Origin: Schizochytrium sp. TIO01
Lineage: Eukaryota > Protista > Bigyra: Labyrinthulomycetes
Assembly: GCA_004764695.1 (NCBI GenBank)
Contig: SMSO01000004.1
Span: 558,001 to 622,000, forward strand
Direction of reading: 5' to 3'
Length of the DNA stretch: 64,000 nucleotides
A program made the position numbers and the translations under genes. This document shows, piece by piece, positions 1 to 64,000 of this stretch. Positions within the stretch are counted from its first letter, which is position 1. Each line of letters starts with the position of its first letter. The notes beneath the pieces are model-generated. The model ran no database searches, was not told the origin of the DNA, and saw nothing but the letters and a program-made list of their open reading frames with translations.

Positions 1-89
1 GCAGCACGACAGCTTGCAGAATTCGAAAACCCGCAATCAGAGACGTGAGGTGGAGCAGAAGCATGTAAAGCAGAATCAAAACCACTTAC

Positions 90-3000
90 CAAGGTATCTC
101 TAAAAGCTGCGCGAATGAGGAACAGTAACTTCGAGTTTGCAAATGCTTCAGCAGCTTCGTTTGCCACCCCAGTTGACGTGAAGTTAGAGCCCGCAAGAGA
201 TGTTCGCATTCCCATTTCTGCAAATTAGCATGTTCGTTGAATGATGCATTTGATATGGAATTGGACATCAGCAGAATTGGACATTGGACACCCGTGCCAT
301 CCATAGTGTCCATATTAGGTATTTCAAGTTGTGTATCTGTCAGTCTTATGTTCGAATAACATTACCTTGCTTTAGCAAAAGGTTCATATGTCTATAACTT
401 ACGCTGTTCCAGGGTGATGAGATTTTCCCAATCCCGAGGGAATAATTTCTGGTGTGCCTGATCCAAGATTGTCGGATCAAATGCACTCTTTTCAAAGGAC
501 ATATCAAAATCTACAGGTGCAAGTAGAACATCCTGTTCCAATGGGGCATCGAGAATCACCATATTATTCGCATGAGAGTTGCAGTGCACACCAGTGTCAT
601 CAGGGTAGGTTCCCCACGATAGTCCAGCTGCAGCCAGAGCATAGCATGTCACACCACACTGCCAGCCCAGGACAAAGGCCAGCTGCAAAAGAATGCTCCC
701 ATTCGCCGTTTCATCTTCGGAAATCTCCTCCAGTGCACTTTCAAGATCCCGGACTGTAGGAGCCCACAGTGGATGCAATGAATACCTGATGCCGGGTACT
801 TTCTCTTGAAGTTTCACAAGTCCTCGAAGATCCTGCACAGGAAGACCACACTCCGCAATGGTGGCGGTTTCCCACACTTCATCTTGCATGCCTCGTGCTT
901 CAGAAATACGCCTCTGAAGTATTGGTATCGTGTCTTCTCCCATATGAGCGCACATCATTGGTATTAAAAGCTCAATTCCAGCAAGCACATGATCACCAAG
1001 GCGTCGATCACCTAGTGTCTCATAGACATTGCCAAAGCACGCAACCTCTTCAGGCAACCCAGGAGTATAATATCGGTAAAAGCAAACAGGGACATTTCCG
1101 GCACGAACCCCATACGGAGTAAGAACCTCGTGAACTAATTCACTCATTCGCATTTCTATTCTGGAGGTGTCTGCAAAGAGACATCCACGAACAGTCTCCT
1201 CGCCATGATCTCCACGAGTCTCGATGGTGAAGCCATCCTCATTATTCCCGCAGCCTTTGATACGGTAGGCACGATTGTTAAGGCGTACGATTGCAGATCG
1301 GACCCCGGAAGCACTGCACTTCAGAGCACTAGGCTCTTGCAATGCTTCCAGCTCTGTACACTTTATCATAGGCAATGTTGTGAGAGCCCCAGGGGCAAAG
1401 ACACTCTTTTCCGAAGAACTTGCAAACATACAATGCGCATGTGCAGGCATTCGAGGCTCCACAAGCACACGAGGCTCGATACCACCTTCATTATGGATTA
1501 TCACACTAGCATGGTCCTCAGAACTTGCATAGCTATCAGGAACAAAATGTGGTACAGAAAATATGCGTCCTGCGGTTGGTTTAAGCCAAGTTGGTGAGGA
1601 ACCAAAAAAGAGATCTGCGCGTGAATGAAGAATCAGTGCTTCTCTGCAGAGCTCGCAAGCAGAGTTTGATGGTGAATGCACAAAAAGACGATCCTCCTTG
1701 GTAAGTCCCATACCAATTTCATAGCTCATTTGTTCCTCAGAGGTCATACCCTCATCGAGATTAAACACTACATTTGTTGGGGGGTTCTTAGCAGTTGGCC
1801 CAGTTAGGAGATTGAGCCAGTGCGAGACCATCATTGTGCCACTAGCAAGGCATGGGCACACCCAAGACCCAAAAAAACGCGTCTCCGGAAGCACGGGACG
1901 AGGAATAAAGCGTAAATCAGATCGCTCGGAGATTTTTCCAGGCAACAAGAGGTCCATTACGCGAGAATGAACGCATTCCAAGAATGCTTCGAATCTGGAC
2001 TTGTTATTGAGATCAGTTACAGCCTTCGCATCAACATCATCCAGTGAACTAGTTACAATCTTCCTCGTTGTAGGTCCCCACATTCGAAATTGACGATCAC
2101 ACCGCAAAAATTCGCACATTATGGACGAAAGGCTATCGTTTGGAAGAGTCCCTTCAGTGTCCTGAAAACAATTCCACCGTTCCATAATGTCAGCGATATT
2201 TCGCAAGCCAAATGAACTCTTAGTAGTTTCTTGACAGAAAGGACATGCTTCTTGAGGTTGCCCTGAGTACACCTCCGTCATGAATTTCCATGCAAACGAC
2301 TGCCCAGTGGCAACAGGAATGCAAAGCTCCTTTGCAAGTGAGGCCATGCAACAGTCAAACATCACTCCCACATCAGCACAGTTGAATATAACTGTTGACA
2401 TCCGTGCTAGCTCTACAACAGTTGGCCAATTCTCCAGAATATCACCATCCAGAGTGAGGATTGTGGAGCGAAGGTTGTGCTGTTTAAGTAAGTTTAAACG
2501 AGCTACATCGACTTTACTTTTGCCGATATCATCTCGACTTGACAAGCATTGGCGTGTCAAGTTGGACGCATCGACCTTATCATAATCAAGAAGAATGATA
2601 CATCCCACGCCGAGTCGCGCCAGAGTAAGGGCAGTGTTTTGTCCTACACCACCAGTTCCCACAACTAGACAAACCTGGCGATTCACAAGTCCTTGATCAA
2701 AATCGACCATAACGCGCTGCCGATCGAAAATATCCCCGTATACTTCCGGAGGCGGGGGCTTCTTACGATGTTCTACAGACCGACCACTTTTGTACTCTTC
2801 GCTATTTGGATCCCACTCTTCATCCCGGCGCAAGAAACCTGGTTTTAACGCATCAGACTGAAAAGAACGCTCAGGTTGCTGATCACACCATGTGCGGAGG
2901 TCTGACAAAGAATTGTCTACAGCCTCAGGAACAAACGGTGCTGGCGAATCTGTACTAAAAAGTCCCCCATCAGTCACGAGTGTGTACAGGTGATTAAATA

Positions 3001-4165
3001 TCGCGACAACTGCCTCGATTTCCTGAATAAGAAGGAAAACGCGAAGCTCTCGCGGGCGATGAGTCCAGTAAAGAGAGTTTTTAACGCATCCTTTCCAGTA
3101 TTCTGGTACACCACTCTCATAAAAGCCTTCTAGCATTTCATTGGGCATATGCTGGTATATAATGTGAGCTGCTCGAAGCTTTGCCAAAAACTTAGGGTGG
3201 TAATCCTCCATAATGGAATTGGCTAACCCCCGGGGATCGGGAAATTTCGCAGTGCCTGCAAGCACCTCAAGGCTTTCGTCACATGCCGAGTGTGCTTCTG
3301 TGAATTGCAAACAGGTTTTGTCAAAGGACTCTGCAAAGTAAAGAATTTTTGACTCAGGGTTCAAGGCGGCTGCAGCCCAATGCGTAACGCAACCGAAAAC
3401 TATGGCTCTAGGTATTTTATCCCCTTTTGCAAGCAGTTCTTCCAAACTGCCATATACGCCAATTTTTCCACACAGCCTAACATCATTATCAACAAGGAAC
3501 TGCATCTGTGCCTGGTCCATAGTGACTGACTGAATGCCACTTGTGGACCAGAGCTGCGCTACGCGATTGTAGTCATACAGTGCTCGGAGCCAACGAAGCG
3601 TTTCGCACCAGAATAACTCGTCGAGTCTACTTCTGTGAGGATAAGGTTGAATAAGCTGCATAGCGTTGAAGAGAGCATGGAACCCGCACGCATTAGGATG
3701 CCACTGACGCAGTGATGTAGGTTGACAAAACGTGACATCACCGACTTTGAACTGATGCACCACATCCTTAATTTCTGGGGTGAAGGTCTTCTTGTTTCGA
3801 CCTCCATTGTTATCATCACACGATTCATTGCGGAAATCTTTTGCAGCAGGAGTGGCAACAGAGAGCACAAAGCCACAGAGAATTTGGCCAACACGTTCTG
3901 CAGAGGTGTTGCAGGAAATCTCGAGTTGGTTTTCAATACCAACACCCCTCAGACGTGTCCGAATGCTTATCTCAAGCCGTGTATCCCGTTGTGCATCGTC
4001 AATTTCGCGAGCTAGATCTGCTGCAAGCACAAGATTTTCACCAGGCTCTGGGCAATCACGTACGCAACGCACGAGTTGAACACTAGTACTAGATCCTTTG
4101 GACTTGGTCTCAAGTTGCTTCAGAAGTTCTTGACCGAGGCCATATACTTCTTCGCGCCACGACAT
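90..4165 (-). CDS. Multidomain fusion: papain-like Cys peptidase + ThiF/MoeB/E1-like adenylation domain + SelO/atypical kinase-like domain. Exon 1 is 4165-403, exon 2 is 217-90, and the gene continues beyond the left edge.
   Basis: 1257-aa ORF. Peptidase-like motifs: RQWHPNACGFHALFN ... VTHWAAA ... LYFAES. E1 motifs: FDRQ, VVGTGGVG, LLDYDKVDASNLTRQ, DIGKSKV, CPFC/CELC. C-terminal motifs: YRIKGCG, RRLGDH, HCNSHANNMVI, APVDFD. Splice signals: GTAAGT donor at 402, branch GCTAAT plus TTGCAG acceptor at 218, and a second GTAAGT donor at 89. Exon 2 reads in frame (QMGMRTSLAGSNFTSTGVANE...AAFRDTL). Confidence 0.8.
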
Positions 4166-4395
4166 GATTCTTCCTTCCTTTCGTTCGTAGCTCTAGCCCG
4201 TCAACCGACACGTGTAATTAGAACAACGACTAGAGCGTCACCGTAACCAGGGACAGCGAGATCACTTGCAGTCTCCGCAAGGTTGAGTGGATTTACCTTG
4301 TGCGCCTTCTTCTTTCTTCTTCGTTCTTCTTTTCAAGTTCTTTGGATTCTCATCCTTTTTACCCAGAAACATTATTTAACTATGCCCTTACTTAT

Positions 4396-4538
4396 TGTTT
4401 TCTCTAACCATTTAGATACGATTGGCTCTTGTTAAGTCGAGAGAACTTTCTACCCCTACGTACCTACTTTTTAATACAGAAGTGACTCTCACTTGTCACA
4501 ACTCCTATCAATTCTTTGACTTGGTCAAAACCCAAGTC
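4396..4538. repeat. Imperfect palindrome, hairpin copy 1 of a ~55-bp repeat family
   Basis: Right arm CTCTCACTTGTCACAACTCCTATCAATTCTTTGACTTGGTCAAAA (4486-4530). The left arm (4410-4443) reverse-complements to CTCTCGACTTAACAAGAGCCAATCGTATCTAAAT. The flank TGTTTTCTCTAACCATTTAGATA resembles 13185-13206. Confidence 0.55.
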
Positions 4539-4610
4539 GAAATAATTCCCAATACAAAGTTGGTAGGAAGGTACCTAGGTAAGACAGAATTTACCAAGGT
4601 TAACCATCAT

Positions 4611-4667
4611 TCTCACTTGTCAGAGGCAACTCCTATCAATCTTTTAAACTTGAGTAAAAACCAAGCC
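4611..4667 (+). repeat. Single arm of the ~55-bp repeat family
   Basis: TCTCACTTGTCAGAGGCAACTCCTATCAATCTTTTAAACTTGAGTAAAAACCAAGCC is similar to 4486-4538, to 8899-8957 and to the reverse complement of 8808-8862. Confidence 0.75.
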
Positions 4668-4882
4668 AAACAATCACTAATTGGTAAAGTGATCGAAAAG
4701 ACTAATGTGAATTCCAAGTAAGATATCAGGTACGACGGAATGGTTTAAATAAATTATAGGCCACCAACCACGTGAAAGGCAAACGTCTTCAAGCATGACT
4801 GCAGTTCTCTAGTTACCGTTTTTGTTTTAGTATTTCAAGCAAACATCTATTTCAAAAAACAACATCTTGATAAGCTCAGTTT

Positions 4883-7800
4883 TTATATATTTACAGGTCG
4901 TGTTATATTTAGTTTTCTTCGTTTTGTATGCCCTGCTATCTTCTTCTGGGAAGAAACGTGGCATTTTGAGATTGATCTTGCACAACGTTTGAGGGACTTT
5001 CTGAGCTTTTCCTTTGTCATGTTTGTTTTATCACCCTTATTGCCATCATCATCATCATCATCATCATCATCGTCTTCTTCTTCTTCCTCCTCCTCCTCTT
5101 CTTCTTCAATATCAGTGTTATTGATATGTTTGTGCTTCGAGAGGAGGTCAAGTAAACTTTTCTCAGAAACCTCTTCAAATCTACCCTTTGCCATTTTCTT
5201 GCTGAAGAAGTCTGTGAGCAGCTTGATAACATTGCGTTGCCCTTTAGCTTCGGAACCTTTGAAAATATTGACCAACCATATCTCGATCTCTTCTTTAAGC
5301 ATCTGTGTGCTGCTATGAGTAAAGGTATCAGGGATTTGAACTAGGGTGTTCTTGTGGGTATACAGTTTCTCCTTTTCATACAGTGGTTTGCACGCGCCAA
5401 ATATGGTAAAACACATGCTTGATGGAAAATACTCCTGAGCATGTTTGCGCATCTTGGCTTGTGCCATTTTGTGGATCTTTTGGAGCATACTATCGAGATC
5501 ACCTTCACAAGTGCATTCACTCAGCATGGAAAACATTTGCGTTTCTAGTTTCAACAGCTCCCACATCGATGCTGAAACGTGTAAACTTGGGGCAGCATTG
5601 TGTGATGTGATGCCGTGACATACCTTTCGAACGATGTCGAGAGCTTTTGTGTGGTCGATTCTTCTTTCTCTTCTCTGCAGGTAGACTAAGTCTGTTAGCT
5701 GCACCGTGTGTTGAAGAGACTCTATTGCAATAGAGTTCTCAAACATATCCATTCCAACAACTATAATCTTCAACTCTTTTCTGCATCGACCCTGCGATTC
5801 TCCGAAGCCACTGTGAACTAGCTGAATCAGTTCTAGGACTGCTTGAAGGTAGTAAACACCAACTTTGAGAGGCACTCGGAAAACAGTTTCATCAGACGAT
5901 TCACGCTTTTGCGCTTTCAAGCCCAACAACCAATTTTTCCAACGCTCGAATTTGTCTTCTTGGAGAAAAATTCGCTGTTTTCCAGACTTGAAGACATCTT
6001 GGTTTAACATGTGAGTCCTATCTTTGGTGAATATTTGACGAATAAGTGCTTCCACGTTAACTCTCTTTAGCTTTTCAAGGAAAAAGGCATTTACGAAAAG
6101 TTCTGGCTCTTTGTAGCCGGCATTGCACCGTTTCGTTGAATAGGCCGCAAAAGTAACGACAGAGCATTTCTTGGGGTTGCACGCGATCATTTCTTCGGCC
6201 ATCCATTTTGCAATCAGGATATGGCCTACGTTTGAGCTGCGAATATCAGGAGTCTCATCAAAACTTGCAGAATACTCGTTTATGATGAGGGTACAGGTAG
6301 AACCTGCACGCCTAGCGAGCTTGTCTAGCAAAGCTAGATAAGGAATCGGAATCCCTGGCTCGATGGTAGCCTTCGTAGAGTTTAACGAGCAGAGAACTTG
6401 CCTGAAAGTATCTGAGCATGCCCCGTGAAAGTTCTTACGTGGGAAAGTTGTAATCTTCTTGGTGATCAACATGGCTTGATCAGTATCTTCAAAGTTGACC
6501 GGAACTAGACCTCCTTGTCCTCCTTTCCCTAAACAGTATCCAGACGCAGGTTGAAGACGGACAAAAGACAATGACTTCTCCCCGTACATATAATGTGACT
6601 TCAAACACTTCACAGCCACGAGGCTGATGGGAGAAGTAGTAATCAAAGTCAAATGCCGTTTCCAGCGTGGCCAAACTGACTTCGCAAAACTACGAGCAAA
6701 TGATGTATTTGCAAGCACTCTATGTGCCTCGTCAATAATAAGATAATCAGGTTGTCTCGTGATAGATTCTGCTTTTGATTTCCGCTTACTGTTTCGAAGA
6801 AGTTTACGGCTCAGACTATACTTCCCGCTCGTTAGACGACAAGTGAAGTTCACAGATGAAACCTCATGGCTTGATTCAATGGTAGAGGAGCATGTTCGTT
6901 GCCAAGGCCCTGCCCTCAAGCCCTGGCGTTTTTGGTCAATCTCCCAGTTTGCAATTTGCTCTGGAAGAACATGCATGCCTTTCGGACATTTAACTTCATT
7001 ATAGATGGTGAAGTATTCGTAGTTTAAAGTTTGCACTAATAATTTCATCTCCAGCTTCTTTTGACGTTTACCACTTGAGAGTATCAGCACCCGCTGACCT
7101 AGAGTACCTGCTTGAACTAAGCCTCGTACCGCGATTGCGCGATAATCTAGCTTGAGAGGGCTCTCTGACGTAATAACCACTCGTTTACGACCCCAGAAGC
7201 TCTTAAAGAGCACTGACTTTGGATTCAAGAGTTCTTCGGCCTCAACAATCTTTTTCAAGAGCTCGTATCCAATACTAATGATGAGGATACACTGAATCAC
7301 TGATGGAACTATAATCGATTGGTGTTTTAGCTCGATTCTGAGAGCTTTGCCAATAGCTGCTACAACCTTTGCTTTCTTGCGCAATTTGGCTGCATCATCA
7401 AGAACATCAAGGCCAAATGCTTCGCATTCTCCTGTCCCGTCTTTCCAGACAACACTCTCAAAGTAGGTTCGCTCAAAAGCTTTCTCAATGAGAATGCTGC
7501 GACGTGTTCTGGATGGAGATTTGTGATATGGTAGGCCCTTGGAAGCCATGTGTCTTGCGCCAACGCTATCATCTGTACTTTCACTAGACTCACTCTCAAT
7601 TTCTGGTTCGTCACTAATATCCACGTCATTGGAAGAGGCTCTGCCGTGATATGACGGACCTCGTGAAATTACGTGTCTTGCACCAACTCTACCACCTGAA
7701 CTTTCACTAGAATCGCTCTCAGTGTCTGAATCATCACTGATTTCCGAGCTGTTGGAACAGGGTTTCATGTAATACGGTCCAAATGGAGCTTTTTGCCTTG

Positions 7801-8371
7801 TGTCAACCCTATCATCTAAAGCATCAATCGAATCTCCCGAATCGTCTGGTTTATCACCAGCCTCATCACAGGAGAAGCTCTCAGAAACAGCATTAGCCTT
7901 TGGGCTGGAGTTGCAGCTGAGTCTCCTCTTGCTACACTCCCAATCGAAGGCATCGGTATGAGAAGTCAGATCATCGGGACCTTCGTTAAAATCATCTTCA
8001 TCTGAGTCATCGCTAACCTCATTGCGATCTCGATCAGGGCTTAATTCTGTATCTTTTCCAGAGCCCTTGGCTTGCTCATGGTCAGGCCCAGGGTACTCCA
8101 AGGTATTTTCTTGACTGAGCTCTTCAGAGTTCTCAACTACGGCATTCCCGGCTGTGATATCATCAGCAGAACGCTGCTTCGGCTGCAACACGGAGGCTTG
8201 TTCAAGGCTCCCAACCAGAGCATTCTTGTTTGTGATACAATCAGCAGAGTATCCCTTCGGCGCCAACCCGGAGGCTCGCTTGGCATCGTGCGACTGCACA
8301 GACTTGCGCCCGTGTGAATTGGAATCGCTACGATATTCAGTGCATGGCTCAGGCTGCTCGTTGCTTGTCAT
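4883..8371 (-). CDS. Degenerate (probably ATPase-dead) Z1-like SF2 helicase, paralogue of 13654-17346, with acidic disordered N-terminus and C-terminal poly-E/D tract plus basic tail
   Basis: 1183-aa ORF with TTG at 8434 and first ATG at 8371. Collinear similarity to the 13654 protein: FKSFWGRKRVVI/FKKFWRRGRAVI, YLIIDEAH/HLILDESH, TSFAR/TQFAR, SNVGHILIAKW/INIGHGKIALW, VQLTDLVYLQ/IQLTDLVYLQ, RIDHTK/RIDQTR. GKT is absent and QxxGR is replaced by DIVRK. Confidence 0.8.
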   Translation of the reverse strand: MTSNEQPEPCTEYRSDSNSHGRKSVQSHDAKRASGLAPKGYSADCITNKNALVGSLEQASVLQPKQRSADDITAGNAVVENSEELSQENTLEYPGPDHEQAKGSGKDTELSPDRDRNEVSDDSDEDDFNEGPDDLTSHTDAFDWECSKRRLSCNSSPKANAVSESFSCDEAGDKPDDSGDSIDALDDRVDTRQKAPFGPYYMKPCSNSSEISDDSDTESDSSESSGGRVGARHVISRGPSYHGRASSNDVDISDEPEIESESSESTDDSVGARHMASKGLPYHKSPSRTRRSILIEKAFERTYFESVVWKDGTGECEAFGLDVLDDAAKLRKKAKVVAAIGKALRIELKHQSIIVPSVIQCILIISIGYELLKKIVEAEELLNPKSVLFKSFWGRKRVVITSESPLKLDYRAIAVRGLVQAGTLGQRVLILSSGKRQKKLEMKLLVQTLNYEYFTIYNEVKCPKGMHVLPEQIANWEIDQKRQGLRAGPWQRTCSSTIESSHEVSSVNFTCRLTSGKYSLSRKLLRNSKRKSKAESITRQPDYLIIDEAHRVLANTSFARSFAKSVWPRWKRHLTLITTSPISLVAVKCLKSHYMYGEKSLSFVRLQPASGYCLGKGGQGGLVPVNFEDTDQAMLITKKITTFPRKNFHGACSDTFRQVLCSLNSTKATIEPGIPIPYLALLDKLARRAGSTCTLIINEYSASFDETPDIRSSNVGHILIAKWMAEEMIACNPKKCSVVTFAAYSTKRCNAGYKEPELFVNAFFLEKLKRVNVEALIRQIFTKDRTHMLNQDVFKSGKQRIFLQEDKFERWKNWLLGLKAQKRESSDETVFRVPLKVGVYYLQAVLELIQLVHSGFGESQGRCRKELKIIVVGMDMFENSIAIESLQHTVQLTDLVYLQRRERRIDHTKALDIVRKVCHGITSHNAAPSLHVSASMWELLKLETQMFSMLSECTCEGDLDSMLQKIHKMAQAKMRKHAQEYFPSSMCFTIFGACKPLYEKEKLYTHKNTLVQIPDTFTHSSTQMLKEEIEIWLVNIFKGSEAKGQRNVIKLLTDFFSKKMAKGRFEEVSEKSLLDLLSKHKHINNTDIEEEEEEEEEEEDDDDDDDDDDGNKGDKTNMTKEKLRKSLKRCARSISKCHVSSQKKIAGHTKRRKLNITRPVNI
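7520..7860 (-). repeat. Intragenic tandem duplication, about three units of 40-41 codons
   Basis: Anchors TGTCTTGCGCCAAC (7551), TGTCTTGCACCAAC (7674) and TGCCTTGTGTCAAC (7794). Peptide units ISDDSDTESDSSESSGGRVGARHVISRGPSYH and ISDEPEIESESSESTDDSVGARHMASKGLPYH. Confidence 0.75.
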
Positions 8372-8574
8372 TGTTCCGTCAGGGCAAACACAACAACTCA
8401 ATTCAATTAAAGGCTCTGCAGTATCGGTATGCAATAGGGGACTGCAGCCACCAAATGCAGAATCTATTGAGCTCTACCTACTTATAATAAGCTAGTTACT
8501 GGTAGCTCGAGAGGCTCAATTTCTCACTTAACCAACTTGAAGCAATAGTGGGAATTGGAGCCACTCTGTCGTTT

Positions 8575-8577
<3 letters not shown>

Positions 8578-8607
<30 letters not shown>

Positions 8608-8631
8608 CTTCTTCTTCTTCTTCTTCTTCTT
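8578..8631. repeat. (CTT)n microsatellite
   Basis: About 18 perfect CTT units. Confidence 0.95.
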
Positions 8632-8795
8632 TAATTTCTTTAAAAAAACTAATGCTCATATCTTTGATATCGCTCCCAGTTTTAATCAATATTCTCTTCT
8701 TCTTTTCTTCTTCGGCTCTTCCTCGTCTCTTCTTTTGTTACTTCTACTTGTGTTTTTATTTTCTTGTTCCTCCATGTCGGCCCTGGCTGATTATT

Positions 8796-8957
8796 CTGGC
8801 TTGAACATTTTTTTACCCAAGCTATAAGATTTTTAAGGAGCTCCCTCTGACTAGTATGAGTGAACAATAAGAACGCAAAACTCAAGTCAAAACAAGCACT
8901 CTCACTAGTCAGAGGCAACTCTTTGACTTCTTTTAACTTAGTCAAAAGTCAAGCCAG
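8796..8957. repeat. Imperfect palindrome, hairpin copy 2 (best preserved), ~60-bp arms and ~35-bp loop
   Basis: Inner arms CCTCTGACTAGT (8844-8855) and ACTAGTCAGAGG (8904-8915) pair perfectly. Outer CTGGCTTGA (8796) and TCAAGCCAG (8949) also pair. Confidence 0.8.
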
Positions 8958-10190
8958 CTCAGCTGGTAGGAATCACATCAGTGGCAGACCATATGAGGTA
9001 CCCATGAGGTACCTAACTAGTAATTTACAGTTTAGGTGCATTGGCATTCTATTTAGCGGCAATCCTTTCCGAAGAGGCCAAAGAAGTAGGCAGTATACGT
9101 TTGCAGCCCGTGTGACATACCTATAGCGATACGTATCGCTCAGCTTGAGTTGAAAATTTTATGGAGAAAAGCAAATGCTCAGACCAAGTGCCCGAGCTTT
9201 TCTATCTACCATAGTACACTGCCCGCTTTGGTTCTTTCACTGGCAGGTTTTTAACGAAGTAAAAGGGTTGCTGCTATTAGTCAGAGGCGTTACTATCAAT
9301 GGTATTCACGTTCTTTTACTTGAAAACTCAATCAAGTACATATTAGGATTGAGAAGAAAGTTTTGACTTGTGATACATACCGGAGGATTTTTTCTGGGCA
9401 GCGACGGGATGCTAGTCAACATCGTCGTCGAACAATTGTAAACTGTAGACCACTCTCACTATCCAGTCAAACTATTTCTCTTGGGATGTTCTAGGGCGTG
9501 CCCGACTGAGTCTACTCGTATAGCAAACAATGGCAAGAACACCGTCAAACTTTTTTAATACTGCTTGAAGATCGAGGTCGCGTTCCTCCATCTTGTGGAA
9601 AATTCTGAGCATAGTCTCATGATGTCGAGCATTGTCTCATGAGGAGCATGCTGGCTGGAGTGGAAATCTTCAAGCTTGCTCCTCCTGAGACTTCACCCAG
9701 TGTTCAAGCCTACCAAAACAAGTTGCCCAGTCAAACTGACGGAGCTATGCAATTGAGCAACTCTCGCTCTTTTTCTCTCCCGATATTTCTTTTTTCGTCG
9801 TGCCGCCTCTCGAAGCACCTTTCTTAAAAACTATGCTTTTACTTAGGTGAGTTGAAACACATGCCAACCTCCAAGCAGATACCACCTACCTACCCAGATA
9901 GGTGTTCTTCTTCTTCAAGGGCCTGTAGCAACATGTAATCATAAGAACACCTTGAGTAAATCGTGCATTTAGCAAAGAAAAAGGATTTAGTTACTGGTAC
10001 CGTACCTTATAGTTAGCTACTGCTACCTACTATACCTAAGCGACGCAGCCCACAACTCAACTTTTACAACAAACCGGCGAGGTGTTGTGCTAGAAACCTA
10101 GCGAGAGCCACAACCTTTCAATCGGGCAAAGCCTTAGGGCGAGTATCAGCCACCCATACCTAACCAGAAAGCTTGTGCTCTCCTATAATT

Positions 10191-12299
10191 ATGGAGCCTA
10201 AAGCACTGAAATATTCAAAAGAGCAGGAGGAGATTATCGCAACAGCGTGCGCTCCTTCAGATGATGACAGACTGGTTCGAGTTACTGCGGCGGCAGGCAC
10301 TGGCAAGACAACAACAATCATTGGCGTAGCAGCCCGTTTGTGCAGTCTTGGTCATGAAGGACTTACGTATTTGACCTTTAATGTTAGTGCAGCTGCTGAC
10401 GGCGCAAAACGCTTAGGACCAAGTGTCTGCTGTCGCACCATACATGCTCAAGCGCTTCATTGCTTGAATATGCCAAACCCACATATAAAAGATGAATCTG
10501 CAGTGGAAAGGCTCATCACCAAACACTGTGAAGATGACATCAAGACCATGTGCCAGAGAATCTCCCCCAAAGGAGATGACAAGTCACTCCATAAAAAACT
10601 GGCCAAAACCCTATCTTTCTATATTCGTAAGACTCTCGAACGCTTTACGAACTCTGCAGACCCTATTGATGTAGGATTTGATCCACAACAGTGGTTTACA
10701 ACCTATTATCCAGCCAAAAGGTTTCATCAGCAACCTCCTGCAGGATATGAAGACATTGGCAAATGTGGGGATTTCTACGTCCACAATGCTCGGAAGATAT
10801 ACGAACTTCTTCGACCTGATCCAGACACCAAAACTTCAAAGGCTGGATACACGACTTACGACGTAATGATGAAAGAATGCCAGCTTCAAGGTTGTAAAAT
10901 TCCAGGATCTGCCTTGCTGGTTGATGAGTCGCAGGACTGCAGCGAGTGTCAAATCGCCTGGATAGAATCCAACCGGGAAGGAAAGGTTATTTACCTTGTT
11001 GGAGATGCTGTGCAAACAATCTATGGGTTTCGTGGGGCAAAGTCAAAATTCCTGCTTGGTGTTAGAAATTGCATAGACAAGAACTTGACAACTAGCTTTC
11101 GTTTTGGCAAGCACATTGCTAGTGTTGCCAACTCAATTCTTTTTGTGAAGCAAAAGGTATCACCAAACGATTGGAGGCATTACCGTTTAACCGGCGGGGC
11201 AAATAGCGAAGGCGAGGTTTTTTTTAGTTCTCCAAATGTTTCAGAGAATGAGATCTTTCCTTTAACCGTCCTTGCATTTTCCAACCACGCCCTCCTTGAA
11301 TGGGCTCTTCGGTATTTTGCTAGGCAAGCAGAAGATGATCGTAAAAGTTTATCTAAACCTCTCTTGCGTTTTGCAGTCAATGGTGATGGTGAAAACTCTG
11401 GGCGTAAGAGGTGGCTATCAGTTTTAAAAAATATTCAAGCATGTATTAAATTATACACTGGAGCAGCAAACTCTTTGCCTGACTTCCCAGAGTTTGAGGG
11501 AGAAGAGGTGTCTTGGGATGAATTTAAAGAAGCTGTGACCACTCGTGAAATGGGCAAATATTATCTTCACGTCAAGATTGTAGACGCATACAAAGAGGAC
11601 ACCGCAACGGTTATGCAGGCGTTTAAAGAAGATGTCATTGACGCAAACCACCCAAAGGAGCATGCTGATATCATACTCTCAACGATCCATGCTGCCAAAG
11701 GCGCAGAGTGGGAAAATGTCCTGATCTGCGAAGACATGTCTCCTCTTCATGGCATTAAAGTTGAGGAAGACAGGAACATTCAAAAACATGGTTTTCAGCG
11801 AGCTGACAGTTTCCAGGGGTTGAAAAAGAGAGCTTCTTTTACAATGAACGAGTGGAAAAACGAAATTAACCTTTGGTATGTTGCAGTCACCAGAGCCAAG
11901 CGTCGTCTTTTTCTCCCTAAGAAGCTTGAAGCCCTCTTCCAATGCTATGGCGAAGTCAAGGCCATGGCGGAGTCAAATGCTAATGAGCTGGGGCTGATCA
12001 ACGATGAGGATGCTAGCTTACCATTTTCAGGAAAACAAATGCTTTCGCTTGACGATGTTCGTTTAATTGCCGAGCATATCGTATCCCCTTGGATCGTGGA
12101 AATGACAACCGGTGGTCACTTGGACTCCCCTGTCTACGATATGTATCGTAAATCGATGGAAAAAAAGTTTGGAGATATCAAACGTGAGGTAGAAACTCAA
12201 GAAGTAGACAGTGATGAAGATGCAGCAGCTACAGCAAGCCATCAACCGCACGAACCTGTATATACCAGAGGAGAGCCTCCCAAAAAAAGGCAAAAATAA
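10191..12299 (+). CDS. UvrD/REP-family (FBH1-like) SF1 DNA helicase without an F-box
   Basis: Motifs AAAGTGKTT, LLVDESQD, VGDAVQTIYGFRGA, LTTSFRFG, LSTIHAAKGAEWENV and LWYVAVTRAKRRL. First ATG at 10191 (the track starts at TTG 10173). C-terminal PPKKRQK. Confidence 0.92.
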   Translation: MEPKALKYSKEQEEIIATACAPSDDDRLVRVTAAAGTGKTTTIIGVAARLCSLGHEGLTYLTFNVSAAADGAKRLGPSVCCRTIHAQALHCLNMPNPHIKDESAVERLITKHCEDDIKTMCQRISPKGDDKSLHKKLAKTLSFYIRKTLERFTNSADPIDVGFDPQQWFTTYYPAKRFHQQPPAGYEDIGKCGDFYVHNARKIYELLRPDPDTKTSKAGYTTYDVMMKECQLQGCKIPGSALLVDESQDCSECQIAWIESNREGKVIYLVGDAVQTIYGFRGAKSKFLLGVRNCIDKNLTTSFRFGKHIASVANSILFVKQKVSPNDWRHYRLTGGANSEGEVFFSSPNVSENEIFPLTVLAFSNHALLEWALRYFARQAEDDRKSLSKPLLRFAVNGDGENSGRKRWLSVLKNIQACIKLYTGAANSLPDFPEFEGEEVSWDEFKEAVTTREMGKYYLHVKIVDAYKEDTATVMQAFKEDVIDANHPKEHADIILSTIHAAKGAEWENVLICEDMSPLHGIKVEEDRNIQKHGFQRADSFQGLKKRASFTMNEWKNEINLWYVAVTRAKRRLFLPKKLEALFQCYGEVKAMAESNANELGLINDEDASLPFSGKQMLSLDDVRLIAEHIVSPWIVEMTTGGHLDSPVYDMYRKSMEKKFGDIKREVETQEVDSDEDAAATASHQPHEPVYTRGEPPKKRQK

Positions 12300-12616
12300 G
12301 ATCATTCTTTGTAGCTTGATGAGTTGTACTCCAGTAACTCGTTATAACAAGGAAGGTGAGTAATCCATTTTAATTAATTTTTTCTAAGTCGATTTTTTTT
12401 ATTTTTTTTAAAGAGAGGTGAAGACAAGTAAATTATTGCAGAGATACTATAGCTCAATAACCCTTTTTTTAATCAATAATTTATTATTGATTTTTTAAAA
12501 ACTATTTTTTAAAATGTGTTTACCAGTCTGGGTTTGCGCTTGTTTTTCTAGGTTGGTTTATTGGATTATCTAGCTAGATAATGTCATTTGCTCATGAGAG
12601 TGGTAGGTAATTATAT

Positions 12617-12656
12617 TGACTCAGTTTCAATACCCAAGTCCAAAGATTGATAGGAG
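12617..12656 (-). repeat. Inverted single arm of the ~55-bp repeat family
   Basis: The reverse complement CTCCTATCAATCTTTGGACTTGGGTATTGAAACTGAGTC matches CTCCTATCAATTCTTTGACTTGGTCAAAACCCAAGTC at 4502-4538. Confidence 0.7.
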
Positions 12657-13184
12657 GGTGAAGAATGGAAATCGAAGAGTAAGTAAAAACATTGTATTTG
12701 ACGTGAATTTACAACCCAGTATAAGTACTAGTACCTACCTAACTATATATACAGAAATATCTACCATTAATGAATGTTGTTGAGACTGAGTGGGGGAAGT
12801 GTGCGCTCCCAAAATTAAATGACTTAAGGCCTAAATTTAAAAGTAGGTACGTCGTTCAATCAAAATAAGGAAGTAGGTATGTCGCCAAAAGTCAGAGCCC
12901 GCTCCTTCTAATCTATTTACTTGAAAGAGAGCTCCATTAGAAACGTAAAGGTAGGCGGTAACTACTACCTATGATGTCGCAAAGAAAATAAGTTCAAGAT
13001 TCTCACCACAACCATCAATCTGACTGGCTTGATTGCACTACTAGTGCATATGCATACTATTCTAAAAATTCTTCATGCATTTCTGGATGTTCTTCACCCC
13101 TGACTGTGTTCTTCTGCTACAACTCAATCTTGCAAAAATGCCCATGATCACGACTGTAATATAGAAGTCGAATAACAATTGAAG

Positions 13185-13290
13185 TGTTTCTCTAATCATT
13201 GATAGGTGTTTATATCTATATACTCAGTCGCAACCTGAGTGGAGATAGTCTCACTGTCTCTACATGTCAGATAGAGGCACCTCTTTGAAA
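13185..13290. repeat. Degenerate hairpin copy 3 of the repeat family
   Basis: ATTGATAGGTGTT (reverse complement AACACCTATCAAT) at 13198-13210, then GTCAGATAGAGGCACCTCTTTGA at 13266-13288, similar to GTCAGAGGCAACTCTTTGA at 8908. Confidence 0.45.
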
Positions 13291-13653
13291 ACAATCATGA
13301 GCTACTCAGTATTTTAAGTGATTGTTTGGAACTTTGAAAAATATTCTCTTTTTTTTCTTTTTTTTAAGTTTATCACTGTGCTCTCGATAGCCAGTACAAC
13401 TTCTTGCAATACTTATCAAGCTAGTAAAAACACAAGCTACATCGTCCACTCATTCAAGTTTGCCAGTGCTCTCACTATCGGGCGCTTACCTACCTATGCC
13501 ATGTTTGCTCTCGTTTTGTTTCTAGGAACTTTGTTGGCAGTCCTTATGGCTTTTATTTTTATTTTTTGCTGTTGTTAGTTATTTTAGTTATTTAATGTTT
13601 TATTTTAAAAACGTCTTTTTAATTCTAAAGGGGATAAAAATAAAATTAAAATA

Positions 13654-16600
13654 ATGCGTAGGGCCAAGCCGTGTTTATTATGCTATGTACCTTGCAAAGT
13701 TTGCCATGTAAACGTCTTTAGGCAAAGCAAACCCAAAACAAAATCGAAAGCTAAGTCTACAGGCTTCGGCTTAGAAGTGGCTCAGAGCAGAGAAGCACTT
13801 GAAGCGACCATGCAACAAGCTAAGAATGCGCTTTCCCAAGGAAGGATAGATGCTGCTGCACTAGGCTTTTGCGGTGAGGGCGGCCTCCAGTTCATTATTC
13901 TTGCTATCAATTCTGAAAAGCACATTATACATTCTCTTAATATGAGCGGAACTAATATCGATGACAATCTAGTTCTTTACCACTTAGCTCCTGCGCTCCG
14001 TGCGTCCCGCAACAAAATCAAGGAGTTAGATCTGAGCAATAACTCAAAGGTTGGCTGTAGAGGTGCACAAGCAATTCTTTCAATTCCTGGCATCACTAAG
14101 CTGTGCTTAGATGAACTTGATCTAAGAGAAGCAAAATCCGACTTCTTTGGCTCTATGCTGGATCAAAGTGACGTTGAAGATCTTTCGATTCGGAATTGCC
14201 ATCTTCCTTCCGAAACTGTTGCCACGTTAGCTTCTGTAATGGAAACTAGGAACAGAATCTCCAAAGTGAATTGCGAGGGGAACCAGGCATTTACCATGGA
14301 GAACATAAATCAACTGCTCCAGGCTGTCTGCAGTAGAAAAAATCAACTTCATATATCAATTGGACTTCAAGATATCCCCGAAGAGCAGCGAAATTCTCTA
14401 ATAAGAAAAATTAACAGTCGTACAATTCTCCACGACTGTGTAAATCTAGCGAGTGATGAAACCAAGAAAAGAGTTACAAGCAGCCATGATGAATCTGCAA
14501 GTAGCAGTGACGAATCTACAAGCGACGATGAGACCGGGAGCGAAGGCGATGAGTCCTGCGATTTTATGTCAGCAGACTCTGAATCTGATTCTGAGTCAGA
14601 CGATGACAATGATCAAGGCGAGGACGATATTGACGATTCTGAAGAGACTATAACCAAGGCTTTTTCCAGTTTGAAGAACAACTACTTTGGAGATGTCCGA
14701 TTTGATTCACGAGAGAAGCGAGCTGCAGTTACTCTAAATCAACTAGATTGGAAACGCTGGATCCCAGTTATCAATGAGATGGCGAAGCTTTTGAGGCCTG
14801 AAAAGACCTTTGAGTCGCTTGTGCATCTTCGAATAGGTTGTGCGCTTATGGCAAATGACTCGGAAGCTGAAAGTCTCATTGATATCCACTCAGACGTTTT
14901 CAAAAAGTTTTGGAGACGAGGCCGAGCAGTAATCTCATGTATTATGCAAGGTGGGAAGACCAAACGTGCAATATTTTACAGAGGCTTCATTCACGGCGGT
15001 GTGTGTAACAAGCATGTTGTTGTCCTTGCAAACTCGCAGCGCACAGCCTATCATGACATGCGTAGTGCTGTTAGTGACATGAATAAGCTCTACAAGAGGG
15101 AGGTATTGAAAAAAATGGCTTCAAGCAACAAACACAAACATGGTATGGGTAGAAAGATAAAATCCGATCGGAATAGTTACATTCCAGAAAGTGTATTCCT
15201 CTACACTCGACTCAACCAAGTAGAAAATGTGTTATCGATCCAAAACAAGAGCCGCTCGGAAGTTCACTTTAACATTCGCTTAGCTAACGTTGCCGGCATT
15301 CGGAGCCTAAACGACCCCTTTCGGGGTAAACTTGGCCAAGTGTTCAATTCAGAAACTACCCATCTTATACTTGATGAATCGCACGAAGCCATGACAAAAA
15401 CTCAATTTGCTAGAGGCATCTGCATGGAACTTCAACATTGGGCGGATGTGTCTTTCGTAACAGCAACTCCAAGCTCGAATTTTATCCTTGACAGCAAGCT
15501 TGGAGATGAATTCACTCCTGTGGATATCCGTCCGCGCCCCGGATACTATCTCTATGGGCCTAATATGAAGGATCCCTCGAAGGACTCTTTGGATGATGAT
15601 CAACAACGTATTCTTGTAGTTAATCATATAGATGTGGACAAGTTCTTCAATGGAAACATTTTAAATAAAAAACCATCCAAGCACAACTTCCCCTACAGTA
15701 GTTTCCCACTTACCCAGCGCGAACAGAAAAAAAGGGAAAAAGAACGCAAAAAAGACCAGGCTTTGGAGGGTGAAAATGCGAGGTCAGAAAAATCAGACTG
15801 CATTATCCCAGAAAATCAGATTGAAGCGCTCAAGACCTCGTTTGGCAAGAATTTAGACCGCTCTAAGTTTCTGATTGTACTGAATGATTTTTCATCTACA
15901 AGCTTTCAAAAGAATCGAAGCATTAACATTGGGCACGGGAAGATTGCACTTTGGCTAGCACAGCATGCCATCAATACCCTTAATAAATTACAGCCAAAGG
16001 CAAAGGCAAAGTCGAAGGCAGAGTCCAAGTGGAAGCGTGCGTCTATTGTTACGTATTCTGTGTACAACCACTGTCGTGTCGACAATCGTTTTGGTAAGCC
16101 ACATATCTATATGAATTCGGCACTTTGCCGTCATTTAGCAACCATTCGTGTTGGAGAGTTCGCCTCGAAATTTGTGACATTGGATGCCGCTGAAGCAAAC
16201 TCAAAATGTCTTATCACACAGCGGCAACAGGAGGATTTTATGTCGTACTTAAAAGCTTTGAAACATGCAGCCGATGTGATATTGAAGAATGCGGACCGAA
16301 AAGGCAGGAATGTAAAAGGCCTCCCTATTCAATGTCGGAGAGATAAACGTTCCAAAACGAGAACTTACGAATTTGAAGTAGCAAAATTCATGGACATTAA
16401 GTTTGTGCTGAGTTTCATTCAACATCTGCATGAGACACGGATGCCAAAAGAGGACGACCGTCCAAACTTGGATTACAGATCATATCCACTGCGAATTGCA
16501 ATCGTTGGCAAGCAGCTCCTCAAACAAGCAATCAATGTGGAATCGAAAGATCGTATAATTCAGCTTACTGATCTTGTTTACCTGCAAAATCCTAACTCTA

Positions 16601-17346
16601 GGATTGACCAAACAAGGATGCTGCAGGCGCTTGGTCGTGTCAACCACGGTTTTAACAGAAAACAGTTCTACACTAGCGCATTCGCGGAACAGAAGTTGGC
16701 AAAGATGGACGAGTTAAAGCAGCTTGAACATATGAGACCCAAAGTCTGGTTACCATCAAGTCTGAAGAGATTTCTTTTCGAAACACCCCAGCTACAACGC
16801 ACTGCCGCAACCCTCAAATCGGGTTCAATTCCGTACTTTCTTGATTGTTTTCATACATTGGAATTGAAGGGGTCTGTTCAAGCAAACGCAGATGGAATGC
16901 GTGAACTCGAGAAGCAAGCCCTTGATGAGACACTAAAGAACCTGCCTCGAAGCAAAACGCAAATCAGGTTCCCCAAAGTCAAGTCATGGGTAAACGGCAT
17001 TTATCAAAGTTTAGCTTCAGCAAAGAATAAATCCTTGTCAGAAGGCGACCGTGTCAGCATAGCTAAGCGTCTAGTAGCTCTGATTAACAACTATGACTAC
17101 CGTCCAGATTTTGACAGTATTCTTGACATTTGCGACAACGAAGATCATGCAACACCTACCGATCGTATGCTCCTCAAATTTTTAAAAGATGACAACATGA
17201 AGGATGAACTCTGGAAAACATTATTTCTAAATCAACGAGGACGCTCATCAAATGCAGGCACGAAGAGAGGGAGAGCAACGCAAGCTGTCAATAGAAACAG
17301 AGATAAGGATAAAGGGGGGCAGAATAAAAAGCTGCGCAAGCGGTAA
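13654..17346 (+). CDS. RNI-like leucine-rich-repeat + acidic linker + Z1-type SF2 (DExH) helicase/ATPase
   Basis: 1230-aa ORF. LRRs: IHSLNMSGTNID, IKELDLSNNSKVG, ITKLCLDELDL, VEDLSIRNCHL, ISKVNCEGNQ. Helicase motifs: ISCIMQGGKT (I), LILDESH (II), VTATPSSNF (III), RPRPGYYLYG, IAIVGKQLL (V), DQTRMLQALGRV (VI). Basic tail KKLRKR. The true start is uncertain: possible TTTAG acceptor near 13720, or Met at 13810. Confidence 0.82.
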   Translation: MRRAKPCLLCYVPCKVCHVNVFRQSKPKTKSKAKSTGFGLEVAQSREALEATMQQAKNALSQGRIDAAALGFCGEGGLQFIILAINSEKHIIHSLNMSGTNIDDNLVLYHLAPALRASRNKIKELDLSNNSKVGCRGAQAILSIPGITKLCLDELDLREAKSDFFGSMLDQSDVEDLSIRNCHLPSETVATLASVMETRNRISKVNCEGNQAFTMENINQLLQAVCSRKNQLHISIGLQDIPEEQRNSLIRKINSRTILHDCVNLASDETKKRVTSSHDESASSSDESTSDDETGSEGDESCDFMSADSESDSESDDDNDQGEDDIDDSEETITKAFSSLKNNYFGDVRFDSREKRAAVTLNQLDWKRWIPVINEMAKLLRPEKTFESLVHLRIGCALMANDSEAESLIDIHSDVFKKFWRRGRAVISCIMQGGKTKRAIFYRGFIHGGVCNKHVVVLANSQRTAYHDMRSAVSDMNKLYKREVLKKMASSNKHKHGMGRKIKSDRNSYIPESVFLYTRLNQVENVLSIQNKSRSEVHFNIRLANVAGIRSLNDPFRGKLGQVFNSETTHLILDESHEAMTKTQFARGICMELQHWADVSFVTATPSSNFILDSKLGDEFTPVDIRPRPGYYLYGPNMKDPSKDSLDDDQQRILVVNHIDVDKFFNGNILNKKPSKHNFPYSSFPLTQREQKKREKERKKDQALEGENARSEKSDCIIPENQIEALKTSFGKNLDRSKFLIVLNDFSSTSFQKNRSINIGHGKIALWLAQHAINTLNKLQPKAKAKSKAESKWKRASIVTYSVYNHCRVDNRFGKPHIYMNSALCRHLATIRVGEFASKFVTLDAAEANSKCLITQRQQEDFMSYLKALKHAADVILKNADRKGRNVKGLPIQCRRDKRSKTRTYEFEVAKFMDIKFVLSFIQHLHETRMPKEDDRPNLDYRSYPLRIAIVGKQLLKQAINVESKDRIIQLTDLVYLQNPNSRIDQTRMLQALGRVNHGFNRKQFYTSAFAEQKLAKMDELKQLEHMRPKVWLPSSLKRFLFETPQLQRTAATLKSGSIPYFLDCFHTLELKGSVQANADGMRELEKQALDETLKNLPRSKTQIRFPKVKSWVNGIYQSLASAKNKSLSEGDRVSIAKRLVALINNYDYRPDFDSILDICDNEDHATPTDRMLLKFLKDDNMKDELWKTLFLNQRGRSSNAGTKRGRATQAVNRNRDKDKGGQNKKLRKR

Positions 17347-18490
17347 AAAAGGAAGGACAAAGCACATATCCCCTTTGAATTGACAAGGACCAACTTCTGG
17401 CGCACAACAGCTCCTATCACTAATTTGTGTCTTGTTGATGTGTGCACATTCATAGCCCTAGAATAATGAAAATAAGAAGAATAATTTTCTGTTGAATGAA
17501 GAAGTTTTGTTCTGTTGCTAGGCATTTTAGTACCCTAAGTTACTTTCTGGTTCATGTTCTGCCACCCCACCTGAATGGCCTAAAGTTGACCTTACTTATC
17601 AGCATTATATATGAGCCTTGTAAAATACGTCGAGTTTATGCTGGACAAAGGGCTAATACCACAGATACAATTACTTTGATTGAGAGTTAGTGATTTCCTG
17701 AAGCGAATCAGCTCTTCCTTCCACACGCTATTCAAGGTTTATGAAATGTTTAAACACTTTTATAATTCCAGGCTTTAAAGACTCGATGCAATACATTAAA
17801 ATTTTGGTGGATCGTTTTGAAGTCTACATGTTTTTGCCTGAGGCGATTTGCTTTGATGAAACAAAACACGTTTTTTTAAAATGCAGGTTTAATTTTTATA
17901 CTTTATATTTGCTCTAAACCTTCTTTTTGTCTGTACATAAAAGAAACTGAAGATAGTTCTTTGCGAGAATTTAAACTGACGTGATCTTTTGGTTGTTCTT
18001 TACTTGTGAGGGACACCCCCATACAACCCAATCAAATCGGATGCTACTTTCTTTGATAGTGTCATATATTCATTAAAGTTCCCATTAGTTGCACGATGCG
18101 AAGCCTTTCAATTTAACGGAGCTTGTCAACTCTGCTGAAAATCCTCAAAATGATTGTGGATCGTCTACACCTATACGAACATGTAAAGTTGATGGTTTAG
18201 TCGGTTTTACGACCGAACACTACACTGCTGTCATACAATGCGCACCGCATATCTTGACAAAATAAAGGAAATTTTCTTTGTGAATAGTTTCGACTAACAA
18301 GGCACATGTTTTTGCATAATGTGTAATGATTCTTCATACATCGTGATTTACTTGAATATACGCCCAACTTGAAGTAAAAAGAACTAGATTACAATTCTAT
18401 TTCATATTGTTTATTATTTTCTTTTCAAGTTGTAAACAGAATTATTATTGCATACACAGGGCCTATATAGTTTTTATATAGTTTGTATTT

Positions 18491-18498
18491 AAAAAAAA
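18491..18498 (-). terminator. RNA polymerase III oligo-T terminator of tRNA-Lys
   Basis: T8 run on the minus strand, 3 nt after the discriminator base. Confidence 0.8.
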
Positions 18499-18501
18499 TT
18501 G

Positions 18502-18573
18502 TTCCCAATGAGGGGATCGAACCCTCGACCATTTGATTAAGAGTCAAACGCTCTACCGCTGAGCTAACCGGGA
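18502..18573 (-). tRNA. trnK-CTT: tRNA-Lys (anticodon CTT)
   Basis: The reverse complement TCCCGGT TA GCTC AGCGGTA GAGC G TTTGA CTCTTAA TCAAA TGGTC GAGGG TTCGATC CCCTC ATTGGGA A folds as a full cloverleaf with A and B boxes. Confidence 0.96.
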
Positions 18574-21500
18574 TTCCTTGAAGGAGTTTGATGCACCGAA
18601 GCATCGTCTATTTCCCATAATTGAGACGCTGATGTGCCCTGACACATATATACCTTGTATATTACACATAACATTTTATTTATTTAAAAATTCGGCGATG
18701 ATAGTATGATGCGCTGAGTTCGATGTAGAATAAGTAATGTCTTAAGAGGCATATTTGTAGTTGATATCTTCATCAATTAGAAAGGAGGACCACCAATCAA
18801 GATGGCAAGTCACACGACATAAACGAGCACATTAATGGGAGGAGCTTCAGAGAGTTTCACTCCTCCAGTTAAATTTGCACTAATATCATTTGTCTATATT
18901 ATTTAATGATCTAACAGATACATAGAGTTACCACAATTCTGAAGTAAACCAATCAATCTCTTTATGGATAATAAAATATGGATTTAATTTATGCCTAGAA
19001 AAGATCCTAATTAGGTTCTATCATTTACGCTGTATGGCTAGGGCGTTATTGGTGGCTGCCCGTCTTGAATATCTCAATCAAACCAAAGTGATAGCAAAAC
19101 TTCATCTTGAATCTTGTATTGCTTTTGTTTAAAAGATGAAAAGTATTAAAACGAGGAGTTGAAAGCGAAATTAATAGGAACAAGCTTCTCCTTTCCGGTT
19201 GGGACATTAACAAAACAAACATATCCTTCTCGGTTGTATTGTCATATCCCCTGGTTGATTGAGCAGTATTTCCATTTGCTTTGTTTGCACTGGGGCCTAT
19301 GCCACGTTGTGGCTCGAGATCCTAATCCTTTATTTTCACCTGAGATTGGATAGCCTTCGTTTTCCAGGAGTTTGATCTTTTAAATGGGCTTAGAATTAGT
19401 ATATTTACTATTGACGACTCTTCATTGAGATTCAATGCGTTAGTATGGGCAGTGTTAAGATGCGCTTAGGATTATATTATGGGTATGCCTTTCAGTGATT
19501 AACAAATGTCAACACTTGAAGCAAGCAAGTATTCGAAATAACTCCTCATCCAATTGATTGATTGTAGCTAAATGAACCCAGCCATGATATGAATTCTGGA
19601 TATTCATTAAAGCTTCTCAAGGAGCTCCGTTACGGAATACCTTTTCATTCGCATTCGGAACTGTTCACTTCATCTTCCCGTGTTGGACAAGCTCCAACTT
19701 TTAATAACACTTCAATAGCTGCTCGCTAAAAAGATTATGATATGAACCCCTCAGGGGACTCGAAATAGATGAACCAATGCAATGAATACGAGCGTATTCG
19801 AATGATAGATATATTATATACATGAAGAGAGACACGAGGTTTCTCGAAACAATGTTGCTCATGTCATGATTCCCGGTCGATTGTAATATGTACAGTCTGA
19901 CGCGAAATGATGAAACTAACTAACTAAATAGTATTGAGGTAGTTGAGTTACTCTACTGAATAATTAATTCATTTACGTTTATTACATATAATGTATAGAC
20001 AATGTATAGATTAATCTTACTATTATTGTTTGTTAATTACGCATGTTTTATATTTTTTGAAGAGGATTCATACTATCTCATGCTTTGTGCTTGAATTATC
20101 TTAAAATAACAAAATAATACATAAATTGGTTAATTTAACACAAAATATATAATTTATCAATAATAATTGAATGATTATTTATTAAATATTAAAAATGAAT
20201 TATATTTTGTTTATTTTTCAATAAAATATATTTATTGTGTTGAAATTGAATTAAAGTACTATCATAATCAGGAAATTTTAACATATAGTAAGAAGATACT
20301 AGTTAATATAATAATAGTGTTGTGATTGTTTCTTAAGATCTCAGTTAGTCATGCAAAGGCCTAGTAAAGAAAATTCTTTTCACTAAATAAAAGTGAAGGT
20401 CTGTTTACTTTTAAAATTCCATAAGGTCTGGGTCAGGTGCGAAATTAAAAAATACCCTTTTGTAGAACGAACCTGTTGTGTGTTTGTTTGTTTTCACACT
20501 TCAATCAGTCATCTACATACAATCAAATGTTGCATTTTCAAGAGTATCGATCATTTCTTTTCTTATCCTTCTTCGTTGCATCTCCAGTATTAATTGATTC
20601 CTTTTCCAATCAAACAAATGTCAAGCAAGTTAGTTTTTTCACAAGTTTGAGGCAATTCACGTTTTGTTGGGTGAGAAGCTATTCGAGAAAGAATCATTGC
20701 CATGAGTTTGTATAGAATAAACATAGAAAAAAAAAAAAAAAAGTAGAACGTCTCTGTTCTGCACAAATGTACAGACTAGACAGCGTCTATCATTTATTGC
20801 AGTTAAAATTATCGTGGTGTTAAGTAAGTTAAATGGTGCAGTACAAAGAGAGCTATTAAATTTTGATACCATTTGGTCCTTTTCTCATTGCTGAGATCTC
20901 CAATCGAAGGAACCAGTGGACAAGACATTGCTAGAGTTCTTGGTGTCCCTTTATAAAACCCCAGTAGACATAAGGTTTACAATTGAGCAAGGATGAGTCT
21001 GGCTGCCGGAGCCAAGAACTAGAAGTGAGAATACATAGATATCACTTGTAATACATCCAAGCATGGTGTAACTTGAATCGATGGTTGGAGAAGTTGGATT
21101 AATAACCTAACCCCAACGATTCTCTCTAACTTTCAAGAATGTCTTAATCTCCTAAATTACTACATGAATCCATCTGTCCTGAAATTAATTATCCAGCTAA
21201 CTCTTAAAGTCAACCTTCTTAAGGCCTTCATCAAGCCTCTTGCCTTCGTCTTTACAGTCAGTCAACCTCAGGCTAATCAGAATCACCTCTCAGCACTCAT
21301 ACTAACTCAAGTACATGACTTGCTTAGTTTTCTGGTTTTAAATAAAAGTGAAGCTGCTATATTTAATCACTGTTACAATAAAGGGCCAGCGAACTCGATC
21401 AAGTCAAGCTTTTATAATGTAATAATGATATTATTTCTTGCTTGTATAGTACACTGCTTGGTTCTATTACGCTTTAGAACGAATGTTGAAATCGAACTTA

Positions 21501-22514
21501 ATCACTTACCAAATAAAAGATCGTTTACAATGAGATGATAGTTGCGTACATCTTCACGGGTATTGAGTAGAATGCAGGTTTGTTAATTTTTAAATATAAC
21601 TACAACAGACAACAGATAGCAATAACATACACTAGTTACTATTTAAACATGAATAAACTAGATATTGCCGAACTACATTCAATAGTGTTATGAAACTTAA
21701 ATCTGTAAGGTTTCATTAGCCGTCTTCTAAAGCATAAGCAAGCTCTTTCGTCTTGTAAATGAGTATAAAAACAAAAGATATATCTTATGTATTGTCGTCT
21801 TATATTTGTAACCGTTTTGTTCATCTTATTTCGAATCAGGCCTGCCTCCTTCCCTCGTTCTTTTCTCAATGAACTGACTTTTTGAGTCTATCTACCAATA
21901 CAGATAGAACAAATTGTGTGATATTGTTATTTGATTTTACCACCGATAAATTCTCAGTTGCAAGCTCGGTATACCGCATGAAGAAGTGTATATGCTAATT
22001 TGAATTTAAATAATATATTTTAAAAAGGGGTGGGAGACATTGTTGCTTCCCGAGGCGTACTTTGATGATAATGTTGAGAGGCGAAAGATTATATTGTAGA
22101 AAAATAAATAAAAAAATAAATAAGAAAATAAGAAACGGAACAAAACATGCTGAGTGACAGCACATTATCCTTTGAGTTCAGGTAAGAATACTGATAGAAG
22201 TAGCATCTGACTGATAAGAATTAAACAAATTTGAAAAGAAAGGAATTAAATCCTAGAGGCACTTTATGACTTCTGATTTTAATATTATTACTAATATTAC
22301 TATTACTGTTAATACTACTATTATTACTATCAGATGAAGTGACCGACCCAGACTACCGATAGGTATCTAAGATACTAGCAGTTTTTAATTGACAGCTCAC
22401 ACGATCGAAGACTGACTGAGCTGGTTGTCGGTCCCTTTGCAACATACGTGGAGCAAACGGAGCCTATATCTCCCTTCCTTAAAGTCCTTTTGAAAACAGT
22501 ACCTGAATTTGTGA

Positions 22515-23561
22515 ATGGCGTCGTGGCTCCGGCCAGGCAATCCACGAGTGCAGGCTGTGGAACAAGACGAGGAGGCAAATACCACTTGGCAAATGAACTC
22601 TGAGGAGAACGACAACAATGACGGCTTTCGTTATGCAGGTGGAGCACAACGACCACGGGAATCATGGGCAGAGCTAGAGCGACGATCGAGGGAGGATGAC
22701 GACGTGACGCTAGAAGAAGGCGGTCGACACCTCGTGAAATCTGTGAGTAATTGGTTCATCCCGCGTCCTGGCCCTCCACCAAGTGCTGCAGACTCTCCTG
22801 TCAATATGCCTCAGAGCTCAAGCTTTTCAAGGCACCTAGAACACGCAGCTGCCGAAGATAGCGAGCGGAGGCGTGAACATGAATTTCATGAGTCAGACGA
22901 GGATTCATGGAACCCGGAGTTTCCTCCTACAGCTACTCCACCAGTAGGAAAACCGGGAATTGGGCCTTTCGCACCTCGGATGCCTCGGTCTTTTGACCCA
23001 ATGAGTAAAGACCCCAGCTTTCGAAGTCGCTCAGATAGTATCAAGGTAGACATTACATTTTCCACTGCCGAAATGAACCTTAAACGCGACTTGAAGCGGC
23101 AGTACCTTGCTTTGGCAATTGGCTGCTGGATTTTTCTTACAGCAGTACAAAGTGTGAGTCTTATTCTTCTCAATTACTGGGAGTACGCACCTGTCGTGAT
23201 TGCGTTAGCGATTATGGCTGGTTCTGTGGTTTTTTACTGGAGATATGTTTGGGGTGTACTGCGTCTGCCTTTTAAACGGCTGTGGCAGACGCCCTATCCG
23301 TTCGCCGCAGCGGCTGCTGTTTTGGGGTCTTTAGCTCAACATGCGATGTTTCTCATCTATGAAGGCTATGAGCTTGGGCAGTTGCTGATTGTCTTCTTCT
23401 TAATCCAGGCATTCTACTTCATCCTGGTTGCGAGTACATTTCGCCACTATATGAGTCGCTGGCAGCGGTTCTTGAATCACCGCAAACTTTGTTTCGATTC
23501 TTTGCAATCTGGAGTGGCCAAGTCAGAAAGACGTCAAGAGCTTTTGCTTGTGCGAGATTGA
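22515..23561 (+). CDS. Hypothetical membrane protein with a disordered acidic/Pro-rich N-half and about four C-terminal TM helices
   Basis: 348-aa ATG-initiated ORF, GC-richer than its flanks. Hydrophobic segments: YLALAIGCWIFLTAVQSVSLILL, VVIALAIMAGSVVFYW, FAAAAAVLGSLAQHAMFLIY, LLIVFFLIQAFYFILVA. Confidence 0.8.
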   Translation: MASWLRPGNPRVQAVEQDEEANTTWQMNSEENDNNDGFRYAGGAQRPRESWAELERRSREDDDVTLEEGGRHLVKSVSNWFIPRPGPPPSAADSPVNMPQSSSFSRHLEHAAAEDSERRREHEFHESDEDSWNPEFPPTATPPVGKPGIGPFAPRMPRSFDPMSKDPSFRSRSDSIKVDITFSTAEMNLKRDLKRQYLALAIGCWIFLTAVQSVSLILLNYWEYAPVVIALAIMAGSVVFYWRYVWGVLRLPFKRLWQTPYPFAAAAAVLGSLAQHAMFLIYEGYELGQLLIVFFLIQAFYFILVASTFRHYMSRWQRFLNHRKLCFDSLQSGVAKSERRQELLLVRD

Positions 23562-24490
23562 TTGCCTTGGTTCTTGGTTGGGATTATCCATATTTGTATA
23601 CTTCATTAATGCTGTGAGGCAAGACCTGCCCAATTCTAAATGACTTCTTAGTTCAGCTATATTCAGTTTTGTATTTGCCTTTGCGTTGCAGATAGATCGA
23701 GAAGAAAGAACTAGGTATAATACTTAACCCAAATTTTCTAGGAAAATGTATGGTTTTACATTACGAGACACTTCAGATAATTCAAATGCTTTAGGAGCGG
23801 TTTATATTAATCTGTTAATAAATTCAAGTGGGGTCAATTTCTTCAAGATGTCATATGTTCATATTGTTTTGATGTGTTAGTTATTGGAAATGACTTCAAG
23901 TAGGCCACCCTTTGAGAGGAAGTTCCGAGTTGCTTATGCTTTTTGGATGCAAGTTCTAGGCCGTCATCTCAACATTACATATTTTATCTATGAAACCGCT
24001 TTGTAGCATAACTTACTGTTACTCGAAGCGGAATAACACAGTGTTCACAGAAACGAACAGGTAAGAGATGTTGTTTTGAGAAGGCTAAAGTGAAGAGATG
24101 AAGACAGAAAGAAACGACCGCGTATGATTAGGAAAGAGATTTAACAAGCAGGGAGACCTTTTAAACAAAAGACAAAAAATGGGCGTAGATCGGTAAGCGC
24201 TGGTGTAACAAATTAAGGTATTAAAGGGAAGTATATTTTATTTCATCACTTATCTTTGGCTGAGACAAATTATAATGAGTGCACATGAACAAATGAATTG
24301 CCAAATGGAAAATGGGGAAGAAGAAGAGAGGAGGTGAGGAGCAGCAGGCTCAGATGTTGACACTCGTCCAAAAGAAAGTATTGGTCTCGCATTTTTGTTC
24401 AGAAACGTCGATTATTGTGTTTTTGAAAGAGTTGCGGTGAACAAATGTGCATGGTAAGTTAAAGTGCGCCGTAAAGGTCCATGGTCAACG

Positions 24491-25751
24491 CTAAATCAAT
24501 TCAACCTTGCGCTGCGAATTGGCGTTAGACGTCGGGATCTCTCGAAGATCCTGATCATTCCCACGAACGTGGTGTGCATCGTCTGGGATTGTGACAGTAG
24601 TCATGGCTGCAAGCTCTGCTGCATCGTGAACTCGGAAACCATATATTTCTTCTGGACGAGTATGCACGATTTTAGTGGGCAGCAACCAGGTCAATGAGAA
24701 GCGAGGCTCTCCACCGAAGACCTCAGTTAAGTTATCACAGATAGGCCTTTTCGAAGTCCTTGCACCTTGCAGACGATCAATCTTGGAATTCGCCGTGAGC
24801 ACCATACTAGTTTGGTCACACAGCATACACATAGTGAAAAGGCCAAATAAAATTGCCTTCCACAATAACGAAAAACATCAGAATGTTAGAGAGTACCGGC
24901 ATGTTACATTCTGGGTAAAATGGTGCCTCTGTTTGCACTGCAGATTCAATCACGGCGTCTGCTATAGCCTGAAACATCTGGGGACTCGACTCTTGTTGAC
25001 GCTGCAGACGGCTTGCGCGAAGACGTTGGCGGCGTGGTGACAGTGATTTTCCTGAGCAATGAGCAAAGTGGGCAAAAATAATCGTGAGAGCGTAGATACT
25101 CGCCATAAATACATAAAGAAGAAAGAGAAGAAAAAATTTATGGTTGCCCAGAGCAACGCAGTTATTAATCCATGGGCAGTGCTGTTTGTTTCATTGAGCC
25201 AATTGATCAAACAAGAACAAGTGTAGGTAATGTTAGTGTGAAGTATAAAACCGGGAAATACGAGTTCTGGCAGTACACTGCTACAGTCCCGTTTTGGTTG
25301 TCCAAGGTTTTGTTAGATTAACCTGGGATTTAAAACTTACGTGATCCAGTTTAACTACACATCTGCGGCATATAGAGCAGTGATGAGTTCGGGGCGGCTT
25401 GTAAGCATCACACTTAAGGCAGACGCGAAAGCTTTTGCCGGTATCACCAGGCTCAAAGTCAGAAGGTACAGCGTTGCTCGGCACTGCGCCAGGATCAGTT
25501 AGCATGGCGCGAAGGTGTGAGCTCATTGCAAGAGTAACAATAAGAGTGAACATACCCATGTGAAACTGCCCCGTCGGGGTGTTTCCGAGCCAAGGGTAGA
25601 GCACATCAAAAATAATGACATACTCGGCAAAAATCAGAAGGCCTTGTGTAATTGTCGCACAAATCATACCGCAACAGTCCTTGACAAACCAGGATTGATG
25701 TTGCTCTTTGGTGCCGCATTCTTGCCAGCACAAGCACAGAGTGTTGTCCAT
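24491..25751 (-). CDS. DHHC palmitoyltransferase (ZDHHC3/7-like). Exon 1 is 25751-25341, intron 25340-25182, exon 2 25181-24491 with an apparent +1 frameshift near 24858.
   Basis: Exon 1 contains WFVKDCCG, MLTDPGAVP and CLKCDAYKPPRTHHCSICRRCVVKLDH. The intron runs GTAAGT...AAACAG. Exon 2 begins HCPWINNCVALGNHKFFLLFLLY. FFVIVE continues as AILFGLFTMCMLCDQ...IDRL...EVFG...WLLP only after removing one base. Confidence 0.88.
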
Positions 25752-27961
25752 TTTGCTATACTAAGTGTATTTTGATCAATAACAGTGATTCACGATCTAG
25801 TTAATGGTCGGTCTATCTCGAGGATGGTAGCGTCAAGAACTAGTGCCTTGTGATAGAGAAACCGAAGAGAATCTGGTACTTCCTAGTCCGCTTCTTGTTT
25901 CAGGAAACGCACTAGTCGCAGGTGGTTGGTAATTGTTGGTGCTGGTGCTATTGTGGTTGTTGTCGGCGGGGATGCTGCTTGTGTCACGCTGATGTCGTTG
26001 CTCTTGTTACTGTTGTAGCAGTTGTTGTCGTCGAAGTTGTTGTTGTTAACCTTCTACGCCACGAGAAGGTGTTTCAATGTTCTGGGCTGTTTTCCCTTGC
26101 CCTTTGCCTTGGGTCGATCCCTTGCTATCGCGCAAGGTATTTGCCGCTTGCTAGCTCAGCAGTTTCGGCGAGTTGTGTAGAGGGACTATTGACAAGGTGT
26201 GACTAATATTGCCATCTATTAGGTATGAGCATAGTAAATATGTGTATGCTTACTAACAATGATGTTGGCTCTGTTTATTATAAAGAATGCGCATTATTAT
26301 TATTGTTCTACTTGGTCAGCTCCTTTCTCTGTTCATGTAAACTAGATGGCTAATAGTACCTTCGCATTTACTTACTACGCTACTCAGGCAGGTCTAGTAA
26401 GCGCTACGATGTGGTGTTGGAAAGCTTTATAGAATCTAAGTGTGCTTGAATTCCCTTCGTTGATCTACTCAGGCTCTTGCGACATATTTGCGCTCATAGG
26501 ATATCTGTCATGCTCTGTGCGATAAATACTTAGAGGAAGAAGGACAGTACTAGCACCTAGCTAGACGCAGACAGAGTGACAGACTGACTGACTAAGTTGG
26601 TGATCTAGTAGTAGGTACGGGTAGGTTAGAAACAAAACATGTGTGCTTTACTACATTTCTTCTCTCTCTTTGTGTCTTTCTTGTCTTTAGCCCTGTCTCT
26701 CTGTATGCCAGCAAACAAGAATAAGAGGAAACTTAAATGGGATTGAGCATCAATGGTCAAGACCAGCAATAGTTATACCGCCATTGACAATATTAAAGCA
26801 TGGAGATGAATTAAGACCGACCAGGACTTGGTGAAGGTACACGATGGCATGGAATACATTGCCTACTAGTTTGTGCTTGTGCAGAAGCCCCACTCCAGAA
26901 AGTCTAACACATACAGAAAAGCACCATTCTTACCCCCCCCCAACAAAAGTTCTGTTGTTGAATGCATGTGTCATCATCACAGGGCAAAATATCCAAACGT
27001 TATCAATAATATTGGTACCTTTCACCAAAGGATATCGCTCTACTTTATTATAGCATTTCTGTAATCTCGATAATTCTTGGAGAAAGATCGCGCTACGAAA
27101 CAGCATTGAAAGGGGTGGCGGTGCAACTTACTCAAATTATCCATACCGGATATCTTAATTGAACCCCATGAAAACTCCAAATGCGTTTATGATGCTAAGA
27201 CCTTTCAAATGTTCCTCAATGCGACTTTGGGTTTATTTTTTTGTGTCGATGTAGAGATTGACCTGAAAATGAGCTTTTGTATTCTCGCATTGTAGACAAG
27301 ACTAAGTCATCAGGGTGTACACGCTGCTTTTGATATTTCTTTTGTTTTACTAGAAATTGAGATTGACCAATATCTCAAAGTTATATTGACTCCATCTAAC
27401 TAATCACAGTCTCCACATGGTTGCGTTACTGATTTAGAAATTTCCACGCAACTCGGGTGTTTGTTGCACTGCCCTCCCTATCGTGAGTGGGTGCTATACA
27501 TTCTTTAGAGCTGGAGCGAACAAAGGCGTATTTGACGAAAGAAATGAACGCAAAGTCACGGTCTTACTCCTTCTTTTCCCTCTTACTTCTGGAGTCCAAC
27601 TGTTTCGACGTCTATTTTTAAAAATTAATTAAAAATTAAAATTGAAAAATATTAAGCATCAAACAACAAACATTACATATGATGTATATATATAAATACC
27701 GGGAGACCTAGCAGTACTAGTACCTGCCCAAAATGAGAGAGTGGACTCGAAGCATCCTTTGACTAGACATCAGCCAGCGCACAATCATTACTACAAGGAC
27801 TTCTTCTAGCAACACGGAAGAGAGCACCAGACTGGTCCTCTGCATAGACAAAGCGTATCCACAGGAGGCGCTAGCGAAGTACAGAGACCTACTACCACTT
27901 TTCTCAACAATCTGAACAGCACGTCGCGTGGGAGCCAACAGCAGCAACCAACACACCCGCC

Positions 27962-29269
27962 ATGGCTGGGAAGAAAGCGAAGGCCTTGCCAGGCTCAGCC
28001 AAAGCTATTGGCAATAAGATGAAAGCGCGAGGGTTAGGCAAGCTAAAGTTCTACTGTCAAATGTGCGAGAAGCAGTGCAGAGATGAAAATGGTTATAAAT
28101 GCCACCGCATGTCAGAGGGCCATTTGCGCAAAATGCAGCTTTTTTCAAGTAACCAAAACAAATTCCTCGACGAGTTCTCGCAAAAGTTTGAGGAAGGTTA
28201 CGTAGATCTCCTGTCAAGGAGGCATCAAAGTAAATTTGTGGACTCAAATACTGTATACAATGAATATATTCAAGAGCGAGACCATGTGCATATGAACGCC
28301 ACTCGCTGGGCCACTCTTTCACAGTTCATTAAGCACTTGATTGAAAATTCGATTGTCCGCGGCGAGGAGACGGAGCGGGGCTACCGTATCCAGTGGATTA
28401 ACCGAGACCCTAAACATGCTCAACGCCAGCTCGATAACGAACGTCTGAAGCGTAAACCTGAACTAGATGACGAGGATCGACGCCGAAGAATGATCGAGGA
28501 GCAAATCAAGGCCATGGCTGATGCTCCTTCTTCTGATCTAGCCCAAGAAGCACCTTCTACGCTCGACAATCGGACTCAAGAAGAGTTGAGTCAACTCAAA
28601 GTATCTCTTGGCGACGTACGTTCGCTGAAGAAACGTCGAAAGGTAATTTTGCAGGATGACGAAGGGGAAGATGCATTCGCAGACGAAGACGAGGATGGTG
28701 AGCCATCTACTACCGTTCGACGTGGTGGACCTCCTGAAAGTATACTCTCACATGCTACATTCGTAAATGATGCTACCAGTACCCTTTGTCACAACCCAGG
28801 TGGTTCCACTGCTGCCGCGTTTGATTCAGACAAAGTTGAAGACACAGCAAAGAACGGCACCGGACATGATATTTCCACAGAGCTTATTCCGGGCACCTGG
28901 TTAATTCCAGGACTAGTTGTCAAAATCGTATCTAGCAAGGTAGGAAATGGTAAGCTCAAGAAGAGAAAAGCAGTAGTTGTCACGGCACGTAAATCAAAAT
29001 CTTCTAATAAAATTGAAGCAGAGCTGCAGCTTATGGACGATCCAGACCAAGTTGTTTTTGCTAAGGAGAGCCACTTGGAAACGGTATTGCCTGATGTCGG
29101 TGGATGTGTTCTTGTGGTTTCGCCGGACCCTGATTTCCCACACCGCGGGGAGCGTGGTACTATGGAGGGTCTCGTTGTTGAGCAGTACAAAGCTAAAGTA
29201 CACCTCCCTAGTAGGAGTGAAGCACAATTACTTGACTATGAAAATGTATGCCGTTATTTTGAACTTTGA
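27962..29269 (+). CDS. KIN: KIN17 DNA/RNA-binding protein
   Basis: KAIGNKMKARGLGKLKFYCQMCEKQCRDENGYKCHRMSEGH zinc finger, VYNEYIQERDHVHMNATRWATLSQF winged-helix region, and C-terminal KOW/SH3-like WLIPGLVVKI...HLETVLP. Confidence 0.96.
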   Translation: MAGKKAKALPGSAKAIGNKMKARGLGKLKFYCQMCEKQCRDENGYKCHRMSEGHLRKMQLFSSNQNKFLDEFSQKFEEGYVDLLSRRHQSKFVDSNTVYNEYIQERDHVHMNATRWATLSQFIKHLIENSIVRGEETERGYRIQWINRDPKHAQRQLDNERLKRKPELDDEDRRRRMIEEQIKAMADAPSSDLAQEAPSTLDNRTQEELSQLKVSLGDVRSLKKRRKVILQDDEGEDAFADEDEDGEPSTTVRRGGPPESILSHATFVNDATSTLCHNPGGSTAAAFDSDKVEDTAKNGTGHDISTELIPGTWLIPGLVVKIVSSKVGNGKLKKRKAVVVTARKSKSSNKIEAELQLMDDPDQVVFAKESHLETVLPDVGGCVLVVSPDPDFPHRGERGTMEGLVVEQYKAKVHLPSRSEAQLLDYENVCRYFEL

Positions 29270-30520
29270 GCTCTGAGATCAATGCCTCAATCCGTTCATT
29301 AAAAAATATTACGCTTTTTTTCATAACAGTAGTGTGTATACCTTATATTATTGTTTATGAGGAAGTCGGAAAATAAAACTTCTATTGATGATTACTTTTG
29401 TTGAAGACATCAAAAGGAACGTAAGACTATGACCAAAACTAGTTCTCACGAATAGTTTAGCCCGGTTCCTCAGGTTTAATTACTTTTATTAGAGGAAGAC
29501 TATGCATAGTCTCGTCCATCTTGAAGGGCATTCTTTCCCAAATACCATTTGCTACACGTAAGCTCTTTGAGAGGGTCTTGAATCTTATATCAACGTACCA
29601 CGTTCATTCGGGTGGCTCTAACAAGTAAGAACAGAAATTCTTCCCTTAGAAATAGCTTAAAGCAAAGGAATTTTCGTATTCACTGATTCCGAAGGCTTCT
29701 ATGTATGAAAAACATATTTCATTGTAAATAAAAAATAACCATACTTCTTATTCATTTTACTTGATTATGAATTAAACTCTGCTAACAAGTATAGATCTCC
29801 AACAAGTTATTAGACTGGGATGCCTTTCTTCGGTATTCTATGTGATTAAAAAGCGAACACTTTATGAGTGGATATAGCAAATTCTTCTTCTGCATTGATA
29901 ATTCGCAAGTTCCTCTTGTTAATTTTTTTTCCTCAGACTATTTCTAGCAATCCATTCATTCGCTTGGGGGGAAGCTCAAGGTCAAAGTCAAGTAGTAAAT
30001 ATACGAATGAGTTCAAGCTTCGAACAAGGACCACTGGAGAGCTCTTCCCTTCTTTACCCTAATAATCGAAAGAGTAAAGCTTGAAATGCAATCGCTTTTT
30101 AACTAGTGTATGTAGAATACGCAGCTTGCTTGTTTGCTTAGTTACTTGCAAACTTGCGACAATAGGAAGATAGCCATGTAGATAGTGCTATGTTTTGCAT
30201 GTTATGATACTACTGAGATCAGTAGATATGTAACTTGACAGAAGAAAAGAAAAAGAAAAGGATACAAGATCATTGCAAGTTACCTACTAATTATCCATAG
30301 TAAGTACTACCTACATAGTACCTACATAGGTTATTGATGATGAGTGATTCGCACGAGCAGCCAACAATTCCTCCGCTTTGGTTGACTGAGCAGACTGTCT
30401 GTTCATTCGTCCATTCGGTTCTCGCTTACCTTGCAGTTGTGGGACTTTGTGACAGGCTTGGTCCACGACAAAGTGGTCTCATCATAGCATAGTCGAGTTG
30501 GTTAGCCAGCAAGCTAGCAA

Positions 30521-30522
<2 letters not shown>

Positions 30523-30554
<32 letters not shown>
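30523..30554. repeat. (AAGC)n microsatellite upstream of the aldolase gene
   Basis: About 8 AAGC units. Confidence 0.9.
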
Positions 30555-30555
<1 letters not shown>

Positions 30556-30594
30556 CGAAAGCAAAGCACTTGGTGAGGCATTGGAAAAGAAAAT

Positions 30595-32811
30595 ATGTCA
30601 TCCTGTGGTTGCAGCTGCAGTGGCCTTGCCGAAGTTGGCAAGGGCCCTATTCACGTCCGCGAGGTTGCTTACCCAAAGTACGATGAAGCAGAGGCCAAAG
30701 CTTACTGCGAGCGTTTCCCTGAGGCTCCTGAAGACCTTGCCATTCGTTGTTACACTAGCAACCTCATCGGTCGTGAGGCGTCCTTGGTACTCCATGGAGG
30801 TGGCAACACTAGTGTCAAGCTCCAGGGCAAGACCCGCGTTGGCGACGATGTCGACGTTCTCTGCGTGAAGGGAAGTGGATACAATCTTGATACGATTATC
30901 CCCAAGGGCTTTCCCCAGGTGGATCTTGCTCACCTTCGCAAGTTGCTCGATTTGGATTCCATGAGCGACCCTGAGATGGTTAACGAGTTCCGTACGCACA
31001 TGCTCGATGCCTCTTCTCCCAACCCTTCCGTCGAGACTCTTCTTCATGCTCTTCTCCCTGCCCGCTTTGTGGACCACAGTCACGCCGATGCCATCGTTGC
31101 TCTTGCAGACCACTCCATCGAAGAGGCTTACAAGCTCTTTGAGGAGGCTTTCGGTGGCGAGCTCAAGTTCGCCATCGTGCCCTATCACATCCCTGGATTT
31201 CCTCTCGCTGGTGCTGCTCGCAAGGTGCTTCAGGAGGCTGGAGATGACCTTGACTGTCTCATTCTGCTCAAGCACGGCCTCTTTACCTGGGGTGACGAGG
31301 CCAAACAGTCCTACGAGAAGCACATTAAGGCTGTCAGCCTCGCCGAGAAATATCTCGTTTCCCGCGAGCACACGCCTTTGACCCTTCACCCTCGTGTTGA
31401 GCCTTCGTCTTCCTTCTTCGACCGTGCCACCAGCATTCTGCGTGGTCTCTTCACGGAGTTCTCCGAGGACAAGGGCTCTTGGATCGTCGCTTACAACGAC
31501 TCTCCCGAGATGGCTGCCTTTGCACAGTCCGAGGAGTGCGAGAAGCTCTCCCAAATCGGCTGCATTACTCCGGATCATGTAATCCGTACTAAGCAACTCC
31601 CTCTTGTCATCCGCGGTCTCACTCAGGACAGGTTCTACACGGGTGAGGAGGACCCTGCTGGTGTCGCTGAAACCCCTAACGGCGACGCTGCTCTCCGCGA
31701 GTACCTTCGCGAGCAGATCCAGGGCTACATCGATCGCTACCACTCTTACTTTACCTCAAACAACGAGCGTGTCGGTGGCATCAAACGTGAGCTCGACCCG
31801 CTCCCTCGCGTACTTCTTGTGGAGCACTTTGGACTCTTCACCGTCGCTCGCGATGCGAAGTCCTGCTCCATTGCCGCGGACATCTACCAGCACACAGTGC
31901 CAACCCTCATCTCAAGCACGGAGTCTTGCGGCAAGTTTGAGCCTGTGGACACTGAGGAGATCTTCGATGTAGAGTACTGGTCCCTGGAGCAGGCCAAGCT
32001 CAAGCTTGGTGCCAAGGCAGGAGGCGCTCTCGAGGGCAAGGTCGCTCTTATCACTGGCGGCGGATCTGGTATTGGTCTGCAGACCGCTATCGAGTACGCC
32101 AAGGCTGGGGCATGCGTTTTCATCGTGGACCTTCTTGAGGAGCGTGTCCGTGAGGGTGTTGCTGCTGTCATCCAGGCCTGCAAGAACAAGTTTGTGGTCG
32201 CTGGCGCCATGGCAGATGTGAGCGACCCCGAGCAGGTGGAGGAAGCATTCCATCAGCTCTGCGTGGTCTTTGGCGGTGTCGATATTGTGGTCTCTAACGC
32301 CGGAGTTGTGGTGCAGGCTGCCCCGGGCATTGCCAGTGTGGACCACGCGTCTCTTCGCAAGTCCATGGATATTAACTTCTACGGCCACCAGTGGGTTTCG
32401 AGTGCCGGTGTCCGCCGCATGGTCGCTCAGGGTCTTGGTGGCGCTCTCCTTTACAACATTTCGAAGGCTCCGCTTAACCCTGGCCCTAAGCTTGGCCCTT
32501 ACTGCGTTGCCAAGGCAGCAGCTCTCGGTCTCATGCGCCAGTACTGTGTTGAGTACGGTGAGCGAGGCATTCGCGCTAATGCTGTCAACGCTGATCGCGT
32601 GCGTACTAACTTGTTTGATCTTTCTCTTGTCGAGAAGCGTGCTCAAGCTCGTGGCCTTACCGCTGACCAGTACTTTAAATCCAACTTGCTTCAACGTGAG
32701 GTCACTGCTGACGATGTTGCCGCTGCCTTCCTCTCGCTCGCCGTTGCACAGAGCACTACAGGATCGATCTTCACTGTAGATGGTGGCAACATCGCCGCTG
32801 CTCCTCGTTAA
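30595..32811 (+). CDS. rhaEW: Bifunctional class II aldolase (rhamnulose-1-phosphate aldolase-like) / short-chain dehydrogenase, RhaEW/YuxG type
   Basis: Aldolase part: LVLHGGGNTSVK, VKGSG, PSVETLLH, DHSHAD, LLKHGLFTWG, TPDHVIRTK, FDVEYWSLEQAKL. SDR part: ITGGGSGIG, VSNAG, YCVAK, IRANAVNAD, VDGGNIAAAPR. Intronless, with strong codon bias. Confidence 0.9.
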   Translation: MSSCGCSCSGLAEVGKGPIHVREVAYPKYDEAEAKAYCERFPEAPEDLAIRCYTSNLIGREASLVLHGGGNTSVKLQGKTRVGDDVDVLCVKGSGYNLDTIIPKGFPQVDLAHLRKLLDLDSMSDPEMVNEFRTHMLDASSPNPSVETLLHALLPARFVDHSHADAIVALADHSIEEAYKLFEEAFGGELKFAIVPYHIPGFPLAGAARKVLQEAGDDLDCLILLKHGLFTWGDEAKQSYEKHIKAVSLAEKYLVSREHTPLTLHPRVEPSSSFFDRATSILRGLFTEFSEDKGSWIVAYNDSPEMAAFAQSEECEKLSQIGCITPDHVIRTKQLPLVIRGLTQDRFYTGEEDPAGVAETPNGDAALREYLREQIQGYIDRYHSYFTSNNERVGGIKRELDPLPRVLLVEHFGLFTVARDAKSCSIAADIYQHTVPTLISSTESCGKFEPVDTEEIFDVEYWSLEQAKLKLGAKAGGALEGKVALITGGGSGIGLQTAIEYAKAGACVFIVDLLEERVREGVAAVIQACKNKFVVAGAMADVSDPEQVEEAFHQLCVVFGGVDIVVSNAGVVVQAAPGIASVDHASLRKSMDINFYGHQWVSSAGVRRMVAQGLGGALLYNISKAPLNPGPKLGPYCVAKAAALGLMRQYCVEYGERGIRANAVNADRVRTNLFDLSLVEKRAQARGLTADQYFKSNLLQREVTADDVAAAFLSLAVAQSTTGSIFTVDGGNIAAAPR

Positions 32812-33881
32812 ATGAGTGAGAGCAAAACATAGTAGGTCTACTTTCTTCGTTCAACCTCTTGCAAGTCTCACCAGTGTCTTTCATATTGTAGGCCAATTCC
32901 AATCGCATGCCAATTTCCATATATTACATGCAGGCTGTGTGTGGAGACTGGTAGTCTTAATTGTGAAGTTCTTCAAACTACATGCCTATTCAAACCCGCG
33001 TAGAGCAGGATTTTTGCGGGACTAGAATTTATTCATATAAAAAATTATAAAGAGAATGGAAATATCAAAACCAACTAATGAATGCACTCGTAGCTTCCGG
33101 GCATGTGGTTCTGATTTTTCTTCGGAGCTTGAACATTGTTTCTTGCTAGTAGGAAGAAACCGATTTTCCTGGGATCTGTCTTGCCGTACAAGGATTAGAT
33201 AGCAAACAAAGCCAACTACCAGCAAATAAGCTCGGTGTTTAAGGGGGGGGGGCTACATAGAAAAACACAAACATGGTTTTACAACAAATTTATGCATTGT
33301 TGTATAACAATTATAAACAGAGTCTTATCAAGAATAATGTATCTTCCTAATCAGTTTTATAAGCTTCTTCACGATTCATGGTTCTTCAGAAGGTAGTGCC
33401 TAATGTTGCAAGTTCTAAATCTCATGTTCGACCTAGGCCCCTCTATATACCAAGCTCATGCAAAGTAGAAAGCAGTTAGGTTTTTGTACTCGGGCTCAAC
33501 TGTGAATGCATTTTCCACCAGTCAAAGGGTCATCAGGGGGTTTACAGCTGTAAAGGTCTGGGATAACAGACCTCGAATATTAAAAAAATAAAATGTTAAT
33601 ATGGGAGAGAAGCAGGGTAGAAGTAAGTATCAAGGGCCTAGTAATAACTACTATTAGGATAGCAGAAGAAGACGAAAGAAGAAGGAAAGAAGAATTGAAA
33701 ACTTGCAACAGTACCTAGCTAGCTAGGTATCTAAGATAGTAGGTAGTAGGTAAGTAAGTAGCTAGCTAGTGTCTAAAAATTCGAAAAAGGAAGGATCGAT
33801 GAATCGATTGCTTCATCGTGAAGAGGCGCAGAAACCAAACGCAGAGCGAGAGAGTTGAGGAAGAGTAGCTTAAATTCAACC

Positions 33882-36245
33882 ATGTTCGAGTTGGTCTGCG
33901 AGTTATTTGGGCACCAAGGTGATATCCGAGGACTTGCTGCACTCCCAGAGGGGAAGTTTGTCTCAGGAAGTCGTGATCGAATTGCCAAGATATGGAGAGC
34001 GGTACGAGACGGACGGGGCTATGAAGAGCTTGCAGCGCTTCTCGAGCATCAGCACTGGGTGAGTGTAGTCACTCGACTCCCTGGCGATCTTGGGTTCGTG
34101 ACAGGATGTCAGGATAATAAGATAAGGTGGTATGGTCTTGACGGAAGCATTAAGGGCACTCTTACCGGTCACCACGGGCCAGTATCTTCTCTTGCATGGG
34201 ATGCTTCAAAAGAGGTCTTGGTCAGTGGAAGCTGGGATGAAACTGCTAGGATCTGGAATCTGGGTAGTGGCGAATGTCTGAATGTACTTTCTGGTCATGA
34301 AAACGGAGTTTGTGTACTGCCATTACCAAACGGTGTCATTGTCACTGGATCATCTGGTGTACAAAATAACAACCGCGTAGAAGGTTTCCAGTTGCGTTTG
34401 TGGCGGGATGGTAAAGAATTTGCATCACTTAAGGAACATCAAGGGGCAATTCGCAGTCTGTGCTTAGCCGCAGAGGATGGTTCAACTTTTGCTAGTACAT
34501 CGAATGATGGAACAGTTCGCGTATGGTCTGCTGAATCTGGAACCTTGCTAGCCACGATGAGCAACCCTATGGGCCCCGAAGGCTCCCCATCATTCAACTT
34601 TTGTGTGGCTCCTTTGAACAACTATTCTCGTTTAGTTGTAGCATGCGATGACTGCTGCGTGCGTGTATGGAATGCAGAGACGGGCGAACAAGAAGAGGAA
34701 ATCGCGCACCCATGTACTGTCTGGTGCGTAACTCAGCTCGATAACGGCGACCTTGTTACAGGTGGTTCAGATGGCGTTGTGCGCGTATTCTCTACATCTT
34801 CTGAGCGCCATGCACCTGGTGAAGTTCGGGAGGGTTACCTCAACGAAGCCTTACGGACTCGAGAGGCTATCGCCAACAAGGCATCTAATGGAGGACAAAA
34901 GATCGACCCGAACAAGCTGGCCAAGATATACGAGGCACAACCTGGAAGTAGCGATAATGAGGTGAAGATGTTCAATAAAGACGGTCAAGCCTGGGTTTAC
35001 TCTTGGTCAGCATCGTCTCAGACCTGGATTGAGGTTGGGGAAGTTATGGGAGACGCTGGTGGAGGCAAAGAGACGATTGATGGGGTGGAGTACGACCGTG
35101 TTATTCCCGTTGAAATCGAAGATCCAGCTTCTGGCGGACTTCGCAAGCTCAAGCTTGGCTTCAATAATGAGGACTCACCTTATGTTGTGGCCCAGCAGTT
35201 TGTTGCCAAATATGAGCTTTCAGAGGGCCATGTTCAAGAGATTGCTGATTTTGTCCAGAGCGTGCGTAGCCAGTCAGCCAAGACGCCTACAATTGACATG
35301 TCCGGCGGAGGTGCTGGGGCTAGTGCTCACGGAGGAGGAGGCCCATCTGGAATGGACATCGATGAGCCATCGCATTTGGCTCCAGCGCGCGACTTCCCTT
35401 TGCAGTACTCTATGGGCATGGCATTTGACTCAGGTGATCTGGACAAGATTATGAAGAAGCTTGAAGAGGTAAATAGCAACAGCTCGAGTCCAATGAGTGA
35501 CAAGGAGCTGTCTGCTGTTCACGAAGTTTGTGCGACGTTAAAGCAGACCTCAAGATACCACGCTACTACTGTAAATGCTAGCGGAGTGCGCGCAATTGTG
35601 CGCCTTTTCGATGAGTGGGATCTCAAGGAAGGTTTCGCTGTGTTGGACCTGTTGAGGCTTTTGCTAACACATCCTGATGGAAGTGTCAAGGTTGCATCAC
35701 TGAAGCGTACGGTGGATATAATGAAGCGTGCGCTACAAGTGGCGAGCCCAAGTGGATCAGAAAGCGCTGCACTTGCACCAGCACTGCTCGGGGCACGTTT
35801 GGTCGCAAATTTATTTCGTCATTCACCCACTGCTGACGCTGCTGCTCAGGCGTTAGTAGAAAGCGATTCTGCTGTGACTGTTGCGGAACCACTGCAATCA
35901 CTCACGGAGTACCCGAACAAGAATGTGCGCAACGCAGTCGCTACATGCCTTTTGAACTGCTCCAACAAGCTTGCTCATATGCCTAGCGTGCAAGCAAACA
36001 CAAGCACTCGGAAGGGCCTTTTATTGGCTGCTATTCAATCTGTTGAGGCATGCGCTCAGGAGGGGGCCCAAGAAAAGGAAAGTATACGGCGTGCATTGCT
36101 AGCCGTCGGTTGCCTTTTGGTGTTGAAGCCTGTTGTAAGCATCGAGCATGATAGGGTGACTGATGCATTAGCACCAGTGGAACCCCTTGGGTTCGCAGAA
36201 TTGTCTTCGCAAATTAAGGAGGTGCTTCGAAAGGAGCACAAGTAA
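33882..36245 (+). CDS. PLAA: Phospholipase A2-activating protein / Doa1 (Ufd3): WD40 + PFU + PUL domains
   Basis: WD40 repeats (VSGSRDRIAKIW, VSGSWDETARIW, STSNDGTVRVW). PFU region YSWS...WIEVGEV...GVEYDRVIPVEI...LKLGFN...PYVVAQQF. PUL region FAVLDLLRL, NKNVRNAVATCLLN. First ATG at 33882. Confidence 0.94.
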   Translation: MFELVCELFGHQGDIRGLAALPEGKFVSGSRDRIAKIWRAVRDGRGYEELAALLEHQHWVSVVTRLPGDLGFVTGCQDNKIRWYGLDGSIKGTLTGHHGPVSSLAWDASKEVLVSGSWDETARIWNLGSGECLNVLSGHENGVCVLPLPNGVIVTGSSGVQNNNRVEGFQLRLWRDGKEFASLKEHQGAIRSLCLAAEDGSTFASTSNDGTVRVWSAESGTLLATMSNPMGPEGSPSFNFCVAPLNNYSRLVVACDDCCVRVWNAETGEQEEEIAHPCTVWCVTQLDNGDLVTGGSDGVVRVFSTSSERHAPGEVREGYLNEALRTREAIANKASNGGQKIDPNKLAKIYEAQPGSSDNEVKMFNKDGQAWVYSWSASSQTWIEVGEVMGDAGGGKETIDGVEYDRVIPVEIEDPASGGLRKLKLGFNNEDSPYVVAQQFVAKYELSEGHVQEIADFVQSVRSQSAKTPTIDMSGGGAGASAHGGGGPSGMDIDEPSHLAPARDFPLQYSMGMAFDSGDLDKIMKKLEEVNSNSSSPMSDKELSAVHEVCATLKQTSRYHATTVNASGVRAIVRLFDEWDLKEGFAVLDLLRLLLTHPDGSVKVASLKRTVDIMKRALQVASPSGSESAALAPALLGARLVANLFRHSPTADAAAQALVESDSAVTVAEPLQSLTEYPNKNVRNAVATCLLNCSNKLAHMPSVQANTSTRKGLLLAAIQSVEACAQEGAQEKESIRRALLAVGCLLVLKPVVSIEHDRVTDALAPVEPLGFAELSSQIKEVLRKEHK

Positions 36246-37478
36246 GGTAAAAAATCTGTGGTAGTAGTGAACGTTCTCAAATCTTCTTTTTCTCAATATT
36301 CATTTTAAAGTTTGGTTGAACCTTGTAAAGATTGATTTTCTAATCGGACTTCCATTTCCTTTTCCCAATTCTTGTGTGTGTTTGTTAGAGCACCTGAGTA
36401 TATATTGATTGCCAAACCCTGGGGAAATCCGTGCCTTACTTGGAAGTTTCAAATTCACACGTTAAGCGTGAAGGCCAAATGCGTATGAAGACCAACGGGT
36501 GTGTCCTCTGTGTACCAACAAGTTTCAAATATTACTTGGAGTTAGGACCAAGGTTTATCGGAGGTTGGGAGAAGCAGAAATTCAAAAGGGATAAGGAATA
36601 AACGAGAGATCGAGTGCGATTAATCGCTATTTGTTGCTACTACATTCGGGGGAGGAACTATGCACGAATTTCTCTTTATCTTTTGCATTCATCGATCATT
36701 CCTATTCAGGTGTGAAGGGGCTTTGTACGCGTCGACATTCTCAAGTTGGGACATCAAAAACATATGTATGTATCTGCAACACTATCCACTATCAATTTTA
36801 TTTTTAAATTTGCTAGTTCATGAATGGGTTTTTCATCTACTACTATACTTATACAGGAGCTCGACAAGCCCTGGAACGCCAACCGGGAAGACTGAGGTGC
36901 TTCACAATCGCGCTCTGGGTGTGTGAGTAGGCTATCGTTGAGTTTGCATCCTTGTAGTGCAAGCGAATGCACTTCAAGAATACAAATGTGGAGAAGTTCC
37001 AATTGTCAGCATTTCGCGTGCATGCTTACGACAACAGGCGCCATCCTACCACGTTTGTGTCTTGGGAATGTTTTTAAATTTTGGAGTTGCTTTGATGTTG
37101 ACGGGTATGGAAGTGGGCTGGGGAGGTCTGACGTACACTGAGGAATTGCTTTACTTACGCCCGCACGGTCCAATTGTGGGTGCGCACGCTGAAAGGTTAG
37201 ACTTGTAGAACCTAGACCAAAGGGAGACCTTTGCTTTTACTATCTTTCGCGTTTTCTGACTCCCAATCTTTGTGTGACATTTAACCTTTTTCCCCTCACT
37301 TTTGCGCGGCCGCGATGTTTGATTTTTTTCTTTCTTTCTTTCTTTTTTTTTTCAATCCTTTTCCTACTATTTTGTTTGCTTTACTTTCACCTCACTAAGC
37401 CGTTCCTTCTGCCGATCGGGAAAGAGAGGACGATTCTGCGTGGGAAGAAATAACGCTCTGAGCAAAACGAAAACAGGA

Positions 37479-38741
37479 TTAGATGATGCGAGAGCCCATA
37501 GCAGAGGAAATAAGGGCCATACCAAGAGCGGCAGTCATCTCAGACTCGGGGCCCGGGGCAAGCTTGGGGTTGACCTCAACAAGGTCCATAGAGCCAAGCA
37601 TGCCGGTGTTGGAGACTGCCTCGGCGACGTAGTGGGCCTCGCGAAAGTTAAGACCACCACGCACGAGGGTGCCGGTGGAAGGAGCGATCTCGGGATCGAC
37701 AGCATCGATATCGTAGCTCAAGTGAAGCGGGCGGAGCTCACCGTTGGGCTTGCGCAGAGAGTCGATGGCCATTTCCATGACGTGGCCGATGCCGTAGCGG
37801 TCGACGTGGTGCATAGAGAAGGCAGTGATGTTCTTCTCACGGATGACCTTGCGCTCCTCCGAGTCAAGGTCGCGGAGACCAACGAAGACGATTTGCTCAG
37901 GGCTGAGCTTGGGCACGTCCTTGAACCACTCAAAGCCGGGGAGCAGAGTGGGGTCCATGAGTCCGAGCAGGAGTCCGAGAGGCATGCCATGCATGTTACC
38001 GCTGGGGCTGGACTCAGGAGTGTTGAGGTCTCCGTGGGCGTCGACCCAGATGATACCGGTGTCGGGGCGGGCACGAAGAATGGCCGACACGGAGCCTGCA
38101 GAGATGGAGTGGTCACCGCCGAGGATGAGTGCAAACTCCTTCTGCGAGGCCGCCTCAAAGACCTTGTCGTGGATTTTCTTGAGGCCCTTTCCTACAGTGT
38201 AGCAGTTCTTGGCGAGACCCTTGACCTTCTTGGGGTCGACGGCAGGGTCGTTGCGCGAGGGCTCGTCGAACTCGAGGTCTCCCTTGTCATCAATGCGCCA
38301 CTCCAGACTGAGAAGGTTGTCTTCGAGGCCACAGGATCTCAGGATCTGAGATCCCTGATCAGTGCCTGCGCGGGGCTGACCCCAGGACATGGGGGCGCCA
38401 ATGATGCTGGCGGTCTTGGGCACACGGAGGAAGGAGGGAATTTCAACTTCGTCACCAAGGTGGTCATAGCTTCCGTGAACGACAGCGCCACCAAGGCCCT
38501 CCTGCTCAGTGATGAAGCCCTTGCGAGCGGCCTCAGTGGAGCGCCACCTCCACATGGTGGGCTGCTTTGAGGCGAGCTTGATATCAGCGGCGGTGGGGGC
38601 CTTGTGGAGCATGGTTCTGTCGGGCACGGTTCCCGAGGCACGCCACCTTCGGCGGGCAGGAGCTGCGGCGCCGACGGCATTCTCAGTCTTGGTACGCACA
38701 CGGGCGGGAGTCAATGCACGAGCACTGCGAGCGAACTGCAT
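37479..38741 (-). CDS. ARG: Arginase with probable mitochondrial presequence
   Basis: LGGDHS, WVDAHGD, SPSGNMHGMP, HLSYDIDAVDP..APSTGT..RGG and DLVEVNP. N-terminal extension rich in Arg and Ala and poor in acidic residues. Confidence 0.95.
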   Translation of the reverse strand: MQFARSARALTPARVRTKTENAVGAAAPARRRWRASGTVPDRTMLHKAPTAADIKLASKQPTMWRWRSTEAARKGFITEQEGLGGAVVHGSYDHLGDEVEIPSFLRVPKTASIIGAPMSWGQPRAGTDQGSQILRSCGLEDNLLSLEWRIDDKGDLEFDEPSRNDPAVDPKKVKGLAKNCYTVGKGLKKIHDKVFEAASQKEFALILGGDHSISAGSVSAILRARPDTGIIWVDAHGDLNTPESSPSGNMHGMPLGLLLGLMDPTLLPGFEWFKDVPKLSPEQIVFVGLRDLDSEERKVIREKNITAFSMHHVDRYGIGHVMEMAIDSLRKPNGELRPLHLSYDIDAVDPEIAPSTGTLVRGGLNFREAHYVAEAVSNTGMLGSMDLVEVNPKLAPGPESEMTAALGMALISSAMGSRII

Positions 38742-39262
38742 GGTCTTGTGTCTGTCTTGTGTGAGAGAAGAGCGAAGGATGGAAGAGACGAAGACGGAGA
38801 GGAGTCTAAGTCTAAACTACAAAAAGAGCAAAAAGCCAAGCCTAGTCTTGAGATAAAGGTTGTGGGTTTGCTTGCTGCTGCTGCTGCTGCTGCTGCTGCT
38901 TGCTGGTTAACTAGTTTGTTAGACTGCTTGAGTGCGCGAAGGCGCGGGGGTCGAGTGTCTTGAGTTGCGGGTTTGCTCGAGATGGGTTGGCGGCACTCGG
39001 TCCGGGTGAGGTGTTGTTTCTTCTACTGTCGAAGTTGTTATTAATTTAAACACTCCTACTAGTGAGTAAGTGAGTGAGTGAGTGCGTTAGTTAGTTGGTC
39101 TGTCTGTTTATGCATTTGTTTTTAAATGAGGTCTTCTTTTTGCTTGAAGAGAGGAACTTTCATTTATAAACAAAAAAATGTTCATCAATAAGAACTACAT
39201 AGGCGCTGTTCTCCTGCTCACTAACCGTCTGACTCTTTCCTCCCTCCCTCTCTCTGTCTCTC

Positions 39263-39348
39263 TCTCTGTGTCTCTGTGTCTCTGTGTCTCTGTGTCTCTG
39301 TGTCTCTGTGTCTCTGTGTCTCTGTGTCTCTGTGTCTCTGTGTCTCTG
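39263..39348. repeat. (TCTCTGTG)n octamer tandem repeat
   Basis: About 10 tandem units inside a CT-rich tract. Confidence 0.92.
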
Positions 39349-40993
39349 TCTCTCTGTCTCTCTCACCGTGTATCACTTACTCTAACACTCCCTCTCTCTT
39401 ATCCTTGCTAAATTTGTGTTTTGGAATTAGTTTTGCGGACTTCAACAAGACATAACTAATATGTCCACTCACAGCATTTTCTAAAAATTCTACAATGATT
39501 TATCATTGTGCTGGTTTAGCTTTCTATAACCTATTAATAACAACTGAAAAGCAATACTAGAGTTAAAAATTAAATTAAATTTTCAATGAATCAATGAATC
39601 AATGAATCAATGAATCAATAAATAAATAATCAATAAATAAAAAGAGGGCCGGGAGAGACGGATGAGGAAGGGGGGTTAATACATTGAGAAAGTTGATCAA
39701 AAGAAGAAGAAGAACAAGAAAAAAGAGCGGAGAAAGAAGCACGTATGTCTATAGCTGAAGAGGAAAGAAGGGAGAAGCGAAATAAAGAAGTATTGAAAGA
39801 AAGAAAGAAAGAAAGACGGAAAGAAAGACGGAGGGTGTGAGTGAGTAAGAGAGAGATAGAGAGACGAACGAATATATGTGTAGATTAGGATTGGCTTTTT
39901 ATCAGACTTGACCTCGGCGGCAATGAGTCCGACGAGTGACCCCTAATTCATTCCAAGAGGCCTTGGATACTTACTTGTTGCCAGAGACTTCCTTTCACAT
40001 TGCTCGTATGTTACTGGTACGCTGAAGCGTTCTTTCGATTGAAGATGCACGCAAGTTTTCATGAGATCGAGAAGAAGAGAAGAAGCAGAGAGGAACCGAT
40101 GAGAGGAAGACTGCGGAGATAAAAACATATTGATTAAAGAATATTATTCAATTAAAAGAATAAAAAAAGAATCTAATATTATTTAATTAAACAAATTAAT
40201 TAAACAAATATCAAATAATAATTCGAAAGTACAAACAAAAGTCAGAAAAACAAGCAATGCTATCAATAAGCAAGTCCTGAGGCTGGAAAGCTGGGAAGGC
40301 AAAGCAAGCCAGCAACAGCGCGGAGACGGGGCATCAGATAAAGACAGCAGACAACACAAACACAGACAGAGACAGACAGATAGAGAGACGAAAGGCATCA
40401 AAGGGGCAGAAGATCAGTTCGAAGATACTACAAGTGGGCAGTGAACAGGGTTGTCAAGCCATAAAGAGGAGCCGTAAGGAAGTGAAGCCATTTAAGAAAA
40501 GAAAAAGAAAAAAAAAGAGCTCTTTCTTTCTCGAACTATCTCAATCGTCTCTGCCCATCTTCTTTTTTCTAAGCCCGTCAAGCTTGATATCTTGGTAGTG
40601 GAGAGAGGCATTGAGTCCCAAGCACGCGGAAGAAGCCATCGGTGAAGCCATTGCAAAGTCGTTGCCACTTATTGGCAGCTATGCTCTAAAAATGAGACAT
40701 CTTCACTGCCAGCCTGAGTCAGGATCATCGATCGGCCAGGATGCTGATGCTGCTGATTAAGAAAGAGAGAATGAGACTTTCACCTGTTTTCGTTTTATCA
40801 TAATGACGACTCCTGCTTTTGTCTCAGCTCAGCTTGCTTGCTATAAAAAGGAATAAAACATTTGAACAAAATTCAAAGAAAGGAAAGGAAAGAAGAAGTA
40901 TTACCCATCCCTACTAGTAGTCTAAAGAACCGGAGACCGCGTGGCAGCAGACGGTTTGGTTTGATGAGCTAGCTCTCTACCTCCCTAGCTAGC

Positions 40994-41070
<77 letters not shown>
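40994..41070. repeat. (TTAG)n microsatellite
   Basis: About 19 tandem TAGT units. Confidence 0.95.
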
Positions 41071-41071
<1 letters not shown>

Positions 41072-43620
41072 CTCAGTGAGACTGTCAACGAGCATCATCA
41101 ATCGCATCGGACCTCGGTGCTTTCTTCATGGCTGGCCGAGCAGGAAGGGTATTCAACAGGCTGTTGTTGCGTCAATCGATTGATTGATGGATGGATGGAT
41201 GGATGGATGGATTAACTCGTTGGTTCTTTGATTCTTTGATTGCTCAAACAATTGGACGTCCACAGTCAATCTCTCTCGGTCCATGAGTTAGTCTGACTGT
41301 CTGAGTTTCCCAGAGACTGCGTTTCGCAAAGGCGTCGCCACAGCAAATAAACCGAAGATAGATCAATGAAGGTGAATCGAAGATAGGTCAAAGAAGGTAA
41401 ATCGGAGAGAGATTATAGACAGGTGCTGATTGGTTGCACAGATAGACAACTGGGCAAAAAGAGGCCATCTTGCCCGCCGCTAGGTTGGAGATGGTCACTG
41501 CTCTCATGGACGCAGACAGACATATTCACAGGCAAGCATAACAAGCATCAAAGACAGACCGCCACACAGAGCACAACTCACTCATCGCGTTTCGCTATCT
41601 CAGTTGTTGCACAGACAGAACTAACTGTCACAACAGCATACTCAGGAGCTAGCTAGCCTCCGCCTCCTAGTAATGAAGACGGGCAGAGAATGCGAAAGAA
41701 GTTCTGTCTGTCTGTATGTCTGTTTAAATGTCTAAGTGTCTAAATATCTGTTTAAATGTCTATATGTGTGAGTCCAACCAAATAGCTGCGCTTGGAGAGG
41801 AAGAAGAGGGAACAAGTTAAAAGATTTTGAGTTGTGTAGAACCTCAAGCCAAAAACTCATCGAAGAAACATGCTAGGATCCCGTATTCCTTCTTCCTGAT
41901 GGAGAGTATAACAGAACATCGGGAAGTTAGTACTACCTACCTTCTCCAAGTAAAAAGCGCGCAGTGAAATTTTCTATTATACTATTATTTCTTTCTAAAA
42001 ACCTTTTTAAAACGATGATGATCATCATAATAATTAGAATAAAAAGTGAGACAATAGCTTGCTTGAGCTTGAATAACAAGACAACAGAATTAAATAAATA
42101 GCAGCATTACTGTGAAAACACCCAATTCCTGTAGAGAGACTCTGTCGGCGTTGATGGAGACAGTATACATGTGTCATTGCCAAAGATGGTTCAGGCCGTT
42201 CTCTAATTTCTAGTACTACTACGTCTTCTCCTGCATATGTAGGCCAGAACACGTCCTTTCATGAAGAGCAAAGCAAAGAAATGAGAAATCGTATTCAGTT
42301 TTGGTTGTTTCCGCTCACGTATTTGGGTTGTCCAGGTTCTGCGTGCTTGGTGCCTTTGAGGTCTTTATTCCACATTCACTCACTCTATAGCTATGTAGGT
42401 AGGTAGGTAGCTATGTAGGTAGCCAGCTTCTTTGAAGAAGGAAAGGACGACAACCTCTGCCATCATCTTGGGAGCCCTTGCAGAAAGAACATTGTTCGCC
42501 ACACTTCTGCTAATGCTGTGTAAGCGAGTAATAGAGTTGTGTAAAGGGTGGTGGAGCCTAGTGAGATTCTCGACATGATGAGCCCAGCTCCGCCTCAGTC
42601 TCTTGTTTGTTGTTCAAGTGTCTCTCCTGCGTTGTTGCGTTGCTGTGTTGCTGTTGTTGTGTTGCTGTTGTTGTTGTGTTGGTGGTTCTTCTTTCTTTGT
42701 GATATCCTGTCTAATCTCTGCTTGACTGCGTATCATGTGTTCAAATGAAGTCTCTCTGTCTGTCTCTCTGTCACGGCCTGTTCATGTATCTATCTATCTA
42801 CCTACCTCTCCATTCCCCCATCGTAATTCTCCCATCGCCGTGCTTCATTCAGAATTCATGCCTTACGATTGAACCTCAAAGTCTTTGCTTTCTTCTCTTC
42901 ATCTTATACACTTATACATAGTACAGTCGTATAATTGTTATTGGAATTGTTGAAAACTAACTTGAAGAAGAAAGAAAGAAAGAAAGAAACAAACAAACAA
43001 ACAATTTGAAAGGCACGCGACGGCGAGAGACCGACTGACACACTGTTGATTCGAGAACTTCATCTTTCCTTCGGGCCAACTGGCGGCCGTCGTCATCACT
43101 GCCATCACTGCCATCACTGACCATCGACGGCCATCGATGATCGATCAAGCCCTCCGCCTTTCGATGATCGTAGCCATTACTGGCTTGACCGCGTCTGTTT
43201 CTCAGGTTGCTTAGCACGCACGGGACTGCGACAACGCAATTAAAGGAACGAAGGAAGGAGGGAAGGTGGGAGAAACTAAGAGTCCGCAACCCATTATGGT
43301 TGGTGCTCCGAATGCTCTCTTCATCCTCGATTATTTTCTCTCTGTTTTCGTAAAAACGCTCGCTCGCGCGTTTCTCCCACCTGAAATCATGAAGAAGGGG
43401 CCTGACAAAAAGACGCTTCCCCCCAAACTCTTCCCAATTTCTGCGTCTGCATCGCGAGTCGAGTATATATATGTAGAATTCACTCCAAATGTGAAGAGCT
43501 TGACGGGTATTTTTTTTATTCTTTGTTTTTCGTCATTTTTTACTTTTATGAATAAATAAATAAATAAATAAATAAAAATTCGATGTTATTTCATAATTAT
43601 TGATATCTTAAAATGTTTAA

Positions 43621-43622
<2 letters not shown>

Positions 43623-43699
<77 letters not shown>
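43623..43699. repeat. (TAA)n microsatellite
   Basis: About 25 tandem units. Confidence 0.95.
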
Positions 43700-43701
<2 letters not shown>

Positions 43702-44723
43702 CTGCTTATAATCAATCAGAACTGCGTCGAAATCATTGTAAGGAGAAAAGAAGAGTGCGTGCGAGAAGAAAGGTGAAGAATGAGAGTCGGAGTGCGGCTC
43801 CCTCCCTCCTGATGGGCGAGCGTACACAGCAGTGAGTGAGCCAAAAGCGATGGAAAAGCGGGTATTCCCTGGTGGGCGAAACCACGAGGTCCAAAGTTCG
43901 CCACGTTCAACAGAAAGAAGCACGGACAATGCATGGGAACCTCAACACTGCCAAGCTCTGTCCATGTCTCGTCTGCTCAACTATAGAGTGCCACGTGAAG
44001 AGAGAGAAAGGGGCCCGGGAGAATGAATGAATTTGATGAGCAAAGCATGAGGAGGCGAGGTCAAGTGCCGACCCAGACTACAGCGAATCAGGGTAGTACA
44101 TAGCACCCATGCAATGAAGCTACTTACTTTGGAATGGGCACTTACGTAGCTAGTGCTAATGGCCATTTGTTTTAACTAAATTTGTCTTAACTAGGCCTTT
44201 CCCTTTTTATCTTTAAATTTAATAATAAAAAATCGCCACGGCAGAGTGCTGCTTTCTTGCAAAGACAGCGTTCATCTTCGCCAATGGTTTGAGATCACAC
44301 GATTTCTTCAAATTAAGGCTTCAAGGCTCACACCAAAGTCTCCACGTACAAAGAAACCCGAAGCACGCCTTCATAGCCATTCAGCTGCAACCGGCCCTTT
44401 TTGCGACGATCTTTGAGTTGCCGAGTTCACGGCCAGAAAGAACCAACTTGAAGTTCGACAACTCACGTACCTGGGTAGCAAGCAGCAGTAATTACTACTT
44501 ACTTAGCTGCGACCAGCAGTTGTCAAGTTGAAGGGGGGAATTAGCTTATGGGCGTGTCTATGCTGAAAACAGAACTGTGTTCGCCTTGCGGATTCTCTTT
44601 CTTGAGATGATGGGTTGGGTTGTCCACTAGGCTGCCATAGCAGTTGTAGGGAACGGCAATCAGTATGGCTAGGAGGACAAAAATACAAAATGCAAAAACA
44701 TTTTACTATTAAAACCTCTTTTC

Positions 44724-44754
<31 letters not shown>

Positions 44755-47700
44755 AATTAATAAAAGAAAGAGATTCTTTAGGTACCGACTCAGCCAGCAA
44801 GAACGATAGAATATATGCATTAAAGGCACCCAACTCGAAAACTTACCAGGCGTGGACTTGAAATATGTTCGTTATTATCCTTGCAATCTAATCACCTGCC
44901 TGTATTTAATCCCCCCCCGTAGAGTGTTTTATGCATTCCAATTTCTGCAATGGTTTGTGCTTCTCCTCAAGAGATCTTCTTGTGAAGCTTCCTGAGAACT
45001 GGAGATAGGGCATCTTCGTGGCATACAGCAGTATCTCTCTCCACTATCGAGGTAAGTCAAATTTGCCTGAGGTAGAGGATCTTTCTTGCTAATACATTCT
45101 TTCTTTGCCTCTTCGATGACTCTTTGCCAGTTTGCAGAAAACTCGAGGCATGTCAACTTTAGAATCAGGTCTAGCAAGGAATCCAGAGCGATCGTTCATG
45201 CAAACTTGCCAAGGTGATCCCTACTGTGCAAACTCCACTTGGCCTCCACAGGGTAGATTGGTACCACCTGCTACCTACTCATAAGGGAGACTAGGAAACC
45301 TGGGTGGTGTCTTCCTCTGAGTCGTGTCTTTGGCGAGAACTAGATATAGAAAAAGGAGAACTGATGATACACCTCTGACTTTGCTTGAACAATCTGAACA
45401 AACGAATACTGCTACTGCTACTACTGCTGCCACCCATACCTGGTGGTGCAAAATTGGATAGAGAAGCCAAACGAAAGTTGCCATTTTCCTCCCCTAGACT
45501 CCCAAACGAGGAATGGAGCAATAGCCAGCTTTGTTGATATCTGTTAGATGCCTCCACGGGCACACAATGTGTCCCTTCGTTTTAGCTGCCAAGTCCATTG
45601 CTTTCTGTTGGCACTAGTACTACTCTACGAAGCCTTAAGTGCCTAGGCAGTGCATGTATGACCACCCTTCTCTGGCTATATAATACTGTCTCCGTAACTT
45701 TACAGTAACTGACGCCTAGGTTGATTATATATGTATGTATTTATATAGAGAAAGTACTAGGTTGGTAGGGTCGATTCGGAGTGCCAGCTCCAAGAGTCAG
45801 ACTTTGACAAATTGAAGAAATTGAAGAAAGAAAGACAATGGGTGATAATACATCGGAAAATGCAAGGATGCTGAACCATGGAGATCCATACAGCTGTATC
45901 ATGAAGTCATAGATCAATAAGCTTCTCCAAGAACTGTCGGCGACTTAAACGGTGAAGAGTTGGCTTTAAACTCAACAAACGTCTTTAGCATTGCCTCTTT
46001 ATTATGATCATTAGAAAAATTGGAGATGAAGAAAACAAAAAAAAATTCTTATCATTTTTATTCTTTTTGTAAAATATATAGGTATACTATGCAAGTAAGT
46101 AAGCCATAATAGTTGTTTGACTATATCACTCAGATCGAAACTTGTGAAGAGGATTCCGCACGTGGCGAGAGAAGAGCTGGATTGCCGTGTATCACAAAGG
46201 GTCTCTCCCTTCCTCGTTGCTGGCTTCTTAGTTGCTCTAGGAAGCGAAGCCGCGAGCGAGTCTCAGGACTGAGAAGTTCAAGCAACCAAACTATGAGGTT
46301 CGCGTTTTTCAGCACGCAGAGTGGAACACAATTGCGTTCCTTCCATGGTCCGAGGAGTTTTCCTCCATCGTCAAAGTACCTCCCTATTCTGAAAGACACG
46401 ACGAGCTCTGGCACTAGCCATTAAGATCACAACCTAACAATTGGCTTGCCATCAGAAGAAAGTAAGCCTCAACTCCATTTGAACTTCCTGAACGCACATG
46501 CTTATCATACTCTCAGGTCTCTGCCAGGTTCAGGCTTTGGACTAGGACTCGTTCTCACAGGGCTTAGAGGATGCGTTTGTGTGTCCAGCAAGCACGACTG
46601 AGACTCTCGCCGACTTTACTATTCCCCAAGAGGACATAGAGAGGGAAGAACACAGAATAGTTTCTCAAAGGAAACAACATATGAAAGAATCTTGTATACT
46701 ATAGCCTCACGCTCACACGAACGGCTGTTATCACTATTTTTTGATTCGACCTTCAGGTAAACTGAAGCCCTGACTGTTACGGCTTGCTGTTTGACAAATA
46801 CTATCGTACTCGCATCTTCTTCAAACGAAAATGAGCTTGTGAAACAAGTATTATATGCTAGCTCTAGAAACATGTGCCTCGTTAAATTTGACCAAATTTC
46901 AATAGGCAGAGAACGCCAGAAGATACCTATCATAGTCTGCATTACGAGCATTTCGAAATTATGAGTGACTAACTTGAACAACATGACTAACCACATTAAA
47001 TAAGTCATGGCTTTTGGTGCTATCTCCTCCAGAAAATGTCTAAACCATCATATTAAACGGTTCTCAAAACTCCGTAGTGCTGTCGGCTCCCTCCTTAAAT
47101 CCCGTTACTCAGTGCTCGCAACTCTATCTTTCGCGTGGGATCTTGGCATCACTAGCGATGCTGTTAGTGGCGTGCATCCAAGTCCTGTTTGGTTGTTCAA
47201 AAGAAATAAGAGAGAAAAGCGCGTGCAAACCAATTCTTTCTTTTAGCAAGAAGCCATTTCTTTCTTTTTCTTTTTTGTTTTAAAAAATGCTATTTTTTAA
47301 TTCTTTTAATTAAATTTATTATTATTATTATTATTATTTGAAATAATGAGGAAAAACACGAAAGAAAAATGTGGTTTACAAAACGAATTGCTTATTGCCA
47401 ATGTCTTAGGGGTCAGGAGGATTAAGACAGCTTTGGCAAGTTCTGTTTGTTGATAGTGATGCCTTGGAGCCGCCGTTTTGGCTGCCCTTCGAGAGTCATA
47501 GATCATCTGATCTACTTTTATTAAAAAAAATCTGCGTTCATTTTCTTTTCCATCGTTTGAAGCAGTACCTAGTTGGTTAGGACATAAAATGCAAGCAATA
47601 TTCATCATACGATGAACCATTAGGTCTGCCTAGCCAGGCTAGAGCGTCATTACCGTACGGCAATGGGTAATGAGGCTATGACGCTGTATGACGCTAAGAC

Positions 47701-49054
47701 ATGTCCCCCAAATGTACACGGGCACCCGATTGCTAGATACTCACACGTCAGCTCTCAAAGCGCAACCAGTATTGCTCAGTGGGAAGTCAATCTCGGGCAC
47801 TGTTCCCGGAAGCTTGACGTGGTTTCTCAGGCCCTGATCATGATGTCAGACATCAGTGTCCCTTCGCCTCATCAAGGACATCAGTGACTTGAGCAGGAGC
47901 GTAACAACTTACTTGCTGAAGCTGGCTTTGCTTTCGGGCACCGCCTTGGTTTCATAGAGGTGATACGAGACATACCTTATGCGCCTAAGCAGCGATGACG
48001 AGCCCTGTGCGTGCTGAAAAGAAGTAGTTAGGAACTAACCACTACTAATACCGCCCGCTACCCACGCGCATACTTGGTGAGAGTTCCTCTCACATCTTTC
48101 TTTGACCCAGCAGTTCTATAATTTAAAATAGATGTGGCTTAATGGAGCAAATGAGATGGAATAGAAAGAAGGTATTTTTATTTTATCTGTAATGAGCAAA
48201 AATTATTTTGTTAAAGAAAAAATAAAGATCATAGAAAACCAATTCTATAATCATTCGAACTCCGGCAGAGTCTGACCCTAGAGGCTCTAGGTGCCCAAAG
48301 AGTGCTACAACAACACAAAGGTACATTTCACTGAGGCTATGGGGACCTTAGGGTTTTGATGTGAAGGTAGTGCATCAGTATTCGTGGGTCAGTACCTAGA
48401 GGTACCTACAGTGCTGAAGCCAGTGAGGACATGTTTCTTCAATCACCCACTGACTGCGAGCTGTTCTGTTGCTCGCTTTCATTTTAATCCTTTCAATGTT
48501 CAACTTATCACGCCTACAATCTATCTAAGTAGGCTCTGCTTTCTTTGGGATCACCACAACTTTACCTGCTACCAAATTCAATAACGCCAGCATAGTGACT
48601 ATCATATCTACTACACATAAATGTGGAGGGCACTCGGGAGACTCCCAACATTGTCCCAGTTTGAGAGAGCTCACTCGTTCTTACTCTAGCTAGTTGTAGC
48701 CACGTTTCATACATACAAAATACCACCTACGTCAGTACTCAGACACTTACAACCTTGGAGGGTAGTCTATTTCAGTCGTAGTGATATACTAATTCTCTCT
48801 GTACCTGCCGCAATGATCTTGGTAACAAGAGATCCCTCCCCTCTTAATTAGCTACTTAGATTGCTGAAGTGGCATAATTTGAAATCAGAGCTGTGTTGAT
48901 GAGCCGAGAGAACGCGGAGAACTCACAATTGGTAACTACTTTTTAAAATCAGACTATTCTAGTATATTGCCTTAGTAGAATGTATAGGTACCCGCAGCAA
49001 CGAGTGCTTAGTTTGGCTTCCTCAATCAGGGTTCCGCACTTGAAGACGCTACAA

Positions 49055-49111
49055 AGCAAGCAAGCAATCAAGCAAGCAAAGCAAACAATCAATCAATCAA
49101 TCAATCAATCG

Positions 49112-49152
<41 letters not shown>

Positions 49153-49172
49153 GCAATCAAGCAATCAAGCAA
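49055..49172. repeat. Compound (AAGC)n/(AATC)n microsatellite
   Basis: AATC run at 49087-49150 flanked by AAGC/AAGCAATC units. A complementary (GATT)n run lies at 49317-49342. Confidence 0.9.
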
Positions 49173-52100
49173 ACAGACCAAAGAGTATAGAGCAACAAAA
49201 TACTAATCTAAGAGAGCAACTCCGGAGACTCTCTGTATTCCGTTATTTGTTGAGTAACGAAGATCGTCTCTGTAAATCTTCATCTCCAGGAAATTAGTCT
49301 TTACTGTCTTTACTATTTGATTGATTGATTGATTGATTGATTCGCTCATTTGTATTCACTCATTCAGATGGCAGTGGCTTATATTGACTTGCGGTAGCAT
49401 CAGAAATTCGAATGTCGCACGTCGCACACGAGAGGTGTCGAGCTGGTCCTGAATTCCGTGACTCGATAAATGCTACGCGTTCAATCAATCCTGAACACTT
49501 ATGAATGTATTATTTACTCACTTACATGTTATAAAGCACCACTCAAGTCTACTAATAGGGACCTGGTTAGGCTGATGGGTAGGTGGGTATAGGTAGGCTC
49601 TTTGACGCAAATCTGTGCTTTGGCAATGACCAATTGACCTCTCACTCGGTCAGATTGGTTCTCTTCGCGCGCATAATGCATGGCGATAGTGAGTCAGCTC
49701 CTATTTAGCGATCTCGCAAAGCCAGAGCTATTCCAGCCATGCCGTCGTCAGGAGATACGTACAGTTAGTTGGTCAAGGACCTCGTGGGTTCTGCATGACG
49801 TTGGCAGCGATTGAGCCAATGCGAGCGACGAAGAGAGATCTAGCGAGCTCGCTGTCAACTACGAGTGTTCGCGGGCCCGTTTGAGTTGTCTGGAGATGGA
49901 TCTCGTCTGAATCGTGTCTAGAATACCCACGCACCTCGAACTGTTTTCCATGCTTGTCCTGGAAAACAGGACTTTTGCGGAGAGAGAGACCTATACTGCT
50001 CTCTCTCTCTCTCTCTCTCTTTTCCTTTTCCTGTTCCTTTTCCTTTTCTACTGGGGAGTAGTGTTAGGAATCAGGCGACATCCGTTCCCAAAGCCCACCC
50101 GGAGGACTTGGGCGCCTACGACTATTTCTGTTCAAGTGGAATCTTCGAATTGAGTGCGTCAAGGCCACGGGAGAAGACAGATCAAGCGCAGCGCAGCAGC
50201 GGATTGCAGGACAGTTCGAATGTGTCTGTGCCTGAGGGGCGCTTCGCAGACCACTTGAACGAAGTAGCACTCTGTGGTTCTCGGCCGAACAAGGTCGATT
50301 GATTGTCACGGAGTCGAGTTCTTACTGTTGACAGACTCTCGTGAACTTGGAGAGGCCCAGCTCGTGCAACTCGTGCTGAGAGTGAAGGAGTGAATTCGAG
50401 TTCTCCAGTAATTCGCCGCCTGCTGGCTGATGATTAGCAGAGCCATGTACCACGCATGCCCCACTGGTAGGGAAACCCAGTTCTTCTGTTTTCAGGTCAT
50501 CCATGCAAGAAACCCAAATGGGCAAGGAAAGGAGAGGGAGAAGAACATTCCTGTCGCGTTGTTGCTTTCCAAAGATTAAAAGGAAACAAACAACCCGAAA
50601 TATAAGTAAACAGATCGTTTTTTATTACTAATATCTTTTTTATTTAAATTTATTTAAAATTCTAATTATTAAAATAATTTCCTGCTACAAGTATTTTTTA
50701 ATTTTATTTTTTAAAGTGATAATAATATATTGAATAAACGGATTCAACTGATGAGTCAGTGAACCCTTTCGGTCTATAAACCCATTCGAACAAACGGTGG
50801 AGGCTGGCGCGGGCCAACAGACTTATTCTTTGAAGCAGCGAATAGGAATCTGGGTGGGTTGGTACGACGGCCTTTTCAAGTGGAGCTTTCAAACTAAACT
50901 TTCGAGTTGAACTTTCAACTGTTCAATCTTCTAACACGGCTTACCAGGTATAGGTCCCTCCCCATACTCCAAGTAGTACCTCCATAGGTACGGCGTACAT
51001 AAGTTTTTATGGTCGATGGTTTTACCATACATATAAAGGTACTACTATTATATATTTTTTATAAGAAGAAGAAGTACGTATTTGAAAGAAATGCTAATAA
51101 TTATTAATTGAAAAAATAAACACTTCCCACCAACTTGAGGCTGGACGAGCAGGAGGAGAGGAAACGACAATCAATGGAGCCATAATGTTTGAAAAACTAG
51201 GAAGCTCCGAGCAGTAGAGAAATATGTTGCAGCAGGAAGAAATTAGAAAACGCGCGGCTTTTAGAAGGATCCATTCGTTTGAAGCTTTAACTATACCGTG
51301 CGCAGAGACCTGCACAAACCTGCGACACCTGCCCGCCTACTGCCCGCCTACTGCCTGCCTACTGCCTGCCTAGCCTGGCTGACTGGCTGACTGGCAGTCC
51401 TCCCTCAAGTCTCATTAGGATCTTGAATGATAATTTCTTGTTTTTCTCACGTTTTTCAATTCTACGACTAGTGTGGAGGAGAAGGCTGGTTGATTCCCCG
51501 CATACGCACTACTTAACATATGCAATCTAAAATTTGAAGCGAGATGGTTCCGCCACTGGGACATATAGAATCTGTCTAGTGGGTGCAATATCCTACCCCG
51601 GCCTTCCTCTTGAAAGTAAATAGTTTATTGAAACGTTATATATATATAAGTACAGAATTTTAAAAGTAAGGAAGAAATTCTCTCAGAGAACTTTAAAGGG
51701 TATCCACAGGCATCGTAATCATTTTTGTTTTTATTTTCATCTTAATTTAAAAATAAACAAATAAATAAATAATATATACTACCTACTTATCTTGAAATAA
51801 AATCAAAGAACAAGAGAGAATCACTCACCTCAATAATTATCGATAGAGGGGGGAATCTTTATCAAATAATTTTTGGCTGATTCTGGTAGAAGTGCAGGTC
51901 CGTGGATAAGAGGTGTCCTTGTGTTTTAAGATGACTCGTCGAGTTGGTTTTTGTTACTATTCGGAATTTATCACCGCCACTCTCGATGAGCTCCTCCTCA
52001 GTAATGGAGCAAAGATCGAAGACTTGGCTGTTACATAGCTCAGGTTTTGATGCGTTCGAGGGTCGAGGGGCATGCAAAACGTAAGGAACACGCAAAACGA

Positions 52101-53550
52101 AAGGAACACAGCGTGGATGGGTCCACTAAAGCTCAGAAACTAACTCTGGGGATGTCAAGCCCAGGAGACTAAAAACCCAATGAGTGGCCTTATTGCCGAA
52201 AAGAAATGAGGAATCGAAATGACGTCGCCAATTCAGCAACGTTTTTCTATTTAGGCCTCATAAAAATATAGGCAGGCTGTAAAAGGCATATAGTCGGTAG
52301 TAGGCCTTAGCTAAGCTTTTACTTGATGAGTTTTCTTGGGTTCCTTCTTCGCAGAGAATGCCGGGGAGATAAATGGGTTGCGGAAGCTGCTGAGAACTGT
52401 ATGAGAAAAGAAATCGCAGGAGAGTGGAGGTACGCACCTACCTTATGTATCTATCTACCTGCGTGCCTAGTATTTTCGAATGTAATTAAGACCAACGATG
52501 AAATTCTTTCTACGCTTTCAACTTGATCTGTGCAGGTTTTTTATTTTGCTCATACAAGCTAGGCAACCTGGCTTTGTTGTTTGTTTCTTTCTTTATTTAT
52601 TTGCTTGTTTATTTGCTTGTTTATTTGTTCATTTGCTCATTCGTTTCTTTGTCTGTATCTATCTACGTATCAGTCAATCAGTTGTCGAGTTTCTCAGTTT
52701 CGAGTTCTCGCATCCCTCCCTCCCTCCCTCCCTCTTGGGATTGAGAAAGCTGAAGTTTCTGCCTTCCTCCCTAGCAGTAGGTAGGTATACCTACCTACCT
52801 ACTATCTAGTAAGCACCTACCCTCCTAGCTAGAGCTAGATGCGGATTCAGGCAGGCTCTGTCATAGGCCCCTTCATATCATCATATTCGCACGAGTCAGA
52901 GCTTGTTCCGTGAAAGAATTTTAATTTTAAAAGTAGGTACGACGACAGCCCAAACGTTGTGGCTGCACTTCAAAATGAGTTGCGGGCAGGAACGAAGTTT
53001 GCATCTTGCTGCAGTTGCAGTTCTAGAAGCTATCATGCTTTGACAATGACTGCAAAGAGGGAGGAGTATGCGCAGCAGCACGAGATAAATTCAAATGGCG
53101 CGGTAATGTCAGAAAGGTTTCAGCCTGAGCCTTTGGGTCAATTTTTTACAATCAATCCTCTGCTGTGTTTAGGTCGATAGCAGGTGCATTATATATATAT
53201 GTGTATATATATACATACATTCCTAGTCCTGCGGACTCAGCTTGGAAGTAACAAAAAGGAACTCACGATCCGATTTGCACAGTTTCGGGTTGCGCAGAAA
53301 GCCATGAATGAGTCACAAAATTGGTTGGGCTGTGTTCTGCCTATGATCTCGCTATTGCTACCCAGCCTACCACCCAGCATTCTTAGCAGCTAGCTTTAAT
53401 TTGGGTTTGAGACTTATTTTGCATCTTGAGCAGGTAGTGACTGATCCTTCTATGATGGCTGACTTTTCTTTCCTTCGTGCAAATCACACACCTCTACTAC
53501 TCACCCATCATGATATTGTCCTTTGTCCTCAACCCTGTCAAAGCCAGCCG

Positions 53551-53590
53551 TCTTCTTCTTCTTCTTCTTCTTCTTCTTCTTCTTCTTCTT
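53551..53590. repeat. (TCT)n microsatellite
   Basis: About 13 units. Confidence 0.93.
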
Positions 53591-56500
53591 GTTCGAACAA
53601 TTAAGAATTTTTAAAGGCCATCCCTGTTTTACTTGGTTGGTAGCAGAGCGGCAAATCACCGATCACAACTCACAAACACCCTCTATGGTAGGTACCTCAT
53701 CTCATTGTGATGGCTCAACTTTACAATCTTTGATGGCTGTCGCCTTGTTCGCCTCATTGCAGAGAACTCGAAGCTTCTGAAAATAGTTTATTTTTAATTA
53801 GTCATGTAAGCCAAATTAATTAGATAGTCATCTATGATATCGAATGTCGGATGAGTGCATCATGGGCTCCGAGTAAAACAAAGTGCTTGGCCAACTTGCG
53901 TTGCGCAGGTCTATTTGCTGACGTCCTGGAATGAAGGAGGATGGCCATATATAATAACTTGAACTATAGGCAGTTCAGAAGGAGGTGCGGTACCTATTAC
54001 GAGCAGCGAAAGCAGCGAAACAGCCGTATTTTGATCGTGGAGTTCCATTGCAATGTACGTAAACACCGCACACGCTTCTTATGGACGAGTCCTTTGCGTA
54101 CTGATAATTAGACTATCTACAATCCTTTTTCTTTTATATGATTACTGGTCAGTTCCACAGGCTACTTCTTGAGATAGAATTCATGGCTGGTTATTGGGGC
54201 TTGGAGATGAAAACTGCTGCAGTATTCATTTCATCACCTGTATGGCTGGAATCGTTAATCTGATCAAACCTGAAGTCCAATAGATAGGCCTGTACCGGAT
54301 CGGCAGAACGGATGCGGATGCAAATTCGAAGATCAACAGACTGTCTCCTGCAACTTGCTGGCAGTCAATGTAACTGGCAGCTTGAAGCACTCAAATGGGT
54401 TGCGCCGGCGAGGAATGGGTTGCGCCGGTTCTTCTCCAGAATCACCCTCACATTCCTGAAGCAATCACCAGGTAGTAGGTAATGTGGCAATTGGAATGTG
54501 TTTGAGATTGAGGGTGGGAGCGCAACGACGAGGGAAGGCTAGATTCTAGTTGGTGGAGACTTCGGGCCATCGCAAAATGGTACGTTCTATAAAAGAAAAC
54601 ATGGGAGTCTACGTATGTTTGCTGTTGCCTCTCGAACCATGACCTTCGCTTCTTCAAGTTGCTTCAGCTGCTGTCTAGTACCTGCCGAGGTACGTTTCCT
54701 ATTGTTTCCACAAACACTTCACAACTTGTAATTTGAGAAACATGTTTTAAAGGAGTAGCAGATAGACAAGATACTAGGGAACTGGGATAACCTAAGTTCT
54801 TTGATCGTGCTGACTAATTGCAAAATAGACACTTGCAAAAGCTTCAGTCGTTATCTTTCAGTGGCCCATGATTCACAGCGAATCTTTATGGACATTTTCG
54901 ATTCCCCAAACTTTGAAAACCTAACGATTTTTAATTTTTCCGATTTGCTGGAAAAACTTAACTTTTTTTAAATATTTATAACCGTGCCTGAGGCTGTTCC
55001 TGAAACGATTCCCATAAAAATTGATGCAAATCACGGCCTATCCCGTGAAAACATAGCAATACACAATGAATACTCAAAGTCTCTTTGGATAGTCCGAGAG
55101 GTCCAATTTTGAAGAAATATTAATTCATTCCATAAAACTTCATACTTATTTACCTACCTACCAATATCAAAGTACTAGCGGTGCTATATCATATTATTAA
55201 AAAAAATAAACAGAAGCCTAAAAGTCGATGAGTAAATTAAAAACGTTAGTTGTTTTCGCGTTTTTTTGTTTTGTTTTTTAAAAATGATCTTTTCATTTGG
55301 TTTGGTTTGGTTTTTTAAATAATAAAAAACTAAAAATCGAAAGTCAGTGGAGAAAGGACTTCGGTATGGAATTTTCTGAGAAGGAAGAAGAAGGAATATG
55401 AAGGCACGACGGTTAAACGCTATGCGACAGACTGGGCTTTCGCCGGCTTTTCAGAAAGTCGTGAAACGACCATTAAGTTTGCGCTTGATGAACGGGTCTG
55501 ATTCCACTGCCTTCTGTTACATTTCATTTGATCTGATTAATTGGCATCCCTTGCACAGAAGGAAAGGAATTGGCCCTCGTGGGGTTGAAATGAATCATCT
55601 CTTGGTCTGATGTCCAATTTCGTCATAGCGGGTCAGGATGTTGCTCAGTTAAAGTGGTTAATGTTTTATTATTTTTAAAAACCGCAGCTAGATTCTCTTT
55701 TTCAAAATCGGCGAAGAGCAAAACACAGCAGGGTTCTTTCCTACATAGTAGAAGTAATAGTCGAAACGTACATAGTTGATGTCTGTACAGACGTTGCCCT
55801 TGAGTATAGTAGCATATGGATCTGCGACTACATGCTAATCGAAGTCGTACTTAAACCCTCTGGTGTCAGGTTGGTATGCGAATGAAATCCTCGTATTGCT
55901 CTTTTAATAATGTGTCCTCTGAATACTCTTATTGTTGCTTAAGGCCGGACGAGACTATTGCAAGCAAACGGTGGAACTCCTTTTTATTTATGCCTTTTCA
56001 GCAAGAACAGCATGCTAACGCGCAACCACTTCAACAGTATAGTGGCGTCTAAGAAGAGCATAGTTCTTTAATTGTGCAGTGTGAGTTGTTCAAACTTCAT
56101 GATAGTCGAGGAGAGTGAACAAAGTAATGAAAATATAAATTGACCGACTTCTTCTAGCTAGAGCTATCTCCTTGAGCAAGCCTTGCGAAGATTCGCGATT
56201 CTGCAACCGACGATAGAACTTTCGTTATGACATCGCCTCATCCGTCCTTAAAAGCAAGAGACACAAATTAGGAATAATAGGTTTCTCATATCGATTTGCT
56301 GCCGACCACTTTTGAGAGCGTGTGCGAAACTCCTTGAAAAATCAAGATAGCCAGAATCGTCTTGCAGTTTGTCACATTCGCATTAAAACAACCTTTCACC
56401 TAGGAGGCTGTTAACTTTAATGCATACTCTGCTATAAATGATTGCCCAATTGTTACACAATAGGGGGGAGGAGGGGAAGAAAGACACGCTCACTAAGTCT

Positions 56501-59500
56501 AAGAATTTGCATTTTCTTACGTTCTCGTTGAAGAATACCACATCGAACGTTTGACTTTAATCTCTTGAGAGACAATGCTGCTTGCATCAAGTTCTATCAC
56601 TTTTCACAGTCAATGCCTTCCTTGCATAAATATCATCTGAGTGCTATGTTGTGGTATACTTGCGTAGAAGGATTACAAATGTAGTTTCTGACCACTGAGG
56701 GTACTCGAAGCTTGACGAACAGGTTGTCAAGGTTAAAGTCATAACTCTCGATGCATGAACTTGTCGGGCCGCAATGGTTACCAGGCAGAGCATGAGTTAT
56801 GTTTCTTGAAATAGCTACAGAAAGTCAGGACTTGTAAAGCTAGAGGTAAAATTCGAAAGACGAGAATATAAGGGTCTGAAGTTACAGTAAAGGGGCATAT
56901 GTTAAGAAAAGAGGTGGCCTGTTAACACACAATACTAGAGGTCATTATAATCTCAACGACGTACTTTACACATTTTAGATTCATTCCTACCTAATGGATC
57001 ATAAACAATTAGGTTTCCTCATCTATCCTAAACGATCAACTCTGTTTTTGGCTAGCTATGCATCTACATCTTATGCATATATATCAAAATGTCAAGCACA
57101 CACCTAGTCTTAAGATTAAGTAGAGAAGAACCATGTGCATTTTTGTGAAAGTATATTAGTGTCCTTAGGGCTTATAGAAGATTGCCAAATGTTCTTTCCC
57201 TGCCGCATTTGAAAATACCTTCTGAGAATTTATACAATAGCGAAAGGTTGACAAACAAAGATGCAATCAAAATCCTGAGGTTGAGAATTGCAGAAATTTA
57301 ATCTCAGATTAGCCAGAGGTAGACTGAGGAGACGAAGGCAAAGTGCTTGGAATGCATGATATGACATACAAACGCATTGTGTACTTAGGCTTGTAGAGTC
57401 AGCCATCTGCTGTTTTAGGATATTAACTTCAAGACGGACTGATTCAAATTCTAATCAGGAATTAAGATATAGTTCATTTGTAATACACAGAACTAAAGGG
57501 AGCCTAACCTTGTATCCTCAACTACTAATAACGTGAATTTGTAGTGCACTTTTACATCTTAGTTCTCTTGATCTCACATCTTTGCATTTGATAGTCAAAT
57601 TCTTCTCACAAATCATTCCTTCCCTAATAGCTTCGGATTTTATTGGTATGCCAAGGAACCTGGCAATGCTTTGTCCACATCATCCGTAAATCAGCTATCA
57701 CAACAGACATATATCCATATAGCTTAGGAAGGCTAATGGGAGTGTTGATTTATGAACTCAAAAGTTGTCGCCCTTAGTACAACTCTACAGATCTTACAAC
57801 TGATTATTTATACAGATGAAGCATCGTTATGAATTTAGACAGTGCTTAGAGCATCATTTGAGGTTAGGTTTACAACTAATATTCAGATTCAGGCATTGAA
57901 TTGGTTTGCTTGGTTACAATCTTGATGGGTCGGGATGAAGTCACAGTTCTGATTTTGCAGCTTAAGAACCATCAGATGTAATGTTAATTCACTTCCTGGT
58001 ATTTTAACTAATCGACATGTCTCAAAACGAATCACCCAGGCTTAGAGCATGCTGCATATCTTTACTATTTTGATTCTTGAACTGAGCTTAACCTTCGATT
58101 CTTGATTTCAGCTTTAGCTAAAAAAACCTGTCACCACAACAAACCTATATCATTCTTATGACAAACATCAAGCACGTGCAACGTCAACCTGAACACAACA
58201 GAAGGTCTAGTATTAATACAGTACTCTTATAGACTTTATTTGAGACATTGCAGCTCACGGTCGCTTGTACAGTATATGGAATTTCATTCGCACGGTGCAA
58301 CTGATTCTATGAGACTTCTTACACGTTACAAATGAGTAACACTACATCTAGAAGTTCACTGCGAATCGAGGTTTGGTCTGTCTTGAATTATAATTCTTCT
58401 GAACATTAACTATCAGTCTAATGTTGAATGGCTAGACATCTTGCACCTTGATATTTATGACCTCCTACAAAATAGCTTGTATAAACATAGAATTATTTGA
58501 TTATGCAATTAGAGAGTGCCTTTATGTGAAAAAGGAGTTTAACCTTAAACTATAATTTGCGCCTCATGCTGCTATATTTGCAAAAGCGAATCATAGTCGT
58601 ATAGAACCCTGTGCCATAGCAATGAAGTGGCCGCACGCTTAATTTATTATTGTTCGGTATGGCTTTGCAAATATCCAGTCTGCTCGAAACTTCCCATTTC
58701 GGTTCCCAATGACGAGTTCTACAGCCTAAATTTGAACAGTCGTGTCATTATACTCATGTGGGCTTCCAATGACTCTAACATGCTTTTGAAGGTAGTGACA
58801 ATATTTTTTCATATATTATTTATGAAATCGTTTCGAGGTGATACTCGACAATTAATCCAGGTTACGTATGACTAAATTATATCTAATGAGCATACAGAGG
58901 ATGCTTCTATTATTATCTGGACATCAATTATTTTCCCCATAAAAATGAGTTAGTACATATGGGCTTATGAAAGTTAGACAAGTGAGATAGATAGGAGTTC
59001 TCAACATGGTTGATTCACATTCCCATGATGAACTCTGTGGTCAATTTCTTTTTGTTTAAAACAGTAAAAAGCGCACGACCTTTCTTGGGCTTGACCCAGA
59101 AACAACAACATCATCAGGGACAACAATCCGATTTTTCTTGCTTTGTTACTCGAACTACCAAAGAGGTCGGCCCCATCTAAACTGTCCTGAATTGCCCTGT
59201 TTCGGTCTGACTTTATTTGCACGAAGAGTCTTTGAAGGGTTTCTTTTCTGCCCCAATAGCTGAACTCCGTCTCTAAAGTAACATCAGGTCCTCTGCAACG
59301 AGCAGTTCTCACAACATCTGATTTATAAAAATTTATTGCGGCTTGTCTTCATATCAGCTTAAAATAGCTGAAGTTGCGTCTATTCAGCTACTCTAATCAG
59401 ATCAGAAAGATATCTCTAAATCCTCAATGCTTCTCAACATACAATCCCAGCCACCTTAAACATGGGTAGAAGAGTGCACATCTCAAACTTCGTTTTTTTG

Positions 59501-61840
59501 TGTTCAGGGGATATCTCTCTTCTCTTCTTTATACCTGTTCTGTTCTATTTTGTTAAATACATATAGATCCGTTACTCCACCCAACCCCACTGCTGATCGA
59601 ATGGGTCGCCCGGACCAAATTGATCCCCTTCACTAATAATGATTATTGTGATTGAAGCTGTGAAGGGTGTTTGTTCAACACATCCATAGATCCGTTGATT
59701 AAATCATGAAAATTTGATGATATAATATATTCACCAACACAACAGGTTTGATGTCTAATGTTTGTGAGTTTTTGATACTCTCAACAGGTACGTGTCGGAG
59801 TATAAATATTTAGATTCACAGCTTCATTTGTATAGTAATATTTAAAGATATGATTATAGAATTGATGATGATAGTGACGGGCAAAATGGATGGACTCAGT
59901 GTCAAGCTTAAAGGACTTACTGAAATGAAAGCTTAAAGCTTAAGCTTCGCTTTGTACATCTCCCAAAAAACGGTCTCTTAAAAAACCTTTCTATATCGTA
60001 TATGAATATTATTCCACGAACTATTCACAACTATTTAGAAATGAATATCAGATTTGGGAAATTAAATTTTAGGTTTTTTGTTTTGTTTTGGTTTTTTATA
60101 TTTGTTTGTCAGTGCTGTCGAGATCCTCCACAGGTATAAACAGCTTCACGGATTCATTTGTAAGTCACTCGCTTGTTAAATCTTGAAACTTATCCTCGTT
60201 TAACTTTCTCTTATCTTTCAATTTCCTGAACTGATATGCGAAAGTTAAATTAAAATCGTCTCAACGAATCTTCTATGTTGTATGAAAGGGCTTGGGGTTT
60301 TCGAGGGTAGCAATTCACAAAGAAAAATCTCTACTTGCTTATTTGGAACAGATCACCGAAGATATTTATATCTTTACTTCTTGCGCAACATGCTTTGACA
60401 TAAACATTTGAAAGTAGAAGGGTCTACACAGTTAAAACTCCGTTATCTTCAAGTACATCGTTATGTAAATCTCTTTCTTCTTTGCTTGAATGCATTTAAA
60501 TTGTTCAAGAGCTTTTCGCAAATTACGTGATCACATCCACCATGCCAGGTGACACTCGGACTGTAGCCCCACTTTGTCGCCATAAGAAGAAAAATTGAGA
60601 AGATTATGCAATTGGTTAAGATAATCAAAGGCTGATAGCGTCTGGACAACAATGGCGTAATTGCATTAGTTAAAAAGACAAGAAAAAAAGCAAATATAAA
60701 TTCATGACAGATTTTTTTAATGGTAAGTTTATGTTGCTTCAAAAAGCAGAAGATTTTTTTACTGTTTACGTCATCGGACTAGAATGAGGTTGCAAAGCTT
60801 GATTGATATTCCTGATTCTTTTATTGCAGCTTTTTGTTTGAAACTCACCAACTACAAATACATTAAGATTAAGTATTGTACAGATGTTCACAATATGCTG
60901 AGATGCAGCATTTTCGTAATAGGAAAATCAAATAGATGATCAATCTAAAACAGCTATAGGAAGAGTGCGCATAGCCTCAGCTTTATTAAGTACGATGGGA
61001 TGTTTCTATCTAACATCCTTTGGAAATGCTTGCTGTTAACATTCTCTTTATTATTTAAGCAACACCCTCACTACATTGATAGTAAAAAGCACGAGAGTTC
61101 TTCCTTTACCATCTCTAAAGTTACCAATAGTACAAGAATTGAGCGCAAATCTGTATGAATATGTTACAGAAGCGGAAAATGTTCTGCATTCAGTGGAGCG
61201 ATATCAAAATAGAGATGGCAGGGCCTTGTCTAATCTGTTTCTTTCCGGTTAAGCGAAAAAACTTACGTAGGTAGTTTCAACAAGCTATCTAGTTACTACC
61301 TATTTACATATCTATTACTACCTTGAGTACTACTAGAGGGAAAGTGACTCTTAATCAGATTATAGCCATTACCGTATAATAGGTAGTACTCTATATCAGA
61401 AGTAGTATTGAGCAAGAGAGAGAGAGAGAAAAGAGAAGAAGGAAGCGAAGCAGTACTAAGGCTAATAGAAACACAGAGGCTACAAGGTAGAGAACAGACA
61501 GCTTGAACCAAAAGCCGTGGAAGAAGAAGAGAAGACAAAGAAAGACAACCAAACGAGAAGGCAGCTGCCTCCATTGCTTTACTCAAGAAAGGTAGCAAAA
61601 CGAGACCATTGTTAACGAAGCGAACAGTAAAAAGCAGCGTTGAATTCTGAGGATCCTGGTAGGAAAAGAGAAAAACTAAAGAAGCGAGTAAGCAATCAAA
61701 GGAGCTTTGTTTATGGCATGCAGGTCGCCGTACCGAAGCAGCAGCAGCACCTGCACCTATAGCTTGTTAGGGTTCTTATCAAAGATTTAACTCGTCAGTG
61801 CCTTGCATATTGCACGAAAGTTTAAAACTATCTCAAGAGA

Positions 61841-64000
61841 ATGCAAAATCTTACTCCATCATCACAGGATCCTGTGAATTTAACAACAGGAGAATGGTTT
61901 TTTCGTGATAGGACAGGCATGGTACAAGGACCATATTCAAATGACCACATGAGATCGTCACTAGAAAATGGTTTCCTCTCCGCCCATGTCGCACTTTCGC
62001 ATGAATCCCTGTCTGGACCATTCGCAAAGCTATCTGCCTTCTTTCCAGATGTAGAATCAGCATTCTGCGGACCTCATCATACTCCAACACAAACTGATTG
62101 GATCTCCGCCCCTAGCAATGAAGATGTGTCCTGGTATTTTAAGGATGCCCATGGGGCAATCCAAGGACCGTACAATGGGCTCCAAATGAACGAATGGGCC
62201 CGTGCAGGCTTGATTTCCGCTGGTGTTCAAGTTCGAAAAGGATCTGGGCCTAATTCACAATTTGTAAGGAGGTCTGAACTTTTCCCAGAGGGTGATCAAA
62301 GCGCCTTTCTTCCGCCTGGTCACCGCTCTTTTCGATCAGGCTCAGCGCAACGTAAAGAACAAGGCCATACTCTGTCTCACTACCAAGGTGTACAACGATC
62401 AATTTTACACCAGTCGTCTCACCATCGTGCTCAGCACCAGCACCAGCACCAGCATCAGCATCAACATCCAAGTAGTACCAAAGCGCACTTTTTCTCACGT
62501 GTTGGAAAGCATCGTAGATCTAGCTCTGCCGGGAGCAACTTTGCTGGCTTAAAGCAACAGTCTGCTGGTACTTCTGAAGATGCAGGGGGTGCTGAGTTTT
62601 CGTTTGACCAAACAAGTAGAGAAAGCCCGGATGATTTTGCAGGTGCACACAGTGGAGGCACCTCAATCTCTTCCGCAAGTGCTGCTGCTTCTCATGTTCG
62701 TAAATTTGCTGAGAAAAAAATTCGCGCAGTTACAACCCCAAAACATTCAACAACACATTACAACTTCGACCTTGAAGCCAGTGGACACGGTGGGGCAGGA
62801 AGGGACCAACACTCTGGGGCACTAAATTCGAACTCAAATATGTCAATTCACCAGAGGCGACTTCAAAGCATTGGCAAGTATGGACAACGTCAAATCTCAA
62901 AGCTTAAGCCAAAACGAATAAATCGTAAGCCACACTCGGAATCTTCTAAATTTGATTCAGGTTCATCTTACACAGCATTGGACAGCGGGGGGGCTTCGAC
63001 TGAGCAAAACCTTGGATCTCGAAGTGCTGCGTTCTCTCGTAATGATGGCGTATATATATCACATGACCCATACGCATATATGAGTGACCCGACTCAAATT
63101 GGTGAGCATCAGACAGGAACTATGGCCCCATTTGAACGAGTTCTAACGGATGACAGTATTACAGAGCTTGATGATGGGTCTGGTACATGGATTCGAGATG
63201 ATGATGATGATGACGACGACGACGACGACGACGATGACGACGATGACGACGACGACGATGATGATATCAACGATGAAGATGACGAAGATGACGACGATGG
63301 TGATGATGTCGAAGGTGACATAAACCTACGGAACGGCGATGGTCCCAATTATGACCGTAACCAATTTCGCTTGTTCAAAACTGAAAAGAAGTCAGAAGGG
63401 CATTGGGAAAACAATCTTTTTAATGGAACGACTCAGACTACTACCTCACAAAATCGTCTTGAGGGAAATACTTACCCGAACGGAGAAGGATTACTTCATG
63501 GTGAGGATGGTGAGGATGGTGATCAATCAACAAATTTAGAACATATAAGGGCGGCCCTCCAGGCTGAGAGCATTGCTCGAGCCGGCAAAGGTCGTATAGC
63601 ACAGCAACATCAACGCCAAGCCTATGGAGATAATCTTTCTGACTCAGAATCTGAACAAGACTCATTCTTGTATTCAAACCAACGTCTTGGACATCATGGA
63701 TTTCCTCAAACTCCAATGCTTTCGAATGACGCCGTTACAGATCACGTTCATAACTTACTAGGTTCATTTCGCTTTAAGCGCGGCTCAACTCTGGGTCTAC
63801 GTTTTGGAAACAACAATCACAACAACTCTGCGCATAGCCTGGGAAGTTCAAGTGCCCCTCAGACTGGTGGTGAATGGAACAAGCCTTCATCGTCTCTATT
63901 CGTTGAAACGCAGCATGGTGTAGCTTTCCGCACGGGACGTGAGAAACACGTGATACACCTGGAGACCTCACTTGCAGAGCTGCAAGATGAAAATTCCCAA
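61841..64000 (+). CDS. Tandem GYF-domain protein, 5' part only (open for 720 codons to the window edge)
   Basis: Manual translation from ATG 61841 finds no stop. Two GYF-like units: GEWFFRDRTGMVQGPYSNDHMRSSLENGFL and VSWYFKDAHGAIQGPYNGLQMNEWARAGLISAGVQVR. Also (QH)n and poly-Asp (63198-63310) tracts. It is missing from the ORF track, presumably because no stop codon lies in the window. Confidence 0.85.
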   Translation, partial: MQNLTPSSQDPVNLTTGEWFFRDRTGMVQGPYSNDHMRSSLENGFLSAHVALSHESLSGPFAKLSAFFPDVESAFCGPHHTPTQTDWISAPSNEDVSWYFKDAHGAIQGPYNGLQMNEWARAGLISAGVQVRKGSGPNSQFVRRSELFPEGDQSAFLPPGHRSFRSGSAQRKEQGHTLSHYQGVQRSILHQSSHHRAQHQHQHQHQHQHPSSTKAHFFSRVGKHRRSSSAGSNFAGLKQQSAGTSEDAGGAEFSFDQTSRESPDDFAGAHSGGTSISSASAAASHVRKFAEKKIRAVTTPKHSTTHYNFDLEASGHGGAGRDQHSGALNSNSNMSIHQRRLQSIGKYGQRQISKLKPKRINRKPHSESSKFDSGSSYTALDSGGASTEQNLGSRSAAFSRNDGVYISHDPYAYMSDPTQIGEHQTGTMAPFERVLTDDSITELDDGSGTWIRDDDDDDDDDDDDDDDDDDDDDDDINDEDDEDDDDGDDVEGDINLRNGDGPNYDRNQFRLFKTEKKSEGHWENNLFNGTTQTTTSQNRLEGNTYPNGEGLLHGEDGEDGDQSTNLEHIRAALQAESIARAGKGRIAQQHQRQAYGDNLSDSESEQDSFLYSNQRLGHHGFPQTPMLSNDAVTDHVHNLLGSFRFKRGSTLGLRFGNNNHNNSAHSLGSSSAPQTGGEWNKPSSSLFVETQHGVAFRTGREKHVIHLETSLAELQDENSQ

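Follow-up and report, generated by a model that had tools for sequence, protein, structure and literature searches.

A lineage-restricted SF2 helicase-like family with immune-like domain fusions and an intact/degenerate gene pair flanking an FBH1-like helicase in Schizochytrium sp. TIO01

The locus and its transcription

Three helicase-like genes follow one another in the window, by which we mean the whole stretch of 64,000 nucleotides analysed here. Gene A (4883 to 8371, minus strand) encodes, according to its open reading frame and translation, a 1162-aa degenerate paralogue of a helicase-like family; the frame stays open upstream as far as a TTG at 8434, and the protein consists of an acidic, Ser-rich N-terminal third, a core at about residues 295-945 and a basic C-terminal tail. 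Gene U (10191 to 12299, plus strand) encodes a 702-aa SF1 UvrD-family helicase of the FBH1-like type that lacks an F-box; its ORF spans 10173-12299 with the first ATG at 10191. Gene B (13654 to 17346, plus strand) encodes a 1230-aa member of the same family as A and is, by its motifs, catalytically intact. In B, probable ribonuclease-inhibitor-type LRRs at residues ~79-249 (13888 to 14400, plus strand) are joined through an acidic linker to an SF2 helicase-like core at residues 330-1030 (14641 to 16743, plus strand), which is the part conserved across the family. An ORF check confirmed the coordinates and strands that an earlier note, made from the sequence alone, had given for the two outer genes. 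The same note described basic, NLS-like tails on all three; the tails TKRRKL.., PPKKRQK and NKKLRKR are indeed present in the translations and may serve as nuclear localisation signals.

A and U are divergently oriented around an intergenic region (8372 to 10190) that contains a (CTT)18 run at 8578-8631 and a short inverted-repeat element at 8835-8924; a genome-wide search with the repeat at 8825-8940 matched nothing beyond itself. The neighbourhood comprises a ThiF-fusion gene, the FBH1-like helicase and an AT-rich spacer, and an AT-rich, gene-poor flank extends from 17.3 to 22.5 kb.

Assemblies of 20-39 Mb, which we call RNA-like because their RNA nature is our guess, cover A and U and skip the intergenic positions 8600-9700, while a 63-Mb DNA assembly covers the entire interval. 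RNA-like coverage of A (from 5115 to between 8427 and 8543) is gap-free and stop-free, RNA-like contigs over U begin at 10089-10165, and the 1162-codon frame of A is intact in 4/4 assemblies. A and U thus appear to be transcribed without introns. Their transcript ends in the RNA-like assemblies lie ~1.5 kb apart, which argues against a tight shared promoter.

An intact and a degenerate SF2 paralogue

The products of A and B are 24% identical over 734 aa (BLASTP, E 4e-29), far beyond chance, and the blocks QLTDLVYLQ, N.GH..IA.W and FK.FW.R.R.VI are common to both, as expected of the diverged paralogues that the earlier note took them to be. Its further claim of an active and an inactive member also holds at the level of motifs. 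B carries IMQGGKTKRA (Walker A), LILDESH, TATP and LQALGRVNHG (motif VI). At the Walker A site A has SESPLKLDYRA, from which the GKT is gone, and at the motif VI site LDIVRKVCHG, from which the Q, G and R are gone; it retains IIDEAH. The SF2 motifs I, II (DExH), III and VI (QxxGR) are found in B, in the third family member of this genome (paralogue C) and in most relatives, with A lacking I and VI. The tree places A, with its long branch (2.15), outside the clade of B, Hondaea and the relative P0126. Among strains, A shows 5 synonymous and 10 non-synonymous differences, giving a pN/pS of ~0.55 that, at 15 sites, is compatible both with a constrained pseudo-enzyme and with slow decay.

Pfam, PADLOC and PDB sequence searches assigned the proteins to no family, returning merely sub-threshold ResIII/DEAD matches at the DExH motif. 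The fold is clearer. An AlphaFold model of B built from an 18-sequence input has a core with pLDDT 70-94 and a poor LRR part (pLDDT ~30). Searched with Foldseek, the core had 40 matches in the PDB at E<=1e-3, of which every one listed is an SF2 helicase or translocase; they include LGP2/MDA5/RIG-I, Dicer, XPF and HsdR (E 2.6e-5 to 1e-3). VIA-align of residues ~310-1000 gave Z 11-14 to XPD, LlaBIII, Hel308, RecQ, Hef and others, with XPD (Z 14.3) and type ISP LlaBIII (Z 13.8) as the best, and its matches also take in FANCM and SNF2-type remodelers. AlphaFold, Foldseek and VIA-align together show two RecA-like lobes in B, which bears out the SF2 helicase fold proposed earlier for the outer genes.

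The best Foldseek matches of the core are the RIG-I-like receptors (RIG-I, MDA5, LGP2, DRH-1) and Dicer helicase domains, which are SF2 motors that serve as nucleic-acid sensors with extra signalling or recognition domains. However, TM-scores to them are only 0.2-0.3 and sequence similarity is undetectable. Since VIA-align puts XPD, type ISP, Hel308 and SecA equally high, the RIG-I-like match is one to the generic SF2 fold.

Kinship, range and domain fusions of the family

The outer genes had been described as Z1-like. Pfam Z1 (PF10593) has no match in A or B at E<=1, among nine relatives at E<=0.1, or at E<=10 when the whole genome was searched in six frames, whereas the control genome did match; PADLOC also returned no match for Z1. 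However, when the whole core of the family was compared by hhalign with 11 bacterial Z1 proteins it scored 83% (E 8.6e-6); HsdR reached 8%, RecQ 13%, SNF2 0.6% and the reversed control 0.1%. Of these four SF2 groups, Z1 is the one that matches best at the profile level. The DEAD-like N lobe gave 87% with the Z1 proteins and 1.5-35% with HsdR, RecQ and SNF2, whereas the C lobe, to which the Z1 domain itself corresponds, stayed at 0.1% (E 0.48), level with the reversed control. Given that hhalign of Z1 against HsdR gives 84.5%, the family stands about as far from Z1 as Z1 does from HsdR, and we regard it as a family at sister level, not as a member of Z1. DinG/XPD (PF06733) had no match in the 26 genomes sampled.

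The motifs divide along similar lines. Like the DEAD-Z1 motors, which include the H-subunit of CglI/NgoAVII (PMC2292703, PMC5861437), the family members are two-lobe SF2 motors. Glutamine in place of the first glycine of Walker A is a hallmark of DEAD-Z1 (PMC5861437), and it is present in the family, where the motif reads MQGGKT, CQSGKT or TQSGKT against a consensus of VQSGKT in the 11 bacterial Z1 proteins (QGGKT/QSGKT against QSGKT). Both groups have TATP as motif III with a P..Y.G element after it, and motifs V and VI are collinear (IGG..LSRGLTLEGL ... DTLMQMGRWFG in Z1; VG..LLKQSVNVES ... D.T..LQ.LGRV.HG in the family). Motif VI of Z1, however, is marked by a short QxxR spacing and the signature DThhQXuRhFG (PMC5861437, PMC2292703), whereas that of the family reads Q-x-L-G-R, a canonical QxxGR, followed by V.HG, and comes close to the Z1 signature only when insertions of a single residue are permitted. 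As to the H/H motif that Z1 has at the motif IV position, the invariant S.N.GH of the family pairs with the second His region (SMLxH...H of Z1) only when aligned globally by hhalign, at low confidence. The description of the outer genes as Z1-like is partly supported: the likeness shows in the N lobe, is not significant in the C lobe taken alone and does not extend to the spacing of motif VI. Restriction endonuclease, methylase and MORC/paraMORC neighbours are absent from the A-U-B locus and from the metagenomic locus L102, which holds one family member, and the literature searched contained no eukaryotic Z1-type helicases. Unlike DEAD-Z1, the family is eukaryotic, has a nuclear setting and has gained LRR, TIR and acidic regions.

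A search of 1.84 billion representatives yielded 14 clusters of the A/B family at E<=1e-3 and, as far as sequence searches reach, its members occur solely in thraustochytrid-type protists and in a few environmental eukaryotes. In a search for related loci, a narrower alignment found three metagenomic loci; the widest alignment had no sufficiently conserved stretch. One relative, P0132, has an N-terminal TIR domain (PF13676, 4.6e-13). The LRRs that the earlier note read in B are probable and their backing is moderate: ribonuclease inhibitor 4per_A matches at E 8e-4 in several repeat registers, LRR_LRWD1 (0.0025) and LRR_1 (0.0035) fall below the Pfam cut-off, and LRR_6 clusters match in Atlas at 0.93-0.95. 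What we describe is a new SF2 family that is restricted in lineage, shows immune-like fusions and includes one active/degenerate pair. Because P0132 carries an N-terminal TIR, an immune-type role of the family is plausible; the sequences that point to it are this one TIR-fused homologue and the weakly supported LRR of B.

Attachment of an LRR (B) or a TIR (P0132) to a central NTPase is also the plan of NLR/STAND receptors (TIR- or CC-NB-LRR; NACHT-LRR), for which pairs of sensor and helper are known in which one member is degenerate. In contrast to these receptors, the NTPase of the A/B family is an SF2 helicase-like motor and not a STAND NTPase (Pfam finds neither NACHT nor NB-ARC in A or B), the LRR of B is N-terminal, and LRR and TIR were not found together in one protein.

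The same findings bear on a more ordinary account, which we consider unlikely, though it is the strongest of the alternatives: a lineage-specific family of housekeeping translocases for chromatin or DNA repair with no part in defence, in which B works and A is a decaying, transcribed duplicate. Nuclear chromatin proteins typically have acidic, Ser-rich linkers and basic tails, the fold matches XPD, Hel308, FANCM, RecQ and SNF2-type remodelers, the lost catalytic residues, very long branch and pN/pS of A would suit decay, and the family members at L102 and paralogue C are surrounded by housekeeping genes. However, so narrow a range is not expected of a housekeeping factor, the TIR and LRR fusions are unexpected, and the frame of A is intact in all four assemblies.

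An origin in a mobile element, or in a giant-virus segment that had integrated and carried several helicases, would agree with the four long intronless ORFs in a row and with the AT-rich, gene-poor flank, and Atlas feature matches to Nucleocytoviricota hypothetical proteins (0.96), which are leads only, point the same way. Furthermore, mirusvirus elements are known in Aurantiochytrium (PMC12606086). Yet there are 0 relatives in 2.9 million viral contigs, the BFVD fold matches are generic SF2 helicases, and U and another gene, g1, have ordinary Hondaea orthologues, and we regard this origin as highly improbable. The mobile-element reading was rejected because no integrase, capsid or terminal repeats were seen.

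Gene U, the linkage of the three genes and a proposed role

The middle gene is, as the earlier note had it, of the SF1 UvrD type: U matches UvrD-helicase (PF00580, 9.1e-17), AAA_19 (PF13245, 1.1e-11) and UvrD_C (PF13361, 2.4e-10). Its closest solved relative is F-box DNA helicase 1 (9xzj_F, E 1.4e-23, against 8.6e-6 for UvrD), with which it has the UvrD-type SF1 core in common, and its Hondaea orthologue, 45% identical, is annotated as F-box DNA helicase 1. In contrast to FBH1, U begins directly at the helicase core, with its Walker A ~35 residues from the start, and a search of U for an F-box gave no match, so U is not FBH1 proper. A separate UvrD-type gene of 1015 aa on contig C34 has a sub-threshold F-box match (E 0.008). 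Homologues of U also occur in raphidophyte, diatom and chytrid records and, judged by sequence, the U family ranges far more widely than the A/B family.

This range bears on the central claim of the earlier note, that the three genes form one nuclear surveillance or antiviral module in which the LRR-bearing B senses, the ATPase-dead A helps and U unwinds the target. Enzyme/pseudo-enzyme pairs are frequent in immunity. Of the three family members in the genome, two lie on either side of U, divergently oriented and within 12.5 kb, A has been kept intact and, judging by the RNA-like assemblies, transcribed in several strains, all three proteins have basic C-terminal tails, and the family includes LRR and TIR fusions. 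However, paralogue C lies on another contig (C24), adjoining a DEAD-box gene and unlinked to A-U-B. At L102 the single family member lies among a kinase, an importin-beta-like gene, a GPCR, PP2A-B56 and a carboxypeptidase, and neither a UvrD gene nor another paralogue is present in the 10 kb upstream or in the ~5 kb of contig that remain downstream. In Hondaea, contig assignment, which is indirect evidence, places homologues of B on contigs of 882, 216 and 135 kb, that of U on one of 4.4 kb and that of g1 on one of 486 kb. Adjacency is hence absent at all three, the U family is widespread in taxa in which an exhaustive search found no A/B family, and the distance between the A and U transcript ends also speaks against a module. 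We conclude that the three-gene module is unsupported and consider it improbable.

The reading that we prefer, to which we give a probability of about 55%, is that of a small SF2 family in which A and B are old paralogues, U is independent, the adjacency is lineage-specific and the role may lie in surveillance or defence. Under this reading, A and B would be two old paralogues within a small, fast-evolving family of SF2 helicase-like ATPases. B would be the intact motor, with its Q-type Walker A (QGGKT), DESH, TATP and QxxGR. A lacks the ATP-binding lysine, the motif VI glutamine and the arginine finger yet keeps an intact and apparently transcribed reading frame; motif loss together with an intact frame suggests a paralogue that is dead as an ATPase and serves in binding or regulation or, alternatively, a gene whose constraint has relaxed. 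U most likely has an independent role in DNA repair or replication, and A, U and B would be separate transcription units. We propose that their adjacency goes back to an old event in which the A/B ancestor was duplicated locally, around U or beside it; that two of only three paralogues surround another helicase is a coincidence, which we leave as a historical accident. The family itself may work in nuclear nucleic-acid surveillance or in defence, as a translocase or switch that is driven by NTP and acts on nucleic acids, which we infer from the LRR and TIR fusions, the narrow and patchy range, the rapid divergence and the N-lobe kinship to DEAD-Z1.

A bolder version, which we offer as speculation with little probability, holds that the A/B family are protist-specific helicase-based innate immune sensors, in which a motor of DEAD-Z1 stock replaces the STAND NTPase and LRR and TIR were added in different members, with A as the obligate partner of B and a possible hand-over of substrate to U.

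If our preferred reading is wrong about defence, the locus would still hold an unannotated and very narrow SF2 family, and the three-helicase cluster would be a local accident. The intact/degenerate pair offers a simple test case for partnership between an enzyme and a pseudo-enzyme, and the type of host, Aurantiochytrium-type thraustochytrids, is transformable and carries persistent mirusvirus elements. If the family does prove to be a defence ATPase, it would be a case of eukaryotes independently putting a restriction-type SF2 motor to use and adding LRR and TIR to it, and would bear on how immune architectures are assembled from prokaryotic parts.

An intact and a degenerate SF2 paralogue

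The left 17 kb of the window (G000:C3:558001-622000, from a eukaryotic assembly of 64 Mb in 37 contigs) carries four long intronless ORFs, namely g1 (392-4165, minus strand), the helicase-like genes A (4883-8371, minus) and B (13654-17346, plus) and, between the latter two, the UvrD-type gene U (10191-12299, plus). All four have their closest named homologues in the thraustochytrid Hondaea fermentalgiana, and several public runs contain near-identical copies, so the organism is probably a thraustochytrid of the Aurantiochytrium/Schizochytrium kind. As the earlier note proposed, A and B are diverged paralogues: they are 24% identical over 734 residues (E 4e-29), and the sequence blocks it quoted occur in both. 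It was also right that only one of them is intact. In an alignment with three Hondaea homologues, B reads IMQGGKTKRA at Walker A, LILDESH at motif II, TATP at motif III and LQALGRVNHG at motif VI, whereas A has lost Walker A (SESPLKLDYRA), keeps motif II (IIDEAH), has TTSP at motif III and has the Q, G and R of motif VI replaced (LDIVRKVCHG). The motifs of a third paralogue in this genome, C (1078 aa; L008:2865-6101, minus, equal to G000:C24:3423864-3427100), are intact (QSGKT, DESQ, TATP, QQLGR). Short basic stretches, previously described as tails, lie at the C-terminal ends of A, U and B alike.

The core of an AlphaFold model of B, built from 18 sequences, is predicted with confidence (pLDDT 70-94, model residues ~266-1000). 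Foldseek matched the model to SF2 helicases, with LGP2/MDA5/RIG-I at the top (E 2.6e-5) followed by XPF, Dicer, Ski2/Mtr4, Prp43 and HsdR, while VIA-align gave Z scores of 14.3 for XPD, 13.8 for the type ISP enzyme LlaBIII and 11-13 for many other SF2 motors. These matches establish an SF2 two-lobe fold for the predicted core of the outer genes, in line with the original assignment, and single out no solved subfamily. The leucine-rich repeats attributed to B are probable but only moderately supported. Over its N-terminal 171 residues, B can be aligned to ribonuclease inhibitor (4per_A, E 8e-4) with the repeats in several registers, and its Atlas neighbours are LRR_6 clusters (0.93-0.95), but Pfam LRR models score under their cut-offs and the AlphaFold model leaves this part unresolved.

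N-lobe kinship with DEAD-Z1 motors

The outer helicases had been called Z1-like, and this holds for the N lobe only. Pfam Z1 (PF10593) had no match in the family proteins or in a six-frame genome search at E<=10, in which a control genome was positive. Compared by hhalign with 11 bona fide Z1 proteins of gammaproteobacterial genomes, the family scored 83% (E 8.6e-6), against 8% for HsdR, 13% for RecQ, 0.6% for SNF2 and 0.1% for reversed Z1; since Z1 and HsdR themselves align at 84.5%, the distance between the family and Z1 is like that between two subfamilies. It is the N lobe that carries the signal, scoring 87% against Z1 when taken alone (HsdR 27.5%, RecQ 35%, SNF2 1.5%). The C lobe, which corresponds to the Pfam Z1 domain, is not significant alone (0.1%, E 0.48), and is correctly positioned in the alignment, with VG..LLKQSVNVES / Q.LGR facing IGG..LSRGLTLEGL / QMGRWFG. 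According to Toliusis et al. (PMC5861437), the hallmarks of DEAD-Z1 motors include a Gln-type Walker A, a short QxxR motif VI and an H/H motif. The family shares the first, differs in having an ordinary QxxGR motif VI, and has an H/H motif only uncertainly. From these alignments and hallmarks, we would place the family outside Z1 but regard it, for the groups tested, as the closest eukaryotic relative of DEAD-Z1 motors that can be detected.

The middle gene and its neighbourhood

U is an SF1 UvrD-type gene, as first described, with UvrD-helicase, AAA_19 and UvrD_C domains. Among solved structures it is closest to F-box DNA helicase 1 (FBH1; 9xzj_F, E 1.4e-23), with UvrD far behind (8.6e-6); however, FBH1 bears an F-box N-terminal to the helicase, and a Pfam domain search found none in U. 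A UvrD-type gene on contig C34 (L010:256-3303, plus; 1015 aa) has a sub-threshold F-box at residues 182-206 and is probably the canonical FBH1, in which case U would be an F-box-less paralogue. U has a Hondaea orthologue of equal length and many homologues among named raphidophyte, diatom and chytrid records and environmental proteins, some with SAP or PARP-type zinc-finger fusions, which places it in a broad DNA-metabolism family whose range extends far beyond that of A and B.

In three assemblies of 20-39 Mb, coverage of A runs from 5115 to 8427-8543 and picks up again a little upstream of U, at 10089-10165 (in one, at 9714), leaving intergenic 8600-9700 empty, whereas a 63-Mb DNA assembly covers all of the 4600-10599 region aligned. 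It is from this pattern that we take the smaller assemblies to be RNA, their contigs giving neither strand nor level. In them, A and U appear to be transcribed separately, and we read the pattern as unspliced transcripts with separate 5' ends ~1.5 kb apart. The frame of A is intact in all four assemblies; its 15 differences among strains (5 synonymous, 10 non-synonymous; pN/pS ~0.55) are too few to distinguish constraint from relaxation. Contigs of all runs break at two trinucleotide runs, so that assemblies fragment at both: (CAT)9 at 5036-5114, encoding the Asp run that opens the Glu/Asp-rich stretch of A, and (CTT)18 at 8567-8640, just upstream of its start.

The A-U spacer also holds a short inverted-repeat element (8835-8862 / 8897-8924), and a 78% copy of it lies at 4602-4647, downstream of A. 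Pieces of several other genomic contigs align at 8877-8923 in the DNA run, marking it as a dispersed short repeat; a BLAST-type genome search with the element matched only the query itself. It is possibly MITE-like or regulatory. Downstream of B, 17347-22500 is AT-rich (GC 0.32-0.41) with no ORF longer than 125 aa, and includes some AT-rich tandem repeats at 22100-22330. The gene immediately downstream of A, likewise on the minus strand, is g1. It encodes a 1257-aa fusion in which a ThiF/E1-like domain (PF00899, 3e-25) stands between a Cys-peptidase-like N-terminal part and a large C-terminal domain; g1 has only 5 relatives among 5.8 billion clusters, and its Hondaea orthologue is annotated MOCS3.

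The least supported part of the earlier note is its grouping of A, U and B into one nuclear surveillance or antiviral module. C lies on a separate contig (C24), adjoining a Prp28-like DEAD-box gene. L102 (17 kb), the one long metagenomic contig bearing a family member, places it among a kinase, an importin-beta-like gene, a class-3 GPCR, PP2A-B56 and a carboxypeptidase, and carries neither a UvrD gene nor another paralogue. Hondaea has its homologues on different contigs, of 882, 216 and 135 kb for the three family members, 4.4 kb for the orthologue of U and 486 kb for that of g1. Within the limits of these contigs, there is no conserved A-U-B linkage and the arrangement is lineage-specific.

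A narrow family and its possible role

No library model recognises A or B. A profile from six cores, scored against 1.84 billion representative proteins, found only 14 at E<=1e-3: three Hondaea proteins, a fragment 98% identical to B, C, and a handful of environmental or NCBI/JGI proteins. A and B belong to a new, very narrow SF2 family, and form an intact/degenerate pair on either side of an FBH1-like helicase. In the tree, the family falls into three clades (B, Hondaea and P0126; C, P0127 and P0128; P0129, P0132 and P0133). A sits outside the B clade on a very long branch (2.15), which marks it as a duplicate that is either old or fast-evolving and was not recently copied from B. P0132 (1131 aa) opens with a TIR domain (PF13676 4.6e-13; PF01582 7.4e-10) ahead of its helicase-like core; ~480 residues of no assigned nature separate the two, and the protein model stops inside the core. 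Its clade mates P0129 and P0133 have Cys-rich C-termini, long extensions with many spaced Cys/His (zinc-finger-like) and basic tails, in which Pfam found no match.

That the family is housekeeping is the rival reading, and we regard it as the less likely of the two. Fusion to TIR and LRR domains, a patchy distribution, the N lobe's kinship with restriction motors and rapid divergence (identity to Hondaea homologues is 36-40% for B, 45% for U and 60% for g1) suggest that this family may have a role in surveillance or defence.
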